Source: an uncultured Muribaculaceae bacterium (GTDB lineage: Bacteria; Bacillota_I; Bacilli_A; RF39; UBA660). From it: a stretch of 53,462 nucleotides of DNA. Where the stretch lies: the NCBI GenBank assembly GCA_964368535.1, contig CAYJBC010000002.1, positions 3,294 through 56,755 on the forward strand, read 5' to 3'. Positions 1 to 53,462 of the stretch are shown here, piece by piece; positions within the stretch are counted from its first letter, which is position 1, and every line of letters starts with the position of its first letter. The notes beneath the pieces are model-generated. The model was not told where the DNA came from, ran no database searches, and worked only from the letters and a program-made list of their open reading frames with translations. The position numbers and the translations under genes were made by a program.

Positions 1-872
1 CTAAAATAATAACTTGTTCCATAATCATCGGTAGTCGCAAACATACCACTTTCAATAACAGATCTATCTTTAGACATATTATTTGCGACAGTTGCAGTAT
101 AAACATCTGGAAGAGTTAAATAAGTTTCAGTTGAAACTGCTACTTTTGTGAAGTCACTTTGCGGGTAACTTTCTATTCTTTCTTTTCCTCCATTATGCTC
201 GAGGATTAGATTAGGAAGTGTATGAATAACACCTGTATCAAATACAAAGCTACCTGTAAATGATTTGTTATTATTATGAGACTGATCAATTGGTAAATCT
301 ACATAAGTAAGTGTAATATCCCACTCCTGCGTTGTACCATTAACTGAGTCATTTGATGATATTGGATGGTTTAATTTAATTGGAAAGAATCCTGTTATGT
401 TTGTTACATCAAAACCAGATTGACCATCAACTGTAACGTATTGTAGACTACTATTTTCAGCTGCCTCTGTAACCTCATTACCACTTGGATCTATTATTTT
501 AAGAAGTAATTCTGCTGTTTTTTCACCATCTGTTGTATATGTAAAAGTATTCGCACTTATATCTAAATATAAATCATAAGTTGATTCAATAGTTTGACTA
601 CCCGCTCCAGGCATTAATGTTGCACTTGGATGAGTAGTTCCACTTTGACCAGCTGCTGCACTTGAAAAAGTAAGTGTATCACCTGGAGTATACGTAAAAC
701 TTTCTATATTACCTACTGAAGCATTTATATCTGTTATTTGCGTTTCATCAAAACTCGCTGATAGATATGCATATGACACACCAAAAGTTATAAGTATTGC
801 TACTATAGCCATTGATGCAATTATCATATATTTCCTTTTATATAGTTTAATATTATACATTATATTTTTCAT
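1..872 (-). CDS. Partial (C-terminus beyond left edge) exported or membrane-anchored protein with TasA/camelysin-like N-terminal domain; paralogue of 878..2515
   Basis: Not in the ORF track because it runs off the window. Frame checked by hand: ATG at 872-870 and no in-frame stop down to position 3. Starts MKNIMYNIKLYKRKYMIIASMAIVAILITFGVSYAYLSASFDET (basic stretch, TM helix, SYAYLS motif resembling SipW-cognate signal peptides). Contains TQEWDITLTYVDLPIDQSHNNNKSFTGSFVFDT, colinear with TQIWTFQIMYIDLDSDQLENNNAEIIANIIFEVQ of the neighbour. Ends ...DDYGTSYYF, matching ...TTYFYRGAV there. Confidence 0.6.
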   Translation of the reverse strand, partial: MKNIMYNIKLYKRKYMIIASMAIVAILITFGVSYAYLSASFDETQITDINASVGNIESFTYTPGDTLTFSSAAAGQSGTTHPSATLMPGAGSQTIESTYDLYLDISANTFTYTTDGEKTAELLLKIIDPSGNEVTEAAENSSLQYVTVDGQSGFDVTNITGFFPIKLNHPISSNDSVNGTTQEWDITLTYVDLPIDQSHNNNKSFTGSFVFDTGVIHTLPNLILEHNGGKERIESYPQSDFTKVAVSTETYLTLPDVYTATVANNMSKDRSVIESGMFATTDDYGTSYYF

Positions 873-877
873 CTTTC

Positions 878-2515
878 TCACCCCGCTAACACGTATGGTT
901 CATTATAATAACCTGAACCTATTACGTATGCACTGCTTTTTATACTTATTACTGGTCTAACTACTAATGAATAATTTGAAGGACCATTCATTAATTTATT
1001 ATCTAAATCTGATAAAAATAAAGTGTTATTTGTTCCTCCTGTAGCGGCAGACATTGTATAAAATGCTCCATTACTAGAAATATAACTTTCTTTATTTGGC
1101 GCCTCAATTGTTAATCCTGCTGCTATAAGATCATATACTGTTGGTAATGCAACTGGGTACGTTAATGCTCCATTACCATTTACTATATCATCAACAGTAA
1201 ATGAATCATTTTTAGAACAATCGTAATTTATTGTTCCTTTGCTAACATATGAATCATGTCTAATAAAATTAGTTGGTCCATAAACTGTCATATCAGTTCC
1301 TATTCCATTACCTATTCCAGTAACTTGATTTACTGTATTACTATTTATAGTTCTATCTGCACAATATACTGTATCTGCTACATATTTATGATAATTGGTA
1401 CTAAGGATTGTTCCTTCATACCATGTATCTACTACTGTTTTAGTGTCACTATTTACACTAAAACCATCCCTAACACCTAGTGTATACATATATCCAGTAT
1501 ACTCCGCTACAGTTGTATTTGTTGAATATACACTTGATCCTACCCAGTTATCAGTTAATTTAACTATACTTTCCTCTTCTGTGGGAGCAAATGCTCCTGC
1601 ATATATTAATTTAACTGTGTTATCTGAATTAATACCTAATATTCTCCAGTATCTATCGGCAAAATATACCCAATTATTTTCAACTGCTCCTCTATAAAAA
1701 TATGTAGTTTCATTTGATGCTGTAGTTTCTGAATATAATCCAAAGTCATCGCTATAAAATTCTTGTTGTTCTTGTGATAGAGAATCATAAAACTCAGTAG
1801 ATGTTGCGGCTAGTCTTAAATTTGCTGGTCCTCTAGAATCAATAATAGATTCACCACCATTATCACTAATTATCTTCTCTGGAAAAGTGTTTGCTTCTTC
1901 TTGAACTTCAAATATAATATTGGCAATGATTTCAGCATTATTATTTTCTAGTTGATCACTATCTAAATCAATATACATAATCTGAAATGTCCATATCTGT
2001 GTTATATCTTTATCAGTTTGTGTAGTACTTATTTCTGTATCAATACTAATTGGTATTGTATAATCTAATGTAGTTATATCAAAACCCTCAGTACCATCCG
2101 CAGTCATTATATGTTCAAGTCCAGGTAAATCAGTTAATAGTTCTCCTTTTTCATTCATTACTTGTAATATTAATTCAGGTTTTTCTTCTTCTGTAGTATA
2201 TTTAAACGTATTATTTATTACTTCAAAATAAATATCATACTTTATAGTTGTTATATCATCAGTATCTAAAACAACTGCTGAACTAGTTTGTCCCACGGTT
2301 TTTAAAGTATTAAAAGATAATACTTCACCTGGTAGAAGTTGAAGTGAACCTAAATTTTTAGATGTAACTCTAAGTTCTGATTGCCCTACTTCATTAGGTC
2401 CAGGACCTAAAAAAGCCATTGTAACAAACAATGTTGATAAAATGATAATTGAAAAACCTATAATTACGAGAAATATCGATCTTTTTTTTGTCAATATTTT
2501 CTTTAATGAAGGCAT
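878..2515 (-). CDS. Exported or membrane-anchored protein: TasA-like N-terminal domain fused to a large C-terminal domain (YFYRGAVENNWVYFADRYWRILGIN ... VVRPVISIK motifs)
   Basis: 545-aa ORF with SD-like GAGGAT upstream. N-terminus is basic plus TM (IFLVIIGFSIIILSTLFVTMAFLG). The first ~200 aa end in the strand pattern shared by the fibre paralogues at 6219-12898. Its stop is 5 nt before the start of the 1..872 paralogue. Confidence 0.6.
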   Translation of the reverse strand: MPSLKKILTKKRSIFLVIIGFSIIILSTLFVTMAFLGPGPNEVGQSELRVTSKNLGSLQLLPGEVLSFNTLKTVGQTSSAVVLDTDDITTIKYDIYFEVINNTFKYTTEEEKPELILQVMNEKGELLTDLPGLEHIMTADGTEGFDITTLDYTIPISIDTEISTTQTDKDITQIWTFQIMYIDLDSDQLENNNAEIIANIIFEVQEEANTFPEKIISDNGGESIIDSRGPANLRLAATSTEFYDSLSQEQQEFYSDDFGLYSETTASNETTYFYRGAVENNWVYFADRYWRILGINSDNTVKLIYAGAFAPTEEESIVKLTDNWVGSSVYSTNTTVAEYTGYMYTLGVRDGFSVNSDTKTVVDTWYEGTILSTNYHKYVADTVYCADRTINSNTVNQVTGIGNGIGTDMTVYGPTNFIRHDSYVSKGTINYDCSKNDSFTVDDIVNGNGALTYPVALPTVYDLIAAGLTIEAPNKESYISSNGAFYTMSAATGGTNNTLFLSDLDNKLMNGPSNYSLVVRPVISIKSSAYVIGSGYYNEPYVLAG

Positions 2516-2585
2516 AAATTATATCCTCGTATCATAATAAAATTATACTTTAATTAAGTGCTTTTGTCAAACATTATAAATACAT

Positions 2586-2615
2586 AAAAAAAGAAAAACA
2601 ATAATTTGTTTTTCT
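2586..2615 (-). terminator. Intrinsic terminator after sufU
   Basis: Minus-strand RNA reads AGAAAAACAA-atta-TTGTTTTTCT (10-bp stem) followed by TTTTTTAT. Confidence 0.7.
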
Positions 2616-2640
2616 AATTTTTTTTGCTTTTACTATACTT

Positions 2641-3060
2641 TTATTTATTATTTATTGCTTTTTTTATTCCTTCATATGGCAGTAATGCACATTTTTTTCT
2701 TGAACCTTGCTTATATATTTCATCATAAACTATTGCTTCATTTAAAATATTTTTATCATATATTTTTTCATTTATCATTTTCTCAAAATTATCTATGTAC
2801 TCATTTGCTTCATTTATTGTTTTACCAATCAAATTTTTTATCATAATCGACGTTGATGATAAACTAACTGCACATGCTTCGCCATTAAATGCAATATCTT
2901 TTATAATATTTTCTTCTATTTTAATATATATATCTATATTATCAATACATGAAGATATACTTGTATTTACTTTTATATATGTTTCATCATTTATATCTTT
3001 TTTATTTACTGGATTATTTAAATAGTGAAGCATTATATCTCTTTTTTTATCTGCATTCAT
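2641..3060 (-). CDS. sufU: SufU/IscU-type Fe-S cluster scaffold or sulfur acceptor
   Basis: 139 aa with three Cys in the usual NifU_N contexts (SSCIDNIDIYI, GEACAVSLSS, KKCALLPYEG). Start overlaps the sufS stop (TAATG). Confidence 0.8.
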   Translation of the reverse strand: MNADKKRDIMLHYLNNPVNKKDINDETYIKVNTSISSCIDNIDIYIKIEENIIKDIAFNGEACAVSLSSTSIMIKNLIGKTINEANEYIDNFEKMINEKIYDKNILNEAIVYDEIYKQGSRKKCALLPYEGIKKAINNK

Positions 3061-4256
3061 TAAAACATCTCTTTTTCTATTTTATCTAAATCTTTTAAAA
3101 GATCTACTACAACATCTATTTCTGCTTCAGTATTATAAAATGCTAAACTAATACGTAATGTATTATTAACTTTAGTTGCATTACTAAGCATTTTTGCACA
3201 GTGATTACCCGCTCTTAAACATATATTATATTTATTTAAATAATAAGAAACATCTTGTGGAAATATTCCATCTATATTAAATGAAACAATACCAGAATCT
3301 GACTCTAAATTAATAATATCTATGTGAGAAATTTTTAAAAATTCATCTACTAAGTATCTTCTTAATGACTGCACTTTATTTTCTATATTATCTATACCTA
3401 TATTATCTAAATATTTAATTGCTTCACCAAAACCAATTACTCCAGCTATATTTGGTGTTCCAGCTTCTAATCTATGTGGTAATTCTTTGTAACTGATTTC
3501 ACTTAAATTATTAAATGAATCATTCATCCCTCCACCAAGTAATAATGGTTTTATATTATTAAGAAGTTCATATTTACCATATAATAAACCTACTCCAGTT
3601 GGTCCACACATTTTATGTGAAGATGCTACAAAAAAATCAACATCTAAATCTAATACATCTATTTTTTTATGAGGTATGCTTTGTGAACCATCTACTACTA
3701 CAAATATATCACGTTCATGTGCTATTTTACATATTTCTTTAATTGGTCTTAAATCTCCAATAACATTTGTAATATGAGCAAGTGATATAACTTTAGTATT
3801 TGGTGTTATAGCTTTTAAAACATTATCTATCGTAACGTGGTAATTATCATCAAGTTTTATATAATTTATCTTAGCACCTGTTTTATTTGAAATATCAAAC
3901 CAAGGAAGTACATTAGATGCATGTTCACCTTCTGTTAAAAGTATTTCGTCATTTTCTTCAAGTATATGAGAAAATAATCCATTTGTTATTAGATTAAGGC
4001 CTTCTGTTGCACCACTTGTAAAAATTATTTCACTTTCATCAGATGCATTAATAAAACTTTTAACTATACTTCTTACGTTTTCATATTCATTATCTACTTT
4101 AAATGATAAATCGTAGTCACCTCTGTGTACGCTTGCACAGTAATTTGTATAATAATCTGATACTTTATCTATTACGCATTTTGGTTTAAAACTCGTCGCA
4201 GCATTATCAAAATATATAATATCTTGATTAAGCATTGGAAAATCATCTCTATACAT
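3060..4256 (-). CDS. sufS: Cysteine desulfurase, class V aminotransferase (SufS/Csd type)
   Basis: 398 aa. PLP-lysine motif SSHKMCGPTGVGLLYG, active-site RAGNHCA and HITNVIG motifs. Confidence 0.9.
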   Translation of the reverse strand: MYRDDFPMLNQDIIYFDNAATSFKPKCVIDKVSDYYTNYCASVHRGDYDLSFKVDNEYENVRSIVKSFINASDESEIIFTSGATEGLNLITNGLFSHILEENDEILLTEGEHASNVLPWFDISNKTGAKINYIKLDDNYHVTIDNVLKAITPNTKVISLAHITNVIGDLRPIKEICKIAHERDIFVVVDGSQSIPHKKIDVLDLDVDFFVASSHKMCGPTGVGLLYGKYELLNNIKPLLLGGGMNDSFNNLSEISYKELPHRLEAGTPNIAGVIGFGEAIKYLDNIGIDNIENKVQSLRRYLVDEFLKISHIDIINLESDSGIVSFNIDGIFPQDVSYYLNKYNICLRAGNHCAKMLSNATKVNNTLRISLAFYNTEAEIDVVVDLLKDLDKIEKEMF

Positions 4257-4373
4257 AATACTTCCTTTCTATGGTATTAATAAAATACCTATTTTAATAT
4301 ATTCACATTTACTTTAGTATTGTAATAATAAATGCCCTTTTCTGAGTATATTGTAACATATTTATCATTTTTT

Positions 4374-4408
4374 TGAAAGAAAAAACTAATTAGTAATCTA
4401 ATTAGTTT
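4374..4408 (-). terminator. Intrinsic terminator closing the fibre operon
   Basis: Perfect 10-bp inverted repeat AAACTAATTA-N6-TAATTAGTTT overlapping the TAG stop at 4398-4400. On the minus RNA it is followed by TTTTCTTTC. Confidence 0.6.
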
Positions 4409-6053
4409 CTTTTTTTGTATTTCTTATTTTATCTGCTTCAATTATGAACCATAATTTTTCAACTGTTAAGCCACATTCTAAAATATGTGTAACTCTTAAA
4501 AATAATTTTACTTGTTCTAAAAGGTTGTCTATATTACCTAATCTTAAATTATCTTCAGTTAAGTTAATATTATTCATTCTGTATTTATCCACTATTACTT
4601 TAGATACATTATAATCATTAAATACTGGTACTGATGATATAACTACATTATTTGGATTACTACAAAAATCATCGAACTTACTAGCATATTCCATTAGTTC
4701 ATCATAATTTTCAGTATTAAATGTATTTTTTAAACCTTTTTTCTTAAAGTAATCATAACCATAATAAAGATTTAAGAAATCATCTAGTGTCACATATTCA
4801 TCTATTAATGATTTAGTTTTAGATAAAAAGTATAACGAATCAACATTTTTATATAAATCTAAAAGTTTGTTACATAAAGTGATTGAATCTGCTTGTAATT
4901 GTTTAAGCGGTTTTGAAGTATCAATTTTTTTGTCAGCAAATTTAAATGCTTTTTTTACATTAAATGATTCCTCTTCAGCTGGTTTAAATATAACAGCATT
5001 AATAGTTGATAGCTCTTCTTCTAAGTCGTCTATTTCATCTTCAATTTGTTCAACTGATTTTTCTAATTTAAATTCTTTTAACATTGATTTCGAATATTCT
5101 ACAAATGGCGTAAATTCATTATATAATTTGAATTCTCTTATTATGTGTTTTAATTTAGTCAAATCAGCATGTAATTTATCTTTTTTTGTCATATCTTTAG
5201 CAGATTCCCTATCTACTACTAATGTATTCATCGCAGTTGTAAATGCTTTACTAGTGTTAAAGAAGTCATTTATATCAACTTCACCTTTAATAGCCATATC
5301 AGTAATATCACTTATACTTTCTTTATTTAAAAGCATATATTCATAGTGTATTTTTCTAAGTTCTTTTACACATTCCTCATAAGAGTGAATATTATTTTTT
5401 CTCTTCATGTCATCTTGAATAGATACTACTTTTTCTTTGAATTTTGATTCATGTTTTTTTATTAATTTTCTAAAATTTAGTTGAATATGGTTTATTATAT
5501 TTGGGTTTACCCAATAACATCTTTCAAATATAGGCTCTACATTTATATATTTTTTATCACCTGATTGATAAGCTATAAAAAATTCAGACATATAATCATT
5601 TACATAACATGATACATCAAAATCAGCAGCAGTTAAATTAACACCTATAATTTCGAACTTCTTTATAAATTTTGAAATTACATCATTTACTGTCGGAAAA
5701 TCGAAATCCGCAAAGTTAGATATTTCATATAATAAATTATCAAATCCTAATTTTTCATAATATGTATTAATAGGTAATAGAATTTTTCTTAATTCTTGTA
5801 ATTCTTTTATCCTGTTAAGAAGTTTATCTACTTCTTCTTTAGAAGATACATTTTTGTCTGCTATATCGATGGATCTACTCTTGACTTCAATGTATTTTTT
5901 TACATTCATATTATAATCATTGTATTTTTTTTCAATTTCATTTATCTTTTCTAAAACATCTTTTACATTTGATTTAGTTTTCGTAGGCATAGATGAAATT
6001 ATTTCTTTTTTTAGTTCACTATCTTCAGTAATATAAGTTAAAAAATTATTCAT
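4398..6053 (-). CDS. Hypothetical cytoplasmic coiled-coil-rich protein, last gene of the fibre operon
   Basis: The track ORF starts at a TTG (6059). ATG at 6053-6051 sits 6 nt after GGAGG, so I prefer MNNFLTYITEDSELKK... No TM segment or signal peptide. Long K/E-rich helical stretches. I recognise no family. Confidence 0.6.
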   Translation of the reverse strand: MNNFLTYITEDSELKKEIISSMPTKTKSNVKDVLEKINEIEKKYNDYNMNVKKYIEVKSRSIDIADKNVSSKEEVDKLLNRIKELQELRKILLPINTYYEKLGFDNLLYEISNFADFDFPTVNDVISKFIKKFEIIGVNLTAADFDVSCYVNDYMSEFFIAYQSGDKKYINVEPIFERCYWVNPNIINHIQLNFRKLIKKHESKFKEKVVSIQDDMKRKNNIHSYEECVKELRKIHYEYMLLNKESISDITDMAIKGEVDINDFFNTSKAFTTAMNTLVVDRESAKDMTKKDKLHADLTKLKHIIREFKLYNEFTPFVEYSKSMLKEFKLEKSVEQIEDEIDDLEEELSTINAVIFKPAEEESFNVKKAFKFADKKIDTSKPLKQLQADSITLCNKLLDLYKNVDSLYFLSKTKSLIDEYVTLDDFLNLYYGYDYFKKKGLKNTFNTENYDELMEYASKFDDFCSNPNNVVISSVPVFNDYNVSKVIVDKYRMNNINLTEDNLRLGNIDNLLEQVKLFLRVTHILECGLTVEKLWFIIEADKIRNTKKETN

Positions 6054-6198
6054 TGCCAACCTCCAAATCTTTAGTTATTTTTTCTTTATTGTCTTTTAAA
6101 AATTCTAAAAATTCTTCTATTTTATAATTTAAATCTATCAACTCTTTATATGAAAGAATTGATAAATCAAAATTAGTTTTATTTTCCTTTTTATCCAT
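6046..6198 (-). CDS. Small 50-aa ORF (MDKKENKTNFDLSILSYKELIDLNYKIEEFLEFLKDNKEKITKDLEVGNE)
   Basis: Below the ORF-track size cut-off; translated by hand. GAGGGAG SD 7 nt upstream. Its last codons overlap the next gene start (AATGAATAA, 8-nt overlap), which suggests translational coupling. Confidence 0.45.
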   Translation of the reverse strand: MDKKENKTNFDLSILSYKELIDLNYKIEEFLEFLKDNKEKITKDLEVGNE

Positions 6199-6218
6199 AT
6201 TTTTCTCCCTCTTACTTC

Positions 6219-7262
6219 TTATAAACCATATCCCGCTAAATCTTTAAAGAAATTAAGCGTTACATTTACTAAGGCTCCTGTTGAATATACTTCTAAACTA
6301 TCAACATCTTGTCCTTCTATCCATATATATACTCTTATTTTAGTTATACCATGTGGTAACTCAAATAATCTATCATCTAAATCTGTTATTGTTTCTTGCT
6401 CTGCAAAGTATTCTGTATTCAGTGGTATATTACTATGCCCTGAGTCATGTTCTAGATACTTACCTTCATTTATGACTGCATATGTAGGAACATATTCTCC
6501 ATTTGTAATATCTATACCATATCTTTTTAATTTTCCTATTGAATAATCACTATGCTCCGTACTATTTGGTTCATATATAGTTGAAAAACATTCATTATTA
6601 CATTCTAGATTTTGCACAGTCTGTGCATCTGCATTTTTATCTGGGGTGAAACCTTGCCACGCTATACCGATTCTTATCGAATTAAACAATCCAGGAATTT
6701 CTTCTTCATAACCTTCATTTAAGTATACTCCAGTACCATCATAAAGATATAAATTATCACTGTATGGTGTGTTACTTATATTTTTTAAAAACACGTCAAA
6801 TGCTACGTATCTACTTCCTAAACTATTTTCTTCATCATAATATATTGTATCTAGGTATCTTCTTCCATTATCTTCTAAATAATCTAATCTAGAATTTTCA
6901 AAAAAAGTAAAATATTTATTATTCGCATCAATGATTCCATTTGATGAAACTGGAACTAAACCATTGTTAGACCATTTATTATTATGATCAGGGTATTCAT
7001 CAGTTATTCCGTATAATATGTTTTCTTCATTTACTATTATTTCACTACCATAATTTACACCATCAAGCGAAGCATATAAACCTGTTTCTCTATTAACTGT
7101 TAATTTAACAAAATCTACAGTAGCATCTATTGAAGATGAAAACCAGGCGTATGTAACTACTATTAAAATTAATCCGACACAAAAAGCAAAAATTAATAAT
7201 ACATTAAAATTTATTTTTCTCCTTTTTATGTCTAATTGTTTTTTGTTTTTTTTACTAGTCAT
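6219..7262 (-). CDS. TasA/camelysin-like fibre protein paralogue with SipW-cognate-type signal peptide
   Basis: 347 aa. N-terminus is K/R-rich plus TM, ending VVTYAWFSSS. Shares LDG..Y, GLVPVSSNG, YVAFDVFLKN, SIRIGIA and IYEPN blocks with 7364..8668 and 8694..10019. C-terminus ITKIRVYIWIEGQDVDS...GALVNVTLNFFKD. SD AGAGGGA. Confidence 0.65.
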   Translation of the reverse strand: MTSKKNKKQLDIKRRKINFNVLLIFAFCVGLILIVVTYAWFSSSIDATVDFVKLTVNRETGLYASLDGVNYGSEIIVNEENILYGITDEYPDHNNKWSNNGLVPVSSNGIIDANNKYFTFFENSRLDYLEDNGRRYLDTIYYDEENSLGSRYVAFDVFLKNISNTPYSDNLYLYDGTGVYLNEGYEEEIPGLFNSIRIGIAWQGFTPDKNADAQTVQNLECNNECFSTIYEPNSTEHSDYSIGKLKRYGIDITNGEYVPTYAVINEGKYLEHDSGHSNIPLNTEYFAEQETITDLDDRLFELPHGITKIRVYIWIEGQDVDSLEVYSTGALVNVTLNFFKDLAGYGL

Positions 7263-7287
7263 ATTTTTCCCTCTTAACTAAGATGAA

Positions 7288-7309
7288 GGAGTAACCATTA
7301 GGTTACCCC
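7288..7309 (-). promoter_or_regulatory. GC-rich intercistronic stem-loop between two fibre paralogues
   Basis: Minus RNA GGGGUAACC-uaau-GGUUACUCC (9 bp including one G-U). It is by far the most GC-rich hairpin in the locus. The following tract UUCAUCUU is a poor U-run, so this is more likely an attenuator or mRNA stability/processing element than a full terminator. Confidence 0.45.
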
Positions 7310-7363
7310 TTTTATCCTAATTTAATTTATTTACAAATTATTATTACATCAATAATTATTATA

Positions 7364-8668
7364 TTATGGTGTAAAGTCAGCTTCTGTAAATTTTTGTTTA
7401 GTAAATCCAAAGTTAACAAGTATTTGTGCTCCAGCAGCAGAAAGGTCCATATTATCTAGGTCATTTCCTTCTAGGTATACATATACTCTTACTTTAGTAA
7501 TACTATTTGGCGCTAAAGTCATAAATGCTGGACGATCATTACCTGCGATTAATTTTTCAGCATCAGTAAATGTATCAACATTTTCAACTAATGTTCCAGC
7601 AGCAACTGGATCAAAAGTATTGTGTCCATCATATATATCAAATCTAGCAGCAGAATTTATTGCTCCACTTACAGCCCATGTATCTAATTCTAGATTATCT
7701 GCAAAAGCAGTAAATCCTGGTTCAACATTTCCGTCTGTGAAATCTCCATCTGCTCCTGTATCTGGTGTAGATACATTACATTGAGTATCAGTGTAAACTG
7801 AATTTCCATCTACATCATCAGCAGATCTATTATCACAGTATGTATTAAACCAATTAATTGCGTTATCTTCATGATTTCTTTCATTTGGTTCATAGATTAC
7901 AGCATCTGTACAGATACCAGTAACTCCACCAGCAACAGTACCAGTAGCACCATTACAAGTGATTCCACCGATAAGTGTTCCATCTTCACTTGATCCATCT
8001 ACACGTCCAATTGGTGCGAATGCCACACGAACTGAATTTTCAATTCCTTGATCAGCAGCTCCAGTATAACCTAGGTCATTACCTTCAGCGTCAGTTGTTC
8101 CAGCAGCAGCTACGCTTACTCCTGAATCAGTTAATAAATAAATTTCTTCTTCATCAGCTAAATTATAATCTTCAATATATTGAGCTCCTGTGAAGTTTTT
8201 GATAAATAAGTCAAATGCAACGTATCCATCTACTTCAGTAGTAGTGTTAGCTAGTTGATCAGCAACTAATCTAAAACCACCACCAGTGTGTGTATAACTT
8301 CCTCTTTCGAAAAGTTCAAGTTTAGAAGTGGCAGGATTAACTGTACCTACAGTTGAAATAGGCATTAAACCATTTCCACCCCAACTATTTGTGTTCCCAT
8401 CATAAACTTGACTAGGTGTTGCAGCTGCATCATCATATGCAGTCCAAGTTCCTTCAGTTAAAGTAACTGTTTCACCCCAGCTAAGTCCATTTAATGATAT
8501 TAATAAGTTATCTGTTGAAGCAATTTCTACTTGGAACTCACTTACAGTAACTTCTTGTAAACCAATAAACCATGCATAAGTTGATACTATTAGTATAACT
8601 GCACTAAATCCAGCAAATATCAAGATATTTTGGATTTTTTTATTAGCTTTTTTATTATTTTTACTCAT
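7364..8668 (-). CDS. TasA/camelysin-like fibre protein paralogue (candidate major subunit)
   Basis: 434 aa. N-terminus ...ILIVSTYAWFIGLQEVTVSEFQVEIASTDNLLISLNG. Blocks VDGYVAFDLFIKNFTGAQYIE, GIENSVRVAFAP, GITC...TGIC, IYEPN, TFTDAEKL. C-terminus RPAFMTLAPNSITKVRVYVYLEGNDLDN...GAQILVNFGFTKQ. SD AGAGGAGA. Confidence 0.7.
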   Translation of the reverse strand: MSKNNKKANKKIQNILIFAGFSAVILIVSTYAWFIGLQEVTVSEFQVEIASTDNLLISLNGLSWGETVTLTEGTWTAYDDAAATPSQVYDGNTNSWGGNGLMPISTVGTVNPATSKLELFERGSYTHTGGGFRLVADQLANTTTEVDGYVAFDLFIKNFTGAQYIEDYNLADEEEIYLLTDSGVSVAAAGTTDAEGNDLGYTGAADQGIENSVRVAFAPIGRVDGSSEDGTLIGGITCNGATGTVAGGVTGICTDAVIYEPNERNHEDNAINWFNTYCDNRSADDVDGNSVYTDTQCNVSTPDTGADGDFTDGNVEPGFTAFADNLELDTWAVSGAINSAARFDIYDGHNTFDPVAAGTLVENVDTFTDAEKLIAGNDRPAFMTLAPNSITKVRVYVYLEGNDLDNMDLSAAGAQILVNFGFTKQKFTEADFTP

Positions 8669-8693
8669 ATTATTTCTCCTCTATATCTTTCTA

Positions 8694-10019
8694 TTATGCT
8701 TCATATATTTGTTTACTGAATCCAAAGTCAACAGTTATTTGTTTTCCTTCGATAGCCCAGTCATAGTTATCTATGTCTTGACCTTCTAAGTAAATATATA
8801 CTCTAATTTTTGTAATACTATTTGGTGCTAAAGTCATGATTGATGGTCTTTCATCAGCATTCAATAATTTTTCAGTGTCTGTAAATGTATCAAAAGCTTC
8901 TAAAGTTGCAGCTCCAGCATTTGGATAAGCAGTTGTTCCATCAGGCATTGTATCTGGCACTTCTGGTACAGCTAAACCATTAAATCCACCATCATAAATG
9001 TTAACATCCATATCAGATGAAATATCAGTTGCTACTGCATATGTAGTATAAGCAGTTCCATTAGCTATTGCTATACAACCTTTAGTTGTAAATCCAGCAC
9101 CAGTTGGAGCAGTTGCTGTTCCTCTATAACCACAGTTATTATTATAATAATTAATTGCACCATCTACGTGAGCTTTATCATTTGGTTCCCAAATACTAGC
9201 AGTTCTACAAATACCAGTAACTACACCAGCTTCACTTGTACAAGTAATACCTGTGATAGTTGCAGCATCAGTTTCAGTACCTTCAACACGTCCTACTTGA
9301 GCAAATGCTACACGAACAGAGTTTTCGATTCCTGAAGCTTGTCTAATTGTATCTTCTGCAGCATCAGTAGTTCCACCGTTATCTCCAGTTAGAGTTACTG
9401 CTACATTTGATTCATCAATTAAATAAATTGCTTCTTCATCAGCAGGATTTAATGCTTCTATATATTGAGCCCCAGTATAATTTTTAACGAATAAGTCAAA
9501 AGCAATATATCCATCTACTTCAGCCACTGGTTGATGTCCAGCAGTAGCATCATCACCATCTAAAGTGTTTTCTACTTGACTAGCCATTAGTCTAGTACCA
9601 TATGGTGGTGTAGGACTTAAACTTGCTTTTTCATACATTACTAATCTTGAAGAAGTAGTATCCATTTCTCCAACAGATGACATAGGTATTAATCCAACAG
9701 GATCGTTTACACCATCACCATCAGTATCAGTATCTAATCTTCCAGTCCATGAGTTTGTATTTCCAACATAAGCACTTGTTCCAGTAACATCTTCAATTGT
9801 ATCTGGATCAATATCTATTGTATCTGACCAATTAGCACCATCAAGTGATAATTCTAAACTATCAGTAGCAGCGATTTTTACTGTAAAATCTTCTACTCTA
9901 ACTTCGTCAAGACCAATAAACCATGCATAAGTTGAAACTATTAAGATAATCGCAGTTAATGTTGTTACTGCAGCTAAATTTCTTATGTTTCTTTTTTGTT
10001 TTGCGTTTCTTTTTTGCAT
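8694..10019 (-). CDS. TasA/camelysin-like fibre protein paralogue (candidate major subunit)
   Basis: 441 aa, roughly half-identical by eye to 7364..8668. STYAWFIGLDEVRVEDFTVKIAATDSLELSLDG, VDGYIAFDLFVKNYTGAQYIE, GIENSVRVAFAQ, GITC...TGIC, WEPN. C-terminus RPSIMTLAPNSITKIRVYIYLEGQDIDN...GKQITVDFGFSKQ. Confidence 0.7.
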   Translation of the reverse strand: MQKRNAKQKRNIRNLAAVTTLTAIILIVSTYAWFIGLDEVRVEDFTVKIAATDSLELSLDGANWSDTIDIDPDTIEDVTGTSAYVGNTNSWTGRLDTDTDGDGVNDPVGLIPMSSVGEMDTTSSRLVMYEKASLSPTPPYGTRLMASQVENTLDGDDATAGHQPVAEVDGYIAFDLFVKNYTGAQYIEALNPADEEAIYLIDESNVAVTLTGDNGGTTDAAEDTIRQASGIENSVRVAFAQVGRVEGTETDAATITGITCTSEAGVVTGICRTASIWEPNDKAHVDGAINYYNNNCGYRGTATAPTGAGFTTKGCIAIANGTAYTTYAVATDISSDMDVNIYDGGFNGLAVPEVPDTMPDGTTAYPNAGAATLEAFDTFTDTEKLLNADERPSIMTLAPNSITKIRVYIYLEGQDIDNYDWAIEGKQITVDFGFSKQIYEA

Positions 10020-10036
10020 AACTTCTCTCTTTCCTC

Positions 10037-10735
10037 CTATTTTTCGACTATTTCTGAATTAAATTTCATTTGTAGTTTAATTTCTCCACCAATAATATTA
10101 TTAGTGGTTTCTGGATCTTTACCTTCCAGCCATATTACAATAGTATATTTTGTAATATCACCTGGAGCAAAATCCAAAGTATCATCAACCACAACTAGCT
10201 TATCAGATGCAAAAGGCACAGTTCCTTCTTCAGGCTCACCAGAAGCTGATTCTTTTGCGTAAGTGACTACTTCACCATTCTTGTAAACTTTAATCCTTAC
10301 AGCTTCGTCGACATTTCTTATAACATCATCTATAAGTATTTCAGAATGGTAATCAGTTACAGCTTCTCCTGTATTTTCGATGTAAAATGTATAAGAAATA
10401 TAATTATCTCCATTATTAGATCCGCCCCCATGCGAATCTAAGTCAGCAGGTAACCAACTTTCTGCTACATTATCGAAAGTATCAATCGATGGTGCAACTA
10501 ACTCCGATCTGTACGTTTTATAATTAGGATCATCATAAATGATAAGACCCCTCTCATAATACAAATTCCTATCGAGTGTTATCGTGAAATTTCCACTATT
10601 ATAAACAAACCCAATTACAAGATACGAAAATATAACAGCTAAGATTAGAACTACTATTGCTAATTTAGCAATTTTAATTAACTTCTTATCCCTTCTTATT
10701 TTCTTAGCATCAATTGTAAATTTATTTTCTTCCAT
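10037..10735 (-). CDS. Membrane-anchored TasA-like protein lacking the AWF signal motif (possible anchor or nucleator)
   Basis: The track ORF begins at 10807. ATG at 10735 (MEENKFTIDAKKIRRDKK...) follows AAGGAG. One TM (IAKLAIVVLILAVIFSYLVIGFVY). C-terminus GDITKYTIVIWLEGKDPETTNNIIGGEIKLQMKFNSE matches the family strand motif. Confidence 0.55.
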   Translation of the reverse strand: MEENKFTIDAKKIRRDKKLIKIAKLAIVVLILAVIFSYLVIGFVYNSGNFTITLDRNLYYERGLIIYDDPNYKTYRSELVAPSIDTFDNVAESWLPADLDSHGGGSNNGDNYISYTFYIENTGEAVTDYHSEILIDDVIRNVDEAVRIKVYKNGEVVTYAKESASGEPEEGTVPFASDKLVVVDDTLDFAPGDITKYTIVIWLEGKDPETTNNIIGGEIKLQMKFNSEIVEK

Positions 10736-10811
10736 ATTTATCAATCTCCTTGATATCAACAAGAAATATTTACTCTTGAGTGTATTGATATCTTGTCTAT
10801 AATACAAATTA

Positions 10812-10840
10812 ATTATATAAAATAAAACATTCTAAGTCAA
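10812..10840 (-). promoter_or_regulatory. Sigma-A-type promoter for the 10735->4398 fibre operon
   Basis: On the minus strand TTGACT-17 nt-TATAAT (-35 at 10840-10835, -10 at 10817-10812), about 70 nt upstream of the start codon. Confidence 0.5.
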
Positions 10841-10963
10841 TATAATTTGTATTATTTTGTCGAATATTTTTGTAAAGTTTACTATATACTTTACTAATGA
10901 CGTTTTAACTTTAATTTATGTGTAAAATTTTACGTTATTTTATGATTATTTACATAAAATGTA

Positions 10964-10992
10964 TTGCGATATATACATATTATATATATAAT
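10964..10992 (+). promoter_or_regulatory. Sigma-A-type promoter for 11015..11638
   Basis: TTGCGA-17 nt-TATAAT, then AAGGAAG SD 7 nt before the ATG. Confidence 0.45.
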
Positions 10993-11014
10993 GATGTTGT
11001 AAAGGAAGATTGTT

Positions 11015-11638
11015 ATGAAAAAAAGAGTAAGAATATTATTTTTGTTTGTATCTGTTGTAATTACCCTTAGTATGATTAGCAGCACATATTCTCGGTATGT
11101 AGCTGATACTACTGGAACTGTTGATGTTTCTCTTTCCAAATGGCAAATACTTGTAAATGAAACAGATATTGTTCAAAATGCATCTTCAACCATAGAGTTT
11201 ACTCCTCATATTGAACAAAATAATAATGTGACTAATAATACATTAGCTCCTACATCTACTGGATACTTCGATATAGAAGTAGATCCTACAAATGTTGATT
11301 TATCTTTTAGATACAGTATTGAATTAAGTTCTGCAAGTACTGATGTTCCTGATTTTATAATTAATAAATACGAAATACTTGAAGGTGATACTTTAGTTAG
11401 CAATCCTTTGAATATAATAAATATAAGTAATGGTATTATAGAAAACACACTGCTTTATAATAGTAATGTTGAAAATTATATACATGAAAAGTTTACTATA
11501 AGAGTTTACTTTGAATGGTTTGATGGTGATACTAATATAATGACTGATGAGCAAGATACCGAAGTTGGTAATAGAGCTGCAATCGAAGATTTAAAAGTTG
11601 CAATACAAGCTAATGTAACATTTGAACAAGTTATTTAA
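11015..11638 (+). CDS. Small TasA/camelysin-like secreted protein, the only plus-strand gene in the locus
   Basis: 207 aa. N-terminus MKKRVRILFLFVSVVITLSMISSTYSRYVADTTGT, a variant of the T-Y-A-x-F-x-D class signal. FTIRVYFEWFDGDTN and KVAIQANVTFEQV parallel the RVY..EG.D and terminal-strand motifs of the paralogues. Confidence 0.55.
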   Translation: MKKRVRILFLFVSVVITLSMISSTYSRYVADTTGTVDVSLSKWQILVNETDIVQNASSTIEFTPHIEQNNNVTNNTLAPTSTGYFDIEVDPTNVDLSFRYSIELSSASTDVPDFIINKYEILEGDTLVSNPLNIINISNGIIENTLLYNSNVENYIHEKFTIRVYFEWFDGDTNIMTDEQDTEVGNRAAIEDLKVAIQANVTFEQVI

Positions 11639-11652
11639 TAACTTGTTTTTTT
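11625..11652 (+). terminator. Intrinsic terminator between convergent genes
   Basis: AACAAGTTAT-tta-ATAACTTGTT (10-bp stem spanning the TAA stop) followed by TTTTTTAT. A second small hairpin TTATGC-A8-GCATAA follows at 11651-11670. Confidence 0.65.
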
Positions 11653-11671
11653 ATGCAAAAAAAAGCATAAG

Positions 11672-12898
11672 CTATATTGTGCTTAATGCTGTTTTATCTG
11701 CGATTATTACAGGTACTACTTTACATTGATTAGTTTTATTATTTGAATATAGTTGACTGCGAGATGTATTTATCGATCCTATTGCAAAACCATTATCTAC
11801 ATCATACTCACTATTAGTCCAAACACAAGTTGCTGTATATAATGAAGAAAATTTATCATTAGAATATGTAAAGTTACCTCCATATGTTATAGTATCTGTT
11901 ATTTTTTTATCACTTCTACCATCATAGTTAACTGAACCTATTATAATATCTGACATATTTTCTTTTTCTATATAACTGTTTACAATATCTTTAGATATTA
12001 TATTAAGTACATCTGTTGCTTCTAAAGGTCTTGTATCAACTGTCCATGAAGCAACTCTTGAATTATATGTTGTTAGATACGCATCATAACTGCTTAATGA
12101 AGCTGCTGATTTTACATCAGGTAATAATGTAACTGTATTTTCAGATAATAAATTATCTATATCAATTACATTTGTTTTTAAACAAGTTGAGCTAATTGTT
12201 GTACAAGATTTATTATTAACTACATCAAATAATACTATGTCTCCTAATCTATAATCTCTATCCGAAGCTTCTGGCGAAGATTCAACTGTTTGTTCAGCTA
12301 TTACATCAATTACTATTTCAATCGGATTTTTTACTTCATAAGATGAATCCAATGCTAACTTATCATTTTCACTTACTGCAAAATTATATGCCTTTAATCC
12401 CCATTGACTATCTAATGCATCATTTCCAGTATCAAGAGGCCATGATATCGATACTTCAAAAGTACTATATCCAGTTCTGTACGGTAATAGTGTGTCACTT
12501 AAACTTACATCTATATGAAATGGATATTCATGCGCTAGTGCATCCTCTATTTGTTCGCTAGTTCTTACTGGATCGGTTAATAGCAAATCTTCTTCGAAAA
12601 CTCTAGCAGATTCAACATATGTATAAAGTTTTGCATCTGCATCTCCAAAATTATTGATTTCAATTACTTCAGTAACAGTTTCCATTCCTGGATATATTTC
12701 TGCAGATGTAATTACTATACTATTTGTAACTGATGTACTATCATCAGTGAATTCTATGTTCCACGCTCTTACATCTACAACAGCTGATACTGTTGTGCTA
12801 TTCATTCCTGTAAACCAGGCATAAGTTACTGAGGCAAACAATATAACTATAAGTATTAGAACGAATATTTTTAATTTTGTAATATTTCTTTTAATCAT
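11672..12898 (-). CDS. TasA-like N-terminal domain protein with SipW-cognate-type signal and a distinct C-terminal domain
   Basis: 408 aa. N-terminus ...LILIVILFASVTYAWFTGMNSTT. FEVSISWPLDTGND...IEIVIDVIAEQ strand pattern. C-terminal half ends CVWTNSEY...KVVPVIIADK, echoing the YTMS...VVRPVISIK end of 878..2515. SD AAAGGAG. Confidence 0.6.
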   Translation of the reverse strand: MIKRNITKLKIFVLILIVILFASVTYAWFTGMNSTTVSAVVDVRAWNIEFTDDSTSVTNSIVITSAEIYPGMETVTEVIEINNFGDADAKLYTYVESARVFEEDLLLTDPVRTSEQIEDALAHEYPFHIDVSLSDTLLPYRTGYSTFEVSISWPLDTGNDALDSQWGLKAYNFAVSENDKLALDSSYEVKNPIEIVIDVIAEQTVESSPEASDRDYRLGDIVLFDVVNNKSCTTISSTCLKTNVIDIDNLLSENTVTLLPDVKSAASLSSYDAYLTTYNSRVASWTVDTRPLEATDVLNIISKDIVNSYIEKENMSDIIIGSVNYDGRSDKKITDTITYGGNFTYSNDKFSSLYTATCVWTNSEYDVDNGFAIGSINTSRSQLYSNNKTNQCKVVPVIIADKTALSTI

Positions 12899-12919
12899 TT
12901 GTTAACTCCTTTCATTAAC

Positions 12920-13492
12920 TTATTCCCTTGGTATATTTCTTCTTTTTGCTTCCTTTTCAAGCATTCTACTTATTATTTCATACCCTATAATAAATAGTAC
13001 TGGAACTATTATTAATAAGTACATACCTAAAGGTGTACTTATAATATTGTATATAAATGATAAAAATGCTGCGTTATGAACTACTACTCCATATATTTGT
13101 TCTTCACTAACTATTGGATCTTCTACCTCATTAGCTATACCTTTAGTTCTGAATAAAAGATTCCCATCTTCGTCAGTTTCTATATCGATAACTGCATGTG
13201 TAACAACTTTATCTTTGAATTCCCCTTCAGTTCCCAGATAACTTATATCGTCACCTATTTCTATATCATTTGGGTCTTTTTCTATACTTATTAAAATGTC
13301 TCCTACCTCATACTTAGGAATCATACTACCAGTTAATACACTAAACATTCTTATATTTAAAAATGCAAATTCGTTATTACTAAATCTCTGAAGACCAACC
13401 ATAAGCACAAAACATATTATAAATATACCTATTAATATTTTGGTCAAAAGTTTTATTATAGAGAAAACCTTTTTAACTTTCTTATTTTTCAT
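12920..13492 (-). CDS. sipW: Signal peptidase I, SipW (ER/archaeal, Ser-His) type
   Basis: 190 aa. N-terminal TM, VLTGSMIPKYEVGDILI (catalytic Ser box), VVTHAVIDI (His box), FRTKGIANEVEDP (TKGD-N box), C-terminal TM plus basic tail. Lies immediately upstream of the TYAWF-signal proteins. Confidence 0.8.
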   Translation of the reverse strand: MKNKKVKKVFSIIKLLTKILIGIFIICFVLMVGLQRFSNNEFAFLNIRMFSVLTGSMIPKYEVGDILISIEKDPNDIEIGDDISYLGTEGEFKDKVVTHAVIDIETDEDGNLLFRTKGIANEVEDPIVSEEQIYGVVVHNAAFLSFIYNIISTPLGMYLLIIVPVLFIIGYEIISRMLEKEAKRRNIPRE

Positions 13493-13500
13493 CTTATCAA

Positions 13501-14640
13501 TTACAAGTATTCTTGTACCCTTTCTAAGTATTCATCCATAGCATTTTTAAATTTATTTTTAATATCTTGATTTGCTACTTTACTTTTATCATCCATATTA
13601 TGATTGTCATTACCTAAATTATTTGCGATAAGTTCAAGTATTTCATCATCTGTTATATTAAATCCACATTTCTTTAATAAATCTAATAATCTCTTTATCT
13701 CATCATTTATTAATGATAATGCATATTTATTTAATTTTTCTTTTTGTTCTTTTTTTGTTTTACAAACACTTTCTAATACATAAAAATCTACTAAAAATGA
13801 ATGATCTAATAATCCCATCAATAAATCTGAACCATCAGAATCTAAACCTTTTCTTTTATCACCTTGATTATCAAGATAATTATATAAAAAGTTCCATAAC
13901 TCTACTGCCATTTTGAAATTAGGATTTTTAAGAATTATATTTGTCTTCTTAATTGGTGGATTAACTAGTTTAACTCTGGCTTTTTCCAACTGTTTAAATA
14001 ATTCACTTCTTTGCCAAGAAGACAAATAATCTTTAACCCTATTAATTCTTTTTCTTATACTGCTTATTTCATCTAATAAATCTTTATTTAAATCTGGCTT
14101 TGATACATCTGTTGCTTTAAGAAGAACTTGCATTTTAATTTCTTCATTCGCTACTCTTGTAGTACCCATATATTCTAGTTTACGAGTACGATCTATTAGA
14201 AGTTCATCTAGTTCTTTTTCCTTTTTTGCTATAAATCTAGCCAGAAAATAAATAACTGTGTAAAGGAATCTATTTTCATAAATATTATAAGTTTCTTCAC
14301 TTTTAATATTTAGTATTTTAGATGGTCTAACATCACCTTTGGGAGTAACATCATCAATATAATAGTTATGAACTGCTAAGTCTTTAATACTTTCAACAGT
14401 TATTTTTTTAGCCTTTTCAATTAATTCAACTTCCGCTTCATTTATTAGTATTAATTTAGGATTTCTTACAACATTGTCAAGGTAAGGGCAAGACTCTTCA
14501 ACGATATCTATCCAATCAAAGTTGATTGAGTCTCCATCCATTTTTGCTTTGTATTGCATATCTGATGTTATTTTTTCAAAGAACACTTTATTCTTTTTCT
14601 TAATCTCAACATCAATATCCTTATCGATTAAATCAGCCAT
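13501..14640 (-). CDS. DUF2357/McrC-N-like partner protein with no recognisable nuclease motif
   Basis: 379 aa with SD AGGGAGG. TYNIYENRFLYTVIYFLARFI and KNPNFKMAVELWNFLYNYL resemble the ENRF-type motifs I associate with DUF2357/McrC-like partners of McrB ATPases. I see no PD-(D/E)xK-like D...(D/E)xK block and no TM segment. Starts 23 nt after the McrB-like gene. Confidence 0.4.
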   Translation of the reverse strand: MADLIDKDIDVEIKKKNKVFFEKITSDMQYKAKMDGDSINFDWIDIVEESCPYLDNVVRNPKLILINEAEVELIEKAKKITVESIKDLAVHNYYIDDVTPKGDVRPSKILNIKSEETYNIYENRFLYTVIYFLARFIAKKEKELDELLIDRTRKLEYMGTTRVANEEIKMQVLLKATDVSKPDLNKDLLDEISSIRKRINRVKDYLSSWQRSELFKQLEKARVKLVNPPIKKTNIILKNPNFKMAVELWNFLYNYLDNQGDKRKGLDSDGSDLLMGLLDHSFLVDFYVLESVCKTKKEQKEKLNKYALSLINDEIKRLLDLLKKCGFNITDDEILELIANNLGNDNHNMDDKSKVANQDIKNKFKNAMDEYLERVQEYL

Positions 14641-14663
14641 GCTCTAGCCTCCCTTTCATTCTT

Positions 14664-16181
14664 TTAAATTGATTTTTTTATGTATTCTATAAATTCAATA
14701 CATTCTTTCATAACACCTTTACCACATTCCTTATTTAAGAATGAAATAAAAGGATCTAACTCATCACGTATAAACGCTATATTTAATTGTTCAAATTTTC
14801 TTAATATTTTTTTAGCTATAAAGTAATCTATGGCTTCAATCTCTGATCCGCCACATGCTACATATACTGGCGCAAATGTTTTAAGCTGTTTCATAATACG
14901 ATTACCAAATGCTATTCTAAAATGATTAATAACATAATCATCTATTTTAGCCAACTTATTTAAACCATCTTCAGTTACTGGATATTTTACAATAGCCTCT
15001 TCAAATAAATTTTCTAAATATGTTGCATTCATTGGCAATGCATCTTGTTTTCTTGATTCAAATGGTTTAATTTTTTTGTTAATATCTATCGGTATCGCTC
15101 TGTCATAAACCTTATCTGTTACCATATAAGTTGAATCATCGTTATTAATTGTACCTATATACCAAAGATTTCCAGGCAATCTCAATTTACCATTATCAAG
15201 TTTTGCTGCGTCATGTGGCCAACCACTTGTAACAAGCTCAATAACCCATTCATCTCTTGCTGGAATTTCTAGAATAGATAACATTTCTGCAAAATAATAT
15301 TCTACTCTAGCAATGTTCATTTCATCTAGTATAATTGTATGAACATTATCATCAAAACTCGCTGCATAAATTTCTCCAAGTGCTTCAGTTTCAGTGAATT
15401 TTTTAGTAAATTCATTGAAATATCCTAGGAATTCAGTTTTATCTTTCCAAGATGGCTGAACTGATGCTACTACTGAATCATTAGCAACAAATTTACCCCA
15501 CGCATATGCTAAAGAAGTTTTACCTGTTCCTGATATACCTTGAAGAATTATTAACCTACTTGATGCAAGGCCTGCGATAAATGTTCTTAACAGGGAATGA
15601 TCATAAAATAATTTTAGACTACTTGCAGAAAATGCTCTAAAATCATCTGTCATTTGCTCTAATGTAAAATTATTATTGTAATTTTCAGGTGTATAATCTA
15701 CAAACTGCTCATCAATAAGTTCAAGTTTTGGAAATCTATGGGCATTTTCTTTTGTTTCTTCATCAACTTCATCTTCTGGATTAATACCATCTTCGCCCTC
15801 TTCATCAGGATTTAAGCCTAATTGAGAAACTTTCATAGCCATTAATTCAGCATTTTCTTTCATTAATTTTCTAACTTGATTATTTAATTTATCTACTTCT
15901 TCTAGTAGTGAATCATTACTTATTTTATGAGTTTTATTTCTCACAAATTTTCTTACATATAAGAAAATAAGGAAAGCTATTAAACCTATAATAAGTACAA
16001 TAATACCTACTGCTATTGCTGTAAATAGCCATTCAGGTCCATCAAATTCTTTGCTGTAATTATCTATAATTTTTACATAATTACCGAAATTAAATATTCC
16101 TACTATACCTTCCCATATTGATTGTAATCCTGAAACAAATATATCAAAGAATTCGTAAAAAAATCTTAAAAATGTATCCAT
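14664..16181 (-). CDS. Membrane-anchored McrB-family AAA+ (AAA_5) NTPase
   Basis: 505 aa. TM helix (WLFTAIAVGIIVLIIGLIAFLIFLYV), coiled-coil, acidic linker. Then Walker A LQGISGTGKTSLA, SVQPSWKDKTEFLGYFN, Walker B plus family signature IILDEMNIARVEYYFAEMLSILE, and IGTINNDDSTYMVTDKVYDRA (the McrB MNxxDR-like block). Start overlaps the stop of the upstream gene by 1 nt (TAATG). Confidence 0.7.
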   Translation of the reverse strand: MDTFLRFFYEFFDIFVSGLQSIWEGIVGIFNFGNYVKIIDNYSKEFDGPEWLFTAIAVGIIVLIIGLIAFLIFLYVRKFVRNKTHKISNDSLLEEVDKLNNQVRKLMKENAELMAMKVSQLGLNPDEEGEDGINPEDEVDEETKENAHRFPKLELIDEQFVDYTPENYNNNFTLEQMTDDFRAFSASSLKLFYDHSLLRTFIAGLASSRLIILQGISGTGKTSLAYAWGKFVANDSVVASVQPSWKDKTEFLGYFNEFTKKFTETEALGEIYAASFDDNVHTIILDEMNIARVEYYFAEMLSILEIPARDEWVIELVTSGWPHDAAKLDNGKLRLPGNLWYIGTINNDDSTYMVTDKVYDRAIPIDINKKIKPFESRKQDALPMNATYLENLFEEAIVKYPVTEDGLNKLAKIDDYVINHFRIAFGNRIMKQLKTFAPVYVACGGSEIEAIDYFIAKKILRKFEQLNIAFIRDELDPFISFLNKECGKGVMKECIEFIEYIKKSI

Positions 16182-18649
16182 TATTTTTCCTCCCTATTAA
16201 TTATTAATTTTGATTCTATATCATCTTTAATAATTTTATTTTTGAAATTATCGAAAACAACTTTCTCTAATTCTATTATCTTGTTTGTTCCTTTATCTAT
16301 AAATATATACTCTGCTAATGCTATACCAGTTTTATTTTTACTAGCAAATTTAGTTTCATCATTAATGTACATTGCTATTCTAAATCCATTTTTTCTTAAA
16401 TTTTTAATACTAGCAGCTTTTTTCATAAATAAATCGTAATTTATAAGATAAACAATATTTTTCTTAGCGTATTCTTCATTATTTTGTTTAAATAATCTTT
16501 CAAACTTAGCATCCTTTAAACATAAGCTATTTGGTATCATTACCATATATTCATTTACAAATTCTCCAGTAAGCATGTCATGAGATAACCTTGCTTGAAG
16601 TAGTGTAAGAAGCACATTAAGTTTGTCTTCTGCAACTATTCCTTCCATGTAAGCTTTAGTTACCACTTTATCACTGTATACTTGTGAAAAGTTTATATTA
16701 TGTTTTAAATCCAATAGGAATTTAGCTTTTTCAGTTTTAAAACTATGGTATATAAGTTCAAACATTTCTGTGTTAAGTCTATCTAAGAAATATTTTGAAG
16801 CTGATCTATAGTGTTTTTGAGAATGTATGATTTCTTTAACTGTATACTCTATATTATCATTTTCTATATCATAATCATGAATAAATTTAATAATTTCTTT
16901 TGTATAAAGTATTTTTTTGTTTCTCATATTAATATCTAGGTCCACTAAATATTCTAGTTTTGATATAAGTAATATTAAACTCGAGTATTTTATTAATTTT
17001 TCTTCATAAGATTTATCATTTCCTGAGTATACACTTGCAAGTTTGGCACTATCTTCTTCTAAGGCATATGACACTCTTGTTATTAGTTTTTTTATTCTTG
17101 CTGCATAACTTTTAGAAAAACCATTTTTTTCACTAATTACTGTTGTACTATTAAGAACTGCATATCTAGGTTTTTTTGCTGCTGCTTTTCTTGTTTCCAA
17201 TGCTGCCACTTTTTCACTAAATATATTGTAATATTTCGACTCCAAATAAGATTTAATTAAAGCTTTTTTTATTGATGCTTCATTAGTTAAAATTTTACTT
17301 TCACCAAATATTAAATCTATAGTTTTATTTATTTCTTCTTCTTTAATGGCCATAGTTCTAGCTATTATATTTTTACTTCTTTTATTTTCTGGTTTATTAA
17401 AAATCATTTCTAATGTGAATTTGGCCTCTTCTTCATCATTTTTCTTTTCTTTTTCTTTAATTGGTTCTTCCTCAACTGTTTTCTCAACTATTTCGGGTTG
17501 TTCAACAATTTCTTCTTCAACTTCAGGCATTTCATAATCTTCATCATCTGTACTTATTATGAAAGAATCATTTGATACTGGAATATCAACTTTTTCCTCT
17601 ACCACTTCATCAACTGTTTCTTCGTTTATATTCATTTCAAGAGGTAGATTTTCTTCAGTTTCTTCTTCAATAGTATTTATTACTTCTTCTTTTTGACTTT
17701 CAGCGAATCTTTCTTTAATTGTTTGTCCTTTTTCTGCACTTCTTGCTGGCTCATTACCTAATGGTTCATCTCCAGTAATAATCGGTCTATCATTAAAATC
17801 ATTTGGCTTTTCAATTTCTTCTTCAAAAGATTTTTCACTTACTAAGTCTTTGTCTTCATCAACTTCAATCATTCTAAAAAACATTGTTTTACTTAATTCG
17901 TCTTCTTTATCATAATCATCAATAATTTTTTCTTCTTCTATTTCATTTTCTTCATCAACATCAAATTTAGTGTGATCTTCTAACTTTTCTTCATAATCTG
18001 TAAATTTAGGTTGTGAAGCTACATTTTCAAAGGATTTTGTTGTGTTATCTTTAAAAAATTCTTCTTCTTCTTTTTGGTTACTAAATTTATTTTTAATTTG
18101 ATTAAACAAATATTTTATTTTTTTTATCACCTTGTTAAAACCTCCTTTTTTTAATTCTTTTGTATTAAATATATATACCGTTATTATTAATGCTATTAAA
18201 ACATATGGGTTAAATAATGTGTTTCTGAACACTCCAAATAAAGGTATTATCGTTACTACTTCACCAACTATTTGCTCTGTTCCAATTGGGTCATCTTCTT
18301 TGTTATTAGCGTCCCCTTTTGTAATATAAGTTTCACTATATTTTTCTATAACACGATGGGTAATAAAATTTCCATCTTGTTTGAATGTAACAATATCATC
18401 TAAATTAAAACTTTTCTGTTCTTTAACTATAATCCAATCACCAGCACTAATTTCTGGTTCCATGCTTCCTGTTTGTACTTCAAACATTGTGTAACCGAAA
18501 AAACTGGAATAATCATTTCCCAGAATTTTAACTTGTACAACATTATATAAAGATATCAAAAGTATTATTCCAAAAATAAATATTAAGACATCTAATAAAA
18601 TATTAGTAGCTTTTTTCATGTATTTATTAGCACCAATATTTGACAACAT
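16181..18649 (-). CDS. SipW-type signal peptidase domain fused to a ~650-aa acidic/helical C-terminal extension
   Basis: 822 aa. Residues ~15-165 are TM, then FEVQTGSMEPEISAGDWIIV, FITHRVIEK, YITKGDANNKEDDP, then a second TM (canonical SipW boxes). A long E/D/K-rich low-complexity stretch follows, then a helical domain. SD GGAAGG upstream. Confidence 0.75.
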   Translation of the reverse strand: MLSNIGANKYMKKATNILLDVLIFIFGIILLISLYNVVQVKILGNDYSSFFGYTMFEVQTGSMEPEISAGDWIIVKEQKSFNLDDIVTFKQDGNFITHRVIEKYSETYITKGDANNKEDDPIGTEQIVGEVVTIIPLFGVFRNTLFNPYVLIALIITVYIFNTKELKKGGFNKVIKKIKYLFNQIKNKFSNQKEEEEFFKDNTTKSFENVASQPKFTDYEEKLEDHTKFDVDEENEIEEEKIIDDYDKEDELSKTMFFRMIEVDEDKDLVSEKSFEEEIEKPNDFNDRPIITGDEPLGNEPARSAEKGQTIKERFAESQKEEVINTIEEETEENLPLEMNINEETVDEVVEEKVDIPVSNDSFIISTDDEDYEMPEVEEEIVEQPEIVEKTVEEEPIKEKEKKNDEEEAKFTLEMIFNKPENKRSKNIIARTMAIKEEEINKTIDLIFGESKILTNEASIKKALIKSYLESKYYNIFSEKVAALETRKAAAKKPRYAVLNSTTVISEKNGFSKSYAARIKKLITRVSYALEEDSAKLASVYSGNDKSYEEKLIKYSSLILLISKLEYLVDLDINMRNKKILYTKEIIKFIHDYDIENDNIEYTVKEIIHSQKHYRSASKYFLDRLNTEMFELIYHSFKTEKAKFLLDLKHNINFSQVYSDKVVTKAYMEGIVAEDKLNVLLTLLQARLSHDMLTGEFVNEYMVMIPNSLCLKDAKFERLFKQNNEEYAKKNIVYLINYDLFMKKAASIKNLRKNGFRIAMYINDETKFASKNKTGIALAEYIFIDKGTNKIIELEKVVFDNFKNKIIKDDIESKLIINREEK

Positions 18650-18685
18650 AAACTACCTTCCTATTCTAATTTCTTATTCTACTTA

Positions 18686-18714
18686 ATTTTACCATATCCG
18701 ACATATTTTGACAA
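18686..18714 (-). promoter_or_regulatory. Sigma-A-type promoter (extended -10) for the 18649->11672 operon
   Basis: Minus strand TTGTCA-17 nt-TAAAAT, with TGG immediately 5' of the -10 (TGnTAAAAT). Confidence 0.5.
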
Positions 18715-18724
18715 TCACTTTCAC

Positions 18725-18753
18725 AAAAAAAAGTAGACAAATTAATATCTACT
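18725..18753 (-). terminator. Weak intrinsic terminator after the degenerate SipW-like gene
   Basis: AGTAGA-N10-TCTACT hairpin spanning the stop codon, followed on the minus RNA by a T8 run. Confidence 0.45.
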
Positions 18754-19338
18754 ACTTCTTTCTACTTTTTTCGGTTTATTTTTCACTTTTTTTTGTTTTT
18801 TTTCTTCATAAACTCTTGGACTATCATCGTTTCCAAATTTTATTTCAACTATTAAAGCATATATTTGATAAATAAATATTAAGAAACAAGGAACTACTAT
18901 TAAGAAGAAGAACACCCATGTTGATTGTAATAAACCAACATATGTTCCTAAACCACTATATACTTCTGTTGCGCTTCCTGCGATAAATTTAGAAGAATAA
19001 GTCGGTCCATTTTCCAAAGTAACCGCATCTTCATCAATATGAACTTCCCCTACAAAGCCTAACTCTATATTTACTTTATCATTATCATTAATTTGAAATA
19101 AAAATATTTCATCGCCAACGTTAATATCTTTTAATGGTTCTTTTAAAGTAAGAACTAAGTCTCCTTTTTCATATTTTGGAGACGATATTTCATCACCTAT
19201 TATAAGAAGCGATGTGTTATCAAATTGCGTGATTCCAAATTCATCATCTCTATTTAGCAGTAATATTGACATACCTATTGCTATTATAAAAAATAATAAT
19301 ATTAATATTCCCACTATAATTTTTTTTACTATTCTCAT
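18742..19338 (-). CDS. SipW-like paralogue with degenerate catalytic boxes (possible pseudo-peptidase)
   Basis: 198 aa with the same topology as SipW (N-terminal TM, C-terminal TM, K-rich tail). SPKYEKGDLVLTLKEP aligns with IPKYEVGDILISIEKD of 12920..13492, but the GSM Ser box reads GDEISS and no TKG(D/I)AN box is present (LENGPTYSS). SD AGGTGAG. Confidence 0.55.
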   Translation of the reverse strand: MRIVKKIIVGILILLFFIIAIGMSILLLNRDDEFGITQFDNTSLLIIGDEISSPKYEKGDLVLTLKEPLKDINVGDEIFLFQINDNDKVNIELGFVGEVHIDEDAVTLENGPTYSSKFIAGSATEVYSGLGTYVGLLQSTWVFFFLIVVPCFLIFIYQIYALIVEIKFGNDDSPRVYEEKKQKKVKNKPKKVERSSRY

Positions 19339-19421
19339 TGTATACTCACCTACTATAAAATAATATCACACAAAATAAATTTTATCAATTGCAAATTTTA
19401 TTATTTTGCATATTTATTACA

Positions 19422-19446
19422 TAAAAAAACTATTAAAAATAGTTTT
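19422..19446 (-). terminator. Intrinsic terminator after argS
   Basis: AAAACTATT-ttt-AATAGTTTT stem followed by a T-run on the minus RNA. The stop codon lies in the stem. Confidence 0.6.
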
Positions 19447-21124
19447 ACATTTGACTTGGTATCTCTATACCAAGTAGATACAGCATTTCTTTTATAACTT
19501 TGTTAGTTAATTTTAATATAAACAGCCAATCATCTTTCTTGGTAATATTTGTTTCATTAATAATATGATTATTCCCATAAAATATATTAGCATTAGACGA
19601 CAAATTATATACATATTCACATATTATATTAGGTCTTCTTTCATTATACGCTAAATCTAATATTCTTCCTACTTCTAATAACTTCAACCTTAAATTTCTA
19701 TCAGTTTCATTATATATATTATCAGTAAAGGCACTCTCATTATATTCTAGCCCAATAATTTTATTAATTCTTAAATAAGTATATATTAGATAGGGACCTG
19801 TTTTTCCATTTACATCAGAAAATTTATTTAAATCAAATACATAGTCCTTTTCATACATCGTTTGTAAATCTGCAAATTTTAATATTGCTGTTGTTATCTT
19901 ATTTAAATCTTCTTCAGATAAATTTTTGTTATCTTCTCTTTTAGATATAAATATATCTTTAGCATCGTTCAATAAGTTTTCTAATTTCGGAGTTTCTCCT
20001 CCCCTTGTTTTATATGGTTTATTATCTTCCCCATTAGCTGTTCCATACCCAATATGTTCTAAATTATTTATTTTGAATAATCCTGCTTTATCACTTGCTC
20101 TAAATACTTGTGTAAAATGCAAGTTTTGTCTTAAATCAGTTACATATACTATTCTTTCTGCAGCAAATTCTTTTTTTCTTTGATAAATTGTGGCCAAATC
20201 TGTAGATCCATAAAGGTATGCTCCATTACTTTTTTTATAAATCAGTGGTGGTAATTCATTTTTATCTGTTTCTTTTTTTATATCTACTACCAATGCACCA
20301 TCACTTGTTTCTAAAACTGGTTCCATAATTTTGGTAGTTTCATCTAAATACTTGAAAGCATCAGACTCACCATACCAATAATCAAATTCTGTCCCTAATT
20401 TTTTATAACTTTTTTTCATATCTTCAACTGATACTTCACATATCTTTTTCCATAATGATGTGTACAATTCATTTCCTTCTTGAAGTTCTTTTGTAATTTG
20501 TGCACATTTTTCTTTTATTTCATCATTTTCTTTACAAGCTTTACTCATAAGAGGATATACTTCATCTAAATATTGAATCGAAAGGTTATTAACATCAATT
20601 TTATCTTCCAACATTTTGTAAATAACTTGACCTATTTGCAAACCTATATCACCCAGATGAACATCACTTATAACTTTATGACCATAAAATTCAATTATTC
20701 TTTTAATTGATTCTCCAATATTAGTAGTTCTCATATGACCCACATGCAAAGGTTTTGCTACATTTGGTCCACCATAATCAATTACTACTGTTTCTTTTTC
20801 TACTTTTTTTACACTATTTTTTATATCCTCAGAGAACAATTTTAAATATTTATTTATAAATTCATTACTTAATGTTAAATTTATAAAACCTGGCATACAA
20901 AATTCAACTTTTGAAAATGCATCATCTTGTTGATTTAGTTCTAATGCTATTTCTTCACCTATTTCCTTAGGGCTTTTACCATACTCTTTGGCAAGTTTAA
21001 ACAAATCATTACACTGGTAATCACATAGTTCTGGCCTATTAGATATAGTAATATTAACCTCTAATTCATAACCTTTTTTATTAAATGTTTTCTTTAATAT
21101 TTCTTTCAATTCTTCAATATACAT
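19445..21124 (-). CDS. argS: Arginine--tRNA ligase
   Basis: 559 aa. Class I HIGH box (AKPLHVGHMRT), ArgRS-like N-terminal and anticodon-binding regions. Preceded by a T-box leader. Confidence 0.9.
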   Translation of the reverse strand: MYIEELKEILKKTFNKKGYELEVNITISNRPELCDYQCNDLFKLAKEYGKSPKEIGEEIALELNQQDDAFSKVEFCMPGFINLTLSNEFINKYLKLFSEDIKNSVKKVEKETVVIDYGGPNVAKPLHVGHMRTTNIGESIKRIIEFYGHKVISDVHLGDIGLQIGQVIYKMLEDKIDVNNLSIQYLDEVYPLMSKACKENDEIKEKCAQITKELQEGNELYTSLWKKICEVSVEDMKKSYKKLGTEFDYWYGESDAFKYLDETTKIMEPVLETSDGALVVDIKKETDKNELPPLIYKKSNGAYLYGSTDLATIYQRKKEFAAERIVYVTDLRQNLHFTQVFRASDKAGLFKINNLEHIGYGTANGEDNKPYKTRGGETPKLENLLNDAKDIFISKREDNKNLSEEDLNKITTAILKFADLQTMYEKDYVFDLNKFSDVNGKTGPYLIYTYLRINKIIGLEYNESAFTDNIYNETDRNLRLKLLEVGRILDLAYNERRPNIICEYVYNLSSNANIFYGNNHIINETNITKKDDWLFILKLTNKVIKEMLYLLGIEIPSQM

Positions 21125-21350
21125 ATAACTCTCCCTTCAAAATAAAAAGTATCCTGTACAACATAAGGACGAGATTAACCCGCGGTACCACCTTATTTAT
21201 AGCAAGATACTATCAACTTCTAATGTAACGCATTTCTGCGGACCTTTCAGTCTGCTGGAAAAATTCATTCATAAGGTTATTTATTTATTCACACTATACA
21301 TAAACTCACTGAAAAACAACTTCTTATTACTACTTTTTTCGTTCGCATTT
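21125..21350 (-). promoter_or_regulatory. T-box leader (tRNA-sensing riboswitch) of argS
   Basis: Minus strand contains the canonical T-box sequence AAGGTGGTACCGCG (plus-strand 21181-21194). A GA/K-turn-like start TGCGAACGAAAAAAGTAG lies near 21345. Candidate AGA specifier followed by A at 21237-21235. Terminator-like stem and TTTTTATTTT lie just before the SD GAAGGGAG. Confidence 0.8.
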
Positions 21351-21371
21351 CTAAAATTATTATATCATTAT

Positions 21372-21698
21372 CTATTTATTTGTCAATATTTTACATTCAC
21401 TTAAGATTGCATTACTATTTATTATAAATTCTTTTCCATCAACTAAAACTATTGTATCATTGTTTATTTTTTCTATTTGATTAAGATAAAAACTAAAATA
21501 TACTTCTTTTTCTTTAACATAATCTACACCTTGAGCAATTCTTAAAGTTTCATTTATGCTTTCAGGCGTCTCTAAAAAAAGTAATCGTTTATTTGTTAAA
21601 CCTACTGTGGTGATTTTACTTTCACTATTATTTCCTACGATTATGTCTTCTTCTACAATTAACAAATTTTCTTCTTTTTCAAATATTATATTATACAT
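21372..21698 (-). CDS. Hypothetical small protein
   Basis: 108-aa ORF immediately downstream of the P-type ATPase gene. No motif I recognise. Confidence 0.4.
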   Translation of the reverse strand: MYNIIFEKEENLLIVEEDIIVGNNSESKITTVGLTNKRLLFLETPESINETLRIAQGVDYVKEKEVYFSFYLNQIEKINNDTIVLVDGKEFIINSNAILSECKILTNK

Positions 21699-21710
21699 AT
21701 AATTTTCTTT

Positions 21711-24308
21711 CTATTCATCTTTGAATGCACCTTGTAAAAATGGTTTTATCGCTTCATTTAAACTAAATACCGCTGCCACATATATAATTATGTATATTAA
21801 CTCAGAAATATTTAAGGTTACTATTTCAAACAATTCTCTAACTGGTGTTAAAAATAATATAAGTTGTAGTGCAATCAATATAATCATTGATATATTCATT
21901 ATTCTATTAGATAAAAAATCTTTATTAAATATATTTTTATATAAATTTCTACTAGTTAAAGCAAAGGTCATTTCTAATAGTATTAAACCTAAGAATGCAA
22001 TTGTTGAAGATTTTTCTGGACCAAATATAACATTAGATGTAAAGTACAAGGCTAAAACTGCAATTGCTTTTAAAATAGATGATATGGCAATTCTAGATAT
22101 TAAAAATGGTGTAAATAAACTATTTTTATTTTTCCTAGGATTTCTTTTCATTATATCTTTATCATTTTTTTCAAACGATAAGGCAATTGCTGGAAGTGAA
22201 TCAGTAACTAAATTAATATATAACAAATGTATTGGCAAAAATATACTTGCATTAAATAACATGGCAGTAAAAACTATTATTATTTCTGCTATATTTGCGG
22301 TAAGTAAGTAACATATTGCTTTTCTTATATTTTCAAAGATATTTCTTCCTTCTTCAACAGCTACCACTATTGTATTAAATGAATCATCTAATAAAACTAT
22401 ATCAGAAACATTTTTAGAAACCTCTGTCCCAGTAATCCCCATACCAACACCAACGTCAGATACTTTAAGTGCAGGAGCGTCATTTACTCCATCACCTGTC
22501 ATCGCAACTACTTTACCCTTTTTTTTCCATGCTTTAACTATTCTTAATTTGTGTTCAGGAGTAACTCTTGCATAAACACTATACTTATCCACAGTTTTTT
22601 CTAATTCTTCATCAGATATTTTTTCTAGTTCGATTCCTTCGATAGCAAAATCAGTGGCTTTATATATACCTACTTCCTTAGCTATTGCTATAGCTGTATT
22701 TATACCGTCTCCAGTGATCATAATTGGTTTAATTCCTGCTTTCAAACATGTTTGAATTGATTTTTTTACCGAGTCTCTTGGTGGATCAATCATTCCTACT
22801 AATCCTACAAATACTAAATCATTTTCTACTTCATTAATTTTATAACTCTTTTTCTTGTCTATAACTTTGTATCCTAAAGCTAATAATCTAAGAGCTTCTT
22901 CGGACATGTTTTTTTCTGCATTTAATATATCTTCTTTATGTTTATTCGTTAACTTTATTACTTTACCATTAATTAATATTTTATTACATATTTCTAACAT
23001 ACTATTTAAACTACCCTTAGTAAAAACTTTGTTTTTGATTTTGTCAGTTGTAATTATACTCATTAATTTTCGGTCTGAATCAAATGGGAATTCATACTCT
23101 TTTTTATATTCAGAGTATCTTTCTTTGCCATTTTCTTCAACATATTTATATAAAGCTACTTCCGTAGGGTCACCAATATATTTATTTTTGTCTTTATTTA
23201 CATCAACACATAACCACATAATTTGATTCATCAATTTGTTATCAGTTTTATCTATTATTTTATTATCAACATAAAACTTTCTTACTGTCATTTCATTTTT
23301 GGTTATAGTTCCTGTTTTATCTGATGCAATTATTTCAGTACTACCTAAAGTTTCAACTGACGAAATTTTTCTTACTACTGCATTTTTTTTAGCAAGTTTT
23401 GTCATACCTAATGATAATATTACTGTAATTACAGTAGGTAATCCTTCTGGGATTGCTGCTACTGCAAGAGATATAGCCATTATAAATACATGCATTAATT
23501 CCATTCCATTAACTATTCCTATAATTAACATTATGATTACAATTACGCCGATAATATAACTCAAAACTTTACTTATATTATCAATTTTCTTTTGTAATGG
23601 TGTTTTAAAATCAGATTCAGAACTTAATGATAAAGCAATTTTTCCAAGTTCAGTTTCCATACCAGTGTTAGTCACTATAGCTTCACATTTTCCGTAAACA
23701 ACACTACTTCCTGAATAAATCATATTTTTACGGTCACTAATTATTACATTTTCTTTTATTAGATTTATTTTTTTTTCAACTGAACCAGATTCACCAGTAA
23801 GAGATGCTTCTTCAACTTTAAGTGATGATACATAAAATAATCTTGCATCTGCGGGAACATAGTCTCCAGCTTCTAAAACTAATATGTCACCTGGAACAAG
23901 TGATGTCACATCTACTTTTTTTATTTCATTATTTCTTCTAATTTTAACACTTGCAGTTGACATTTTTTTTAATGCTTCAATTGCTTTATCTGCTTTAGAT
24001 TCTTGAATGAAACCTAATACTGCATTTAACAATATTATTGCCAAAATTACATAACTTTCAATAAATGATTCATTTTCTCTTATTGCTATTATAAAACTTA
24101 AAATGGCCGCAATAATCAAAACAATTACCATTAAATCCTTGAATTGTTCTAAAAATTTAATAATATTACTTTTCTTTTTCTTTTCAACAAGTTTATTTAA
24201 TCCATATTTTTCAACTCTTGATTTTACTTCAGAATCAGATAATCCTTCTTTATCACTTTTTAATATTTTAAATGTTTCATCTATAGTTTCTTGATAAAAT
24301 TTATTCAT
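21711..24308 (-). CDS. Cation-transporting P-type ATPase (Ca2+ type, P2A/YloB-like)
   Basis: 865 aa. TGES (SLTGESGSVEK), phosphorylation site ASDKTGTITKNEM, hinge MTGDGVNDAPALK, about 10 TM segments. Confidence 0.9.
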   Translation of the reverse strand: MNKFYQETIDETFKILKSDKEGLSDSEVKSRVEKYGLNKLVEKKKKSNIIKFLEQFKDLMVIVLIIAAILSFIIAIRENESFIESYVILAIILLNAVLGFIQESKADKAIEALKKMSTASVKIRRNNEIKKVDVTSLVPGDILVLEAGDYVPADARLFYVSSLKVEEASLTGESGSVEKKINLIKENVIISDRKNMIYSGSSVVYGKCEAIVTNTGMETELGKIALSLSSESDFKTPLQKKIDNISKVLSYIIGVIVIIMLIIGIVNGMELMHVFIMAISLAVAAIPEGLPTVITVILSLGMTKLAKKNAVVRKISSVETLGSTEIIASDKTGTITKNEMTVRKFYVDNKIIDKTDNKLMNQIMWLCVDVNKDKNKYIGDPTEVALYKYVEENGKERYSEYKKEYEFPFDSDRKLMSIITTDKIKNKVFTKGSLNSMLEICNKILINGKVIKLTNKHKEDILNAEKNMSEEALRLLALGYKVIDKKKSYKINEVENDLVFVGLVGMIDPPRDSVKKSIQTCLKAGIKPIMITGDGINTAIAIAKEVGIYKATDFAIEGIELEKISDEELEKTVDKYSVYARVTPEHKLRIVKAWKKKGKVVAMTGDGVNDAPALKVSDVGVGMGITGTEVSKNVSDIVLLDDSFNTIVVAVEEGRNIFENIRKAICYLLTANIAEIIIVFTAMLFNASIFLPIHLLYINLVTDSLPAIALSFEKNDKDIMKRNPRKNKNSLFTPFLISRIAISSILKAIAVLALYFTSNVIFGPEKSSTIAFLGLILLEMTFALTSRNLYKNIFNKDFLSNRIMNISMIILIALQLILFLTPVRELFEIVTLNISELIYIIIYVAAVFSLNEAIKPFLQGAFKDE

Positions 24309-24319
24309 TTTTTCACCCT

Positions 24320-25351
24320 TTACATTCCATATTCATCTTTTATTTCACCTACAATTTGTTCTAAAACATCTTCCATCGTTACTATACCTACATACTCTTT
24401 ATTTGATGTTACTATCGCAAATTGTTTTTTATTTCTTTTCATTTTACTAAAAACATAATTTATATAATCTTTAGTGGTTACTTGCAAGACTTCATGCATA
24501 AGTGTTTGTAATGTGATATTTTCATTATTTATATTCTTTAAAAGATCTTTAAGATATAAAATACCTACTATATTATCTTTATCTTCATCATATAGTGGAA
24601 CTCTATTATATTTATAGCCTTCTTTTTTTATAATTTCTAATGTTTGAGATATTGTTAAACTAGTATTCAAACTATAAACATATTTCTTTTCTAACATTAT
24701 TTCTTCCGCGGTTATATCATTAAATTCTAGTACATTATTAATTAAATTTTGTTCATATTTTTTTATCGCACCGCGCTCAGAACCTTCCGAAATAATCATT
24801 CTTATTTCCTCTTCAGTAATACGTTCTTCTTCATATTCATTTACACCAAATGATTTGGATACTTTATTAGTTATATTTGTTAACAGTAGTACTATTGGCT
24901 TTGTTACTAAGAAAATAAACTTTATTATTGAAACAGTATTATATGCAATTTTTTCGTCATGTTTCATTGCTATTCTTTTTGGTATTAATTCTCCAAATAA
25001 AAGCATAAACAATGAAAGCAAAATTGTTATAACAATTATTGATAGAGTATTCCAAGTGCTAAGTTCTATATTAGGGAATACATCATATAAAAATGGTGCT
25101 AATTTTTCTGAAAATGCTTCTGAAGCAAATGCTGATGATAAAAATCCAGCAAGTGTTATACCTATTTGTATTGTTGCTAAAAATGCACTTGGTGTTTTTA
25201 AAAGTTCTAAAACTTTCTTAGCTTTCTTATCACCTTTTTTAGCCCTGTCTTTAAACTTTATATCATTAATAGATATAAAAGCTATTTCTGTAGCAGCAAA
25301 AAATGCATTTATACATATTAATATAAATAATATTATTATCTGATTTATCAT
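24320..25351 (-). CDS. DUF21 (CNNM) transmembrane domain plus CBS-pair protein (TlyC/CorC-like)
   Basis: 343 aa. N-terminus INAFFAATEIAFISIND is typical of DUF21, followed by a tandem CBS-like region. No CorC_HlyC tail visible. Confidence 0.7.
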   Translation of the reverse strand: MINQIIILFILICINAFFAATEIAFISINDIKFKDRAKKGDKKAKKVLELLKTPSAFLATIQIGITLAGFLSSAFASEAFSEKLAPFLYDVFPNIELSTWNTLSIIVITILLSLFMLLFGELIPKRIAMKHDEKIAYNTVSIIKFIFLVTKPIVLLLTNITNKVSKSFGVNEYEEERITEEEIRMIISEGSERGAIKKYEQNLINNVLEFNDITAEEIMLEKKYVYSLNTSLTISQTLEIIKKEGYKYNRVPLYDEDKDNIVGILYLKDLLKNINNENITLQTLMHEVLQVTTKDYINYVFSKMKRNKKQFAIVTSNKEYVGIVTMEDVLEQIVGEIKDEYGM

Positions 25352-25396
25352 ACTATCACCATAATAAGTATATCATGAAAAAGATTTATATTAAAT

Positions 25397-25422
25397 AAAA
25401 AAGGAATATTAAATTTCCTTTT
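25397..25422 (-). terminator. Intrinsic terminator after the DD-carboxypeptidase gene
   Basis: AAAAGGAA-loop-TTCCTTTT hairpin overlapping the stop, with a T-run on the minus RNA. Confidence 0.5.
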
Positions 25423-26563
25423 ATTTACCAGATATAATAGATTTTAAATTTTTTATTAAATAATCTATTATGTTAGCTTTTTTTATCTCCTGTTTAACAA
25501 TTATATCTACTTCATCTACTATATTGTTATCATTATCAATTATTTGAGCAGTACCGACCACGCTATCTTTATTTACTGGTGCAACTATATCATTAATCAT
25601 TATTCTAAATGTGTATGTTTTATTAGTCTCTGTTACCTTTTGTAATTCGGTTGCATTTTCTTTAAGATACACTTCTACTTCATCTATTTTTCCGTTTATA
25701 ACCTTTATGGTACCTAAATTTTCACTTTTATCTTTAATTAAAAATAATTTATAGGAATTAAAGCCATAGTCTAACATATTTATTGTATCACTACTTCTTG
25801 CTTCACTTGTTGGGGCTCCCATTGAAACGCTTATTAATCTTAAATCATTTTTCTGAGCAGTTGCAGTTAAACAATAACCAGCACTGTCTGTATACCCTGT
25901 TTTTAATCCATCAACACCACTGTAATAACGGATAAGTTTGTTGGTATTCACCATCCATGTACTTGATCCATCTGGCTTACTTAAATATTCTTCATATATA
26001 CTAGTGAAATCTAATATATCTTCATATTTCAGCAATTCTTTAGCTAAAAGTGCCATATCATATGCAGATGAATAATGGTTTTCTTCATCTAATCCATGTG
26101 GATTCATAAAGTTAGTCGCAACACATTCTAATTCTTTACATAAATCATTCATCATATCCACAAACGCTCCTGTGGTTCCTGCTACTTTTTCACTTAATGC
26201 AACTACTGCATCATTACCACTGGCGATTGAAACTCCTTTAATAAGTTCAGATACTTTATAAACTTCTCCCTCTTCTAAAAACACTTGACTTCCACCCATT
26301 GAAGCTGCTTCTTTACTAATGGTTACTTCATCTTCGTAACTTATTTTTCCTTCATCAACAGCTTCCATTATTAATACTAAACTAGCAATTTTGGTCATTG
26401 ATGCTGGTGATAATTTTTCTTTAGAATTTTTTTCAAATAATATCTCTCCAGTGGAAAACTCCATTAGTATCGCACTTTTTGAATTAGGAGCTATATCTTC
26501 TGCTGCTTTTACTGATGAAATTAATGTAAAAAAACTCATCAACACTATTAATATTTTTTTCAT
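25421..26563 (-). CDS. D-alanyl-D-alanine carboxypeptidase (PBP5/DacA-DacF type)
   Basis: 380 aa. Signal peptide ...ISSVKA, SxxK (PASMTKI), SxN (SGND), KTG (LKTGYT). Confidence 0.85.
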   Translation of the reverse strand: MKKILIVLMSFFTLISSVKAAEDIAPNSKSAILMEFSTGEILFEKNSKEKLSPASMTKIASLVLIMEAVDEGKISYEDEVTISKEAASMGGSQVFLEEGEVYKVSELIKGVSIASGNDAVVALSEKVAGTTGAFVDMMNDLCKELECVATNFMNPHGLDEENHYSSAYDMALLAKELLKYEDILDFTSIYEEYLSKPDGSSTWMVNTNKLIRYYSGVDGLKTGYTDSAGYCLTATAQKNDLRLISVSMGAPTSEARSSDTINMLDYGFNSYKLFLIKDKSENLGTIKVINGKIDEVEVYLKENATELQKVTETNKTYTFRIMINDIVAPVNKDSVVGTAQIIDNDNNIVDEVDIIVKQEIKKANIIDYLIKNLKSIISGK

Positions 26564-26597
26564 AAAACACCTCTTATAAAATTTTATGTGTCAAAAT

Positions 26598-26621
26598 AAA
26601 AAAAAGAATATTAATATATTC
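26598..26621 (-). terminator. Intrinsic terminator after the GT2 gene
   Basis: GAATAT-atta-ATATTC followed by T8 on the minus RNA; overlaps the TGA stop. Confidence 0.45.
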
Positions 26622-27675
26622 ACTTTTTAAATACCCACCTTAATTGAATTTGATAACTGATTATATATAATAATAAATCAATAATAATTTTACTAATAAT
26701 CTTACTACCTGCAGTTACTGTACTAAAATAACTAACTAAAAGTATAGATATAATTAATTGGAGTGACCAGAGTATATAATACTTTACAAATGAATTTTTA
26801 GTTTTGTTTTTAGAATTATTAAATATTTTAGAGTTTATATTATAATTAAGAAGTGATGAAATAATTCTTGATATACCACTTGCAATCGTAATTGTTGCAA
26901 AAGATATAAATATTGAATTAAATAAAAAAGTTAGTAAAGTAAATAACAGTATATCTAATCCCGCACTAATTAACGAACTTCCTGTATATAGACTTAATCC
27001 TTTAAATAACTGTGAGGTTACTTTGTAAGCATCTTTAATTGGATGGAAATGACTAGCTCTATTATTATTTATATATACAGTTTTTATCGGAATCGTAATA
27101 AAATTTTGTCCATTTTTTTTACTTTCGATTAATACATTGAGTTCGTATTCGAATCTATCTCCCTTAATGCCTGTTAACCATTTAAATTGATTTTTATGAA
27201 ACAATCTAAGGCCTGTTTGCGTATCCTTAAGATTAATATTGTATAATGCTTTTATAAGAAATGATGAAAACATATTTCCATATTTACTTTTAAAAGGTGT
27301 ATTATCACCAAATTCCCTTACTCCTAAAATATATTCTTCTTGATAAGTATATGATGCCTTATATAATTTGTAAACGTCACTAACTAAATGTTGCCCATCT
27401 GCGTCTGCAGTTATAGCTATTTGCACATTTTTTTTGTGATCTAATAAATAGTTAAAAGCAGTTTTTAAAGCAGCTCCCTTTCCTTTATTAGTAGAATGGT
27501 GAATTATTTTACATTTTTTAATTTTACTTATCTCATCAAAAATCACTTTTTTATTTTCGCTACTGCCATCATTTATTACTATAACTTCACAAAAGTTTTT
27601 TTTCAATATATCTTTTATATATTTAATTAACTTTCTTTCTGGTTCCAACGAGGGAATTATCACTACACACTTCAT
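26620..27675 (-). CDS. Family 2 glycosyltransferase fused to a GtrA-like membrane domain
   Basis: 351 aa. N-terminus VVIIPSLEPERKL...VIVINDGSS...TADADGQH (GT2 DxD context). The C-terminal ~120 aa form 4 TM helices, GtrA-like. Confidence 0.7.
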   Translation of the reverse strand: MKCVVIIPSLEPERKLIKYIKDILKKNFCEVIVINDGSSENKKVIFDEISKIKKCKIIHHSTNKGKGAALKTAFNYLLDHKKNVQIAITADADGQHLVSDVYKLYKASYTYQEEYILGVREFGDNTPFKSKYGNMFSSFLIKALYNINLKDTQTGLRLFHKNQFKWLTGIKGDRFEYELNVLIESKKNGQNFITIPIKTVYINNNRASHFHPIKDAYKVTSQLFKGLSLYTGSSLISAGLDILLFTLLTFLFNSIFISFATITIASGISRIISSLLNYNINSKIFNNSKNKTKNSFVKYYILWSLQLIISILLVSYFSTVTAGSKIISKIIIDLLLYIISYQIQLRWVFKK

Positions 27676-27829
27676 TCTCTATCACCTATATAAATATTAT
27701 CACAAATATATTTTGATTGCATTAAAAAAACGATTATTTATCGTTTTCTTCACTACTTTTAATGTTAAAAAACTTTTTAATACTATCTAGTATTTTCTTC
27801 ATTTCACACCTCTAGTAAGTTATATGCAT

Positions 27830-28120
27830 TTATAAACTTAATAATTCTTCTTTTATTTTATTTATATCATTTAGTTTTAAAATTTCATTAATTCTTTCTT
27901 TTTGCATTAAACATTTTAGTATCATTTCGTATTCTTCTAATTTTTCTTCAGTATTATTAATAGACTTTGAAACAAATGCTCTAGAAATTTTTTTTAAATC
28001 TGCAATTTCTTGTAAACTTAAATTTTCTTCATAATAAAGTTTAAATATTTCTTTTTGATTGTTAGTAAACAATTCACCATATATATCAAATAATTTGTTA
28101 AAGTATATTAATTTATCCAT
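27830..28120 (-). CDS. ylxM: YlxM/UPF0122 small HTH protein
   Basis: 96 aa. LFDIYGELFTNNQKEIFKLYYEENLSLQEIADLKKISRAFVSKSI matches the YlxM pattern. Sits directly after ftsY, as in Bacillus. Confidence 0.75.
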   Translation of the reverse strand: MDKLIYFNKLFDIYGELFTNNQKEIFKLYYEENLSLQEIADLKKISRAFVSKSINNTEEKLEEYEMILKCLMQKERINEILKLNDINKIKEELLSL

Positions 28121-28121
28121 A

Positions 28122-29105
28122 TTACATCACATCCTTAAATAAACCATAGATATAGTTTTCTATATCAAATGTTTTTAAATCTTCCATCTTTTCACCAAAG
28201 CCAATAAATTTAACTGGTATATTTACTTTTTCTTTTATAGCTAAAACTATCCCACCTTTAGCAGTCCCGTCTAATTTGGTAAGTACTAATCCCGTTACAT
28301 TTGTAATTTCTTTGAAACTTTCAGCTTGCATTATTCCATTTTGACCAGTTGATGCATCTATTATCAAAAGTGTTTCGTGTGGCGCATTATCTATTTCTCT
28401 ACCGATTATTTTATTTATCTTTTCAAGTTCTTTCATTAAATTTACTTTATTTTGTAATCTACCTGCTGTATCAATTAAAATTATATCCGCATTTTCTTCT
28501 TTTCCATATTTTAAACCATCAAATACAACACTAGCGGGATCAGATTCAGCTTTTCCATAAAACAAACTATCAGTTCTTTCTGCCCATACTTTTAATTGTT
28601 CTGTTGCGCCAGCTCTAAATGTGTCTCCTGCGATTAATAATACCTTTTTGTTTTCTTGTTTGTATTTATTAGCTAATTTAGCAATAGTAGTAGTTTTACC
28701 TACACCATTAACTCCGACAACTAATATTACAGTCGGACCATTTTCTGACATATTCATTTTATCTGTTAAACTTTCATTGTTAACGTATATAATAAATAGT
28801 TCATCTACTATAATTTCTTTTAAGTCTTCTGAATTAGTTATTTTTTCTTTTTTTACTCTCGATCTTAGTTGATCTAAAAATTCCATAACAGTATTTATAC
28901 CTATATCTGCCATAATCAAAATATTTTCAAGTTCTTCAAAATATTCTTCAGTAATTTGTTTATGACTTTTAGATAAATTTACTAGTTTATTTGAAAATTC
29001 TTCCCGTGTTTTTTCTAAACCTTTATCATAAATTTTTAAATCTTCTTTTTCTACAACTGAATCTTTTTTCTTTATTATGTTCTTTAATTTATCAAAAATT
29101 CCCAT
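28122..29105 (-). CDS. ftsY: Signal recognition particle receptor FtsY
   Basis: 327 aa. GVNGVGKTTTIAKLA, DTAGRLQNK, TKLDGTAKGG. Confidence 0.9.
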   Translation of the reverse strand: MGIFDKLKNIIKKKDSVVEKEDLKIYDKGLEKTREEFSNKLVNLSKSHKQITEEYFEELENILIMADIGINTVMEFLDQLRSRVKKEKITNSEDLKEIIVDELFIIYVNNESLTDKMNMSENGPTVILVVGVNGVGKTTTIAKLANKYKQENKKVLLIAGDTFRAGATEQLKVWAERTDSLFYGKAESDPASVVFDGLKYGKEENADIILIDTAGRLQNKVNLMKELEKINKIIGREIDNAPHETLLIIDASTGQNGIMQAESFKEITNVTGLVLTKLDGTAKGGIVLAIKEKVNIPVKFIGFGEKMEDLKTFDIENYIYGLFKDVM

Positions 29106-29259
29106 TTATATCACCTTTTTCTATTATAAATTATATTTATATATATTTCAAACTATTTTCAATTTTACATACAATTATCATCTTCAGATTAGACAAATTG
29201 TTCATTTTATGCTATAATGTTTGCAGCAATTAACTTTAAAAAAGAAAGAAGGAAATTTA

Positions 29260-30924
29260 ATGAAAAATAATAGTGCTACGACTATTGTAGCTTTAGGTGG
29301 TCTTGGTGAGGTTGGTAAAAACATGTATGTTTTAACTCATGAAGACGAAATAATAATAATTGATGCTGGAGTAATGTTTCCAGAAGACGATTTACTTGGA
29401 ATAGATTATGTTATACAAGACATAACTTATTTAAAGAAAAATGCAGATAAAATAAAAGGTTTAGTAATAACACATGGTCACGAAGATCATATAGGTGGTG
29501 TACCTTTCTTACTTAATTCTATTGATGTACCTAAAATATGGGCACCAAGAATTGCTATAGATTTAATGAGAAAAAAAATAGATGAAAGAAATATTAGTTA
29601 TAAAAATTTTGAACAAATTAATGAACATAGTAAAATTGAAACAAAATATTTTAGTATAGATTTTATTAATACAACACATTCTATACCTGATTCTTTTGCT
29701 TTAGTTATTAAAACTCCAAACGGTACAATATTTGAAACTGGAGATTTTAAATTTGATTTAACTCCAATAGGACCAATGGCGGATATACATAAAATGGCTG
29801 AGGCTGGAAAAAATGGAATTGATTTATTACTAAGTGATTCAACTAATGCTTTATCTCCAGGTTTTTCAAAAAGTGAATCTTCTGTAGATGAAACTTTAAA
29901 TGATATTATATCTAAGCATTTAGGAAGAGTTATTATAGCTACTTTTGCATCAAATATCTTTAGACTTAAACATATTGTTGATACTTGTAAAGAACACAAC
30001 AGAAAGATAATTGTTTTTGGTAGAAGTATGGAAAATAATATTGAATTATCACTTCAAAACGGGCTTTTAAGTGATAGATCAATGTTTATTACTCCTAATG
30101 AAGCAAAGTCGTTAAAACAACAAGAAATTTGTATATTATGTACAGGTTCACAAGGTGAACCACTAGCAGCATTATCTAGAATTGCTAATGGTGTTCATAA
30201 ACAAATATCTCTTATGCCTAATGATTTAGTTGTATTTTCATCTAGTCCTATACCAGGTAACTCTGATAGTATTAATAAGATTATAAATAAATTATATTTA
30301 AAAGGAGTTAGAGTATTTACTAATTCAGAATTTTCTGAAATACATACTTCTGGTCATGCTAAAGAAGATGAACTAAAATGGATGCTTAGAATTACTAAAC
30401 CGAAATACTTTATGCCTATGCACGGAGAATACAGAATGCTTAAGGCGCACTGTGAAATCGCTACTCTTTGTGATGTTCCTGAAGAAAACACACTTATATG
30501 TTCAAATGGAGATGTAGTTGAACTATTAAACGGAGAAGTAAGAAAAGCTGGTAGAGTTCCTGCTGGGGATGTATATGTAGATGGTTCTAGAATTGGAGAT
30601 ATAGGCGGAGTTGTTATTAAAGATCGTAAATTAATGAGCCAAGATGGTATATTAATTTCTATATTAAATATCGATGTAAATAATAAAAAACTTCTAATTA
30701 AACCTAATGTAACTGCAAGAGGCTTTGTGCTTGTGAATGAAAATTTAGATTTAATGAGAAAAATTGAAGAAAAAATAAGTTATGTTGTAAGAGAGTTTTT
30801 GGGCAAAAACGAATACAGTTATACCGATTTGAAAAATCAAATTATTCTTGAAACATTACCATTTATTAATAACTTAACTGGAAGACATCCAATTATATTG
30901 CCAGTTATCATGGAAGTTAAATAA
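29260..30924 (+). CDS. rnj: Ribonuclease J
   Basis: The track ORF starts at a TTG (29221). ATG at 29260 follows AGAAGGAAA. Metallo-beta-lactamase HGHEDHIGG, beta-CASP region and RNase J C-terminal domain. Confidence 0.9.
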   Translation: MKNNSATTIVALGGLGEVGKNMYVLTHEDEIIIIDAGVMFPEDDLLGIDYVIQDITYLKKNADKIKGLVITHGHEDHIGGVPFLLNSIDVPKIWAPRIAIDLMRKKIDERNISYKNFEQINEHSKIETKYFSIDFINTTHSIPDSFALVIKTPNGTIFETGDFKFDLTPIGPMADIHKMAEAGKNGIDLLLSDSTNALSPGFSKSESSVDETLNDIISKHLGRVIIATFASNIFRLKHIVDTCKEHNRKIIVFGRSMENNIELSLQNGLLSDRSMFITPNEAKSLKQQEICILCTGSQGEPLAALSRIANGVHKQISLMPNDLVVFSSSPIPGNSDSINKIINKLYLKGVRVFTNSEFSEIHTSGHAKEDELKWMLRITKPKYFMPMHGEYRMLKAHCEIATLCDVPEENTLICSNGDVVELLNGEVRKAGRVPAGDVYVDGSRIGDIGGVVIKDRKLMSQDGILISILNIDVNNKKLLIKPNVTARGFVLVNENLDLMRKIEEKISYVVREFLGKNEYSYTDLKNQIILETLPFINNLTGRHPIILPVIMEVK

Positions 30925-30945
30925 CACTATAACTAGTGTTTTTTC
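30923..30945 (+). terminator. Intrinsic terminator after rnj
   Basis: AACACTA-taac-TAGTGTT followed by TTTTT. Confidence 0.6.
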
Positions 30946-30993
30946 ATTGCTTTTTAGTAACATTTGTGTTACTATATTAACTCAGGTGATTTT

Positions 30994-31749
30994 ATGAATA
31001 ATATTAAAAATATAAATAAAAATAAGTATTATATTAAGGATAATACGGACTTTTTTGATGAAGCATATATTGAAATAATATGTTCGAAGTTAGCTAAACT
31101 AGTTGATTTAAATTGTCCAGAATACAGTATATTAAAAGAAAATGGAACTACATATTCAGCGAGTTTAGATTTAAATAAACAAGGGAAATTTTATCTTGCT
31201 AAAGAATATGTGTCTTTTGATAATGATTTAATTGTATATTTATTTAAAACTATGTCTAAACTTAATTCTGTGTTTTTAAATAAAGATATATCTCAAGATT
31301 TTATTAAAACTTATGCTTTTGATATTATACTAGCTAATCCGGATAGAAACACTCATAACTTTGGATTTATTGAAAAAAATAATAATTTTTCGTTTGTCAT
31401 TTTAGATAATGCATTATCTTTTTCATACAGTAATTTCCCAACTATTTTGGGTAAACATCTTGATGAAGATGCCATACTATATGATAAAAATTTAGATTTA
31501 CACAAAAGAAATGTTAGACTAAATTATTATTACAATGCTATATTACAAGATTTAAACTATGTATTAGAAAATGGTTCTAGTGATATTAGAAATATTATTT
31601 TATCTACTTTTTCAATTCTTACACCAGAAGTTATACAAAAAACTATTCTGGATGTATTTACCGAATATAAAGTCAACCCAAGACAGATTACAGATTACCA
31701 AAATCATGCCTATGTATATAAAAGATTACACAAAAAAATACTGAAATAA
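30994..31749 (+). CDS. Kinase-fold protein, possibly HipA C-terminal-like
   Basis: ATG at 30994 follows AGGTGA. ILANPDRNTHNFGF resembles the HipA/kinase catalytic loop (D...N) and VILDNALSF a metal-binding D. No HipA N-terminal domain and no adjacent HipB-like HTH gene. Confidence 0.35.
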   Translation: MNNIKNINKNKYYIKDNTDFFDEAYIEIICSKLAKLVDLNCPEYSILKENGTTYSASLDLNKQGKFYLAKEYVSFDNDLIVYLFKTMSKLNSVFLNKDISQDFIKTYAFDIILANPDRNTHNFGFIEKNNNFSFVILDNALSFSYSNFPTILGKHLDEDAILYDKNLDLHKRNVRLNYYYNAILQDLNYVLENGSSDIRNIILSTFSILTPEVIQKTILDVFTEYKVNPRQITDYQNHAYVYKRLHKKILK

Positions 31750-31761
31750 TCAGTATTTTTT
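31732..31761. terminator. Bidirectional terminator between convergent genes
   Basis: ATACTGA-aataa-TCAGTAT flanked by an A-run and a T-run. The loop contains the plus-strand TAA stop. Confidence 0.6.
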
Positions 31762-33313
31762 ATTTTGCTTCTTCTTGAACTCTTGTTTCTCTAATAACAG
31801 TTATTTTGACAGTTCCAGGATATTGCATTTCTTTTTCAATACGTTCTTTGATATCTCTAGCTATTTTATAACTATTCGCATCATCAATTTCGCCTGGTTT
31901 AACCATAACTCTAAGTTCTCTTCCAGCTTGCATTGCATATGTTTTTTCAACACCATCATAAGAGTTGCCTATTTCTTCAAGTTGTTCTAATCTTTTAATA
32001 TAATTTTCTAATGAATCATTTCTAGCTCCAGGTCTAGCAGCTGATAATGTATCTGCGATTGCTACTAAAACTGAAATAATACTTTTAGCGTCTTCATCTC
32101 CGTGATGTGAAGCGATAGAATTTATTACAATCTCATTTTCTTTATATTTTTTAGCTACATCTGCACCGATTTGAACATGTGATCCTTCTATTTCAAAATC
32201 TATAGATTTACCTATATCATGCATTAAACCAGCTCTTTTAGCTAAACTTACATTTTCACCAAGTTCTGATGCCATAAGGCCAGTAAGATTTGCTACTTCT
32301 ATCGAATGCTTTAAAGCATTTTGCCCGTAACTAGTTCTAAAATGAAGTTTACCTATTAAAGTTATTATTTCCGGATCAACTTTTACAATTCCTAAATCTG
32401 TAATAGTTTTATTTCCTATTTCTAAGATTTTAGAATTAATATCATTTGTAACTTTTTCATAAACTTCTTCAATTCTCGATGGATGTATTCTACCATCTTT
32501 TATTAATGTTTCTATTGTTACTTTTGCAATTTCACGTCTAAGTGGATCAAATGATGATATAACAATAGTTTCTGGTGTGTCATCTATAATAAGGTCAACA
32601 CCTGTGATTGATTCTATAGTACGGATATTTCTACCTTCTCTACCTATTAATCTACCTTTCATATCATCACTTGGTAAATCAATAGTTGATACAGATTGTT
32701 CTCCAACTACATCATCAGAGTATCTTTCCATACTTCCTACTATTAATTGTTTTGCTTTTTCATTTGCTTCTAATTTTGCTTTTGATTCTTCTGTTTTAAT
32801 ATAGTCAGCAATTTCTAAAGCAGTATTTTTTTCTACTACTTCCATTATTTTTTCTTTTGCTTTTTCTTTACTTAAACCAGAAATTTTTTCAAGCTGTGCT
32901 ACTTCATCTTTAAGTAGCTTGTCCATTTTTTCCTCTTTTTCTTGTAAACTTGTTTGTTTTGCTAATAAATTTTTTTCTTTTTCCTCTATTAAACTATCTC
33001 TTTTGTGAAGCATTTCTTCTCTTTTATCAAGACTTCCTTCTCTTGATAATAATCTTTCTTCACTTTCTTTAATTTCAGATTTTTTTTCTTTGATTTCAAT
33101 ATCAGTTTGTTGTTTTAATTTATGAGATTCTTCTTTTAATTCAAATAAACTATCTCTTTTATATTTATCTGCTTCTTTTTTTGCTTCATCTATAATTTTA
33201 TTAGCGTTTTTTTCAGTATTTGTTTTTTTTAATACATTTATTAACCATGATATAAATAATCCAATTACTAAACCAAGAAATAGAGTTAAAAATGGTAAAT
33301 ACATCTTATCCAT
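31760..33313 (-). CDS. rny: Ribonuclease Y
   Basis: ATG at 33313 follows AAGGAG. N-terminal TM, K/E-rich coiled-coil, KH domain (GREGRNIR), HD domain (GLMHDIGK). Confidence 0.9.
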   Translation of the reverse strand: MDKMYLPFLTLFLGLVIGLFISWLINVLKKTNTEKNANKIIDEAKKEADKYKRDSLFELKEESHKLKQQTDIEIKEKKSEIKESEERLLSREGSLDKREEMLHKRDSLIEEKEKNLLAKQTSLQEKEEKMDKLLKDEVAQLEKISGLSKEKAKEKIMEVVEKNTALEIADYIKTEESKAKLEANEKAKQLIVGSMERYSDDVVGEQSVSTIDLPSDDMKGRLIGREGRNIRTIESITGVDLIIDDTPETIVISSFDPLRREIAKVTIETLIKDGRIHPSRIEEVYEKVTNDINSKILEIGNKTITDLGIVKVDPEIITLIGKLHFRTSYGQNALKHSIEVANLTGLMASELGENVSLAKRAGLMHDIGKSIDFEIEGSHVQIGADVAKKYKENEIVINSIASHHGDEDAKSIISVLVAIADTLSAARPGARNDSLENYIKRLEQLEEIGNSYDGVEKTYAMQAGRELRVMVKPGEIDDANSYKIARDIKERIEKEMQYPGTVKITVIRETRVQEEAK

Positions 33314-33407
33314 TTTTTCTCCTTCTTTCATAGAATAAAAATAACTTCTATAAGTTTATTATAAAAGTTATTTATTCATTTGGCAAGGTTTTTTAGAATT
33401 TTATTTT

Positions 33408-34430
33408 TTATTTATCTGCTTTTTTCTTTTTAAATCCGTAATAATCTCTTACTTTTTGGTCTATCTCAGAAAACATATCTTGATTTTCTTTCAAAAATTG
33501 TTTTACATTTTCTTTACCTTGACCTATTTTATCCCCGTTATAAGCATACCACGCTCCACTTTTTTCAACTATTCCTAGTTCAGACGCTAAATCTATTAAT
33601 TCGCCCTCCTTAGATATACCTTCACCATACATAATGTCAACTTGTGCTAATTTAAATGGTGGTGCCACTTTATTTTTTACTACTTTAATATTAGTTTTAT
33701 TCCCTAAGATTTGGTCTCCTAATTTAATTTGTTCACCACGTCTAATATCTAATCTAATTGATGAATAAAATTTAAGAGCTCTTCCTCCTGGTGTTGTTTC
33801 TGGATTCCCAAACATTACTCCTACTTTTTCTCTTAATTGATTTATAAATATAGCTATCGTATTTGTTTTGTTCATTATACCTGATAATTTTCTTAATGCT
33901 TGTGACATGAGTCTTGCTTGAAGACCTACATGAGAATCTCCCATTTCTCCATCTATTTCAGCTTGTGGAACTAATGCTGCAACTGAGTCTATAATTATAA
34001 TGTTAACTGCTTCACTCCTAACAAGCGCTTCACAAATTTCAAGTGCTTGTTCTCCTGTGTCTGGTTGCGATAGTAAAAGTTCATTTATATTTACTCCTAA
34101 TGCTTTAGCATATACTGGATCAAGTGCATGTTCTGCATCTATGAATGCTGCTCTTCCTCCTACTTTTTGTACTGCTGCTACAGCTTCTAAAGCTACCGTT
34201 GTTTTACCACTTGATTCTGGTCCATATATTTCTATTATTCTTCCCTTTGGAAACCCTCCTACACCCAGTGCTACGTCGAGTGCAAGTGAACCAGATGAAC
34301 AAACATCTATTTCAATATGTTCATCTCCTCCAAGCTTCATTATTGCACCTGCTCCAAATTGCTTTTCTATATCGGCTAAAACCGCCTCCAAAGTCTTATC
34401 TTTGTTCTTACTATCTTTTGAACTTTTCAT
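33408..34430 (-). CDS. recA: Recombinase RecA
   Basis: ATG at 34430 follows TAGGAGG. Begins [34 protein letters not shown], Walker [20 protein letters not shown]. The 18 extra N-terminal residues in the track ORF look spurious. Confidence 0.95.
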
Positions 34431-34462
34431 TTTTCCTCCTAATGTAACTCTGATACAATGCC

Positions 34463-34491
34463 ATTGTATAACAAAAAAAAACACTTGTCAA
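34463..34491 (-). promoter_or_regulatory. Sigma-A-type promoter of recA
   Basis: Minus strand TTGACA-17 nt-TACAAT. The -10 is embedded in a perfect palindrome ATACAATG-c-CATTGTAT (34453-34469). Confidence 0.55.
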
Positions 34492-34499
34492 TATAAAAA

Positions 34500-34513
34500 C
34501 GAACAAATGTTTA
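34500..34513. promoter_or_regulatory. Candidate LexA (Cheo-type) box upstream of the recA promoter
   Basis: CGAACAAATGTTTA against the Bacillus consensus CGAAC-N4-GTTCG (GAAC-N4-GTTT, 7 of 8 core positions). Lies just upstream of the -35. Confidence 0.3.
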
Positions 34514-34520
34514 CTTTTAT

Positions 34521-35411
34521 TTATTTTCTTCTGTTTTCGCTTTGTAATTCTAGAGTTTCTGTTAATTGTTTTACTCTTTGAATTATTCTTCTAGCTTTAA
34601 CTTTATCATCACTGTTTTTAGTTACTGCTAAATGTTTTTCTAAATCTTCTAAACTCAAATTAGATGTAAAAAACGTTGTTTTTGATTCATTCATTCGATA
34701 TTGAAGAATTGCTCCTAAAATTTCATCTCTACCCCATTCGGTAACATTTTCTGCTCCTATGTCATCTAGAAGTAATAAATCAACTTCTTTAAGTTTATTT
34801 ACTTTATTTTCCAAAAATGAAAAATCTTCTTTTAAATTCCTTAAAAATTCTGGAAAATATACAATTTCTGAAGTTGCATACTTTTTATCGCTTAACTCAT
34901 TAAATAAAGATGATATTAAATATGTTTTTCCTGAACCAAATGACCCATGTAAAAATAAGCCTTTTTGATTTTTATTTGGACTATATTCATCATAAAAATT
35001 TTTAATCCATTTTATTAATGGGACTCTTTTTTTATCTGTTATATCTATATCTTTCATTCTTGCAGTTTCTAAAACCTTTTTACTAGTTTCTTTTTCTAAA
35101 GCTTCCAAATTAAATGCTTTTTGATATTTGCATGGTGTATAAGCAAATTGCAAAGTATCTTCCTTATTTTCCGGAAAGAAAACATGCCCTATTACTTTAT
35201 TCTTACAATCATATAAACCACTGCACTTTTTACAAGTTCTGATTTCATTAATAGTGTCTTCTATTTTAGTTACATTTCTTTTAATGATATTTTCATTTAA
35301 TTTTAATTTATTAACTATTGCATTAAAGTCTTTATCTTTGAGTGCATTTAAATAAACGTTATTAATTGACATTTCATTTTCTTTAGTAATTATTCCTTTA
35401 AGACCTTCCAT
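34521..35411 (-). CDS. dnaI: Primosomal helicase loader DnaI
   Basis: 296 aa. N-terminal Cys cluster (CKKCSG...C), AAA+ Walker A LFLHGSFGSGKTYL, Walker B LLLLDDIGAE. Start overlaps the dnaB stop (TAATG). Confidence 0.85.
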   Translation of the reverse strand: MEGLKGIITKENEMSINNVYLNALKDKDFNAIVNKLKLNENIIKRNVTKIEDTINEIRTCKKCSGLYDCKNKVIGHVFFPENKEDTLQFAYTPCKYQKAFNLEALEKETSKKVLETARMKDIDITDKKRVPLIKWIKNFYDEYSPNKNQKGLFLHGSFGSGKTYLISSLFNELSDKKYATSEIVYFPEFLRNLKEDFSFLENKVNKLKEVDLLLLDDIGAENVTEWGRDEILGAILQYRMNESKTTFFTSNLSLEDLEKHLAVTKNSDDKVKARRIIQRVKQLTETLELQSENRRK

Positions 35412-36682
35412 TATTTAAACTCCTTTAACAAATCTTTTAATTCTGCTTCTTCTTCGATATCAATTGCTTCCTTTTTAATATTTTCATCGAACCAAACTGG
35501 TACTTTAATTTCTTTCTTCTGATTTCCTATACTTTTTTTAGAATATTTTTTATGTTCTTTCTCTGCAAATTCCATTGCCTCTTTTGCTGTTTTTAAATCT
35601 GCTCTTTTCCACTGAGATGCGATTGTTTCAACATAAGCATTTGTAAGTCTATTATTATTTTTTCGCAAAACATAATCTATTAAAACATTTACCACAGCTG
35701 GGGATAATTCTAAATCTACCAACAATAATTCCAATATTTTTAAATCTCTATTTGTCGGTTTAACTCCTTTGTTTTTACCTTTTATAAAATCATAAGGCGT
35801 AGTATTTTCAAATAAGGCTATAATTTTACCCTTCATTGAGTTATCTCCGGCAGGATTTTTCAAGTACTCTGGTTGTGCTCTATAAACAAGTGTTGGTAAT
35901 GCATTATTTTTAAATTGATAATGTTTTCGCACTGCTACACGTAATTCTGATTTATCAATCATACCAAATTCATTTAATACACTTCTAACTATTTCAACCA
36001 TTTTATTTGTATCTAAATCATATATAAAAGCTAATAAATTAATAAGTTCCTTTGTTTTTTTATTAAAGGCTTTTTCATTTATAACACCTTTAGGCATTGC
36101 AGATAAAAGCATGTCGTAATCAATTTTTTCAGAAACATTTAACGATTTAGTTTCCCTATTTCTTGAATCATCTGCGATTTTAAAACTATCACTTTTATAA
36201 ACTTCATCTATATTTTTTGTAATTTCAGTATATTCTTTGGTATCTACTTTTATCTTTTGATAAAATACTTTTAATCTTTCGTATTCTTCTCTACCAATAT
36301 TATTATACAAAACTACGTTAAGTACCGGGTGATTAAAAAATTCTTGTGGTAAAAGCGGTGAATACAATTCATAAACATATTCGTTTATATCGCCAGTTTT
36401 AACATAAGTTTTAACCAAACCTAAAGCTTCAAGTGATTCTCTAGCTTCTTTTATCTCTTTTAAATTACATTTTAAAATACTCATCAAATGATGATGTATT
36501 AAATTTCTACTAAACAATTCTAATTTTTCTAAATCTTGCCATAATATTAAATATAAATTTGTAGCCACAGGACCAATTATTGGTGCATAAAAAGACACTA
36601 TTATTCTGCGATCAAAATCATTTAAAATAGTTTTGTTAATTACTTTATAGTTATCTGCTGGTAAAAGTGTAATTATGCTCAT
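35411..36682 (-). CDS. dnaB: Replication initiation and membrane attachment protein DnaB (Bacillus type, not the helicase)
   Basis: 423 aa located directly upstream of dnaI. DnaB_2/DnaD-like C-terminal region (LTNAYVETIASQWKRADLKTAKEAMEF). Confidence 0.7.
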   Translation of the reverse strand: MSIITLLPADNYKVINKTILNDFDRRIIVSFYAPIIGPVATNLYLILWQDLEKLELFSRNLIHHHLMSILKCNLKEIKEARESLEALGLVKTYVKTGDINEYVYELYSPLLPQEFFNHPVLNVVLYNNIGREEYERLKVFYQKIKVDTKEYTEITKNIDEVYKSDSFKIADDSRNRETKSLNVSEKIDYDMLLSAMPKGVINEKAFNKKTKELINLLAFIYDLDTNKMVEIVRSVLNEFGMIDKSELRVAVRKHYQFKNNALPTLVYRAQPEYLKNPAGDNSMKGKIIALFENTTPYDFIKGKNKGVKPTNRDLKILELLLVDLELSPAVVNVLIDYVLRKNNNRLTNAYVETIASQWKRADLKTAKEAMEFAEKEHKKYSKKSIGNQKKEIKVPVWFDENIKKEAIDIEEEAELKDLLKEFK

Positions 36683-36734
36683 AAATAATCCTTTCGTGTA
36701 TATTTATTATATACTATAAATATTATTTTTAACA

Positions 36735-36757
36735 AGAAAAAAACGCTTTACGCGTTT
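36735..36757 (-). terminator. Intrinsic terminator
   Basis: AAACGC-gtaaa-GCGTTT followed by TTTTTC on the minus RNA, abutting the stop of 36756..37928. Confidence 0.6.
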
Positions 36758-37928
36758 ATTTTTTTCTAATTCTTTCTGATTTCTCATTTTGATACCTTGT
36801 TTCAAATATAACGTACATAAAATTTCCATTAGTTATTTCAAGATCAGGAGTTTCTTTATATAAATGATCTATATCAATAACTACTAAATCTCCTTTTTTT
36901 AATACATTAACGTTATTTTTATCAAATCCATTGTTTGTTTGATTTATATTAACGACTTCACCATTTATATAACAATAATTATCTTTTAATAGTTTGCCTA
37001 CATTATTATTTCTTGGATCAGTCCAGATAATACCTTCTTCTCTTAAATTTTTATATAAAGTGTATAATTCACCTTCAGTTATACTATCAGAAATATTAAC
37101 ATATTCCATTAACTCTACATAACAATTATCAGTGTCTTTATAACCTATATAATTTCTTAAAACAGGTTGTAATATATATTTACTATTGGGTAGTTCATGT
37201 ATGTTTTTTATATTACCAATTTTAAGAATTTTTTCTCCAAGTTTATATACAACTGAATAGCTTCCAGCATTTAGTAGTCCTGCATCTAATATACCAATGT
37301 TCTCTGATTTCATAATATCACTATACAAATGAGTGAAATATGATATATACACATCATCTAAAAATGTTTTTGTTTTATGTAAATTACTAAAGGCTGTAGA
37401 TAAAAGTGCATTAACAACACAATTTTTTATTATTTCTTTTTTATTATCTTCATAAGAATTTTTTATATATTCACTTGTTTTAATAAGTTCTTCTTCATTA
37501 AAATTAAATACATTTTCATTATAAATTTTATGCTTTAGAAAAAAGAAATATTTTTTCATTAAAACTTCATATACATTTTTTATATCTTCAAAACTGTTAG
37601 TTTCAGTTTTTAAAATATGTAGCAACTGCGTTATGCCTGAATAATTCACATCTTCTTCTTTTAAAATTTCTTTTGCTAGAAACACTCTTTTTTCTTTGAG
37701 TATAATATCTATTTTTGAATATTTCGATATTTTTGATACTAAATATCTTCTTTGTTGTTCTTCAAGTGTTTTATACACTTCTTCAAAAAGAAGTACTACC
37801 TCTTTTATTTTTAAATCTAAATCTGCGTCAGTTGAATTTAACAAATATCTTTCAATTATATAATGATGATTTCTCTTATGATTACGACTTAATTGTTCTT
37901 TTAAATTTACATCTAATACAGTTGTCAT
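36756..37928 (-). CDS. Hypothetical protein with C-terminal protein-kinase-like fold
   Basis: 390 aa. The C-terminal half has a Gly-rich loop plus Lys context (GSYSVVYKLGEKILKIG), hinge-like ELMEYV, catalytic-loop-like IWTDPRNNNVG and DFG-position VVIDIDH. The N-terminal ~200 aa are helical and unrecognised. Confidence 0.35.
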   Translation of the reverse strand: MTTVLDVNLKEQLSRNHKRNHHYIIERYLLNSTDADLDLKIKEVVLLFEEVYKTLEEQQRRYLVSKISKYSKIDIILKEKRVFLAKEILKEEDVNYSGITQLLHILKTETNSFEDIKNVYEVLMKKYFFFLKHKIYNENVFNFNEEELIKTSEYIKNSYEDNKKEIIKNCVVNALLSTAFSNLHKTKTFLDDVYISYFTHLYSDIMKSENIGILDAGLLNAGSYSVVYKLGEKILKIGNIKNIHELPNSKYILQPVLRNYIGYKDTDNCYVELMEYVNISDSITEGELYTLYKNLREEGIIWTDPRNNNVGKLLKDNYCYINGEVVNINQTNNGFDKNNVNVLKKGDLVVIDIDHLYKETPDLEITNGNFMYVIFETRYQNEKSERIRKK

Positions 37929-37950
37929 AAACGTGTTCCTCTCTTAGATA

Positions 37951-37974
37951 AAAAAAACGCATTTTACTGCGTTT
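37951..37974 (-). terminator. Intrinsic terminator after tRNA-Ala
   Basis: AAACGCA-gtaaaa-TGCGTTT followed by a T-run on the minus RNA. Confidence 0.6.
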
Positions 37975-37985
37975 AATAATCACTT

Positions 37986-38062
37986 TGGTGGAGAATAAGG
38001 GACTCGAACCCTTGACCCCCTGCGTGCAAGGCAGGTGCTCTAGCCAACTGAGCTAATTCCCC
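37986..38062 (-). tRNA. tRNA-Ala (anticodon UGC), CCA encoded
   Basis: Reverse complement GGGGAATTAGCTCAGTTGGCTAGAGCACCTGCCTTGCACGCAGGGGGTCAAGGGTTCGAGTCCCTTATTCTCCACCA. Folds as a cloverleaf, with anticodon loop CTTGCAC, the G3:U70 Ala identity pair and a TTCGAGT T-loop. Confidence 0.95.
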
Positions 38063-38118
38063 AAAAGCAAGATTATTTTATCATATGGCGACTTAATAAT
38101 CAAGCTTTTTTGGTAAAT

Positions 38119-38322
38119 TTATTTTTTTTCTGTTAATTTAATTAAATTACTATTTAACTCTTCCATAGCTCTACCAATTTCTTTTTTATTAGTGTAGTCA
38201 CACTCTTTCATTTGATAATGACTATGTTCAAGCATTTGTTTACTTCTTTGTGAAGCAACATGTACTAATTTATATTTAGAATCTACTATAGTTAACATCT
38301 TATCAATTGATGGATATAACAT
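38119..38322 (-). CDS. rpoZ: DNA-directed RNA polymerase subunit omega
   Basis: 67 aa. MLYPSIDKMLTIVDSKYKLVHVASQRSKQM is the typical RpoZ N-terminus. Confidence 0.85.
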   Translation of the reverse strand: MLYPSIDKMLTIVDSKYKLVHVASQRSKQMLEHSHYQMKECDYTNKKEIGRAMEELNSNLIKLTEKK

Positions 38323-38408
38323 CTAAATCACTCCCTTACAATAATATTTTACTATATATTGTTTAGAAGCATACTATTTTCAATTGAATTTTTACAAATT
38401 GTTTACAA

Positions 38409-38777
38409 TTAAATTTTAACTAAGTTAGTTTTAATAATTTCTCCTTCTTTTTCGATTTTAATTTTAAGATCATTTAAATCTTTATTAGGAGTTTCAGGGT
38501 TAATTATTTTTCCGTTTTCATCAGCGACTAAGTAATTAGCTTCGATTAAATCCTTAACATATACATATATTGTATCTTCTTCAGTAAATAAATCAGGAGT
38601 ATTCTCGGCATATGATTTTGCTTGTAATTCAATAATATTAATAATGTCATCATATTTTTCTTTATTTTCATCTGTGTTAAATGCATATGAAACACTCGTT
38701 ACTCCTACAAAGTAAACAATTGTAAATACTACGACTACTACTAAAATTTCTATTGTTGAAAATCCATTTTTCTTCAT
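38409..38777 (-). CDS. Type IV pilin/pseudopilin-like protein (prepilin N-terminal cleavage/methylation motif)
   Basis: ATG at 38777. MKKNGFSTIEILVVVVVFTIV is a class III signal (G|FSTIE). Isolated here, with no pilus assembly genes adjacent. Confidence 0.7.
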   Translation of the reverse strand: MKKNGFSTIEILVVVVVFTIVYFVGVTSVSYAFNTDENKEKYDDIINIIELQAKSYAENTPDLFTEEDTIYVYVKDLIEANYLVADENGKIINPETPNKDLNDLKIKIEKEGEIIKTNLVKI

Positions 38778-38840
38778 TACTATCACCAATTTTATTATAA
38801 CTTATTTTAGAACAAAAATAAAGGATAAAATCTTTTGACT

Positions 38841-39419
38841 TTATCCTCTTTTTTTATTATTTATTGCATTTTCAAAATTTAAAGTTGACTCCATTTGTTT
38901 TTTCAAATCATCAAGTAATATTCTGTTAGTCATATCACTTAGTGTAAGTGGACACACAGGGTATCCATATTCTTCAAGTATTGATGAAGCTTTTACTTTA
39001 GTTTCTTGAGTTGATTCTACATAAAACTTTTCATACATTTTAGCAAAAACAGTTTTTTCATCCCAAAATTCAGCTAATTTTATTGCATTAAAATATACAT
39101 TTTCATTTTTATCTGACATTTGTTGTAATAATTTCCCTGCAATATTTCTGATATTTGTTACATATGCTCTTTTATTATCATCATAAGAATCTATGCTAGT
39201 TCTTGTAAGCATTGTATCTGGAGCGTATCTAGGTTCCAATTTTTCTAATAATGACTTTAAGGTATTTAAACTCATTTTTGAACCAACTCCGGCATATAAA
39301 ACATTTAAAAAATCTATGCTGTCATATTTTTTATTTAATGTTTTTCCTTCTTGAAAAGCTTTTTTATTCTCTTCTTCAAATTTAATCAATTCCTTTTTTA
39401 ATTCTTCAATATTTTTCAT
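38841..39419 (-). CDS. Hypothetical protein
   Basis: ATG at 39419 follows TAGGGGG (the track ORF extends to 39479). Soluble and helical. No family recognised. Confidence 0.45.
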   Translation of the reverse strand: MKNIEELKKELIKFEEENKKAFQEGKTLNKKYDSIDFLNVLYAGVGSKMSLNTLKSLLEKLEPRYAPDTMLTRTSIDSYDDNKRAYVTNIRNIAGKLLQQMSDKNENVYFNAIKLAEFWDEKTVFAKMYEKFYVESTQETKVKASSILEEYGYPVCPLTLSDMTNRILLDDLKKQMESTLNFENAINNKKRG

Positions 39420-39479
39420 ATTTCCCCCTAAAACTATAAAAGTTGCATATATAATATCACTTTTGTAACATAAATGCAA

Positions 39480-39929
39480 CTATTTTTTTATTTTTTTTCT
39501 CACTGGATTAAAATTAGTCTCTCTATTTTTAATCCTCTTATATGCATCTTTTAATAATAGATATTCATCGGAAGGATATCCTTTTGATGTTAAATACTCA
39601 TAAGTTTTTTTCATTCTTGATTGAAATTTAAATTCTCCTAAGTTTTTCTTTAAATCTTCATTTTCAAGAAAAAAGCTTTTAATTAAATATTCGTTTTTCT
39701 CACGATTATTAACTATTGATAAATTTCTTACAAATGTAATTATTGTTCCTTCAAATGGATGTTTCCAGATATCTTTACATATACTCTTCATGTTTTCAGA
39801 GTTAAATTGGATATCATATTTTTTTAATAATTCAAAAAGGTCTAAATAATCAAATTTTCTATATACCCCACTATCTTCGATTTCCTGCTCATATAACTTA
39901 ATAAATTCTTTCATAAATTCAACTGACAT
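39480..39929 (-). CDS. Hypothetical protein
   Basis: ATG at 39929 follows AGGTGAG (the track start at 39935 is a GTG inside the SD). No family recognised. Confidence 0.45.
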   Translation of the reverse strand: MSVEFMKEFIKLYEQEIEDSGVYRKFDYLDLFELLKKYDIQFNSENMKSICKDIWKHPFEGTIITFVRNLSIVNNREKNEYLIKSFFLENEDLKKNLGEFKFQSRMKKTYEYLTSKGYPSDEYLLLKDAYKRIKNRETNFNPVRKKIKK

Positions 39930-40016
39930 ATCCACTCACCTTTTTAAGTATCAATAATTTATCATAATTTTAAATTCTTTTCAAGTACTAAAATAAAAAA
40001 ATCTCAATTGAGATTT

Positions 40017-40352
40017 TTAACAACATTTTGGTCCGTAAACATTACATACTACATTTTCTTCACAACATGAGTAACAAGGTCTATAAGTATGCTTATATAC
40101 ATGATGATTTATTACCCTAGTGTTACATGGCATAATGTGGGGAACCTCGTAATTAATGTATTTGTGGCAAACTCTTTCTTGTGGACATTCATAAACTGGT
40201 TCGCAGCTAACTGGCATACCACATGGATTACAACATTGCCCCATTGGCATTTCGTTATGCATCATATTTGGTTCTACTGCTTCAGTCATACCTTCCATAT
40301 TTGTTTCTTTCATAAATTCATTTCCAGTATATCCTTCATAATAATTATTCAT
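40017..40352 (-). CDS. cotD: CotD-family spore coat protein (Cys/His/Pro-rich)
   Basis: 111 aa. VPHIMPCNTRVINHHVYKHTY parallels Bacillus CotD VPHIHPQHTTNVNHQHFQH. Many Cys, ending in a CC terminus. Confidence 0.6.
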   Translation of the reverse strand: MNNYYEGYTGNEFMKETNMEGMTEAVEPNMMHNEMPMGQCCNPCGMPVSCEPVYECPQERVCHKYINYEVPHIMPCNTRVINHHVYKHTYRPCYSCCEENVVCNVYGPKCC

Positions 40353-40429
40353 AATACACTATCCTCCTCTAACATATATTATTCTAAAGAATAAAATGGT
40401 TATAGGTTATTTCATTAAAAAAAGGACAA

Positions 40430-41032
40430 TTAATTGTCCTTTGGAAATAAATACGGCATCGAATTATATACATATTCCACTCCAGATATTACTGATAAAA
40501 GTGTTGCTAATATAAGAAGTATTTCAGCAACATTTATATTTAGTAATGCAAATGGGAAATCATAAAATAATATAAGTGTTAAACCAACCATCATAAATAT
40601 TGTTTTTAATTTTCCCAAGTTTGATGCTGCTACTACACTACCTTTACTACCACATATAGATTTACAAGAGTCTGTAATAATATCTCTTGTTATAATTACT
40701 ACAGGGATAATTACTGGAATAATTCTATCATATGCAAGTATAATTAATAACCCATTAACTAAAATCTTATCTGCAATTGCGTCTGCTACTTTACCAAAAT
40801 CAGTTACTAAGTTTCTACTTCTAGCTATGTAACCATCTAAAAAGTCTGTACATGATGCAATTAAGAATAGTACTCCTGCGACAATATATTCTAAACTTAT
40901 TAACGTATCTTTATAAACATATACTGGCCAGTCAACATTAAAAGCTTCCCAAGGCACCATTAACATAATTAATATAATTAATGCTAAAATAATTCTTGCT
41001 ATTGTTATTTTATTAGGTAAATTTAACTTCAT
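40430..41032 (-). CDS. pgsA: CDP-diacylglycerol--glycerol-3-phosphate 3-phosphatidyltransferase
   Basis: 200 aa. CDP-alcohol phosphatidyltransferase motif DFLDGYIARSRNLVTDFGKVADAIADK. Multi-TM. Confidence 0.9.
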   Translation of the reverse strand: MKLNLPNKITIARIILALIILIMLMVPWEAFNVDWPVYVYKDTLISLEYIVAGVLFLIASCTDFLDGYIARSRNLVTDFGKVADAIADKILVNGLLIILAYDRIIPVIIPVVIITRDIITDSCKSICGSKGSVVAASNLGKLKTIFMMVGLTLILFYDFPFALLNINVAEILLILATLLSVISGVEYVYNSMPYLFPKDN

Positions 41033-41044
41033 ACAAATACTCCT

Positions 41045-41521
41045 TTATCTTATATAATTTATTACTGTTGCAGAATCTCTAGCAATAGTAACTTGTCTTA
41101 CAGCCCATATTACAGCAAGAACAACTAAAAGCGCAATTAAAAAATACACTAGTATATAATACTTACTATCTGCTTTTTTCTTAACTTTAGTATAAGGTGA
41201 AGCCACCTTATCTTTTTCTTCTTGCTCTTCTTTTATTTTTAACTCTATTGTTTTTTCAAGTTCTTTAACTGGTATTTTAGAAGTATATTCAAATAAATAG
41301 TAATTAAAATCATCTATTATTTTATCTGAATCTAATCCTAGATATTTAGAATAATCATAAATTAGCTTTTTTAATTCGAAAACATCCTTAAATGAACCTA
41401 TTTTTCCACTTTCAATGTTTTCCAAACTGAGTTCGTTTATATCTAAATCCTTACTAGCTTCACTTATGCTTACCCCTGAGGACTCTCTTGTCTCTTTAAG
41501 TAGAGTACCTATCTCGTCCAC
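41045..41521 (-). CDS. RodZ/YmfM-like membrane-anchored XRE-family HTH protein
   Basis: 158 aa. N-terminal HTH (IGTLLKETRESSGVSISEASKDLDINELSLENIESGK) and one C-terminal TM. Located upstream of pgsA, like Bacillus ymfM. Confidence 0.6.
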   Translation of the reverse strand: MDEIGTLLKETRESSGVSISEASKDLDINELSLENIESGKIGSFKDVFELKKLIYDYSKYLGLDSDKIIDDFNYYLFEYTSKIPVKELEKTIELKIKEEQEEKDKVASPYTKVKKKADSKYYILVYFLIALLVVLAVIWAVRQVTIARDSATVINYIR

Positions 41522-41560
41522 TTTTAATTCACTCCTTTATATAATATACTTAATAAAAAT

Positions 41561-41904
41561 AAAAACTTATAAGCCATGTTCTGTACTTTCCAGTGGAAAG
41601 CGGCAAATATTTATCTGCTATAAATAGCCTTTTACTTAGTTTTGTTCCCTTGTAAAAGTTCCCCTACCAAAATTTGGGTTTCTCGCTTGCGGGGTTTACC
41701 TCGTTTCATTTTTTTAGTTTCCTAAAAAACTCGTTTCTGTGGCACTTTTATATTTACTTTAACCATTGAAGGTTATTTCAAAGCCGTTAACCGAAGCTAC
41801 TACAGGTTATTTTTTCCCTGTACACAAACACTATAGACATTGCAGTCTATGCGAGCATGGACTTTCCTCTACATACTTTTGCATGCAGCATTTGCCCAGT
41901 TTTT
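41561..41904 (-). ncRNA. rnpB: RNase P RNA, type B
   Basis: Reverse complement contains GAGGAAAGTCCATGCTCGCA, AAGTGCCACAGAAACGA, GGTAAACCCCGCAAGCGAGAAACCCAAATTTTGGTAGGGGAAC and ACAGAACATGGCTTAT, colinear with B. subtilis rnpB. P1 (AAAAACT/AGTTTTT) and P2 (GGCAAAT/ATTTGCC) pairings define the ends to within a few nt. Confidence 0.9.
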
Positions 41905-42232
41905 AATCTATTTTTTCGTATACTATTTTTTCTAACTGACTAATTCTTTTTAGAAGGTCAACATTATTGGGTGCGGATAAATGTTCTATTTTTCCCATTT
42001 CTTCCATATCCATTTTTGTTCTTCTTAACTCTTGCTTAAGTTTAATATTATCATCAGTTAAATCTTTAATTTGTTTTTCTTGTTGCTTTATTGTACTAAT
42101 ATACTCAGTTTCATCTCTTATAACCATATCAAGAACTTTATCTACTTCTTGAGGTCTGTATCCACGTGCATCTATCTTAAATTCATACTCAAGTAGTTCC
42201 TGTGGAGTTAAATAAATTCTATCACTGTACAT
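41903..42232 (-). CDS. gpsB: Cell-cycle protein GpsB (DivIVA-domain)
   Basis: ATG at 42232 follows GAAGGTG. LTPQELLEYEFKIDARGYRPQEVDKVLDMVIRD matches the GpsB/DivIVA N-terminal domain. About 109 aa, with a coiled-coil tail. Confidence 0.8.
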   Translation of the reverse strand: MYSDRIYLTPQELLEYEFKIDARGYRPQEVDKVLDMVIRDETEYISTIKQQEKQIKDLTDDNIKLKQELRRTKMDMEEMGKIEHLSAPNNVDLLKRISQLEKIVYEKID

Positions 42233-42499
42233 CAAAAACACCTTCTAACAATAAAAATTATACTTGATTTTCACCATCTTTGTCAAGATGCTTAGACAAA
42301 TTATAAATTTTTAGATTTGCATTATTTACCTTATTAATAATTTCATTTATGAAAAAATCTACCCTCATAACTATCCTCCAGTAATATATTACAACAAATA
42401 TTTAAATTATTTTTATATTCGACAAAATATATCAAAAAAAAATAATATTTATATAAAGATTTATTTAAAAAAATATGTTATAATATATATCAAGGTGAT

Positions 42500-43051
42500 A
42501 TGGTGAATTATCCAAATAGTATTAAGAAAAATAGTAATAAATATAAATCTTATTCTAATAGAGGGATGGCTTTAGAAGGTATTATTAATGAAGCCAACAA
42601 TTATTACTTAGAAAAAGATATTGCTATTATTTATAAAAAGCCTACACCTATTGGTATTGTAAAATCAGTGGGAACCAAAATTACTGATGCATATTTTAAA
42701 GAACAATCTACACTAGATTACAATGGAATATATAAATGTAAATACATTGAATTTGACGCAAAAGAAACAAAATCAAAAACAAGTTTTTCTCTTGCTAATA
42801 TACATAATCATCAATTAATTCATATTAAAAATGTTATTAATCATGGAGGCATTGCATTTATAATACTATATATGAATGGTAATTACTTTATTCTTGATGG
42901 AAATAAAATATTAAATTTTATAGATAATTTTGAAAGAAAAAGTATACCTTATAGTTATATTGATGATAATGCTCATAAAATACATTATAACTATAATAAA
43001 GGGCTTGATTATATAATTGGTTTAGATAAATTATTGGAGGAATATAAATGA
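42500..43051 (+). CDS. recU: Holliday junction resolvase RecU
   Basis: 183 aa. NRGMALEGIINEANNYYLEKDIAIIYKKPTPI and EFDAKET match RecU. 4-nt overlap with ponA. Confidence 0.9.
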   Translation: MVNYPNSIKKNSNKYKSYSNRGMALEGIINEANNYYLEKDIAIIYKKPTPIGIVKSVGTKITDAYFKEQSTLDYNGIYKCKYIEFDAKETKSKTSFSLANIHNHQLIHIKNVINHGGIAFIILYMNGNYFILDGNKILNFIDNFERKSIPYSYIDDNAHKIHYNYNKGLDYIIGLDKLLEEYK

Positions 43052-45654
43052 AACTAAAAATATTAAATAAATTAAATAAAAAGGAAAATAAAAAAGTTAA
43101 GGCTACTAAAGTGAAAAAAACTAAAAAAATTGAAACTAAAACTAAAAAAATTAGTATTAAAAATATTATAATTGGTATTGTTTTATTGGGAGCAATTGGT
43201 GTAACTACTGTTGTTTTGTTACTTGGTCTTTATGTAATAATGACTGCACCTGATTTTAATACTGATCTTTTATATGAAAAAGAAGCTACAATTATATATG
43301 ATGTAAATGGTAACGAACTTATGCGTACTGGGGAAAATAATATAGAACTAGTTAGTTATGAAGAACTTCCTCAAGTACTAATAGATGCGATAGTTGCTAC
43401 AGAAGATTCAAGATTTTTTCAACATACTGGTTTAGACGCACCTAGATTTGTAGTTGCAACAATTGGTCAGCTATTAGGCAATGATGATGCAGGTGGTGCA
43501 TCAACATTATCAATGCAAGTAGTAAAAAATACTTACACTGATCCAAATGCAACTAGTGGTCTTGATGGAATTATAAGAAAACTTACAGATGTATATATGT
43601 CTATCTTTAAATTAGAAAGCACTTATACTAAAGAAGAAATAATTGAATTTTATGTTAATTCACAATGGTTAGGAAATGATAATAACGTTAACTACACTGG
43701 AATAACTGGTGTTGAGCAAGGATCACAATATTTATTTGGTAAATCAGTTAGTGAACTTACTTTAGCAGAGGCTTCACTTCTTGCGGGAATGTTCCAGGCA
43801 CCTGATGCACATAATCCTTATAGAAATCCTGATAGCGCTAGATCTAGACAAGAAACTGTTTTAACACTTATGGTAAGACATGGATATATCTCTGAAGATG
43901 AAAAAGATGCTGTTTTAGAAATTCCTGTAGAATCTCTTTTAAAAAAGCAAGCACAAACTACTTCAAATTATTTACAAGCTCCGATAGATTACGTTTTGGA
44001 TGAAGTTAGAGAAATGACTAAATCCGATGCTAATCCTGATGGACTTAACCCTTATTATGTACCAATGGAAATATATACTACAATAGATCCTGAAGTTCAA
44101 CAAATACTTCATAAAGTTGAAACTGGTGAAAGTTATGATATTCCTGATAGTTATGGTAATTTACAATTTGGTATGGCTATTACAGATATGGATAATGGTT
44201 CTATTGTTGCAATTAGTGGTGGTGTTGATTATCAACCTACTGGAACTCTTCGAGCTGATGTAAAAAGGCAACCTGGTTCAACTGCAAAACCTATATTTGC
44301 TTATGGACCGCATATAGAATATTTAAATAGTTCTCCTTCTACGTTTTTCTTAGATGAATCAGCAAATTATTCTACTGGTGCTGCTATGAGAAACTGGGAT
44401 AATCAATTCTGGGGAGAAATGACTATGAGAGATGCATTAGTAGCATCAAGAAATATACCTGCACTACTTGCATTCCAACAAGTAGCTGAAGTTGATTTAG
44501 GTTATATAGAGGACTTTGTACATAATTTAGGAATAGATTATGGAGCTAATTTATATGAATCTGCATCTATCGGAGGATTTGATGGCGTGTCCCCTATTGA
44601 ACTTAGCGCAGCATATGCTGCATTTGGTAGAGATGGCTATTACATTGAACCTTATAGTGTTACTAAAGTTGTTATTATTGATACAGAAGAAACTGTTGAA
44701 CATAAATATACTAAAGAAAGAGCTATGAGTGCTGAAACTGCTTATTTAATTAATAGTATGCTAGTTGGTAGTGGCGTTTCTGGTATAAGTGTTACTGGAA
44801 CTGATATAGCTGCTAAAACTGGTACATCTACTATTGATACTAAACAATTAGAAGAAAAGAATTTACCAAGCTCAGCAATTTTAGACAACTGGGTTATAAG
44901 TTATAGTCCTGAATACTCTTTTGCAACATGGCTTGGATACGATATACTTACAAGTGAATATTATTTAACTAGTAATCTTGCTAATCCTGTTAGAAATGGT
45001 TTAAGCAGAGCTGTCGGACAAGAACTTTATAGTACTAATCAAACATTTAGTAACTCTACTGCTAATATAGTTTCTGTAGATGTTGAAAAAGGTACTTATC
45101 CACTTCAACTTGCTGGACCTAATACTCCAGGAGAAGAAATTATTTCTGCACAATTTAAAAGTGGGACACAGCCTACCGAAGTATCACAAAGGTATGCAAC
45201 TCTTGATGAAATAACGAGTTTAAAAGCAAGTTACGATGGTACAGAAATAGAACTTACTTGGAAAGGAATAGATACACCTGATTATTTAGATCCTAAGTTT
45301 TTAACTGATTTATTTGATGAAACTCATGGCGATCATGCTGCTAAGTATTATGAACAAAGAATATCTTACAACAATAATTATATGGGTGATATCGTATATG
45401 AAATATACCTTGATACTAATGGTACACTAACTCTTTTAGGTACTACTGAAGATGAAGAATTTATTTATGATAAGATAAAGGCTGGTACTACCTATAATTT
45501 TGTAATTAAAACCTCATTATCAGTTTATAAACGTATGGCTAGTGATGGAGTTACAACAAAAGTAACTACTAAAGCTGATTCTAATGTTGATGATTCAGTA
45601 ACTGGCGGAGATAATTCTGATTCAACTGATCCAGAAAATGAAACTACACCATAA
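43048..45654 (+). CDS. ponA: Bifunctional class A penicillin-binding protein (PBP1)
   Basis: 868 aa. N-terminal TM, GT51 motifs ATEDSRFFQHTGLD and GASTLSMQ, transpeptidase STAKP, SRN and KTGTS. An FN3-like C-terminal extension ends in a D/S/T-rich tail. Confidence 0.9.
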   Translation: MKLKILNKLNKKENKKVKATKVKKTKKIETKTKKISIKNIIIGIVLLGAIGVTTVVLLLGLYVIMTAPDFNTDLLYEKEATIIYDVNGNELMRTGENNIELVSYEELPQVLIDAIVATEDSRFFQHTGLDAPRFVVATIGQLLGNDDAGGASTLSMQVVKNTYTDPNATSGLDGIIRKLTDVYMSIFKLESTYTKEEIIEFYVNSQWLGNDNNVNYTGITGVEQGSQYLFGKSVSELTLAEASLLAGMFQAPDAHNPYRNPDSARSRQETVLTLMVRHGYISEDEKDAVLEIPVESLLKKQAQTTSNYLQAPIDYVLDEVREMTKSDANPDGLNPYYVPMEIYTTIDPEVQQILHKVETGESYDIPDSYGNLQFGMAITDMDNGSIVAISGGVDYQPTGTLRADVKRQPGSTAKPIFAYGPHIEYLNSSPSTFFLDESANYSTGAAMRNWDNQFWGEMTMRDALVASRNIPALLAFQQVAEVDLGYIEDFVHNLGIDYGANLYESASIGGFDGVSPIELSAAYAAFGRDGYYIEPYSVTKVVIIDTEETVEHKYTKERAMSAETAYLINSMLVGSGVSGISVTGTDIAAKTGTSTIDTKQLEEKNLPSSAILDNWVISYSPEYSFATWLGYDILTSEYYLTSNLANPVRNGLSRAVGQELYSTNQTFSNSTANIVSVDVEKGTYPLQLAGPNTPGEEIISAQFKSGTQPTEVSQRYATLDEITSLKASYDGTEIELTWKGIDTPDYLDPKFLTDLFDETHGDHAAKYYEQRISYNNNYMGDIVYEIYLDTNGTLTLLGTTEDEEFIYDKIKAGTTYNFVIKTSLSVYKRMASDGVTTKVTTKADSNVDDSVTGGDNSDSTDPENETTP

Positions 45655-45682
45655 AAAAGTATCCTCAATTGGATACTTTTTT
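45653..45682. terminator. Bidirectional terminator between ponA and nth
   Basis: A-run, AGTATCC-tcaatt-GGATACT, T-run. The loop holds the nth stop codon. Confidence 0.65.
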
Positions 45683-46273
45683 ACATTCCTTATTAAATTT
45701 ACAATTTAGACAATCTGGTTTTTTAGCTTTGCATATATATCTACCAAATAAAACCATTTGGCTATTTACTCTATTCCATTTGTCTTTTGGAAATATTTTT
45801 TTTATTTTGCTTTCAATTTTTAATACATTTTCTTCATTATTCACAATTTTTAGTACATTTGAAACTCTTGTTACATGTGTATCTACTGCGACAGATGGTT
45901 CATTAAATAAATTAGCTAAAACTACTGAAACTGTTTTACGTCCTACTCCAGGCAGGGTTTCTAAGTAGTCTCTATTATTTGGAACTACGCCTTTAGAATC
46001 ACTTAAAAGTCTTTTAGCTATTTCTTTAACAAATAATGCTTTTTTATGAAATGATCCTACTGATCTTATTATGTTTTCAATAATTATTAAATCTAAATCA
46101 CTTAATTCTTCTAAAGAGTATTTAAATAATTCTTTTGTAACTAGATTTACTCTTTTATCCGTAGATTGAGCAGATAACATTGTAGCTATTAAAAGTTCAT
46201 AATCCTTATTATAATCAAGTTCACAAACAGGATTTGGAAACATTTCATTTAAATTTTTTTCTATATTATTCAT
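45665..46273 (-). CDS. nth: Endonuclease III
   Basis: 202 aa. HhH-GPD LPGVGRKTVSVVL and the 4Fe-4S cluster CKAKKPDCLNCKFNKEC. Confidence 0.9.
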   Translation of the reverse strand: MNNIEKNLNEMFPNPVCELDYNKDYELLIATMLSAQSTDKRVNLVTKELFKYSLEELSDLDLIIIENIIRSVGSFHKKALFVKEIAKRLLSDSKGVVPNNRDYLETLPGVGRKTVSVVLANLFNEPSVAVDTHVTRVSNVLKIVNNEENVLKIESKIKKIFPKDKWNRVNSQMVLFGRYICKAKKPDCLNCKFNKECKKVSN

Positions 46274-46886
46274 TGTCTAACCAATCAAAATTTAAAATGC
46301 TTGTTTCAAAAGATTTGTCTTCCTCACTACGCTTTTTATTATTAATATCCTCTTTGTTTTTAATTCCTTTTTTATTCCATTCATATAATATTTTGTCAAT
46401 ATATCTTAAATTAGTTACGCCATTATACACAGCCTCATTAAGTGCCTCAATTATAATTTCTTCAGTAAAATCTTTTTCAAGCCAGGCTTTAATTATTTCG
46501 TAATCCATACCTGATAATGTTCTTCCAAATTTTTCTTCAAATATACTATATATATCATTGGCACTTTGTTTTTTTTCTTCTTTTTTTACTTCTTTTGTAT
46601 AATTTTCATAAAGATCCGATAATACTATTTTTTCAACTGTTTTGTTGCTTTCATTTTTACCTAACTCAACAGAAATTAATTTTTTGTCTACTAAAGATGC
46701 AAAACTTTCCATTATTTTTTCTTCGCTTAATGAAGTAAATTTTTGAATTAGTGTTATATCAAATATTGGTTCATATTCATTTTCAAAATACATAAGAAGT
46801 AAAAATTCATTAATGTTTAAATCTTTTTTTTGTATATATTTCAAAAACGTTGTATCTATAACAAATCTTTTTATATCTTTTCTCAT
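46266..46886 (-). CDS. dnaD: DNA replication protein DnaD
   Basis: 206 aa. DnaD C-terminal domain (FEEKFGRTLSGMDYEIIKAWLEKDFTEEIIIEALNEAVYNGVTNLRYIDKILYEWNKKGI). Overlaps the nth start by 8 nt and the cca stop by 4 nt. Confidence 0.8.
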   Translation of the reverse strand: MRKDIKRFVIDTTFLKYIQKKDLNINEFLLLMYFENEYEPIFDITLIQKFTSLSEEKIMESFASLVDKKLISVELGKNESNKTVEKIVLSDLYENYTKEVKKEEKKQSANDIYSIFEEKFGRTLSGMDYEIIKAWLEKDFTEEIIIEALNEAVYNGVTNLRYIDKILYEWNKKGIKNKEDINNKKRSEEDKSFETSILNFDWLDNE

Positions 46887-47962
46887 TTTCCACCCTGCTT
46901 TAATAAATATTTTTTTATTTCATTATTTTTATTTTTTAATTTTCTTTCAAGCATTAAAGTAATTAATTCATTTTGCACTTCTTTAATTTTTTTGCCTGGC
47001 TCTATACCTAGAATACTAATTATCTCTTCTGCCTTAATATCTAATGGCTTGCTTTCATTTATTTCCATAGTTTTATATATTTTATCAATTCCACTGTGTG
47101 TATAACCTAATATTTCTCCTGTCACCATACATAAATATAATCCATATTCATAAAGAGTTATATAATCTATTTTACCATAGTTTAAGAGTTCTTTTATTTT
47201 ATTTATGGTATTGTACTCATTTTTAGAAAAAAGTTCTGAGGGAGCCTCTAATTGACTCCACATTACAAGTAGATCACTAGAATATTTTATGTTTTTAAAA
47301 TCTATATTTAATTTATCTAAAATATTTAATTCTTTTAATAATGTTAGTCCGTAATAATAATTTTTAGATAATAGTATTTTATTTAATTCTTCTTTAACTC
47401 TTTCATTTGATAAAGTTTTAACATATTCAGCATTTGTTTTTATCGCATTTTTTAAGTTTTCTTCGATTGTAAAATTTAATGTACATGCAAATCTTATAGC
47501 TCTTAAAATTCTAAGAGGGTCTTCGATCAACTTTTGATTTTCATCTCCAACAGATTTTATTATACGTTTTTTTATATCGCCCTTAGCGTTCATTAAATCA
47601 ATTATCTTACCTTTTTGATTCATACATAAGGTATTGATAGTAAAGTCTCTACGATGTAAATCTTCGATTAAATTATTAATATATTTTATTTCAACTGGTT
47701 TTCTACCTACATATCTAAGTTCTTTTCGATATGTTGTAATATCTATATTAAATTTATGCACTTTTAAATTTATTCCACCATAATTATTAAATGTATTATC
47801 AACAAACATTGAATGAACTGTTTTAGGAAGAGCATTGGTACATATATCAACATCAAGTGATTTTCTTCCAAGTATTTTATCACGTACAAAACCACCTACT
47901 ATATAGGCTTCATATCCATCATTTTCTATTCTATTTATTACTTTTTTAATTTCTTTATTCAT
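46883..47962 (-). CDS. cca: CCA-adding tRNA nucleotidyltransferase (poly(A) polymerase family head domain)
   Basis: 359 aa. GGFVRDKILGRKSLDVDI, RRDFTIN, PLRILRAIRF. Confidence 0.8.
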   Translation of the reverse strand: MNKEIKKVINRIENDGYEAYIVGGFVRDKILGRKSLDVDICTNALPKTVHSMFVDNTFNNYGGINLKVHKFNIDITTYRKELRYVGRKPVEIKYINNLIEDLHRRDFTINTLCMNQKGKIIDLMNAKGDIKKRIIKSVGDENQKLIEDPLRILRAIRFACTLNFTIEENLKNAIKTNAEYVKTLSNERVKEELNKILLSKNYYYGLTLLKELNILDKLNIDFKNIKYSSDLLVMWSQLEAPSELFSKNEYNTINKIKELLNYGKIDYITLYEYGLYLCMVTGEILGYTHSGIDKIYKTMEINESKPLDIKAEEIISILGIEPGKKIKEVQNELITLMLERKLKNKNNEIKKYLLKQGGK

Positions 47963-48041
47963 ATATTTTTCCCATTTAATTATATCACTTTTTATATAAA
48001 AAAAATAGATATATTATTTATATGATTCTAAACAAACTAAT

Positions 48042-48067
48042 AAAAAAGTTTGGTATAAAAACCAAAC
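48042..48067 (-). terminator. Intrinsic terminator after the ABC permease gene
   Basis: GTTTGGT-ttttat-ACCAAAC followed by TTTTTTATT on the minus RNA. Confidence 0.6.
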
Positions 48068-48148
48068 AAATTGAAATTAATTTTATATTACGTCATATTA
48101 TTTATTGGAACTATTTATAGTTTAAATAAGATTCGGGTATTTCAATAT

Positions 48149-49390
48149 TTAAACTTTATCTTTTTGTCTATACAACTCTATTAAACCTTTTATACTCATT
48201 TTACTACCATTATTAAGTATAGCATTTGAATATATTCTTATAGATACATAAGCAACTATTATTATTGTAATAATTAATATAATAATTGATATTATAACTT
48301 CAGTAACACTGGCTACATTCATAAAGAATCTTGATGGCATTGCAAACATAGATGAAATAGGAATATATGACGCTAGTTTGTTTAATATTCCACTTGGGTC
48401 TGATACCGTAAAATAACCTAAATAAAAGCCAATTACTGCGATTAAATTTACTGGCGTATTTACTATACTAACATCTTCAAGTCTGTTTACCATAGCGCCT
48501 GATAAAGCAAATAAGAATGAAAATAACAAATATCCAAGAACAAAATAAATAAAACTAATAGCAACTACCATTATGTTAATTTGACTAGTTACTGCTTCGA
48601 TTATTTCTATAGGTAAGAATACATATGCCCCGATGGCTATAAATAATATGTAAAATAGTATTTGTGCGATACCTAAGAGTCCTACTCCGAGTGTTTTACC
48701 AAGTATAATATTTTTACTACTTGTAGATGTTAATAACGTTTCCACTATTTTAGATGTTTTTTCAGTAGTAACTGCTCCGGATACTTGATATGCAAATAAG
48801 TATATTCCCATAAACATAACAAACGATAATATTATTCCAATACTTGAACCAACTATTCCAGTATCTTCTTCTGGATTAGTACTTACTAATTCTAAATTAA
48901 AGTTACTATTAACCCTTTCTAATTCTTCATCAGTTAAATCTAAACTATATAACTGAACCGTACGATAAACTTCTTTTATACTAGTAAATAGGTATTCAAA
49001 ATTATAAGTTGTTTCACCAGTACTAGATATATATTTGATAAATAGATCGTTGTTTTCTTCTTTCAACTCAACAATATAATCATATTCTTTATCTTCGATT
49101 ATTTGTTTAATTTCACTATCTGTGTAGCTTGTTTTTTCTACATCAAATGTTATCATATTTTCTGTATTTGAATTTTCAAATAAATTTCCTTGCAATAAAT
49201 TATCTTTATCTAAAACAAGTGCATTTTCAACAAATGCTTCGCTTATATTTACATCAAAAAATGATAGTAAACTATTTACATTAAGCAGAAGTATTATTAC
49301 TACAATAAATATAATATTTACAATAATAAATGTTTTTTTCTTAACAAGTTCTAAAACGGTAAATTTACCAACTTCAAACATATCTTTCAT
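48149..49390 (-). CDS. ABC-2 type exporter permease (NatB-like)
   Basis: 413 aa. N-terminal TM, a large extracytoplasmic loop, then about 5 TM. Start overlaps the stop of the ATPase gene (1 nt). Confidence 0.7.
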   Translation of the reverse strand: MKDMFEVGKFTVLELVKKKTFIIVNIIFIVVIILLLNVNSLLSFFDVNISEAFVENALVLDKDNLLQGNLFENSNTENMITFDVEKTSYTDSEIKQIIEDKEYDYIVELKEENNDLFIKYISSTGETTYNFEYLFTSIKEVYRTVQLYSLDLTDEELERVNSNFNLELVSTNPEEDTGIVGSSIGIILSFVMFMGIYLFAYQVSGAVTTEKTSKIVETLLTSTSSKNIILGKTLGVGLLGIAQILFYILFIAIGAYVFLPIEIIEAVTSQINIMVVAISFIYFVLGYLLFSFLFALSGAMVNRLEDVSIVNTPVNLIAVIGFYLGYFTVSDPSGILNKLASYIPISSMFAMPSRFFMNVASVTEVIISIIILIITIIIVAYVSIRIYSNAILNNGSKMSIKGLIELYRQKDKV

Positions 49391-50286
49391 TACTTCTTAC
49401 CTCCATTTACTTTTTCAATAAATATATCATGTAAACTAGGTTTTTTTATTTCAAATTTATTTATTGATACTTTATTTTTGATTAAATTATTTATTATTTT
49501 ACCAGCATCTTCTTCACTAGCTATATCAATAGTATAATTATTTTTAACTTTAGTATATTTATATTTTAAATCATCAATATATTTACTTAGATCCATTTTA
49601 GTACTGACTACTACTTCATTTGCTTCATATGTATCTTTTATATCTTCAAGATTACCTTTGAGTACTGTATTACCTTTATTAAGTAATAATATATCACTAC
49701 AAAATTCTTCAATCGCATCCATTTGATGAGATGACATGATTATAAATTTATTTTTATTAGCAAGCTCTAAAACTACACTTTTTAACAGTTCTGCATTAAC
49801 TGGATCTAACCCTGAGAATGGTTCATCTAATACAATTAAATCAGGGTTATGTATTATAGCTATTATAAACTGAATTTTTTGCTGATTACCTTTAGATAAA
49901 GTTTCTGCTAAACTATTTCTATATTCTTCTACTTTAAGTCTATCAAACCAGTAATCAATTTCTTTATCAATCAATTCTTTTTTCATACCTTTAAGTTTAG
50001 CAAAATATACTATTTGATCATATACCTTACTTTTGGGGTACAACCCCCTTTCTTCAGGTAAATACCCAAAATTTACACTCTTCCTGTTTACTTCTTCATT
50101 ATTCCATAAAATTGTTCCATTATCCTTGTTAAGTATTCCTAAAATCATTCTTATGGTAGTAGTTTTACCCGCTCCATTTGTTCCAAGTAAACCAAATACA
50201 CCTGGTTTATCTAATTTAAAACTAATATCTTTTACTACTTTTTTATTTCCATAAGTTTTATTTACTTTTTCAACTATTAAACTCAT
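49390..50286 (-). CDS. ABC transporter ATP-binding protein (NatA-like)
   Basis: ATG at 50286 follows AAGGTGA. Walker A GLLGTNGAGKTTT, signature LSKGNQQK, Walker B LIVLDEPFSGLD. Confidence 0.85.
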   Translation of the reverse strand: MSLIVEKVNKTYGNKKVVKDISFKLDKPGVFGLLGTNGAGKTTTIRMILGILNKDNGTILWNNEEVNRKSVNFGYLPEERGLYPKSKVYDQIVYFAKLKGMKKELIDKEIDYWFDRLKVEEYRNSLAETLSKGNQQKIQFIIAIIHNPDLIVLDEPFSGLDPVNAELLKSVVLELANKNKFIIMSSHQMDAIEEFCSDILLLNKGNTVLKGNLEDIKDTYEANEVVVSTKMDLSKYIDDLKYKYTKVKNNYTIDIASEEDAGKIINNLIKNKVSINKFEIKKPSLHDIFIEKVNGGKK

Positions 50287-50420
50287 TATTATCACCTTCT
50301 AATTAAATAATATCATAAATATAAATTTACTACAAGAATATATTTTGTATCAAATATATCACTATTGACTAATACACTTTTTTATGATAGAATAAAGGCC
50401 AATTAGAGAGGAGTATTTAT

Positions 50421-50849
50421 ATGTACGAAGAATTTCCTAAGAGACCAATTAATATTAAAATACTATTACTTAAAATAGGTATTATTGCAGTTGTAGCTAT
50501 ACTTATTATAATTATTTTTAGAACTACTACTATTAATACTGCTCCACTAAGTGAAAATGCTATAAAATTAAAAGATAATTTAGAGTTAGTAAGCGATGCT
50601 TCGGTTAAATATTTTGAAACTGAAAAATTGCCAGAAAAGCTTAATGAAAGTATTAAAGTAAATATTGATGTATTGATCGATAACGAATATCTTACTGATT
50701 TTGAATATGATTTAGATGAATGCATTATAAAAGATAGTTATGTTACATTAACTAATGTTAAAGATAATAACTACAATTTAAAAACTACTTTATCTTGTGA
50801 TGATTTAACAGATTATATAATTGAAACAATTAAAATTGAAGACAAATAA
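50421..50849 (+). CDS. Hypothetical N-terminally anchored protein
   Basis: 142 aa with one TM (ILLLKIGIIAVVAILIIIIF). The ectodomain has VLIDNEYLTDF, reminiscent of LIEANYLVAD in the pilin-like 38409..38777. SD GAGAGGAG. Confidence 0.5.
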   Translation: MYEEFPKRPINIKILLLKIGIIAVVAILIIIIFRTTTINTAPLSENAIKLKDNLELVSDASVKYFETEKLPEKLNESIKVNIDVLIDNEYLTDFEYDLDECIIKDSYVTLTNVKDNNYNLKTTLSCDDLTDYIIETIKIEDK

Positions 50850-50877
50850 AAAATGAACCATTAAGTTCATTTTTTTA
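50848..50877. terminator. Bidirectional terminator
   Basis: A-run, ATGAAC-cattaa-GTTCAT, T7. Confidence 0.6.
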
Positions 50878-50882
50878 TTTGT

Positions 50883-51317
50883 TTATTCGCTTGCTGGTGA
50901 ACTCATTGTTGACCATTCAACACTTCCACATTCACCAGTTGAAGTTACAGATCCATCTTCGTTAGTAGTATAACAATGATTAAAAGCAGCTTCTTCACAT
51001 CCACTTGGTGATGATAGACAACTTGAACATACTACGAAGTCATCTTTAACATCTCCATTGAAATTATCGATAATATTAAATACTACATTTACGATTGTTG
51101 GTATAAAGAATATTATAATACCTGCGATAAATCTTCTCATTAATGAACCAGTAGCTTTTTTAATTTCTTTTTCATCACTTGATACTACAGCTTTACCTAA
51201 ATCTATAGCTCCCATTATAATTATAATTACTGGTATTACTATTTTAAATATAGTTAAAATATCTCCGACTAAATTCCAAATTGACCAAGTTTCTGCACAA
51301 AATGCTAATGTTAACAT
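50883..51317 (-). CDS. Small two-TM membrane protein with Cys-rich tail, tandem paralogue A (VirB2/TrbC-like topology)
   Basis: 144 aa. TM1 IFKIVIPVIIIIMGAID, charged loop LGKAVVSSDEKEIKKATGSLMRR, TM2 FIAGIIIFFIPTIVNVVF, tail CSSCLSSPSGCEEAAFNHC...C. SD AGAGAGAG. Confidence 0.6.
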   Translation of the reverse strand: MLTLAFCAETWSIWNLVGDILTIFKIVIPVIIIIMGAIDLGKAVVSSDEKEIKKATGSLMRRFIAGIIIFFIPTIVNVVFNIIDNFNGDVKDDFVVCSSCLSSPSGCEEAAFNHCYTTNEDGSVTSTGECGSVEWSTMSSPASE

Positions 51318-51327
51318 AAAATCACTC
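51072..51327 (-). repeat. Copy A of a ~256-nt direct repeat (5' UTR end plus N-terminal coding half of the paralogue pair)
   Basis: Aligns without gaps to 51613..51868 at a constant 541-nt offset. I counted 13 mismatches by hand. Similarity collapses 3' of the repeat, in the C-terminal coding halves. Confidence 0.8.
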
Positions 51328-51395
51328 TCTCTTTTCTATAATAATATTTTAATATAGTTATATATTAATAGTCAATAATAAAATGTAAAGTTTAC

Positions 51396-51419
51396 AAAAA
51401 AAAAGAACTAAAAGTTCTT
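51396..51419 (-). terminator. Intrinsic terminator between the tandem paralogues
   Basis: AAGAAC-tttta-GTTCTT followed by T9 on the minus RNA, overlapping the stop of 51418..51858. Confidence 0.6.
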
Positions 51420-51858
51420 ATTCTGCATCTGGGAATAATACATCTTTATCCATACATGGGTCAGTTCCAGTTTCACCCTCTGTTGTTAAAGTACTTTTTC
51501 CTTCTGAATCATATGCACAAAATGTTTCAGCTTCTGTTTCACATCCACTTGGTGATGCTACACACGAAGAACATATAGTGTAATCACTTCTTACTTCTCC
51601 AAAGTTATCTAAAATATTAAATACTACATTTACGATTGTAGGTATAAAGAATATTATAATACCTGCGATAAATCTTCTCATTAATGAGCTTGTTGCTTTC
51701 TTAATTTCTTTTTCATCACTTGATACTACAGCTTTACCTAAATCTATAGCTCCCATTATAATTATAATTACTGGTATTACTATTTTAAATATAGTTAAAA
51801 TATCTCCGATTAATTTCCATATTGACCATGTATCTGCGCAAAATGCTAACGTTAACAT
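51418..51858 (-). CDS. Small two-TM membrane protein with Cys-rich tail, tandem paralogue B
   Basis: 146 aa. The first ~85 aa are nearly identical to paralogue A. Tail CSSCVASPSGCETEAETFC...PC diverges after the CSSC..SPSGCE block. Confidence 0.6.
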   Translation of the reverse strand: MLTLAFCADTWSIWKLIGDILTIFKIVIPVIIIIMGAIDLGKAVVSSDEKEIKKATSSLMRRFIAGIIIFFIPTIVNVVFNILDNFGEVRSDYTICSSCVASPSGCETEAETFCAYDSEGKSTLTTEGETGTDPCMDKDVLFPDAE

Positions 51859-51868
51859 AAAATCACTC
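51613..51868 (-). repeat. Copy B of the ~256-nt direct repeat
   Basis: See copy A (51072..51327). Confidence 0.8.
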
Positions 51869-51911
51869 CTTTTTCTATTTATATTTTATAAAATATTTAT
51901 ACTTAAGTCAA

Positions 51912-52907
51912 CTAAAATATACCAAAAACGCCTTTACTTTCATCTTTTTCACTTAATCTAGTAAATCCTAGTGAAATAAGCAATGATGTTATTACTGGAT
52001 CTTTATCCATTTTATCATCTAAGTTTGGTATATTTGCAAAAATTTTACTACCAGATTCTCTTTCAAAATCTGTTACATCTTTACTTGTAAGTGAACTACG
52101 GTTAAGTATAATTTTTTCGTTTTTTATTTTATCAAATATTTTATTATCCGCTTTAATTAATTTATTAAGTTTAATAATACCTGGCTCAATTAAATACAAA
52201 GTTTCTGAGTTTACTAACCCTTGTGAATTATTTAAATCAACTATTATTATTTCTTTATCACTATTGTTTGCAATATATGAGTTTATATTATCAGAAGTTG
52301 TAAATTCTAAATCCTTATCTGAAAAATACATAAAATCATTAGTATCTAATTCAACGCATTTTACTGTGTAATGTTTTGATAAATGCATCTTTAACATATA
52401 AGCAAGAGTTGTGCTTCCAGCATGTGTAGTTAAATTTTTAATACCTATAACTCTTTGACCAATAAACCCTTTTGTATTATCTACTTTGGTATTTAATTTA
52501 ATTTCTTTTTCTGTTTCAATAGTTGCATTTAACTGTTGATAACTTGCTACATCCTTATATGAATTAGGATTATCAATTAAAAATGTAACTACATCTGGTT
52601 TCTTAGTAAAATTATATATTCCCATTGAAACTAATTGAGATAAATATTTAGGTGAATTTACAGTTTCAGAATCATCTAATAACAATATTACTTTCGACAT
52701 ATCAAAGTTAAGCGATATTTCTTGTATCACATTAATATTTTCATAATCCTTAATAGCCGTTACATCTATAATCATTTTGTTATAGAAAAAATGTGTAAAT
52801 TGATTAACTAATTCTGAAACTTCAAATACACCATTTATACTTTTAATTACATCTATATTAAGTGTTCCTAAAAGTGATTGATATTTATTCGATATTATTA
52901 CATTCAT
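51912..52907 (-). CDS. TadZ/CpaE-like protein: receiver-like N-terminal domain plus degenerate ParA/MinD-type ATPase domain
   Basis: 331 aa. The central VIGIKNLTTHAGSTTLAYMLKMHL occupies the deviant Walker A position (GxxGGxGxTTLA) but lacks the GKT/GGxG residues. IIIVDLN sits at the Walker B position. The N-terminal ~120 aa have an alternating beta/alpha pattern (IIDVTA, ILLLDD). Confidence 0.35.
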   Translation of the reverse strand: MNVIISNKYQSLLGTLNIDVIKSINGVFEVSELVNQFTHFFYNKMIIDVTAIKDYENINVIQEISLNFDMSKVILLLDDSETVNSPKYLSQLVSMGIYNFTKKPDVVTFLIDNPNSYKDVASYQQLNATIETEKEIKLNTKVDNTKGFIGQRVIGIKNLTTHAGSTTLAYMLKMHLSKHYTVKCVELDTNDFMYFSDKDLEFTTSDNINSYIANNSDKEIIIVDLNNSQGLVNSETLYLIEPGIIKLNKLIKADNKIFDKIKNEKIILNRSSLTSKDVTDFERESGSKIFANIPNLDDKMDKDPVITSLLISLGFTRLSEKDESKGVFGIF

Positions 52908-52919
52908 TTTAATTCTCCT

Positions 52920-53384
52920 TTATTTTAATCTATTAGATTCAGCAATGACAATTACCTGGTTAGTGCTTCCTTTAATATCAAAAGTCATTAAGTTGTTTAT
53001 TACAGGTAAATTAAATTTATAAAACAATATTATTTCAAAAATTCCTTCATCTTCTTTTATACAGTAGTAGTACGAAGTGTTATCTGTAACTTTAGTTACA
53101 GTTGTTCCATCTAAATCACTTACTCCGTAATACGATTTTTCACCTTCTGCTGCGACTGGACATGATCCTCTAGTATTATAACCTTCTGAAGATAACAAAT
53201 TACTTACTATCTCTTGGCTAGTAGTAGAAAAACCTTCATATTCTTCAACTATTGATATAATATCATTTCTTATTCTAAATGCATCTGTGTAATTTAAAGT
53301 TAATATTAAAAAAGCTGCAAATAGCATGATAAAAATTACTATTAAACCAAAAGTCCACGTTGTTCCTTGTGCTTCTCTCATCAT
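52920..53384 (-). CDS. Hypothetical membrane-anchored protein (TadE/pseudopilin-like topology)
   Basis: 154 aa. MMREAQGTTWTFGLIVIFIMLFAAFLILTL is a short polar head followed by one hydrophobic helix. No canonical G|xxxxE pilin motif. Confidence 0.3.
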   Translation of the reverse strand: MMREAQGTTWTFGLIVIFIMLFAAFLILTLNYTDAFRIRNDIISIVEEYEGFSTTSQEIVSNLLSSEGYNTRGSCPVAAEGEKSYYGVSDLDGTTVTKVTDNTSYYYCIKEDEGIFEIILFYKFNLPVINNLMTFDIKGSTNQVIVIAESNRLK

Positions 53385-53390
53385 TTCACC

Positions 53391-53462
53391 TTAGCTTTCA
53401 CAACCATTTAATACTTTAGTTTCACCAGTTACATCAAAATTAAAAAATGTTTTTAATACTGG
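53391..53462 (-). CDS. C-terminal fragment of an upstream gene (start beyond right edge)
   Basis: Hand translation of the reverse complement gives PVLKTFFNFDVTGETKVLNGCES, then TAA at 53393-53391, 6 nt before the next start codon. Confidence 0.4.
   Translation of the reverse strand, partial: PVLKTFFNFDVTGETKVLNGCES

Follow-up and report, generated by a model that had tools for sequence, protein, structure and literature searches.

We put at about 0.6 the probability that the genes at positions 6219-12898 of the window (the whole 53,462-nt stretch of DNA analysed) encode proteins exported as the cargo of a conserved locus of two operons, of the CoCoPALM kind, and not one TasA/camelysin family. 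The cargo proteins probably belong to a cell-surface structure that has yet to be described, and a surface fibre is plausible. The locus occupies ∼4.4-19.3 kb of the window. CoCoPALM is a class that was named in 2024 with its description deferred (Bell et al., PMC11090510).

The cargo is united by its leader. As the sequence-only reading had described, four minus-strand genes, encoding proteins of 347 (6219-7262), 434 (7364-8668), 441 (8694-10019) and 408 aa (11672-12898), open with basic residues and then a single hydrophobic helix with TYAWF at its end; their coordinates were confirmed. The pentapeptide is encoded on the minus strand at 7140-7154, 8567-8581, 9918-9932 and 12812-12826, respectively, four occurrences compared with 0.0006 expected from the amino-acid frequencies of the window. 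A looser window scan, in which [TS][YFWL][AS]x[YFW] had to follow a hydrophobic region, returned these four proteins, a 207-aa protein (11015-11638, plus strand, opposite to the other cargo) and one CNNM membrane protein. In the CNNM protein, the match lies ∼65 residues in from the N terminus. The 207-aa protein is the fifth leader-bearing protein, with TYSRY encoded at 11084-11098 on the plus strand. All five leaders run from a basic n-region through ∼15 hydrophobic residues to T-Y-[A/S] and then x-[F/Y].

Cleavage after TYA would place T at -3, A at -1 and F at P2′. Cut after TY(A/S), all five leaders (VVTYA↓WF in the 347-aa, IVSTYA↓WF in the 434-aa, TYAWF in the 441-aa, ASVTYA↓WF in the 408-aa and SSTYS↓RY in the 207-aa protein) would have small residues at -3 and -1 and an aromatic residue at P2′, as in TasA, whose GTWA↓AF geometry, with the mature chain beginning at A28, we checked against 8AUR. 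The corresponding leader of Bacillus plasmid TasA-family proteins reads GGGTYA↓YFSD, and the aromatic P2′ and SipW rule for TasA-type substrates is given in PMC10269814. Together with the SipW-type peptidases encoded alongside, this geometry bears out the earlier assignment of the leaders to the SipW-substrate class. The TIGR04088 model scored at best 13.6 bits against a cut-off of 19, for the 347-aa protein only. The motif [ST][YF]AWF is kept in all 120 of 120 homologues of the 441-type protein. The mature cargo proteins are acidic (pI 4.05-4.2, D+E 15-16%).

Behind this leader lie at least three sequence-unrelated families: the 347/434/441-aa trio, the 408-aa protein and the 207-aa protein. 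The 'six paralogues' proposed from sequence alone, which included the 207-aa protein and a '233-aa' protein, thus shrink to one clear paralogous set, and the leader is shared by no fewer than four sequence families. In HHalign comparisons with the leaders removed, the 347-aa protein matched the 441 family with a probability of 100%; the 434-aa protein is a paralogue of the 441-aa protein with 49% identity. The '233-aa' protein matched 441/347 with 14-28% over the C-terminal 72-90 columns, and the 207- or 408-aa protein reached about 6% or less with any other cargo protein, in every pair. Both the late ITK(I/V)RVY..EGxDxD motif and the closing ..FGF.KQ, which all six had been said to share, are confined in this form to the trio. 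A looser version (ITKYTIVIWLEGKDPE...KLQMKFNSE) occurs in the '233-aa' protein and only a loose resemblance (FTIRVYFEWFDGD ... ANVTFEQ) in the 207-aa protein; the ITK..RVY motif is absent from the 408-aa protein.

The 441-aa protein has more than 2700 homologues, none of which carries a family annotation, and 441-type genes are present in 1-6 copies per locus. Its AlphaFold model (pLDDT 82.9, pTM 0.83) shows a beta-rich fold for which Foldseek found nothing in the PDB at E≤0.001, the best match being 7pnb with E 3.2; TasA, AbpA, AbpX, CanA and the thread are absent among the 50 matches listed. Because the fold has no structural neighbour, a 'pilin-like' label for the 441-type protein derives from context only. 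The strand that had been called terminal is internal in many homologues, in which a mean of ∼43 further residues follow, often a DUF5011 Ig-like domain; neither an LPXTG motif nor a C-terminal anchor was found in 120 homologues. The 347-aa protein, a conserved single-copy member of the same family, ends in ...NFFKDLAGYGL (conserved form KDlaGYe).

The three other proteins differ in architecture. The '233-aa' gene exists (10037-10735, minus strand), but its product has 232 aa counted from the ATG at 10735, a start supported by the best promoter-like site of the region, a sigma-70-like TTGACT-17-TATAAT (11/12 match; 10840-10812, minus strand) just upstream. This first gene of the second operon encodes one N-terminal TM helix and a small acidic ectodomain; the leader cleavage motif is found in none of 59 orthologues, and the protein may serve as a membrane anchor or nucleator. 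The 408-aa protein consists of two domains. Its N-terminal domain (approximately residues 28-205), closed near residue 205 by the strand ...IEIVIDVIAEQ, belongs to a wide family of ∼200-aa proteins with TYAWF leaders, and its C-terminal domain of ∼200 aa contains conserved Cys residues. The 207-aa protein was modelled as a generic jellyroll of eight strands.

The remaining genes of the locus are all on the minus strand. Directly upstream of the 408-aa gene, a 190-aa signal peptidase I of the ER/archaeal (SipW-like) type (12920-13492) with GSM and TH motifs and two TM helices scored 78.4 bits with TIGR02228 (cut-off 51.85). An 822-aa protein (16181-18649) combines an N-terminal SipW-type signal peptidase (TGSMEP, THRV), which matches the 190-aa peptidase with an HHalign probability of 99.2%, with an acidic part of ∼660 aa that is presumably cytoplasmic. 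The first gene of the first operon encodes a 198-aa protein of the signal-peptidase fold (18742-19338) that aligns with the 190-aa peptidase over 163 columns (HHalign 96.4%) and lacks the catalytic Ser and His, both positions being replaced. Judged by these residues, the 198-aa protein is a catalytically dead pseudo-peptidase and the 190- and 822-aa enzymes are catalytically intact. Between the peptidase genes lie those for a 379-aa McrC N-terminal domain (DUF2357) protein (13501-14640; PF09823, 30.5 bits versus 23.3), in which no nuclease domain was detected, and a 505-aa membrane-anchored McrB-like AAA+ GTPase (14664-16181). The GTPase has a TM helix at residues 56-74 followed by a coiled-coil-like stretch, Walker A (GISGTGKTS) and Walker B (IILDEMN) motifs and a GTINNDDST segment that is invariant in its orthologues; its only PDB matches are to E. 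coli McrB. The last gene of the second operon (4398-6053) encodes a conserved 551-aa protein with neither a TM helix nor a signal peptide.

The locus recurs in hundreds of contigs from uncultured Bacilli, and its gene set and order are kept in many uncultured low-GC Bacilli. Most of 71 genome loci contain a module in which a 232-type gene is followed by one to six 441-type genes, a 347-type and a 551-type gene (the last present in 51 of the 71); the peptidase/McrBC module is adjacent or ∼5 kb away. A motif of the 408 N-domain family further located 120 independent metagenome loci. Assigned by best-scoring HMM, their ORFs include 91 SipW-type, 82 DUF2357-type, 66 McrB-type, 96 207-type, 57 232-type and 54 347-type proteins, in the gene order of the window. 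The 347 type directly follows the 232-type gene in related metagenome loci, and the 441 model was the best scorer for no ORF in the 120 loci. As these compact versions hold single-copy cargo only, they have no obvious 'major pilin'.

The locus resembles CoCoPALM in three respects: an McrB-like GTPase that begins with a TM and coiled-coil segment, a nuclease-less McrC-N (DUF2357) partner, and tight operon linkage with signal-peptidase-family proteins. It differs in that the cargo families and their shared leader are absent from PMC11090510. In its GTPase, moreover, no family model shows FtsB likeness of the N terminus, and the signature INNDD aligns without gaps with E. coli NTAD, so that placement in the CoCoPALM-defining NxD clade is ambiguous. 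With B. subtilis tapA-sipW-tasA and C. perfringens sipW-bsaA it shares a dedicated ER/archaeal-type signal peptidase beside its substrates and a leader ending in T-aromatic-A, then x-F, with an aromatic P2′. Unlike those systems, it encodes three paralogous peptidases, five or more cargo proteins of several families and a McrBC-like pair; its mature domains are not recognisable as TasA/Peptidase_M73, and scores stay below the cut-offs of TIGR04088 and of the SipW equivalog model (71 bits versus 190 for the latter). The sequence-only view that such a locus is much more elaborate than these paradigms was overstated, since a preprint (10.64898/2026.01.04.697558) describes archaeal and bacterial loci of the TasA superfamily (AbpX, Tafi, AbpA, the Saci_0406 thread, CanA), and in those of AbpX and Tafi a signal peptidase and an accessory protein already accompany minor subunits, a tip and an anchor. 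They resemble the present locus in having multiple genes, a TIGR02228-type peptidase and acidic subunits whose second mature residue is aromatic, and their locus description in the preprint mentions no McrBC-like proteins. Here, in contrast, there was no sign of a DUF5305 accessory protein, of an SLH or LPXTG anchor or of a sortase, and the 441-type subunit matches no solved superfamily member among the Foldseek matches listed.

The 198-aa protein recalls SipA/LepA of the S. pyogenes and S. pneumoniae pilus islands, a non-catalytic signal-peptidase fold proposed to be a chaperone (PMC2797073); SipA is a bacterial P-type homologue, whereas the 198-aa protein is an ER/archaeal-type relative, and the streptococcal pili are sortase-polymerised LPXTG pilins. 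By analogy, the locus may also be likened to type IV pili and Com pseudopili, which likewise combine several subunit families, one special leader, a leader peptidase and a membrane-associated NTPase. No component is homologous, however: the NTPase is McrB-like versus PilB-like, and the leader would be cut on the outer face of the membrane by an enzyme of the signal-peptidase-I type.

We envisage that the preproteins leave via Sec and that the dedicated SipW-type peptidases cleave behind TYA or, in the 207-aa protein, TYS; as is known for TasA, the aromatic P2′ would make them poor substrates for the housekeeping signal peptidase. Once cut, the acidic proteins, now starting with WF... or RY..., would build a surface structure of several subunits, most likely a fibre, anchored or nucleated by the 232-aa protein through its retained TM helix. 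The 347-aa type may represent the ancestral subunit, and the 434- and 441-aa genes lineage-specific duplicates that would add bulk and a variable surface. The 207- and 408-aa proteins would be conserved single-copy minor components, and the McrB/McrC-like pair and the dead peptidase could serve as assembly or control factors.

The sequence-only reading saw in all six proteins highly diverged TasA/camelysin jellyrolls forming a donor-strand heteropolymeric fibre with major subunits, minor or tip subunits and an anchor. The leader geometry and adjoining SipW-type peptidases fit this, as do the low pI and aromatic mature position 2, which AbpX-like proteins are reported to share (pI ∼4; 10.64898/2026.01.04.697558). 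The 207-aa jellyroll matched the TasA structures 5of1 and 8aur with a Foldseek probability of 0.97, but with TM-scores of only 0.33-0.36 and at ranks 14 and 19 (E 4.5e-3 and 6e-3), below the viral and toxin jellyrolls of phiX174 G, Banna virus and Cry1Ac. With leaders trimmed, profile-profile probabilities against TasA were at most 14%: the C terminus of the 232-aa protein fell on the last two TasA strands with 6-14%. For the ∼200-aa relatives of the 408 N-domain, the top two PDB matches of the profile were AbpX at insignificant E values of 0.18-0.21, and the family's alignment to TasA is co-linear from the PG...N.G hairpin through the ...A.Q end but insignificant. Pfam Peptidase_M73 matched no window protein, none of 47 scanned relatives of the 207-aa protein and, below threshold (E 0.063), one of 56 ∼200-aa relatives of the 408 N-domain; small proteins of 175-184 aa in related loci came near its threshold (E 8e-4 and 2e-3) and matched TasA with an HHalign probability of 94.5%, or 67.6% without the leader. 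Since no window protein has a significant sequence or profile match once the leader is off, the confident 441-aa model has no superfamily match listed and the six proteins are not mutual paralogues, we consider this reading unlikely. On present sequence evidence the cargo proteins are not demonstrably TasA/camelysin, and any tie to the superfamily would be very distant at best; the only members of the cargo for which one is suggested are the small jellyroll components.

We give little credence to uncleaved leaders, with the cargo staying in the membrane as single-pass type II proteins that coat the surface or act as adhesins, TYAWF as an interfacial aromatic belt or intramembrane recognition motif and the peptidase-like proteins as scaffolds. 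Such an arrangement would suit the position of TYAWF inside a predicted helix (residues 3-35 of the 441-aa model), the dead member among the three peptidase-fold proteins (dead peptidase homologues are the proposed chaperones of streptococcal pili), the motif-less TM anchor clearly kept by the 232-aa protein and the C-terminal DUF5011 additions, which suit adhesins. It is opposed by the exact agreement with the -3/-1 rule and with the aromatic P2′ of TasA, by the GSM and TH motifs retained in two neighbouring peptidases and by a motif common to unrelated mature domains, which is typical of a processing signal; moreover, plain TM anchors are rarely as conserved as residues 21-40 are here (3.3-3.7 bits per column). 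Very improbable, finally, is an McrBC-derived conflict or defence system whose exported proteins act as surface sensors, decoys or effectors against phage. The GTPase does match the PADLOC defence candidate PDC-M26A (E 3.6e-37), the McrBC radiation to which it belongs otherwise consists of restriction systems (PMC11090510), and 441-type copy number and appended domains vary as expected under phage pressure. Yet no nuclease domain could be detected in the McrC-like protein, none of the scanned cargo and peptidase proteins matched PADLOC, gene order is kept over wide divergence and, in the lineage of the window, the surroundings are housekeeping genes (ArgS, SufS/SufU).

Shine-Dalgarno sites were found upstream of the cargo genes, as had been noted from the sequence. 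A consensus scan also detected a terminator-like hairpin with an 11-bp stem and a weak T-tail between the 434- and 347-aa genes (7286-7311, minus strand), which may attenuate transcription.

Four of the six proteins in question, here named by length, end their sole N-terminal hydrophobic helix with TYAWF, as the sequence-only reading had stated: the 347-aa (6219-7262), 434-aa (7364-8668), 441-aa (8694-10019) and 408-aa (11672-12898) proteins, all called as ORFs on the minus strand. Given the amino-acid composition of the window, 0.0006 TYAWF pentapeptides are expected and four were observed. The 207-aa protein (ORF at 11015-11638, plus strand) carries TYSRY at the equivalent position. When all ORFs of the window were scanned loosely for a hydrophobic stretch followed by [TS][YFWL][AS]x[YFW], these five leader proteins were returned together with a CNNM membrane protein, whose match lies deep inside the protein. 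The motif is strongly conserved in each family, with [ST][YF]AWF present in 120/120 441-type homologues, T[LFY]AWF in 119/120 408-type homologues and T[YF]S[RK]Y in 120/120 207-type homologues. T30, A32, W33 and F34 are invariant in a 63-sequence alignment of the 441 family, in which the information content over residues 21-40 is 3.3-3.7 bits per column, as high as in the core strands.

The TasA sequence agrees exactly with PDB entry 8AUR from A28 onward. Because the 8AUR match begins at A28, the TasA cut is GTWA|AF (the bar marks the cut), with T at -3, A at -1 and F at P2', the second residue after the cut. The window leaders, with predicted cuts after TYA in four proteins and after TYS in one, display this geometry of small -3 and -1 residues and an aromatic P2'. 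These cuts would leave W33 as the first mature residue of the 441- and 434-aa proteins, W40 of the 347-aa protein, W28 of the 408-aa protein and R27 of the 207-aa protein. We also read GGGTYA|YFSD in six Bacillus plasmid genes, five of which are annotated as 'TasA family protein' or 'spore coat-associated protein'. According to one study, it is the aromatic P2' that lets SipW process TasA, which LepB-type peptidases handle poorly (PMC10269814). The proposed SipW-cognate leader class thus stood in so far as the T-x-A then x-F geometry is shared with TasA, but the TIGR04088 threshold was not reached: against a cut-off of 19 bits, the best score was the 13.6 bits of the 347-aa protein, the only window protein to match at all. 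Sub-threshold TIGR04088 matches were seen in 1/63 441-family members and in 1/56 of the ~200-aa relatives of the N-terminal domain of the 408-aa protein (approximately residues 28-205; 408 N-domain). Judged by their sequence, the window leaders look like a distinct sub-class in which the GGG and SD flanks are missing and for which dependence on a SipW-type peptidase is plausible.

We rejected the proposal that all six proteins are paralogues: the high HHalign scores outside the 347-, 434- and 441-aa proteins (hereafter the trio), which alone are clear paralogues, stemmed mostly from the leader and collapsed after trimming. The 434- and 347-aa proteins are 49% and 30% identical to the 441-aa protein, respectively (HHalign 100%). 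The 408-aa protein, composed of a ~200-aa domain and an added C-terminal domain, reached 84-95% in HHalign against the 441 and 347 families with leaders and <1% with leaders trimmed, and the alignment between the 207-aa and 441 families spans 34 columns, leader only. Initial HHalign values of 86-95% for proteins of related loci against TasA or the 408-aa protein were likewise mostly leader-derived. Similarity of the 232-aa protein to the trio is confined to the last 70-90 residues (ITKYTIVIWLEGKDPE...KLQMKFNSE; HHalign 14-31%), and the cleavage motif is absent from 59/59 of its orthologues. The late motif and terminal strand, originally ascribed to all six proteins, are therefore features of the trio, shared loosely by the 232-aa protein. 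The "terminal strand" is not terminal in many homologues, where an extra domain, often DUF5011, comes after it.

The 441-type family comprises >2700 homologues, all without annotation. Two Cys pairs (C260/C271 and C296/C315) are invariant or nearly so in the 441-aa protein, and an invariant E-G-Q-D-x-D-N-x-D loop (residues 412-420) follows the penultimate strand. For an extracellular protein, these conserved residues suggest disulfides and a calcium site; the loop may bind calcium in the manner of AbpX and cannulae.

The assignment of the proteins to the TasA/camelysin family received no support from Peptidase_M73 HMM searches, profile-profile comparison or structure searches with the 441-aa protein. 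Peptidase_M73 (PF12389; gathering threshold 22.5 bits) had no match at E<=1 in any of the six window proteins and none in 47 scanned relatives of the 207-aa protein, and among 56 relatives of the 408 N-domain it gave a single, sub-threshold match (E 0.063). With leaders trimmed, HHalign against a TasA alignment of seven sequences, whose shallowness limits sensitivity, reached 13.9% with the 232-aa protein and 3.5% with the 207-aa protein, and stayed <1% with the 408, 441 and 347 families. The AlphaFold model of the 441-aa protein (pLDDT 82.9, pTM 0.83) retrieved nothing at E<=0.001 from PDB and BFVD with Foldseek; TasA was absent among the 50 matches listed, in which the Saci_0406 thread (7pnb, E 3.2) was the sole TasA-superfamily entry. 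In the 441-aa model, residues 41-50, which form the first mature strand, have a pLDDT of 69, below that of the core; by itself this value is uninformative on donor-strand complementation. Weak matches to the chaperone-usher pilin SafA in 9/63 441-family members (best E 0.0029) were taken as chance. When all locus proteins were scanned with Pfam, NCBIfam, PHROGs and PADLOC, none of the cargo proteins, that is, the predicted exported proteins, could be placed in a family, and PDB sequence searches with the 441-aa and 207-aa proteins and five family profiles returned nothing significant.

The 207-aa model (pLDDT 74.5) is an eight-stranded jellyroll whose top Foldseek matches are phiX174/alpha3 protein G, a Banna virus protein and Cry1Ac; TasA entries 5of1 and 8aur rank 14 and 19 (E 4.5e-3 and 6e-3, TM 0.33-0.36). 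The predicted jellyroll is therefore compatible with a TasA-like fold and not specific to TasA. The profile of the mature 408 N-domain found 408 cluster representatives among 1.84 billion proteins, many of them ~200 aa long with a [TS][YF]AWF leader, an lYPGM...N.GE hairpin, a WPYESGDDELDTxWG motif and an ...A.Q end. Searched against PDB, the profile of these relatives had two AbpX entries (9sj2, 9rhp) as top matches, at E values of only 0.18-0.21, and their HHalign alignment with TasA was co-linear at a probability of 1.7%. A very remote TasA-superfamily link is possible for the small jellyroll components, and superfamily membership of the main 441-type family is unsupported. AbpX-like TasA-superfamily subunits are reported in a preprint to have a pI of about 4, ~15% D+E and an aromatic mature position 2 (10.64898/2026.01.04.697558). 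The mature window proteins are similar (pI 4.05-4.22, 15.2-16.2% D+E, predicted mature position 2 F or Y), and these properties are not specific to the TasA superfamily. AbpX-like loci encode a DUF5305-type accessory protein, whereas the Pfam-scanned proteins of the window locus include no DUF5305 match. The locus had been regarded as far more elaborate than known paradigms, a view tempered by the similarly elaborate TasA-superfamily loci described in the same preprint; the features that stand out are the association with McrBC-like genes and the main subunit's fold.

Upstream of the cargo genes lie five further genes on the same strand, with intergenic gaps of -1 to 92 nt. The nearest (12920-13492, minus strand) encodes a 190-aa ER/archaeal-type signal peptidase I (TIGR02228, 78.4 bits against a cut-off of 51.85), so that a TIGR02228-type peptidase is encoded beside its putative substrates as in SipW-dependent systems. 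Beyond it, further upstream, lie genes for a 379-aa DUF2357 (McrC N-terminal) protein (13501-14640, minus strand; PF09823, 30.5 bits against 23.3), which has no nuclease domain match, and a 505-aa McrB-like AAA+ GTPase (14664-16181, minus strand) with Walker A and B motifs and one TM helix. The 822-aa product of the fourth gene (16181-18649, minus strand) begins with a second intact SipW-type peptidase (TIGR02228, 77.8 bits against 51.85); the ~660 residues beyond it consist of an acidic stretch of low complexity and, at the C-terminal end, a conserved region that matches no family, and related lineages have a ~325-aa version. Both intact peptidases fall below the 190-bit cut-off of the Bacillus SipW equivalog NF046067 (71 bits for the 190-aa protein and 67 for the 822-aa N-terminus). 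The fifth gene (18742-19338, minus strand) encodes a 198-aa pseudo-peptidase that aligns over its whole length with the 190-aa peptidase (HHalign 96.4%) and has the full signal-peptidase fold in a TM-domain-TM topology, without the catalytic Ser and His. It resembles the non-catalytic SipA of streptococcal pilus islands, for which a chaperone role has been proposed (PMC2797073).

The only PDB matches of the 505-aa GTPase are to E. coli McrB (6hz4, E 8e-4); it also corresponds to the PADLOC candidate PDC-M26A (E 3.6e-37) and weakly matches Pfam AAA_5 and NCBIfam McrB. Its TM helix (residues 56-74) is followed by a heptad-like, coiled-coil-like stretch, LLEEVDKLNNQVRKLMKENAELMAM, and no FtsB or DivIC family model matches its N-terminus. 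CoCoPALM is a class of systems whose McrB-like GTPases carry a fused FtsB-like TM/coiled-coil domain and an NxD signature usually followed by D, and whose McrC homologues often lack a nuclease (Bell et al., eLife 2024, PMC11090510). The window locus shares with it the McrB-like GTPase domain, a nuclease-less DUF2357 McrC homologue and the signal-peptidase-family link, three peptidase-fold genes flanking the McrBC-like pair within one tight operon. The GTPase has an invariant INNDDS, readable as NxD followed by D or, gapless against E. coli MNTADRS, as NxxD. By its sequence features, the gene set with the McrBC-like pair fits the CoCoPALM description, with an ambiguous NxD reading and no FtsB model match. 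Literature searches found no later paper on CoCoPALM, and the supplementary files of the CoCoNuT paper contain no CoCoPALM text. CoCoPALM has so far been a name only; the link to it would supply this system with its missing cargo, together with a putative processing site, TYA|WF, that can be tested.

The 232-aa gene is the first of the cargo operon. Its ORF can be read at 10037-10807 on the minus strand from a TTG (256 aa) or from an ATG at 10735 (232 aa). The ATG is favoured because the orthologue consensus starts there and because a promoter-like site, TTGACT-17-TATAAT at 10840-10812, the best in the region, would exclude the TTG. Shine-Dalgarno sites are present for all six genes. Between the 434- and 347-aa genes, a hairpin with an 11-bp stem (7286-7311, minus strand) and a weak T-tail could act as a partial terminator, lowering distal-gene expression or setting subunit ratios. 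Downstream of the 347-aa gene lies the gene for a conserved 551-aa protein (4398-6053, minus strand), present in 51/71 related loci and always the last of the operon. The protein has neither a TM helix nor a signal peptide and matches nothing in Pfam, PHROG, PADLOC or PDB.

These 71 loci come from species-representative genomes titled Bacilli, Mollicutes, Tenericutes or Bacillota MAGs, some evidently mislabelled as Muribaculaceae, and their usual module is 232-(441-type x n)-347-551, with one to six 441-type copies per locus, most commonly two. The peptidase/McrBC/408/207 module either adjoins this cargo module, as in the window, or lies ~5 kb apart, in which case the gap (L062 12833-17436; L049 9398-13123; L078 1-3443, numbered loci of related genomes) holds three extra leader-bearing genes, absent from the window and its closest relatives (L001-L006). 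The first encodes a protein of 750-1240 aa with OmpL47-type domains and the leader ...PTLA|RYKNR, the second a 175-185-aa protein with GITYS|YF and LKPGD...N, and the third a ~300-aa protein with the leader TFA|KYVSN. The 175-185-aa proteins come near the Peptidase_M73 threshold (18.4 and 19.7 bits; E 8e-4 and 2e-3) and align with TasA at 94.5% in HHalign, or 67.6% without the leader. In the 1.49-Mb genome record OW818670.1, the peptidase/McrBC half is preceded by the three extra genes. A DNA-level pattern scan of metagenomes with WP[YF]E.G.D..DT.WG added 120 loci (23-35% G+C, the same range as the window) in which the order is the window's own: dead peptidase, (extras), peptidase, McrB-like, DUF2357, SipW-type, ~200-aa 408-N-type, 207-type on the opposite strand, 232-type, 347-type and 551-type. 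As no ORF in these 120 loci scores best with the 441 model, we consider the 347-aa type ancestral and the 434- and 441-aa proteins lineage-specific duplicates. The cargo families are common in uncultured low-GC Bacilli of gut, rumen and digester metagenomes.

At a probability of roughly 0.3, we tentatively propose that the locus encodes a previously uncharacterised Gram-positive surface-filament machine, in which subunits of several unrelated folds would share one TYA|WF leader; the principal, 441/347-type fold is without a relative of solved structure. The leader would be cut by SipW-type peptidases, and a membrane-anchored McrB-type GTPase, an McrC-like activator and a dead-peptidase chaperone would assemble or control the structure, making it a functional analogue of type IV pili built from non-homologous parts. 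What the sequences establish is one leader on unrelated mature domains, intact dedicated peptidases with a dead paralogue, a membrane GTPase with its McrC-like partner, and conserved synteny, together with acidic mature proteins free of C-terminal anchors and a host that has a cell wall. In the mechanism that we consider most likely, preproteins would be exported by Sec and cut by the SipW-type enzymes at TYA|WF or TYS|RY, and would then build an extracellular structure of several components, in all likelihood a fibre. The 347-, 434- and 441-aa proteins would form its bulk and the 207- and 408-aa proteins minor parts, while the uncleaved 232-aa protein, encoded first like tapA, may serve as membrane anchor or nucleator. 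The dead peptidase would act as a chaperone, after the proposal for streptococcal SipA (PMC2797073), and the GTPase pair as a motor or checkpoint. Should the products form fibres, the locus would define a new surface appendage of abundant uncultured gut bacteria and show strikingly how a restriction-type GTPase can be co-opted for building the envelope; should they not, an attractive but unsupported TasA annotation is still corrected. Large, unannotated and structurally unmatched cargo families are now tied to dedicated SipW-type peptidases and the McrBC-derived CoCoPALM class.

Sortase-type anchoring was rejected, given that a C-terminal hydrophobic anchor was found in 0/120 homologues and a loose LPXTG-like string in 14/120. 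A mobile or viral origin is unlikely in view of the lack of PHROG matches and the housekeeping flanks (with genes at, for example, 25421-26563 and 19445-21124, both minus strand). One flank encodes ArgS, a P-type ATPase, a CNNM/CBS protein, a PBP5-type D,D-carboxypeptidase, FtsY and RNase J, and the other SufS/SufU. From these flanks, the locus is taken to be chromosomal and its host to make peptidoglycan; a wall-less host was rejected on the D,D-carboxypeptidase and on the Amidase_3/LysM and SleB-like proteins of a related genome. Many low-GC contigs with the Bacilli-type locus (L001-L006 and others) are titled 'uncultured Muribaculaceae' (TPA assemblies), apparently through mislabelling in public databases.

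Follow-up and report, generated by a model that had tools for sequence, protein, structure and literature searches.

A membrane-anchored McrB-like GTPase and a McrC-like partner in a conserved signal peptidase operon of uncultured gut Bacilli

Described relatives

The closest described system is a class that Bell et al. (eLife 2024, with Koonin as co-author) named CoCoPALM in a single paragraph of their section 7, deferring its analysis (PMC11090510). The class is a large clade defined by an NxD-motif McrB GTPase fused to an FtsB-like transmembrane (TM) and coiled-coil segment and associated with signal peptidases, and its McrC homologue usually carries a coiled coil as well (PMC11090510). The same paper reports that CoCoNuT systems whose McrC has no nuclease always have a HEPN or other nuclease nearby that makes up for the loss (PMC11090510). 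A literature search found no follow-up to the CoCoPALM paragraph, experimental studies included, and papers mentioning SipW together with McrB proved to be strain-genotype coincidences only.

Two better-known systems provide further points of comparison. In E. coli McrBC, a type IV restriction enzyme (6HZ4, 6UT6, 7VSR), as in the locus described here, an AAA+ GTPase core with Walker A and B motifs, a sensor asparagine and arginine residues is followed immediately downstream by a partner gene encoding the McrC N-terminal domain (DUF2357). In the tapA-sipW-tasA and sipW-calY/bsaA operons of Bacillus and Clostridium, a SipW-type (archaeal/ER-type) peptidase is encoded beside secreted proteins whose signals end in an aromatic-rich T-x-A-x-F-like motif, again as found here. 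We know of no cytoplasmic NTPase in those operons.

On sequence features, the locus analysed here matches the CoCoPALM description: it has an NxD GTPase with an N-terminal TM helix and coiled coil, signal peptidase neighbours and an apparently nuclease-less McrC homologue, although the evidence for FtsB homology and for a coiled coil on the McrC homologue is partial. A first-pass annotation of this DNA had regarded the arrangement as undescribed, but the class already has a name. What the locus adds to the published paragraph is a family of candidate substrates with an [ST]xAWF signal, a degenerate third peptidase, a SipW-tail protein, fused or split, directly upstream of the GTPase, an unusually short McrC homologue, and statistics on conservation.

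Organization of the locus

The window (the whole stretch of DNA analysed, 53,462 nt) contains a cluster of genes designated here O to D, all on the minus strand except I. Re-reading the ORFs for M, L and sipW gave the same coordinates, overlaps and motifs as the first-pass annotation. The ATG of M overlaps the TAA of the 822-aa N gene by one base (TAATG) and has a GGGAGG ribosome-binding site 8 nt upstream. L begins 23 nt after the M stop, its start preceded by AAAGGGAGG, and sipW (K) begins 8 nt after the L stop. These junctions would allow translational coupling. No convincing terminator was found between N and J, and a promoter scan returned no more sites than the shuffled expectation.

The McrB-like GTPase

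M (505 aa; nt 14664-16181) is predicted to be a membrane-anchored McrB-like GTPase. Its GISGTGKTS, SVQPSWKDKTEFLGYFN, IILDEMNIARVEYYFAEML and IGTINNDDST..DKVYDR motifs were confirmed, and McrB chains (6hz4, 6ut6 and 7vsr) are its sole sequence matches in the PDB, over aa 190-363, with E=8e-4 when the single sequence is searched and 1.8e-6 when the family profile is. This likeness to McrB exceeds chance, in agreement with the original family assignment. Walker A (GISGTGKT, of the form GxxGxGK[T/S]; nt 15516-15539) and Walker B (LDEMN, of the form DExN; nt 15315-15329) are both present. Across 19 diverse homologues G215, G218, G220, K221, T222, D286 and N289 are invariant, as are the sensor Asn N346, D348 and Arg residues, and the Walker B pattern occurs in 267 of 270 family members. 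The McrB signature (nt 15138-15146) takes the form NxD, rather than the NxxD of canonical McrB, in M and in 257 of the 270 members; the residue that follows is D in 216, E in 36, Q in 3, A in 1 and G in 1. Because NxD followed by D or E is the pattern given for the NxD branch (PMC11090510), M is placed there.

The TM helix, coiled coil and acidic linker that the first-pass annotation had read at the N-terminus are all supported, and they replace the DNA-binding domain of canonical McrB, so that M would be anchored in the membrane. There is one strong TM helix (aa 56-74, nt 15960-16016; Kyte-Doolittle mean 3.34). The RKFVRNKTHK that follows it makes the AAA+ domain cytoplasmic under the positive-inside rule. 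Residues 14-32 are hydrophobic as well, though less strongly (mean 1.28), and may form a second helix or a re-entrant one. The predicted coiled coil (aa 88-118, nt 15828-15920) gives leucine-zipper-type matches, and the linker beyond it (aa 119-150, nt 15732-15827) is 37.5% D+E.

Profile searches place M at some distance from the canonical enzyme: the NCBIfam McrB equivalog scores it at 20 bits against a cut-off of 637. Its best profile match is PADLOC PDC-M26A (3.6e-37), which is confined to the AAA+ core and spans positions 226-431 of the 724 in that profile. Neither L nor N matches a PADLOC model. The PDC systems in PADLOC are unpublished candidates, and a literature search for PDC-M26 found nothing. 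Like the window, CoCoNuT and PDC-M26 systems combine the NxD GTPase branch with coiled-coil fusions and a McrC that is often nuclease-less or inactive. PDC-M26A-like relatives, unlike M, lack a TM helix and are 700-800 aa long, and the one example examined lies in a defence island with a 783-aa partner. The M family descends from defence systems.

The McrC-like partner

L (379 aa; nt 13501-14640, minus strand) appears to be a soluble McrC-like partner with a helical C-terminal half. Its similarity to McrC/DUF2357, noted earlier from motifs such as YENRFLYTVIYFLARFI, which is indeed present, is borne out by a match to PF09823 (aa 30-151, nt 14188-14553), which at 30.5 bits clears the gathering cut-off of 23.3. 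DUF2357 is also annotated in nearly all homologues of L among the matches listed, and alignment A1 contains the invariant motifs EETxNxYENxFLxT and PPIKKTNxxLKNPxF.

The first-pass annotation had also seen no nuclease in L, and the searches agree. Scans of Pfam, NCBIfam and PADLOC returned no nuclease family, and a profile search against PDB sequences gave nothing meaningful. An AlphaFold2 model from a 32-sequence alignment, of low confidence (pLDDT 61), is all helical after residue 186, and Foldseek found no match for it in the PDB at E<=1e-3. The apparent absence of the PD-(D/E)xK nuclease of canonical McrC rests mainly on the missing sequence matches and the all-helical secondary-structure prediction. 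In contrast to CoCoNuTs, no compensating nuclease was found in the cluster.

The only coiled-coil-like feature of L in the window is a short helix at aa 183-209. At 379 aa this McrC homologue is unusually short compared with the 700-850 aa, with long E/R/K-rich coiled coils, of more distant members. Three long homologues from the distant set (704-939 aa) have highly charged C-terminal extensions, and clear E/R/K-rich coiled coils are found in two of the three and likewise in locus L082.

Signal peptidases

The pair lies between two SipW-type signal peptidase genes, as first reported: N (822 aa; nt 16181-18649, minus strand) and the stand-alone K, or sipW (190 aa; nt 12920-13492, minus strand). 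N comprises a peptidase part (aa 20-161, nt 18167-18592; TIGR02228 7.9e-22), an acidic linker and a predicted cytoplasmic tail domain (aa 431-822, nt 16184-17359); K matches the same model at 5.1e-22. The respective scores are 77.8 and 78.4 bits, with a curated cut-off of 51.85, and the catalytic motifs are conserved (GSM and THRV in N, GSM and TH in K). Neither protein is an orthologue of Bacillus SipW, since the SipW equivalog gives them only 67-71 bits against 190. O (198 aa; nt 18742-19338, minus strand) has a SipW-like shape, with N- and C-terminal TM helices, and lacks the catalytic GSM and TH motifs. It matches no peptidase family in Pfam or NCBIfam, no Ser or His motif is conserved in a 53-sequence alignment, and it is likely a degenerate pseudo-peptidase. 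A homologue is present upstream of N in 56 of 80 loci.

The arrangement of N and its tail differs between lineages. In one clade SipW and the tail form a single protein of 670-810 aa; in another they are two genes, and the tail gene still abuts M. This split form is seen in the more distant loci (L043 and L046-L080), where an independent soluble ORF of about 330 aa encodes the tail immediately ahead of M. Overall, a tail ORF directly precedes M in at least 57 of 62 loci, and this pattern of fusion and splitting appears to link the peptidase to the GTPase module. The tail has no relative in Pfam or the PDB; its best PDB match is a designed TIM-barrel repeat (E=0.007), and one of 25 tail members has a marginal match to the EAL model (E=0.035). 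These matches give no more than a hint of a degenerate EAL or TIM-like fold.

Secreted proteins

Four ORFs in the 53-kb window encode an [ST]TYAWF signal, all of them in the cluster: J (408 aa; nt 11672-12898) and the three paralogues E (nt 6219-7262), F (nt 7364-8668) and G (nt 8694-10019), all on the minus strand. In related loci the signal is present in 112 of 123 homologues of these proteins, compared with 7 of 427 other ORFs. The [ST]xAWF signal resembles the motif recognized by SipW. J, in whose homologues A27, W28 and F29 are invariant, is the most syntenic candidate substrate.

The first-pass annotation had called this a SipW/TasA-type fibre operon, a label that the searches with the secreted proteins do not demonstrate. 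None of J, E, F, G, H and I has a significant Pfam or NCBIfam match. The AlphaFold model of J (pLDDT 85.8) consists of a signal helix, a beta-sandwich and a Cys-rich alpha/beta domain, the beta-sandwich core being shared with the Bacillus and Clostridium fibre proteins. Foldseek finds no match for this model at E<=1e-3, and TasA (5of1_B) appears at rank 26 with E=0.12, a probability of 0.54 and a TM-score of 0.37. The window differs from the Bacillus and Clostridium operons in that its secreted proteins have no detectable TasA or camelysin homology, and also in its set of parts: two peptidases predicted to be active, a degenerate one, and four to five large substrates that are paralogues of one another.

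Operon conservation and distribution

The main survey covers 80 species-representative genomes in which M is 55-81% identical to the protein from the window. L directly follows M in 76 of 76 loci; in 74 of 75 the gene after L is SipW (K), at a median distance of 7 nt; and in 67 of 69 K is in turn followed by a J protein bearing an [ST]xAWF signal. Median intergenic gaps along tail-M-L-SipW-J are 3-17 nt. The flanks are not conserved, and the ArgRS and P-type ATPase genes that flank the cluster recur in only 2 of the 80 loci. With the distant set, in which M is 44-57% identical, the survey extends to 160 loci (44-81%). Of the distant loci, 45 of 64 have a peptidase-like gene upstream of M, and 32 of 60 have one downstream of L. 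The first-pass annotation was therefore right that the pair is wired into an operon of peptidases and secreted proteins, given an order that is near-invariant over 160 loci with unconserved flanks. M is the best conserved gene of the cluster (median identity 60%), followed by K (50%), L (41%), J (39%) and E-G (26-29%), and the set of secreted genes varies between relatives. Such figures have the pattern of a machine with fast-evolving surface cargo.

Far from being rare, the system has close relatives encoded in at least 455 stretches of species-representative genomes and in 598 metagenome stretches. Most carriers are uncultured gut Bacilli that bear the labels Mollicutes, Tenericutes or Bacilli, and no description of their surface structures was found in the literature. 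No full-length relative of M was found in 72,556 plasmids or 50,697 phages, and 2.9 million viral contigs contain only three relatives, distant and limited to the core. The cluster that carries M is not mobile.

Co-occurrence with sipW and [ST]xAWF genes holds for relatives of the M-L pair but not throughout the wider family. TM-less cousins of M adjoin OLD/TOPRIM, Cas02710 and MazE/PIN genes in defence islands and also occur on plasmids. Relatives with two or four TM helices exist without obvious peptidase neighbours, so that being anchored in the membrane is not in itself a sign of fibre assembly. For four distant relatives (P0251, P0264, P0252 and P0249) the contigs are too short to give informative context.

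Possible function

It is somewhat probable, at roughly 0.6, that M and L are an exapted restriction-type motor, a GTP-driven cytoplasmic module for fibre assembly rather than for DNA-cutting defence. We regard the pair as a machine component because of the McrB identity of M, the DUF2357 domain and apparent lack of a nuclease in L, the synteny, the SipW-tail fusion, the conservation pattern, the lack of mobility, the gene junctions and the CoCoPALM class named in the literature. The TM helix and coiled coil would hold M against the membrane on its cytoplasmic side, and M probably assembles there into an McrB-like hexamer. In McrBC it is the N-terminal domain of McrC that inserts into the McrB ring and raises its rate of GTP hydrolysis. 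L may retain only this domain, a helical region having replaced the nuclease, and may contact M in the same manner. The pair would then be a constant part of an operon for the production and processing of surface proteins, with two presumably active SipW-type peptidases, one degenerate one, and four to five secreted proteins with [ST]xAWF signals. GTP-driven cycling could be relayed to the site of cleavage or assembly through the SipW-fused cytoplasmic tail, if this touches M, and might gate the processing of the secreted proteins and their polymerisation into a fibre or pilus-like structure, or supply the energy for it, assuming that coupling runs in this direction.

A defence function would fit the ancestry in McrBC and CoCoNuT-like systems (PMC11090510). 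M and L could be a membrane sensor or effector that watches the envelope, for example a pilus serving as phage receptor, and sets off a peptidase- or membrane-based abortive response, with the secreted proteins as decoys or variable shields. The TM-less relatives in defence islands and on plasmids are consistent with this, and both the rapid divergence of the secreted proteins (26-39% median identity) and the differences in their gene set would be expected of surfaces exposed to phage. The PDC-M26A match (3.6e-37) also points this way, although it covers only the AAA+ core and leaves the partner unmatched. However, among the cluster proteins that were scanned none was recognised as a nuclease or as another known toxic effector, M is highly conserved (55-81% identity across the 80 species genomes) and lies in a fixed operon, not in variable islands, and full-length M is absent from the phage and plasmid collections. 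We consider a defence role unlikely. The narrower alternative offered by the first-pass annotation, a defence module hitch-hiking in the operon, is effectively excluded because gene order is near-invariant, the flanks are unconserved, and SipW is fused to or split from the protein upstream of M.

Less likely again is a general role of M-L in the envelope or in cell division, with the surface-protein genes merely co-regulated. The lineage is made up of Bacilli labelled Mollicutes or Tenericutes, groups with small genomes and unusual envelopes, which would suit such a role. The N-terminal module of the class is considered homologous to FtsB (PMC11090510), and DivIC, FtsL and FtsL_2 Pfam models do match 4-5 of 38 M N-terminal segments. 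These matches are sub-threshold, however, and of a kind typical of any TM and coiled-coil segment; no division genes are conserved next to the cluster in the surveyed loci, and the tight gene overlaps and the SipW-tail fusion and splitting argue for physical coupling to the peptidase. Chance insertion of an independent McrBC-like restriction module between two signal peptidase genes is very improbable. Mobility is common among McrBC-type modules, which are found inserted in many different settings, and cousins of M do have plasmid matches. Against this, the tail-M-L-SipW-J order is kept in essentially every locus with enough sequence, with M down to 44% identity and flanks that are not conserved, the start codon of M overlaps the stop of the upstream gene, and neither a DNA-binding domain nor a nuclease was recognised in the pair.

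The motor reading also has a bolder form, which is tentative. M-L would be the obligatory GTP engine of an unrecognised class of surface-fibre (pilus-like) machinery in uncultured gut Bacilli, a restriction-type motor stripped of its DNA-binding domain and nuclease, tethered to the membrane, docked to the SipW tail and powering or gating extraction, cleavage and polymerisation of the [ST]xAWF subunits, as the McrBC counterpart of the type IV pilus ATPase. In both forms the motor reading faces the objection that TasA-type and donor-strand fibres are not known to depend on a cytoplasmic NTPase for their assembly, which leaves no obvious need for a motor. The resemblance to type IV pili and archaella, which likewise combine a dedicated peptidase, pilin-like paralogues and a cytoplasmic hexameric NTPase in one operon, is one of function only. 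The PilB-type ATPases (PilB/PilT) are a family unrelated to the McrB-type AAA+ GTPase of the window, the prepilin peptidases PilD/FlaK are aspartic (A24) whereas those of the window are of the serine S26 type, and the cleavage motif follows the hydrophobic segment in the window's proteins but precedes it in pilins.

If the proposed role is correct, McrBC-type restriction machinery has been converted into a motor for envelope biogenesis, to our knowledge the first such case, which would challenge the idea that Sec, a signal peptidase and accessory matrix proteins are all that SipW-dependent fibres require. The class has been named, yet no published analysis or experiment was found; the parts list given here (peptidases, tail domain, GTPase, partner, [ST]xAWF substrates and pseudo-peptidase) makes it testable.

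Remaining cluster genes

D (553 aa; nt 4398-6059, minus strand), a predicted soluble helical protein, forms the conserved end of the cluster and has a homologue in 37 loci. It has no significant Pfam match. It was considered as a HEPN or other nuclease and rejected: the RKNNIH string of D in the window is not kept among 28 homologues, which have no conserved Rx4-6H. I (207 aa; nt 11015-11638, plus strand) bears the related signal SSTYSRYVAD and is always inverted relative to the operon; 64 of 80 loci have a homologue at this position, likewise inverted. H (nt 10037-10807, minus strand) is predicted to be TM-anchored and shares a C-terminal ITKxxVxxWxEGxD motif with E, F and G; in the distant set, as well, homologues lie upstream of the genes for the peptidase and M.

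Organization and conservation of the gene cluster

Six ORFs lie in series on the minus strand of the window: O, a two-TM SipW-like protein (18742-19338, 198 aa); N, a SipW domain fused to a long tail (16181-18649, 822 aa); M, an McrB-like GTPase (14664-16181, 505 aa); L, its McrC-like partner (13501-14640, 379 aa); K, a SipW-type signal peptidase (12920-13492, 190 aa); and J, a secreted protein (11672-12898, 408 aa). The junctions were read directly. N and M meet at TAATG, where one base is common to the TAA of N and the ATG of M, and GGGAGG is present 5' of that ATG. The stop codon of M is 23 nt from the start of L, which is preceded by AAAGGGAGG, and the stop of L is 8 nt from the start of K. 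All of the ORFs, junctions and motifs quoted in the first-pass annotation were found on direct reading.

In a scan of one genome per species, at least 455 stretches encode a relative of M. The best 80 of these were analyzed (M 55-81% identical to that of the window); the window proteins were placed on the loci by tblastn, and ORF calls within them are mechanical. Among loci with enough sequence, L directly follows M in 76 of 76, a SipW-type gene corresponding to K directly follows L in 74 of 75, J directly follows K in 67 of 69, and an N-type ORF ends at the start of M in at least 57 of 62, with median gaps of 3-17 nt at these adjacencies. Only 2 of the 80 loci have the genes that flank the cluster in the window (for ArgRS and a P-type ATPase); the conserved unit is the cluster, not its chromosomal neighborhood. 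The earlier proposal that the M-L pair is wired into a SipW operon is strongly supported by this gene order, and the alternative, that the pair is a passenger module in a peptidase operon, is essentially excluded. A second set of 80 metagenome loci was seeded with more distant relatives (M 44-57% identical to that of the window). L follows M in 68 of 68. Peptidase-like genes are found in the 1.2 kb upstream of M (45 of 64 loci) and in the 1.5 kb downstream of L (32 of 60), and genes encoding [ST]xAWF proteins and homologues of the TM-anchored protein H are close by.

The McrB-like and McrC-like proteins

By sequence, the only solved proteins that M matches are McrB chains, both as a single sequence (E=8e-4) and as a 19-sequence profile (E=1.8e-6), and the alignment spans Walker A, Walker B and the signature region. 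The Pfam AAA_5 match is marginal (E=0.096). Since the score against the NCBIfam McrB equivalog is far below its cut-off, M is, as judged from these comparisons, a member of the McrB family and not an McrB orthologue. N346 and D348 are invariant in the family alignment, the residue after them being D, E or Q, and the NxD pattern is present in 257 of 270 family members. A single strong TM helix spans aa 56-74 of M, and the basic residues clustered just after it predict a cytoplasmic AAA+ domain. A second, weaker hydrophobic segment occupies aa 14-32. D+E account for 37.5% of the linker at aa 119-150. The TM and coiled-coil calls come from hydropathy and weak profile matches, not from dedicated predictors.

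L exceeds the gathering cut-off of Pfam for DUF2357, which is the N-terminal domain of McrC, contains the invariant blocks EETxNxYENxFLxT and PPIKKTNxxLKNPxF, and has no TM segments. It matched no nuclease family in Pfam, NCBIfam or PADLOC and no PDB sequence. Its AlphaFold model is poor (pLDDT 61), with a C-terminal half predicted to be wholly helical, and a Foldseek search with this low-confidence model returned no match. The first-pass description of L as lacking a nuclease is thus supported by the absence of family matches and by predicted secondary structure, not by a confident fold.

Signal peptidases and secreted proteins

The catalytic GSM and TH motifs are kept in K and in the N-terminal SipW domain of N. 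Both are missing from O, which resembles SipW in its two-TM shape and is therefore probably a pseudo-peptidase; of the 80 loci, 56 have a homologue upstream of the gene for the SipW fusion. About 40 related loci resemble the window in that the ORF next to M encodes a protein of 670-810 aa combining SipW topology with a long tail. In loci L043 and L046-L080, the ORF next to M encodes a soluble protein of ~330 aa (at about 8960-10000), homologous to the cytoplasmic tail of N (window 16184-17359, minus strand), and the SipW domain is a separate ~175-aa gene roughly 2 kb upstream. The tail domain is thus the constant neighbor of M, covalently joined to the peptidase in one clade. No recognizable family was found for it; the only hints are a designed TIM-barrel repeat (E=0.007) and one sub-threshold EAL match (1 of 25 members, E=0.035). 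Its C-terminal third, with the consensus ELMxxGYxFAIxLD, bears a weak likeness to a beta/alpha (TIM or EAL-like) unit. The tail may be a nucleotide-binding domain that has degenerated.

Over the whole 53 kb of the window, a hydrophobic segment that ends in [ST]xAWF occurs in exactly four ORFs, namely E, F, G and J, which all belong to the cluster. Across loci, this signal is found in 112 of 123 homologues of these proteins versus 7 of 427 other ORFs. The AlphaFold model of J is good (pLDDT 85.8) and consists of a signal helix, a beta-sandwich and a Cys-rich alpha/beta domain. Foldseek gave no significant match to it, TasA appearing only at E=0.12. It is therefore plausible that the [ST]xAWF proteins are extracellular and are substrates of SipW. 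The "TasA-type" label that they had been given is unproven. Median identity to the window proteins falls from M (60%) through K (50%), N (44%), L (41%) and J (39%) to E-G (26-29%), a gradient consistent with a conserved machine whose surface cargo evolves rapidly. The set of cargo proteins differs among relatives, but the peptidase-tail-M-L-peptidase core does not.

Relationship to CoCoPALM systems

The NxD variant is a defining feature of the CoCoNuT and CoCoPALM branch (Bell et al., eLife 2024, PMC11090510). The window locus has both this variant and the signal peptidases of CoCoPALM, and M has the TM and coiled-coil architecture, with sub-threshold FtsB-type matches in hmmscan. Coiled coils are usually found on the McrB and McrC homologues alike (PMC11090510). 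L is unusually short; the partners in more distant members are 700-850 aa, and E/R/K-rich coiled coils are clear in two of the three long distant McrC homologues inspected. The window locus is very probably of CoCoPALM type. The arrangement, which had been thought undescribed, belongs to a class already named by Bell et al. (PMC11090510), who deferred its analysis to a forthcoming publication; in the literature searched, the name CoCoPALM was found in no later paper. Because the class has been named but is essentially unexplored, the locus is a well-resolved example of a known, uncharacterized system. It now has a concrete, testable parts list.

A possible assembly motor

In McrBC structures, GTP hydrolysis is stimulated by the N-domain of McrC, which threads the McrB hexamer. 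By analogy with these structures, on which the mechanism as a whole is modeled, M would form a membrane-tethered ring on the cytoplasmic side, plugged by L, and GTP turnover would move the helical C-terminal region of L. This movement would reach the peptidase and assembly site via the tail domain fused to, or encoded beside, SipW, and processing and polymerization of the [ST]xAWF proteins would be gated or powered. A motor role for M and L is unproven, and this reading, the likeliest of those considered, is given a probability of about 0.5.

The main rival, that the system is still a conflict system acting at the envelope, seems unlikely.

In the wider family of M, an exhaustive HMMER search retrieved 8,197 cluster representatives (E<=1e-3). 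The AAA+/C-terminal region (aa ~145-503) of the 150 best comes with one, two or four TM helices or, in others, with a TM-less N-terminal extension of ~400 aa. All 10 relatives tested match PADLOC PDC-M26A, an unpublished defense candidate. One TM-less relative (P0282, 763 aa) adjoins a 783-aa DUF2357 protein, an OLD/TOPRIM protein, Cas02710 and MazE/PIN, which constitute a defense island. A relative with four TM helices (P0269, 615 aa) has a 663-aa partner encoded directly downstream, and none of the neighboring genes encodes a peptidase. No full-length relatives of M were found in 72,556 plasmids or 50,697 phages, and 2.9 million viral contigs gave three matches only, core-only and at 29-34% identity; core-only relatives are present on 283 plasmids. 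The membrane-anchored, peptidase-linked branch therefore looks chromosomal and stable, and its soluble cousins look like mobile defense genes.

Further features of the loci

A relative with two TM helices (P0262, 484 aa) from a high-GC genome belongs to an McrB-like paralogue pair around a DUF2357 and coiled-coil gene, with giant surface proteins beside it. This arrangement is seen at 5235-9777 of locus L082 (high-GC genome GCA_947629725.1), where membrane-anchored McrB-like paralogues of 428 and 484 aa surround a 613-aa DUF2357/coiled-coil gene; no SipW-type gene was seen there, and the neighbors encode a 1171-aa GH3_C/Fn3 membrane protein and a 1789-aa repeat surface protein.

The window has a very low G+C content (23-35%). 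Its GC skew is strongly negative along most of the sequence, the minus strand encodes nearly all of the genes, and a single tRNA, tRNA-Ala(TGC), lies at 37986-38062. These features fit a small-genome Bacilli/Mollicutes-like chromosome arm. Organism labels were taken from the titles of MAG records at NCBI, and some of them ("Muribaculaceae", for example) look mis-assigned. A terminator-like hairpin between F and E (7286-7311, minus strand) and a sigma-70-like site (11 of 12) just upstream of H (10812-10840, minus strand) suggest that H-G-F is a transcription unit separate from N-M-L-K-J.

Four cysteines in the C-terminal alpha/beta domain of J (C232, C239, C358 and C392) are invariant, an indication of extracellular disulfides in a gut organism that is presumably anaerobic. 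I (207 aa, 11015-11638, plus strand) carries a related signal, SSTYSRYVAD, and is always oriented opposite to the operon; in distant loci, a second I-like copy occurs between O and SipW. Extra secreted proteins absent from the window, of ~1200, ~181 and ~299 aa, are encoded at L016 1760-6903 and L073 7423-8956, and the ~181-aa protein (GITYSIFHS...LKPGDKEEFLFNVSN) is TasA/camelysin-sized. At 878-2515 on the minus strand, the window encodes a 545-aa protein with an N-terminal TM anchor (...STLFVTMAFLGPG), to which a 539-aa ORF directly upstream of O in L041 is weakly similar (26% identity); the 545-aa protein may belong to this set of surface proteins as a peripheral member.

Follow-up and report, generated by a model that had tools for sequence, protein, structure and literature searches.

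A signal peptidase of the SipW type with a long cytoplasmic tail that may act as an adaptor to a McrB-like GTPase

The window we analysed, a stretch of 53,462 nucleotides from an uncultured Muribaculaceae bacterium (GTDB lineage Bacilli_A; RF39; UBA660), carries on its minus strand a gene for an 822-aa protein in which a signal peptidase is followed by an acidic linker, a helical bundle and an EAL-like domain (16181..18649, delimited by the ORF and family alignments; parts of this protein are given below by coordinates on the same strand). The ATG of this gene, referred to here as long SipW, is preceded by a GGAAGG ribosome-binding site. Next on the minus strand are genes for a membrane-anchored McrB-like GTPase of 505 aa (14664..16181), a McrC-like protein of 379 aa (13501..14640) and an ordinary short SipW paralogue of 190 aa (12920..13492), and beyond these lies a block of predicted SipW substrates, recognised from their translations (6219..12898): proteins of 408, 441, 434 and 347 aa on the minus strand, a 207-aa protein on the plus strand and a 256-aa TM protein. 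The 190-aa SipW, already singled out as an ordinary one by a sequence-only reading of this DNA, matches TIGR02228 with 78.4 bits and is 32% identical to the N-terminal domain of long SipW. Upstream of long SipW, 92 nt away and also on the minus strand, is a gene for a 198-aa paralogue (18742..19338) that BLASTP aligns with the 190-aa SipW (E 2e-11, 24% identity) but in which the Ser and His boxes are replaced, so that it appears to be a pseudo-peptidase lacking the catalytic Ser and His; this pairing is kept in most loci. The long gene had been thought to be the first of its operon, and the position of the dead paralogue argues against this. A promoter-like site precedes long SipW, such sites being no commoner in the region than chance would give.

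The peptidase and tail parts of long SipW are encoded by separate genes in sister lineages, which might suggest that the long ORF is an artefact in which an assembly error or frameshift has fused a SipW gene with the gene downstream. We regard the probability of this as negligible. The architecture of long SipW is encoded by one ORF, 609-827 aa in length, in 80 loci that were assembled independently and come from a set of at least 111 species-level genomes of uncultured gut Bacilli/Mollicutes, and the uninterrupted ORF is also found in at least 54 protein clusters, a recurrence that rules out an artefactual origin. A conserved motif lies in frame within the linker and, in the split lineages, SipW and the tail module are separated by a 191-aa gene, an arrangement that no simple frameshift could turn into the fusion. 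The 822-aa ORF is therefore a real gene, and a single one, as had been claimed. The rarity that was implied for long-tailed SipW proteins does not hold, since an entire clade, with at least 111 GTDB species representatives, has the fusion as its norm. The search for other long SipW-domain proteins that had been recommended also shows their neighbours to be constant: of the 84 fusion loci examined, almost all show the order long SipW, McrB-like, DUF2357, SipW and 408-aa secreted protein, which is incomplete only where a contig ends.

Residues 20-161 of long SipW match TIGR02228 (signal peptidase I, archaeal/ER type) with 77.8 bits, above the cutoff of 51.85, and the catalytic domain matches PF00717 with 30.7 bits. 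The GSMEP, ITHRV and TKGDAN boxes are all present, and S62, H98 and D113 are identical in all covering sequences of the family set (101 sequences). The SipW domain is thus complete, as first supposed, and is apparently a catalytically competent peptidase of the ER/archaeal type, as predicted from these residues; the triad of Bacillus subtilis SipW, Ser47/His87/Asp106, is of the same type and is reported to be essential (PMC8767453). The predicted extracytoplasmic catalytic domain, of S26B/S24 fold (residues ~48-135, containing S62/H98/D113; 18245..18508), is assigned from TIGR02228, PF00717 and Foldseek, the Foldseek matches being LexA, UmuD, Streptococcus pyogenes SipA and Escherichia coli SPase I. 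It lies between two hydrophobic helices. TM1 (residues ~14-36, N-in; 18542..18610) coincides with the Kyte-Doolittle maximum of 2.82 and an AF2 helix at residues 7-42, and TM2 (residues ~143-163; 18161..18223), placed by hydrophobicity and K/R count, is followed by a K-rich juxtamembrane stretch predicted to be cytoplasmic. There are 3 K/R residues N-terminal of TM1, 9 in the 30 aa past TM2 (residues 163-192) and 1 in each outer flank, and because this positive-inside distribution gives an N-in/C-in topology, the tail is predicted to be cytoplasmic, in agreement with the sequence-only reading. The C-terminus of B. subtilis SipW is likewise on the cytoplasmic side, where it has a second function (PMC8767453).

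The tail begins with a disordered, acidic and length-variable linker (residues 164-407; 17429..18160), defined by pLDDT and the family alignment. In the AF2 model pLDDT is below 50 over residues 191-394, and across the family the linker ranges from 92 to 294 aa, with a median D/E content of 28% and low column occupancy. Its single conserved motif, DELSKTMFFRMIEVD (residues 250-264; 17858..17902), was recognised by conservation and has the consensus D/E-L-x-K-T-x-x-F-R-x-I-x-V-D; conservation is at least 95% at T255 and R259 in the family alignment, and K254 and D264 are also invariant in an alignment of 28 sequences. A regular expression for the motif finds long-SipW linkers only (36 loci and the window), and the motif is also present in the TM-anchored variants without a peptidase, P0132 and P0142. 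The AF2 models, all of single chains, predict no docking of the motif in cis.

The last ~400 aa of the protein had been described as helical, which is true of a bundle of ~215 aa (residues ~408-625; 16775..17428) that forms the first half of the conserved tail module in the AF2 model but not of the alpha/beta domain of ~190 aa that follows (residues ~626-812; 16214..16774). The model of the module has a pLDDT of 83.6 and a pTM of 0.84, with helices at model positions 2-216. Foldseek, proposed earlier as a check on the tail, returned no informative fold match for the helical bundle. For the alpha/beta domain, 16 of the 22 top PDB matches are EAL domains (MucR, RocR, FimX, LapD, BifA, MorA and YahA), with probability ~1; we call the domain EAL-like, an assignment that is weak, as the E-values of 2e-3 to 0.3 and the TM-scores by target of 0.36-0.46 against isolated EAL-domain chains, all below 0.5, count against it. 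The EAL-motif positions, identified by strand order, have L for the Glu of EAL, H for Arg, P for Asn and I/V for Lys, and the ExxE and DD positions are occupied by variable residues, which leaves few of the residues by which EAL domains hold the metal and the phosphates of c-di-GMP. The domain is accordingly predicted to be catalytically inactive, and we reject a role as a c-di-GMP phosphodiesterase, the inferred catalytic residues being absent; in our best reading it serves as a scaffold for protein interactions with no enzymatic activity of its own, or it may bind some other ligand. Within this domain is the most conserved segment of the whole protein in our alignments, HNINFSQVYSDKVVTKAYMEGIVAEDK (residues 650-676; 16622..16702), in which mean column identity is 0.71-0.80, compared with 0.62-0.72 in the peptidase core, and H650, N651, E674, D675 and K676 are invariant. 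The tail, whose module bears this stretch, thus appears to be under strong selection.

A regulatory ligand had been put forward as one partner of the tail. The EAL-like domain could be a degenerate receptor for a cyclic dinucleotide (c-di-GMP or similar) that, in the manner of LapD or FimX, binds its ligand on the cytoplasmic side and thereby switches how active the outward-facing peptidase is or which partner it chooses, so that fibre processing would be under inside-out control. Almost the sole structural matches of the domain are EAL domains, including those of FimX (4ag0, 3hv9, 4f48) and LapD (3pjt), which are c-di-GMP receptors without catalytic activity, EAL proteins of the FimX type regulate a hexameric pilus-assembly ATPase (PMC5595344, PMC8389850), and a ligand pocket would be in keeping with the extreme conservation seen at residues 650-676. 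However, no EAL signal is detected in the sequence by Pfam, by PDB profile search or by hhalign against six E. coli EAL domains, which weakens the ligand option; with the motif residues replaced and the domain reduced to 7 strands in the AF2 model, we think a receptor of this kind distinctly improbable.

We present evidence that the tail module also exists apart from the peptidase. A library-wide HMM search with the module found 382 representative clusters in three architectures: the SipW fusion of ~600-870 aa, a free protein of 320-350 aa made up of the helical bundle and the EAL-like domain, and a protein with a TM anchor, coiled coil, linker motif and module but without the peptidase. The free module is represented by at least 456 clusters, and from its distribution it is taken to be an independent evolutionary unit. 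In each of the three stand-alone loci examined, the genes that follow it immediately are a TM/coiled-coil McrB-like gene and a nuclease-less DUF2357 gene, and in two of the three an active short SipW is encoded two genes further upstream. In the window, the stop codon of long SipW and the start codon of the McrB-like gene overlap by one base (TAATG), and a GGGAGG Shine-Dalgarno sequence lies inside the 3′ end of long SipW, which makes the translational coupling of the two genes that had been claimed plausible. The position of the free module upstream of the McrB-like GTPase suggests that cleavage by the peptidase may be physically wired to a cytoplasmic GTPase machine. The physical coupling of tail and AAA+ protein envisaged by the sequence-only reading thereby gains comparative support, although physical interaction itself is something that we infer. 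Our best reading is that the tail is a dedicated adaptor, probably captured by gene fusion from a McrBC-derived, membrane-anchored GTPase system. It could equally be that the free module acts on the GTPase alone and that the fusion is a lineage-specific convenience.

It is also conceivable that the tail works apart from the GTPase as a scaffold for localisation or oligomerisation, for example by clustering the peptidase at a pole or the septum or by auto-inhibiting it, and that the McrB-like gene is adjacent only because the two are co-regulated. A helical bundle on a long flexible linker is typical of scaffolds, a TM-anchored variant of the module without the peptidase exists, and the N-terminus of the McrB-like protein has been described as FtsB-like (Bell et al. 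2024, PMC11090510), which hints at the division site. We nevertheless consider this unlikely, given that the free module directly precedes the McrB-like gene in each of the three independent loci and that the two genes overlap in the fusion lineage; adjacency kept this tightly across deep divergence (30% identity) usually indicates subunits of one complex.

The McrB-like GTPase has a TM segment (residues 52-76), a short helical/coiled-coil stretch and an AAA+ domain with NxD. It matches the McrB model NF008457 (E 2e-4) and the PDB McrB structure 6hz4 (E 8e-4); N346, N347 and D348 are invariant and position 349 varies. The McrC-like protein has a DUF2357 domain (PF09823, 30.5 bits, cutoff 23.3) and no nuclease motif, with no invariant acidic residue in residues 250-379 among 71 orthologues. 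The invariant NxD, together with a McrC-like partner that has no nuclease motif, fits a non-defence role. The whole cassette might instead be a McrBC-derived anti-phage or conflict system whose sensor or effector is the tailed membrane peptidase, which could, for instance, bring about abortive infection by damaging the membrane or secretion. The 505-aa protein does match McrB and, with E 3.6e-37, PDC-M26A, a candidate defence model in PADLOC, and the nearest described relatives, CoCoNuTs, are predicted defence systems (PMC11090510). We find this very hard to credit, since, apart from the missing nuclease motif, neither long SipW nor the DUF2357 protein has a PADLOC match, the genes that flank it in the window have housekeeping functions (argS, a P-type ATPase, SufS/NifU), and, in contrast to patchily distributed defence islands, the cassette belongs in every examined genome to a vertically conserved cluster that spans 15-20 kb and encodes 5-7 secreted proteins along with several signal peptidases.

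The synteny of the substrate block is conserved across loci. Its 408-, 441-, 434- and 347-aa proteins have an N-terminal K-rich/hydrophobic signal ending '...(S/V)TYAWF', and the 207-aa protein has '...STYSRY'. The predicted substrates have no Pfam or PDB sequence match, and in none is sequence similarity to TasA or to a solved fibre protein detectable, so the label of TasA-like fibre assembly is based on the kind of signal peptide they carry and on what PMC11090510 describes as the setting. Starting from the domain anatomy, topology, conservation, fusion and fission, and synteny shown here by computation, we propose that the tail is an adaptor that docks the peptidase to the McrB-like GTPase complex in such fibre assembly, a proposal to which we would give about an even chance. 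Fibre subunits with SipW-type signal peptides would be exported by Sec and kept membrane-anchored by the signal peptide until cut by the outward-facing peptidase domain (S62/H98/D113). The tail would extend into the cytoplasm on a flexible acidic tether of ~100-300 aa with one conserved docking motif, and its helical-plus-EAL-like module would bind a hexamer of the TM/coiled-coil McrB-like GTPase and the nuclease-less McrC-like partner. If the module does bind the hexamer, then cleavage and release of subunits would take place at the GTPase machine and might be gated or energised by it. Binding of the tail to the GTPase and coupling of cleavage to GTP hydrolysis are the steps that we infer.

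Among known systems, B. subtilis SipW (MEROPS S26B) resembles long SipW in belonging to the TIGR02228 family, in its Ser-His-Asp triad (PMC8767453), two TM segments and cytoplasmic C-terminus, and in having a gene that adjoins those of fibre or matrix subunits with a dedicated type of signal peptide. Its cytoplasmic tail of 20 aa carries a function independent of the peptidase (PMC8767453), whereas that of long SipW is ~650 aa and has folded domains. Long SipW is not an orthologue, as its peptidase scores 67.5 bits against the B. subtilis SipW model, under the equivalog cutoff of 190, and the tapA-sipW-tasA operon, unlike that in the window, has no McrB-like and McrC-like genes. FimX, the degenerate GGDEF-EAL regulator of the type IV pilus assembly ATPase PilB, offers a parallel in its non-phosphodiesterase EAL fold tied to a hexameric NTPase of surface-filament assembly (PMC5595344, PMC8389850), and Foldseek ranks its EAL structures with the best matches of the tail. 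However, FimX is a soluble protein with no fused peptidase that has retained the residues for binding c-di-GMP and does bind it; in long SipW the signature residues are replaced, and the putative partner NTPase is McrB-like rather than of the PilB/GspE type. LapD-LapG also links a cytoplasmic EAL fold with proteolysis beyond the membrane: LapD, a transmembrane degenerate EAL receptor, controls the extracytoplasmic protease that processes an adhesin at the surface, and the LapD EAL structure 3pjt is also a match of the tail. The protease LapG, however, is a separate, sequestered periplasmic cysteine protease, and the conserved EAL pocket of LapD binds c-di-GMP; long SipW has no HAMP or GGDEF domain. 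S. pyogenes SipA/LepA (PDB 4n31), a structural match of the N-terminal domain, is a signal peptidase homologue that pilus polymerisation requires and is the closest analogue of the catalytically dead 198-aa paralogue; it is inactive and works with sortase-polymerised pili, whereas long SipW keeps its catalytic residues and there is no sortase in the cluster.

Lastly, the surrounding system is not itself new. The operon in the window matches the "CoCoPALM" type (Bell et al., eLife 2024, PMC11090510), which has a TM segment and helical N-terminus on a McrB-like GTPase of the NxD type, a nuclease-less DUF2357 McrC homologue and signal peptidase genes. CoCoPALM was named there in two sentences, with analysis deferred, and no follow-up paper was found in the literature searched. 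The long-tailed peptidase, the module of helical bundle and EAL-like domain as the third part of the core, and the pattern of fusion and fission find no mention in PMC11090510.

We find that the open reading frame at 16181..18649 on the reverse strand, which runs uninterrupted for 822 codons and whose ATG is preceded by a GGAAGG ribosome-binding site, encodes a SipW-type signal peptidase with a long tail (the long SipW). Residues 20-161 match TIGR02228 (archaeal/ER-type signal peptidase I) at 77.8 bits against a cutoff of 51.85, and PF00717 scores 30.7 bits against a cutoff of 23.3; NF046067, which bears on orthology to Bacillus subtilis SipW, scores 67.5 bits, under the equivalog cutoff of 190, and we therefore call the protein SipW-type and not a SipW ortholog. 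It carries a GSMEP serine box, an ITHRV histidine box and a TKGDAN box, and S62, H98 and D113 are identical wherever covered in a 101-sequence family alignment; these are the equivalents of the Ser47/His87/Asp106 triad that is reported to be essential in B. subtilis SipW (review PMC8767453). Foldseek searches with the N-terminal domain give the matches to be expected of an S24/S26 fold: LexA, UmuD, Streptococcus pyogenes SipA and the E. coli signal peptidase. Hydropathy places hydrophobic helices at about residues 14-36 (peak 11-44) and 143-163, and AlphaFold2 models helices at 7-42 and 148-162. Lysine and arginine are found three times before the first transmembrane (TM) helix and nine times in the 30 residues after the second, with one on each outer flank; positive residues on both cytoplasmic flanks argue for an N-in/C-in topology and thus for a cytoplasmic tail. 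From hydropathy, charge distribution and AlphaFold2, the long SipW is thus predicted to have two TM anchors, a catalytic domain outside the cell and its tail in the cytoplasm, and the C-terminus of B. subtilis SipW is likewise cytoplasmic (PMC8767453). The sequence-only reading had described a SipW-type peptidase and a long cytoplasmic tail in one gene, with which the reading frame, TIGR02228 score, boxes and topology all agree; the topology it had assumed fits the charge distribution around both TM helices, and the ordinary SipW of about 190 residues that it placed at 12920..13492 scores 78.4 bits against TIGR02228. We note that the catalytic Asp, which lies in the GDxN box of the long SipW and of B. 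subtilis SipW, is missing from this 190-aa paralog (the short SipW, also on the reverse strand), whose sequence there is TKGIANEVED, and likewise from its ortholog in the related locus L089 (TQGIANNLED). The cluster's two peptidases may therefore work by different mechanisms or be unlike in activity.

The fusion of peptidase and tail is widespread. A protein search with the tail returned 54 clusters, mostly of 610-700 aa and many with an N-terminal S24/S26 match, among which the sole name is 'signal peptidase I [Bacilli bacterium]', and among the GTDB species representatives at least 111 genomes carry relatives. We retrieved 80 loci, from metagenome-assembled genomes (MAGs) of uncultured Bacilli, Mollicutes or Tenericutes in human, chicken, goat, rumen and other gut samples, and all hold single reading frames of 609-827 aa, so that the fusion is genuine and the rule in the clade. 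The long SipW lies near the upper end of this length range because of a longer linker and an insertion of about 35 residues at 481-520. We considered a frameshift or assembly artifact and rejected it on the basis of the 54 clusters, the single reading frames in 80 loci and the arrangement in lineages where the gene is split. The gene is therefore one and not two, as had been proposed; the impression that a long-tailed SipW is unusual did not survive, as the architecture is neither unique nor rare. As to the organisms, many GTDB representative records with this low-GC Bacilli-type cluster (L005-L010, L018, L025, L030 and others) bear the title 'uncultured Muribaculaceae bacterium', after a Bacteroidota family, and that of L020 bears 'Ignavibacteriales'; such titles seem to be mislabels from bulk submission and are unfit for taxonomy. 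A secreted protein encoded at 25421..26563 (reverse strand) has the typical motifs of a PBP5-type D-Ala-D-Ala carboxypeptidase (SxxK as SMTK, SGN and KTG), which suggests that the organism makes peptidoglycan, although related MAGs are labeled Mollicutes or Tenericutes.

The tail has four parts: a lysine-rich juxtamembrane helix, an acidic linker, a helical bundle (residues ~408-625) and an alpha/beta domain (~626-812). Searched separately against Pfam at E <= 10, residues 164-420 and 421-822 gave nothing meaningful. AlphaFold2 modeled the full-length protein with a pLDDT of 67 overall and 70-86 in the peptidase domain; across residues 191-394 pLDDT falls below 50, and this stretch is accordingly predicted to be disordered. 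With the family alignment, residues 408-822 (bundle and alpha/beta domain together, which we call the tail module) were modeled at a pLDDT of 83.6 and a pTM of 0.84. In the family the acidic linker spans 92-294 aa (median 139 aa; 28% D/E), and its sequence is unconserved except for one island, D/E-L-x-K-T-x-x-F-R-x-I-x-V-D, at residues 250-264 of the long SipW (17858..17902, reverse strand). T255 and R259 of this 15-residue motif are at least 95% conserved in 101 sequences, and K254 and D264 are invariant in 28. The six-frame search of all loci found the motif confined to the linkers of long SipW proteins, with no copy on other proteins of the loci in which the gene is split. We note that it also occurs in P0132 and P0142, two peptidase-less, TM-anchored relatives.

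The C-terminal 400 or so residues had been described as a helical domain, which must be revised given the alpha/beta domain that AlphaFold2 places at ~626-812. This domain opens with a beta-hairpin and continues with beta-alpha repeats, an order of strands that fits the EAL fold, yet it has only seven strands. It also holds the most conserved segment of the whole long SipW, HNINFS..Y......Y.EGIVAEDK at residues 650-676, where mean column identity is 0.71-0.80, against 0.62-0.72 in the peptidase core. Foldseek against the PDB with both models returned nearly exclusively EAL domains at a probability of about 1.0 (PA0575, MucR, RocR, FimX, LapD, BifA, MorA and YahA); these matches are weak (E 2e-3 to 0.3, RMSD 6-12 Å), with TM-scores normalized by target of 0.36-0.46 against isolated EAL-domain chains and lower against multi-domain entries. 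Pfam does not find EAL (PF00563) in the tail even at E <= 10, the tail alignment has no match in the PDB by sequence-profile search, and hhalign of the 101-sequence alpha/beta profile against six E. coli EAL domains (PdeH, PdeK, BluF, PdeG, PdeL and YdiV/RflP) gave a junk global alignment and, locally, a nine-residue chance match that is not significant. Since no sequence method detects it, the relationship to EAL is structural only, and the domain is not classifiable as a member of the EAL family. We mapped the EAL residues by the order of strands and secondary structure, which yields inferred equivalents and not a residue-level structural alignment. By this mapping L648 stands for the EAL Glu, the invariant H650 for the Arg of EALxR, P706 for the metal-binding Asn and I/V784 for the catalytic Lys, and the equivalents of ExxE and DD are residues that vary within the family; of the catalytic and metal-binding set (the Glu of EAL, N, ExxE, DD, K and E) the sole position kept is an acidic residue at 809. 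We conclude from these models that the domain is probably a divergent, truncated and catalytically dead EAL-like barrel with a conserved surface of its own, and thus a further case of an EAL-like fold lacking the sequence hallmarks. It might instead serve as a receptor for a cyclic dinucleotide such as c-di-GMP, as the EAL domains of LapD or FimX do, a reading that the fold itself invites; given that the signature residues, the Arg of EALxR among them, are lost by strand order and only the acidic 809 is kept, we judge this quite unlikely.

The tail module behaves as an independent, mobile unit that is also found in other contexts. A search of 1.84 billion representative proteins with a tail-profile HMM returned 382 relatives, 102 of them at E <= 1e-30, in three architectures: SipW, linker and module (~600-870 aa); a free protein of 320-350 aa that is essentially the whole module; and a form of ~590 aa, without a peptidase, in which a plain TM anchor is followed by a coiled coil, an acidic linker with a D-L-S-K-T-x-x-L-S-K-I-x-L-D version of the linker motif, and the module. 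The free-standing module makes up a large family of its own, unannotated, with at least 456 clusters. On three independent contigs it is encoded directly upstream of a TM-anchored McrB-like gene and a DUF2357 gene, with more SipW paralogs and secreted proteins downstream; two of the three have a predicted-active short SipW (173-177 aa) two genes upstream of the module, and the intervening gene of ~191 aa encodes a predicted secreted protein in L089. Since it lies beside the GTPase genes on all three contigs, the module is, we suggest, a constant third partner to the McrB-like/McrC-like pair. In the lineage of the window the same module is covalently joined to one of the cluster's signal peptidases, and this fusion/fission ('Rosetta stone') pattern argues that peptidase, module and GTPase are linked functionally and probably physically. 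It gives comparative support to the earlier idea that the peptidase has a cytoplasmic AAA+ partner, with which it would interact physically. Against this background, a tail that works as a scaffold independently of the GTPase seems to us unlikely.

In the window the pair itself consists of a 505-aa AAA+ protein (14664..16181) and a 379-aa protein (13501..14640), both encoded on the reverse strand. The AAA+ domain of the former matches McrB (NF008457, E 2e-4; PDB 6hz4, E 8e-4); N346, N347 and D348 are invariant across 76 orthologs and position 349 is variable, which defines a conserved N-x-D signature. After a single strong TM helix at ~52-76 comes a conserved helical segment of some 30 residues (L92-K117), for which a crude heptad count was uninformative. 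We note that the 505-aa GTPase is far above the other cluster proteins in conservation, with ~190 residues at least 93% identical in 76 species-level orthologs. The 379-aa protein matches PF09823 (DUF2357, the McrC N-terminal domain) at 30.5 bits against a cutoff of 23.3; its C-terminal 130 residues contain no invariant acidic residue and hence no PD-(D/E)xK nuclease motif. The 505-aa protein also matches the PADLOC candidate defense model PDC-M26A (E 3.6e-37), yet it sits within a surface-protein cluster, and PADLOC returns nothing for the long SipW, the DUF2357 protein or the 198-aa protein upstream. That the cassette is a defense system, as the PDC-M26A match would have it, is in our view highly improbable when a nuclease is absent and the surface-protein cluster is vertically conserved.

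By tblastn of the window's cluster proteins against the retrieved loci, gene order is near-invariant: the 198-aa protein, the long SipW, the 505-aa TM-anchored AAA+ protein, the 379-aa DUF2357 protein, the short SipW, a 408-aa secreted protein and, on the opposite strand, a 207-aa protein. The long SipW gene, whose 3' end contains a GGGAGG Shine-Dalgarno sequence, has its stop codon overlapping the start codon of the GTPase gene (TAATG), which makes the translational coupling proposed in the sequence-only reading plausible. The companion proposal, that the long SipW heads the operon, holds for the conserved core but not for the whole cluster, because the 198-aa gene (18742..19338, reverse strand) is conserved 92 nt upstream on the same strand. 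A promoter scan gave promoter-like sites upstream of both genes; such sites are not above chance in the region and are thus weak evidence for promoters. The 198-aa protein matches the short SipW (E 2e-11, 24% identity) with its Ser and His boxes replaced, and from its sequence we regard it as a putative conserved pseudo-peptidase. It has the two-TM shape of SipW, and in most related loci its gene immediately precedes that of the long SipW. In the window and related loci, therefore, two SipW-type genes predicted to be active and an inactive paralog flank the McrB/McrC pair. L089, a locus of the split-gene lineage, encodes a fourth SipW paralog (17450..18148; 232 aa) with a poly-acidic C-terminal tail of its own of ~45 aa, and a pseudo-peptidase (7458..8261; 267 aa) whose tail is long, basic and rich in Thr and Lys; signal peptidases with cytoplasmic tails seem to recur in these clusters.

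The cluster also contains several paralogous secreted proteins of 350-440 aa; in the window, 6219..12898 encodes those of 347, 434, 441 and 408 aa, a TM protein of 256 aa and, in the opposite orientation, the 207-aa protein. The secreted proteins have lysine-rich hydrophobic N-termini ending in ...(S/V)TYAWF, which we take to resemble the SipW-cognate signal of TasA/camelysin-type proteins, and the long SipW is a candidate enzyme for the signal peptides of these cognate proteins. The 347-, 434-, 441- and 408-aa proteins share a C-terminal motif, ITK(I/V)RVY(I/V)(W/Y)(I/L)EGQD. Neither they nor the 207-aa and 256-aa proteins have a sequence match in Pfam, NCBIfam or the PDB, where phmmer with the 441-aa protein gave a chance match only, and a relationship to TasA is unconfirmed by sequence. 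Further along is a cytoplasmic helical protein of ~550 aa preceded by an ORF of ~45-50 aa: in the window a 50-aa ORF (6046..6198) overlaps the start of a 553-aa gene (4398..6059), both on the reverse strand, and pairs of 45-47 aa and 528-539 aa recur in L001, L003, L089 and L090. This pair appears to be a further conserved, unannotated component of the cluster, to which many loci add a protein of ~1070 aa.

Starting from the domain anatomy, topology, conservation, synteny and fusion/fission pattern that we observe, we infer a model in which the long SipW would cleave the signal peptides of some of the secreted subunits encoded in the cluster. As tether and adaptor, its tail would dock the enzyme to the membrane-anchored complex of McrB-like GTPase and McrC-like protein, so that subunits would be cleaved and released at a complex that gates or energizes the process, perhaps through GTP hydrolysis. 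We hold this reading at an even balance between belief and doubt. The fusion/fission pattern predicts a single complex of the tail module, the McrB-like GTPase and the McrC-like protein. SipW-dependent (TasA-like) fibers are thought to assemble extracellularly without an energy source; if the link between SipW and GTPase is real, the release of subunits would be coupled to nucleotide hydrolysis in at least one lineage. More tentatively, and with more doubt than conviction, we suggest that the cluster encodes an undescribed fiber-assembly machine, in which a membrane GTPase motor derived from McrBC replaces the PilB-type ATPase or chaperone-usher scheme of known pili, and the peptidase is wired to it by an EAL-derived, ligand-blind adaptor; the secreted substrates would then be fiber subunits. 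In that case the fusion in the window would be a natural 'Rosetta stone' showing the machine's physical architecture. A real link between SipW and GTPase would also mean that a restriction-enzyme motor (McrBC) has been re-used for cell-surface biogenesis, as was suggested, and left unanalyzed, by Bell et al. (eLife 2024, PMC11090510). The bacteria that carry the cluster, uncultured Bacilli with small genomes, are abundant in human and animal guts, and their surface structures are essentially undescribed; the fusion offers a concrete, testable model for recruitment of such a motor to cell-surface assembly, with the 15-residue linker motif as a target for mutation.

The enzyme class is already known and the operon type already has a name. 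In their survey of McrBC systems, Bell et al. devote two sentences to a large clade, CoCoPALM, whose McrB GTPase is of the NxD type and carries a fused FtsB-like TM/coiled-coil domain, and defer its analysis to a later paper (PMC11090510); our literature search found no later paper mentioning CoCoPALM, and their supplementary text holds no details of CoCoPALM or signal peptidases. The window has an NxD-motif McrB-like GTPase (a likeness of motif conservation and not of phylogenetic placement), a DUF2357 McrC homolog without a nuclease motif, where those of CoCoPALM often have no active PD-(D/E)xK, and signal peptidase family genes that adjoin the McrB/McrC pair, as they do in related loci. Judged on these sequence features, the operon matches the CoCoPALM type. 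Its long-tailed peptidase, EAL-like module and fusion/fission pattern go unmentioned in Bell et al. (PMC11090510). A SipW of this long-tailed build, a cryptic EAL-like adaptor and so close an association of that adaptor with the McrB-like GTPase all appear to be undescribed.

Lastly, parts of the arrangement have functional analogies in other systems. In the LapD/LapG system a cytoplasmic degenerate EAL domain controls an extracytoplasmic protease, and the EAL structure of LapD is among the Foldseek matches of the alpha/beta domain. FimX, a non-catalytic EAL protein, binds and regulates PilB, the hexameric ATPase of pilus assembly (PMC5595344, PMC8389850). For the 198-aa pseudo-peptidase the best analog is the pilus chaperone SipA of S. 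pyogenes (SipA/LepA), an inactive signal-peptidase homolog needed for pilus polymerization (title of PDB entry 4n31). A further analogy is B. subtilis SipW, in which a cytoplasmic tail of 20 aa plays a second, signaling role (PMC8767453).

Follow-up and report, generated by a model that had tools for sequence, protein, structure and literature searches.

Arrays of VirB2-like genes next to VirB4 have recently been recognized in Patescibacteria (PMC12102498 / 10.1101/2025.01.22.634366). According to this report, the members of such arrays share 25% identity on average, and the Gram-positive secretion classes are stated to have no major pilin genes (PMC12102498). The same report names tandem VirB2 paralogues in Anaplasma and Bartonella, double-membrane intracellular pathogens in which the exposed parts of the duplicated pilins differ and are thought to vary the surface (PMC12102498). 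Classical VirB2/TrbC pilins (PF04956), such as those of the Agrobacterium T-pilus and of RP4, consist of two hydrophobic helices joined by a short basic loop; the loop lies in the cytoplasm and the two ends outside, and in some conjugative pilins these ends are tied together by cyclization.

We examined a related locus in a 53,462-nucleotide stretch of DNA from an uncultured bacterium (the window). It contains two adjacent genes on the minus strand: the upstream copy B (51418..51858, 146 aa) encodes a leaderless VirB2-like hairpin protein of family PF18895 with six cysteines in its outer part, and the downstream copy A (50883..51317, minus strand, 144 aa) is a paralogue that matches it in the core and differs in the tail. 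The arrays of Patescibacteria share with this locus and its relatives the PF18895 hairpin, varied tandem or arrayed paralogues (in many relatives near a chromosomal VirB4-centered single-membrane (MPF-FATA-like) system), and a small-genome lineage. The present pair differs from them by its host among gut Bacilli, its leaderless products, four near-invariant cysteines, the junction with a Tad-like operon and, in particular, by cores that are 93% identical through conversion as opposed to the array average of 25%. The pair shares with Anaplasma and Bartonella the duplication of a pilin gene and the divergence of exposed parts, but for those organisms the text of PMC12102498 that we read claims no conversion tract that homogenizes the core. 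The two-helix layout of classical VirB2/TrbC pilins is also predicted here, but our proteins lack a PF04956 match (E ≤ 1) and a long signal peptide, belong to a single-membrane host, carry an additional cysteine-rich acidic tail and may have their ends tied by disulfides instead of cyclization. Tad/Flp (type IVc) pili are linked to this locus through gene neighborhood alone: the pair stands at the end of an operon with T2SSE ATPase, TadB/C-, RcpC/CpaB- and TadZ-like genes and short-leader pilins, but its products are hairpins of another family with neither a prepilin leader nor a single N-terminal helix.

The pair extends the recently recognized kind represented by VirB2-like arrays rather than founding a new one. 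What is new from this window is a sharply bounded conversion tract. With a probability of about 0.6, we interpret the two genes as encoding two versions of a VirB2-like membrane hairpin, stapled by disulfides, that serves the conserved secretion apparatus of this lineage, with a core kept alike by conversion and tails that drift.

Family assignment and protein architecture

The original prediction recognized a VirB2/TrbC-like layout in both proteins and left their family unplaced. Copy A and copy B score 30.0 and 32.3 bits against PF18895 (T4SS_pilin), above the gathering cut-off of 26.6 bits, and the matches cover profile positions 4–71 of 71. A word-indexed search returned 256 relatives of 104–168 aa. 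Among the best 120 of these 256, which we used for profile matching and alignment, 113 match PF18895 (E ≤ 0.01) and 6 also match CagC. By these profile matches we could establish that the two genes are predicted tandem paralogues in a leaderless, cysteine-braced subfamily of the VirB2-like PF18895 family, a placement that bears out the proposed layout. The suggested comparison with the TrbC/VirB2 and holin families was negative: neither copy matches PF04956 at E ≤ 1, and neither matches the holin profiles or the A24 peptidase profile PF01478. Chance matches to ion channels and GPCRs (E > 0.3) were all that a profile search of PDB sequences returned, and a Foldseek search of the PDB with an AlphaFold2 (AF2) model of copy B gave nothing under E = 4.7. 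This fold search is uninformative because a helical hairpin holds too little fold information. The pilin fold is without independent confirmation, since no solved structure matches by sequence or by fold.

The PF18895 profile is short and hydrophobic, the two proteins exceed its cut-off by only 3–6 bits, and the profile weakly matches 11 of 14 control genomes. The score could thus derive from transmembrane composition, and the genes could encode another small membrane protein, be it holin-like, a bacteriocin or immunity protein, prepilin-peptidase-like or a regulatory hairpin. We consider this unlikely. Paralogues with the same module occur inside VirB4 clusters, and searches against PHROGs (a single unannotated match, E = 0.015) and PADLOC (none) returned nothing meaningful. 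On these two results we rejected holin or phage functions as well as defense or toxin-immunity functions, the latter having been suggested by the original prediction. The loop motif GAIDLGK bears a faint resemblance to the GxGD box of A24 peptidases; a prepilin peptidase was rejected because PF01478 is not matched, because the protein has two helices where at least four are needed, and because the Asp is not invariant, being replaced by Ser in relative P0111. Genuine A24 peptidases of 250–270 aa are encoded by 11 of 12 genus relatives, and incompleteness is the best explanation for the absence of such a gene from the present genome (90% complete).

The subfamily core spans about 105 aa and comprises a short N-terminus with an F-C motif, helix 1 (FKIVIP), a loop, helix 2 (FFIPT) and the motif DY.VC-x2-C-x3-P-x2-C. 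The loop DLGKAVVSS(D/K)E.EIKKA is almost invariant in alignments of 24 and 120 sequences. The near-invariant cysteines are Cys7 and those of C-x2-C-x6-C: C7, C96, C99 and C106 (copy B numbering) are invariant in the 24-sequence alignment, and in the 120-sequence alignment the same holds for C7 and C96 and nearly so for C99. A CSSC..SPSGCE core, which had been noticed earlier in the two tails, is present in both copies, and its three cysteines are conserved family-wide, without exception in the 24-sequence alignment and with at most rare exceptions in that of 120. The shortest family members stop at the last core cysteine; the window copies carry about 40 additional acidic residues, each with two further cysteines.

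An AF2 model of copy B, computed from the 120-sequence alignment, has a mean pLDDT of 80.8 and consists of a two-helix hairpin (residues 11–46 and 49–82; pLDDT ~90) followed by two short outer helices (87–101 and 103–113). The loop contains six Lys/Arg residues, the tail is strongly acidic, and 104 of 114 members have an even number of cysteines. From the even cysteine counts, the basic loop and the acidic tail, we infer that the loop points inward and both ends outward, with exposed disulfides; the charge distribution and the cysteine counts also fit the earlier claim that the tail is exposed. The product would be a helical hairpin in the membrane with the basic loop (DLGKAVVSS-DEKE-IKKA...RR) in the cytoplasm. 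The short N-terminus with Cys7 and the acidic C-terminal part, with C-x2-C-x6-C, the variable tail and two more cysteines, would face outward, and two or three disulfides among the exposed cysteines may staple both ends together, an effect comparable to the head-to-tail cyclization of some conjugative pilins.

No leader or signal peptide is possible in the pair because only 6–9 open codons precede the ATG. The N-terminus MLTLAFCA(E/D)TW shows no Gly-based cleavage motif of a class III (prepilin) leader, and the single hydrophobic N-terminal helix of Flp/Tad or type IV pilins is absent from these hairpins. A paralogue located where contig C30 ends carries a normal signal peptide, and after the predicted cleavage it begins with ...TTIDIC, which resembles the leaderless MLTLAFC.

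Homogenized core and divergent flanks

According to the original prediction, the two genes share a block of about 256 nt that aligns without indels at a constant offset of 541 nt and contains 13 mismatches. We reproduced these values exactly: the best block (51072..51327, compared with the same range +541) extends from the ribosome-binding site to around codon 85, beyond which nucleotide identity drops to about 54%. For comparison, random 256-nt pairs from the window (27% G+C) are on average 31% and at most 42% identical. The two proteins are 80% identical over 123 aa (BLASTP, E = 1e-53).

Each copy was also claimed to have its own Shine–Dalgarno sequence, and an SD-like GAG-rich stretch is indeed found 7–8 nt 5' of the ATG in both. 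A promoter-like site of the sigma-70 kind precedes copy B (TTGACT-17-TAAAAT; 51911..51883, minus strand) as well as copy A (TTGACT-18-TAAAAT; 51375..51346, minus strand), and the TTGAC element is kept in all four genes of the two species that carry the pair. A separate terminator for the upstream copy is doubtful. The 7-bp, A/U-rich hairpin followed by U9 after copy B (51396..51419, minus strand) could be a leaky terminator, but with −4.7 to −6.5 kcal/mol it is indistinguishable from shuffled sequence, and because it is this weak (z = −1.3) a terminator of the upstream copy is not established. The strong 12-bp hairpin with A and U flanks at 50848..50875 (minus strand; −11.1 kcal/mol, z = −5.8) is a bidirectional terminator, common to copy A and the convergent gene.

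A copy-number survey of relatives, as proposed with the original prediction, found the tandem pair in only 2 of 13 genus genomes, the present one (G000) and that of a sister species (G012, GCA_964371705.1, locus L009/L131), and in these the tails of the copies have diverged. Our analysis of conversion compares the resulting four genes, two copies in each of two genomes. Within coding nt 50–246, which encode TM1, the loop and TM2 (copy B, 51613..51809; copy A, 51072..51268; both minus strand), 17 sites, located from nt 60 to nt 246, unite the two copies of each genome, and no site unites copies by position. In contrast, between 84 nt before the start codon and coding nt 30, the grouping is by position at 13 sites and by genome at none. 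By-position sites bound the tract at nt 30 and nt 255 and resume from nt 255 on, and the near flanks (5' flank and tail) together hold 18 sites by position and one by genome (Fisher p ~2e-8 against the tract). Within the tract, copies A and B are 97% identical, including a run of about 100 nt without any difference. The loop illustrates this pattern, as both copies of the present genome read SSDEKEIKKA and both copies of the sister species read SSKEDEIKKA.

Divergence estimates agree with the site counts. In the N-terminal half, dS is 0.22 and 0.23 between paralogues and 0.51 and 0.57 between orthologues; in the C-terminal half, orthologues are 64% and 62% identical in nucleotides and paralogues 54% and 54%. 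A maximum-likelihood tree of the tract joins the copies of G000 with 92% and those of G012 with 83% support. The corresponding tree of the tail joins the upstream copies with 55% and the downstream copies with 61% support, which is weak, the region being short. The tails, a 3-nt indel and the 5' flanks all pair the copies by position, upstream with upstream and downstream with downstream. Because of this pairing the duplication predates the species split, and because both copies of one genome share derived states in the tract, conversion of about 200 nt followed the split. As judged from these four genes, we could therefore establish that the duplication arose in an ancestor shared by the two species and that the core underwent gene conversion after they had separated. 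Recent duplication or gene conversion had both been proposed for this pair, and it is conversion that the data support. Uniform divergence along the genes would have left no conversion tract; across the four genes of the two genomes we found non-uniform divergence with a sharply bounded tract.

The similarity of the first halves could also reflect a plain recent duplication followed by strong purifying selection on the core, and this core is indeed strongly constrained (dN/dS ~0.11–0.13) and highly conserved family-wide. Yet the paralogue dS is less than half of that between positional orthologues, and the tract shares its 17 sites within genomes while the 5' flanks show the opposite grouping. 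Since purifying selection cannot yield within-genome sharing of tract sites, the data contradict this explanation and we regard it as very improbable. Even less probable, in our estimate, is an assembly artifact. The genome is a metagenome-assembled genome (MAG) in 111 contigs, and near-identical repeats such as the ~100-nt run without differences might be collapsed or chimerized in assembly; however, two independent assemblies of two species have the same architecture, in each of them both copies share species-specific substitutions, 6–19 residual differences separate the copies, and the flanks are unique and collinear with relatives.

Gene conversion has acted here by recombination between copies 541 nt apart, which since the species split has repeatedly replaced about 200 nt covering both helices and the loop. 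The part that has to fit the machine thereby stays alike in both copies, and the promoter regions and tails, lying outside the tract, diverge. Read in this way, the tract marks the constrained part of the protein (helices and loop) and leaves the promoter region and the outer tail free to vary, so that its boundaries can guide mutagenesis and the modeling of assembly interfaces. Strong homogenization is a feature of this pair, pairs in other genera having a core identity of only 49–60%, apart from one further case at locus L023 with 88%.

Separate dN/dS estimates for the two halves, which had been called for, make the proposed purifying selection on the membrane part clear, as the core value is that given above (~0.11–0.13) and the tail reaches 0.47 and 0.73 between orthologues. 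Between paralogues the tail value is ~1.2, with synonymous sites near saturation and a short alignment. Diversification of the tail, the other half of that proposal, stands in so far as the tails evolve fast (dN/dS ~0.5–0.7 between orthologues); positive selection on them is not demonstrated, given the near-saturated synonymous sites and the short alignment. The overall pattern suggests that surface variation is tolerated or favored in a lineage that may depend on cell contact.

Genomic context, partner machine and distribution

Directly upstream of the pair lies a TadZ/CpaE-like gene (51912..52907, minus strand, 331 aa), the last gene of a Tad-like operon. The gene in front of the pilin-like gene(s) in relatives encodes 330 aa, with 74% identity to this product. 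The TadZ/CpaE-like gene is preceded by a minor-pilin-like gene (52920..53384, minus strand, 154 aa) with the M(K/R)E(A/V)xG leader common to the operon pilins. On the other side, a convergent gene for a membrane-anchored protein (50421..50849, plus strand, 142 aa) is syntenic with the pair in many relatives, and about 20 of 82 loci have a homologue on the downstream side of the pilin-like gene(s). The window ends where contig C2 ends, and the upstream operon resumes on contig C19. In relatives, the full operon encodes, from its 5' end, a large Cys-rich protein, DUF5411, an RcpC/CpaB-like protein, the T2SSE ATPase and two TadB/C-like proteins, and, in its 3' part, two or three small Cys-rich pilins with an MKEAxG leader, two minor pilins, the TadZ-like protein and the hairpin protein(s).

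In many loci, the hairpin gene is followed by two to six genes for longer proteins (150–580 aa) that bear the same hairpin at their C-terminus. After this array (L095–L098) come genes for an Amidase_3 cell-wall hydrolase, a large multi-span, VirB6-like protein of ~740–790 aa, a PrgI/VirB3-like protein of ~102 aa whose PrgI match is weak, a TraC-like protein and an ATPase resembling VirB4. By its gene content, this cluster is a predicted type IV secretion system of the single-membrane kind. The TadZ-like gene, the hairpin gene and VirB4 share one contig in several genomes (G042, G043, G046, G047 and G063), and in several genomes the three are no more than about 10 kb apart. Within the host family, this gene usually marks the place where a Tad-like pilus operon meets a chromosomal type IV secretion cluster, this gene being the one for the hairpin protein. 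The present genome encodes VirB4 (AAA_10, 50.6 bits), PrgI-like and TraC-like proteins and a coupling-protein-like protein of 725 aa on contig C39.

This arrangement raises the question as to which machine the pair serves. The partner of the leaderless form is uncertain because, in its own genus, the secretion cluster lies elsewhere (~14–24 kb away or on other contigs) with a signal-peptide-bearing family member of its own, and the pair or the single gene remains next to the Tad-like operon. In about 50 of 80 loci (species-representative genomes), a TadZ-like gene is the immediate upstream neighbor of the hairpin gene, and in eight loci (L015 group) this place is taken by a TadC-like gene, with no pilin/TadZ block. 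Together with the situation in the genus itself, these placements favor a membrane protein devoted to the Tad-like pilus machine (an anchor, assembly factor or stator, for example) that would be only distantly related to VirB2-like pilins without being a secretion subunit. We give this interpretation some weight but consider it improbable overall. The protein exceeds the PF18895 cut-off; the array proteins encoded within the secretion cluster have the same hairpin as their C-terminal module; in L095/L096 the hairpin gene is the first of the secretion cluster, and upstream of it lies pyruvate kinase instead of a Tad operon; and the pair has no class III leader, in contrast to the operon pilins, which share MKEAxG.

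Under our preferred reading, in which the pair serves the secretion apparatus, the hairpin protein would be a surface-exposed subunit or a membrane stalk of a single-membrane secretion machine. Its function as a polymerizing pilin is one that we infer, as we do the topology, the disulfides and the partner machine. More speculatively, the Tad-like pilus and the chromosomal single-membrane secretion genes might form one composite contact apparatus, with the junction hairpin as exposed filament or stalk subunit and tandem copies displaying alternative surfaces. The locus would then parallel, on the Gram-positive side, the pilin arrays known from epibiotic Patescibacteria, an idea that we put forward only tentatively.

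The genes in question are widespread in the host lineage. With one genome sampled per genus of the host family, all 61 genera yielded the hairpin gene, 57 yielded VirB4 (62–77% identity, usually as a single copy) and 55 a TadZ-like gene. In a sample of 101 genomes from the class, the profile matches all 7 other host-family genomes and one genome each in two other families, and none in 21 further families. The relatives are uncultured gut Bacilli or 'Tenericutes', Candidatus Coprovivens, and CAG:460 and CAG:609 bins, and genomes of the host lineage measure 0.8–1.3 Mb. Given this distribution across the host family, the system is a vertically inherited core feature of a small-genome lineage and not a mobile element. 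A VirB2-like family thus belongs to the core genome of a whole uncultured family of small-genome gut Bacilli, although Gram-positive systems are usually said to have none.

Operon continuity and the prepilin peptidase

The Tad-like operon beside the hairpin genes, the tandem minus-strand pair of the VirB2-like family PF18895, is broken by the contig end within a minor-pilin gene, and runs from positions 51912–53462 of the window into contig C19 of the same genome (1–10900, reverse). The 3′ end of the interrupted gene lies at 53388–53462, and C19 opens with its 5′ end. A short leader of unusual form, M(K/R)E(A/V)xG, is common to the operon's three small and two minor pilins, which are also rich in cysteine. 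We did not find an A24 prepilin peptidase (PF01478) anywhere in the host genome, which is 90% complete. This enzyme (250–270 aa) is present in 11 of 12 relatives of the genus, and its absence here is likely an assembly gap.

Reading frames around the pair

A convergent plus-strand gene at 50421–50849 encodes a membrane-anchored protein of 142 aa for which no family match was found. Of 82 related loci, about 20 have a homologue on the 3′ side of the hairpin gene or genes, so this protein may be part of the same system. Two plus-strand open reading frames of 99 aa (51058–51357) and 40 aa (51456–51578) overlap the hairpin genes. Both are antisense frames of these A/T-rich genes and are without any support.

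Variant loci in relatives

At eight related loci (L015, L016, L017, L026, L056, L069, L090 and L093) the Tad-like operon terminates with the TadC-like gene followed directly by the hairpin gene. The pilin, minor-pilin and TadZ block is missing, and an AddAB-like helicase–nuclease pair comes next. A relative from buffalo rumen carries two adjacent family members of 119 and 158 aa (L023: 9642–11065), which are 88% identical in the core and 57% identical in the tail. This pair may represent a second, independent instance of core homogenisation.

Secretion cluster and further family members in the host genome

The remainder of the chromosomal secretion cluster is carried by contig C39 (1–7435), with genes for a PrgI-like fragment (75+ aa), a TraC-like protein (188 aa) and a VirB4-like protein (595 aa), followed by genes for products of 558, 294 and 725 aa. 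The last of these contains a Walker A motif (GSTGSGKTE) and an extended tail rich in Pro, Asn and Gly, and looks like a coupling protein. A third member of the hairpin family, truncated by the contig end, is encoded on the plus strand of C30 (12594–12904) and bears an ordinary Sec signal peptide, MKKKHLNYLLVTIIGLFSFINVNA. On C4 (38002–38178) there is a fourth hairpin-like match.
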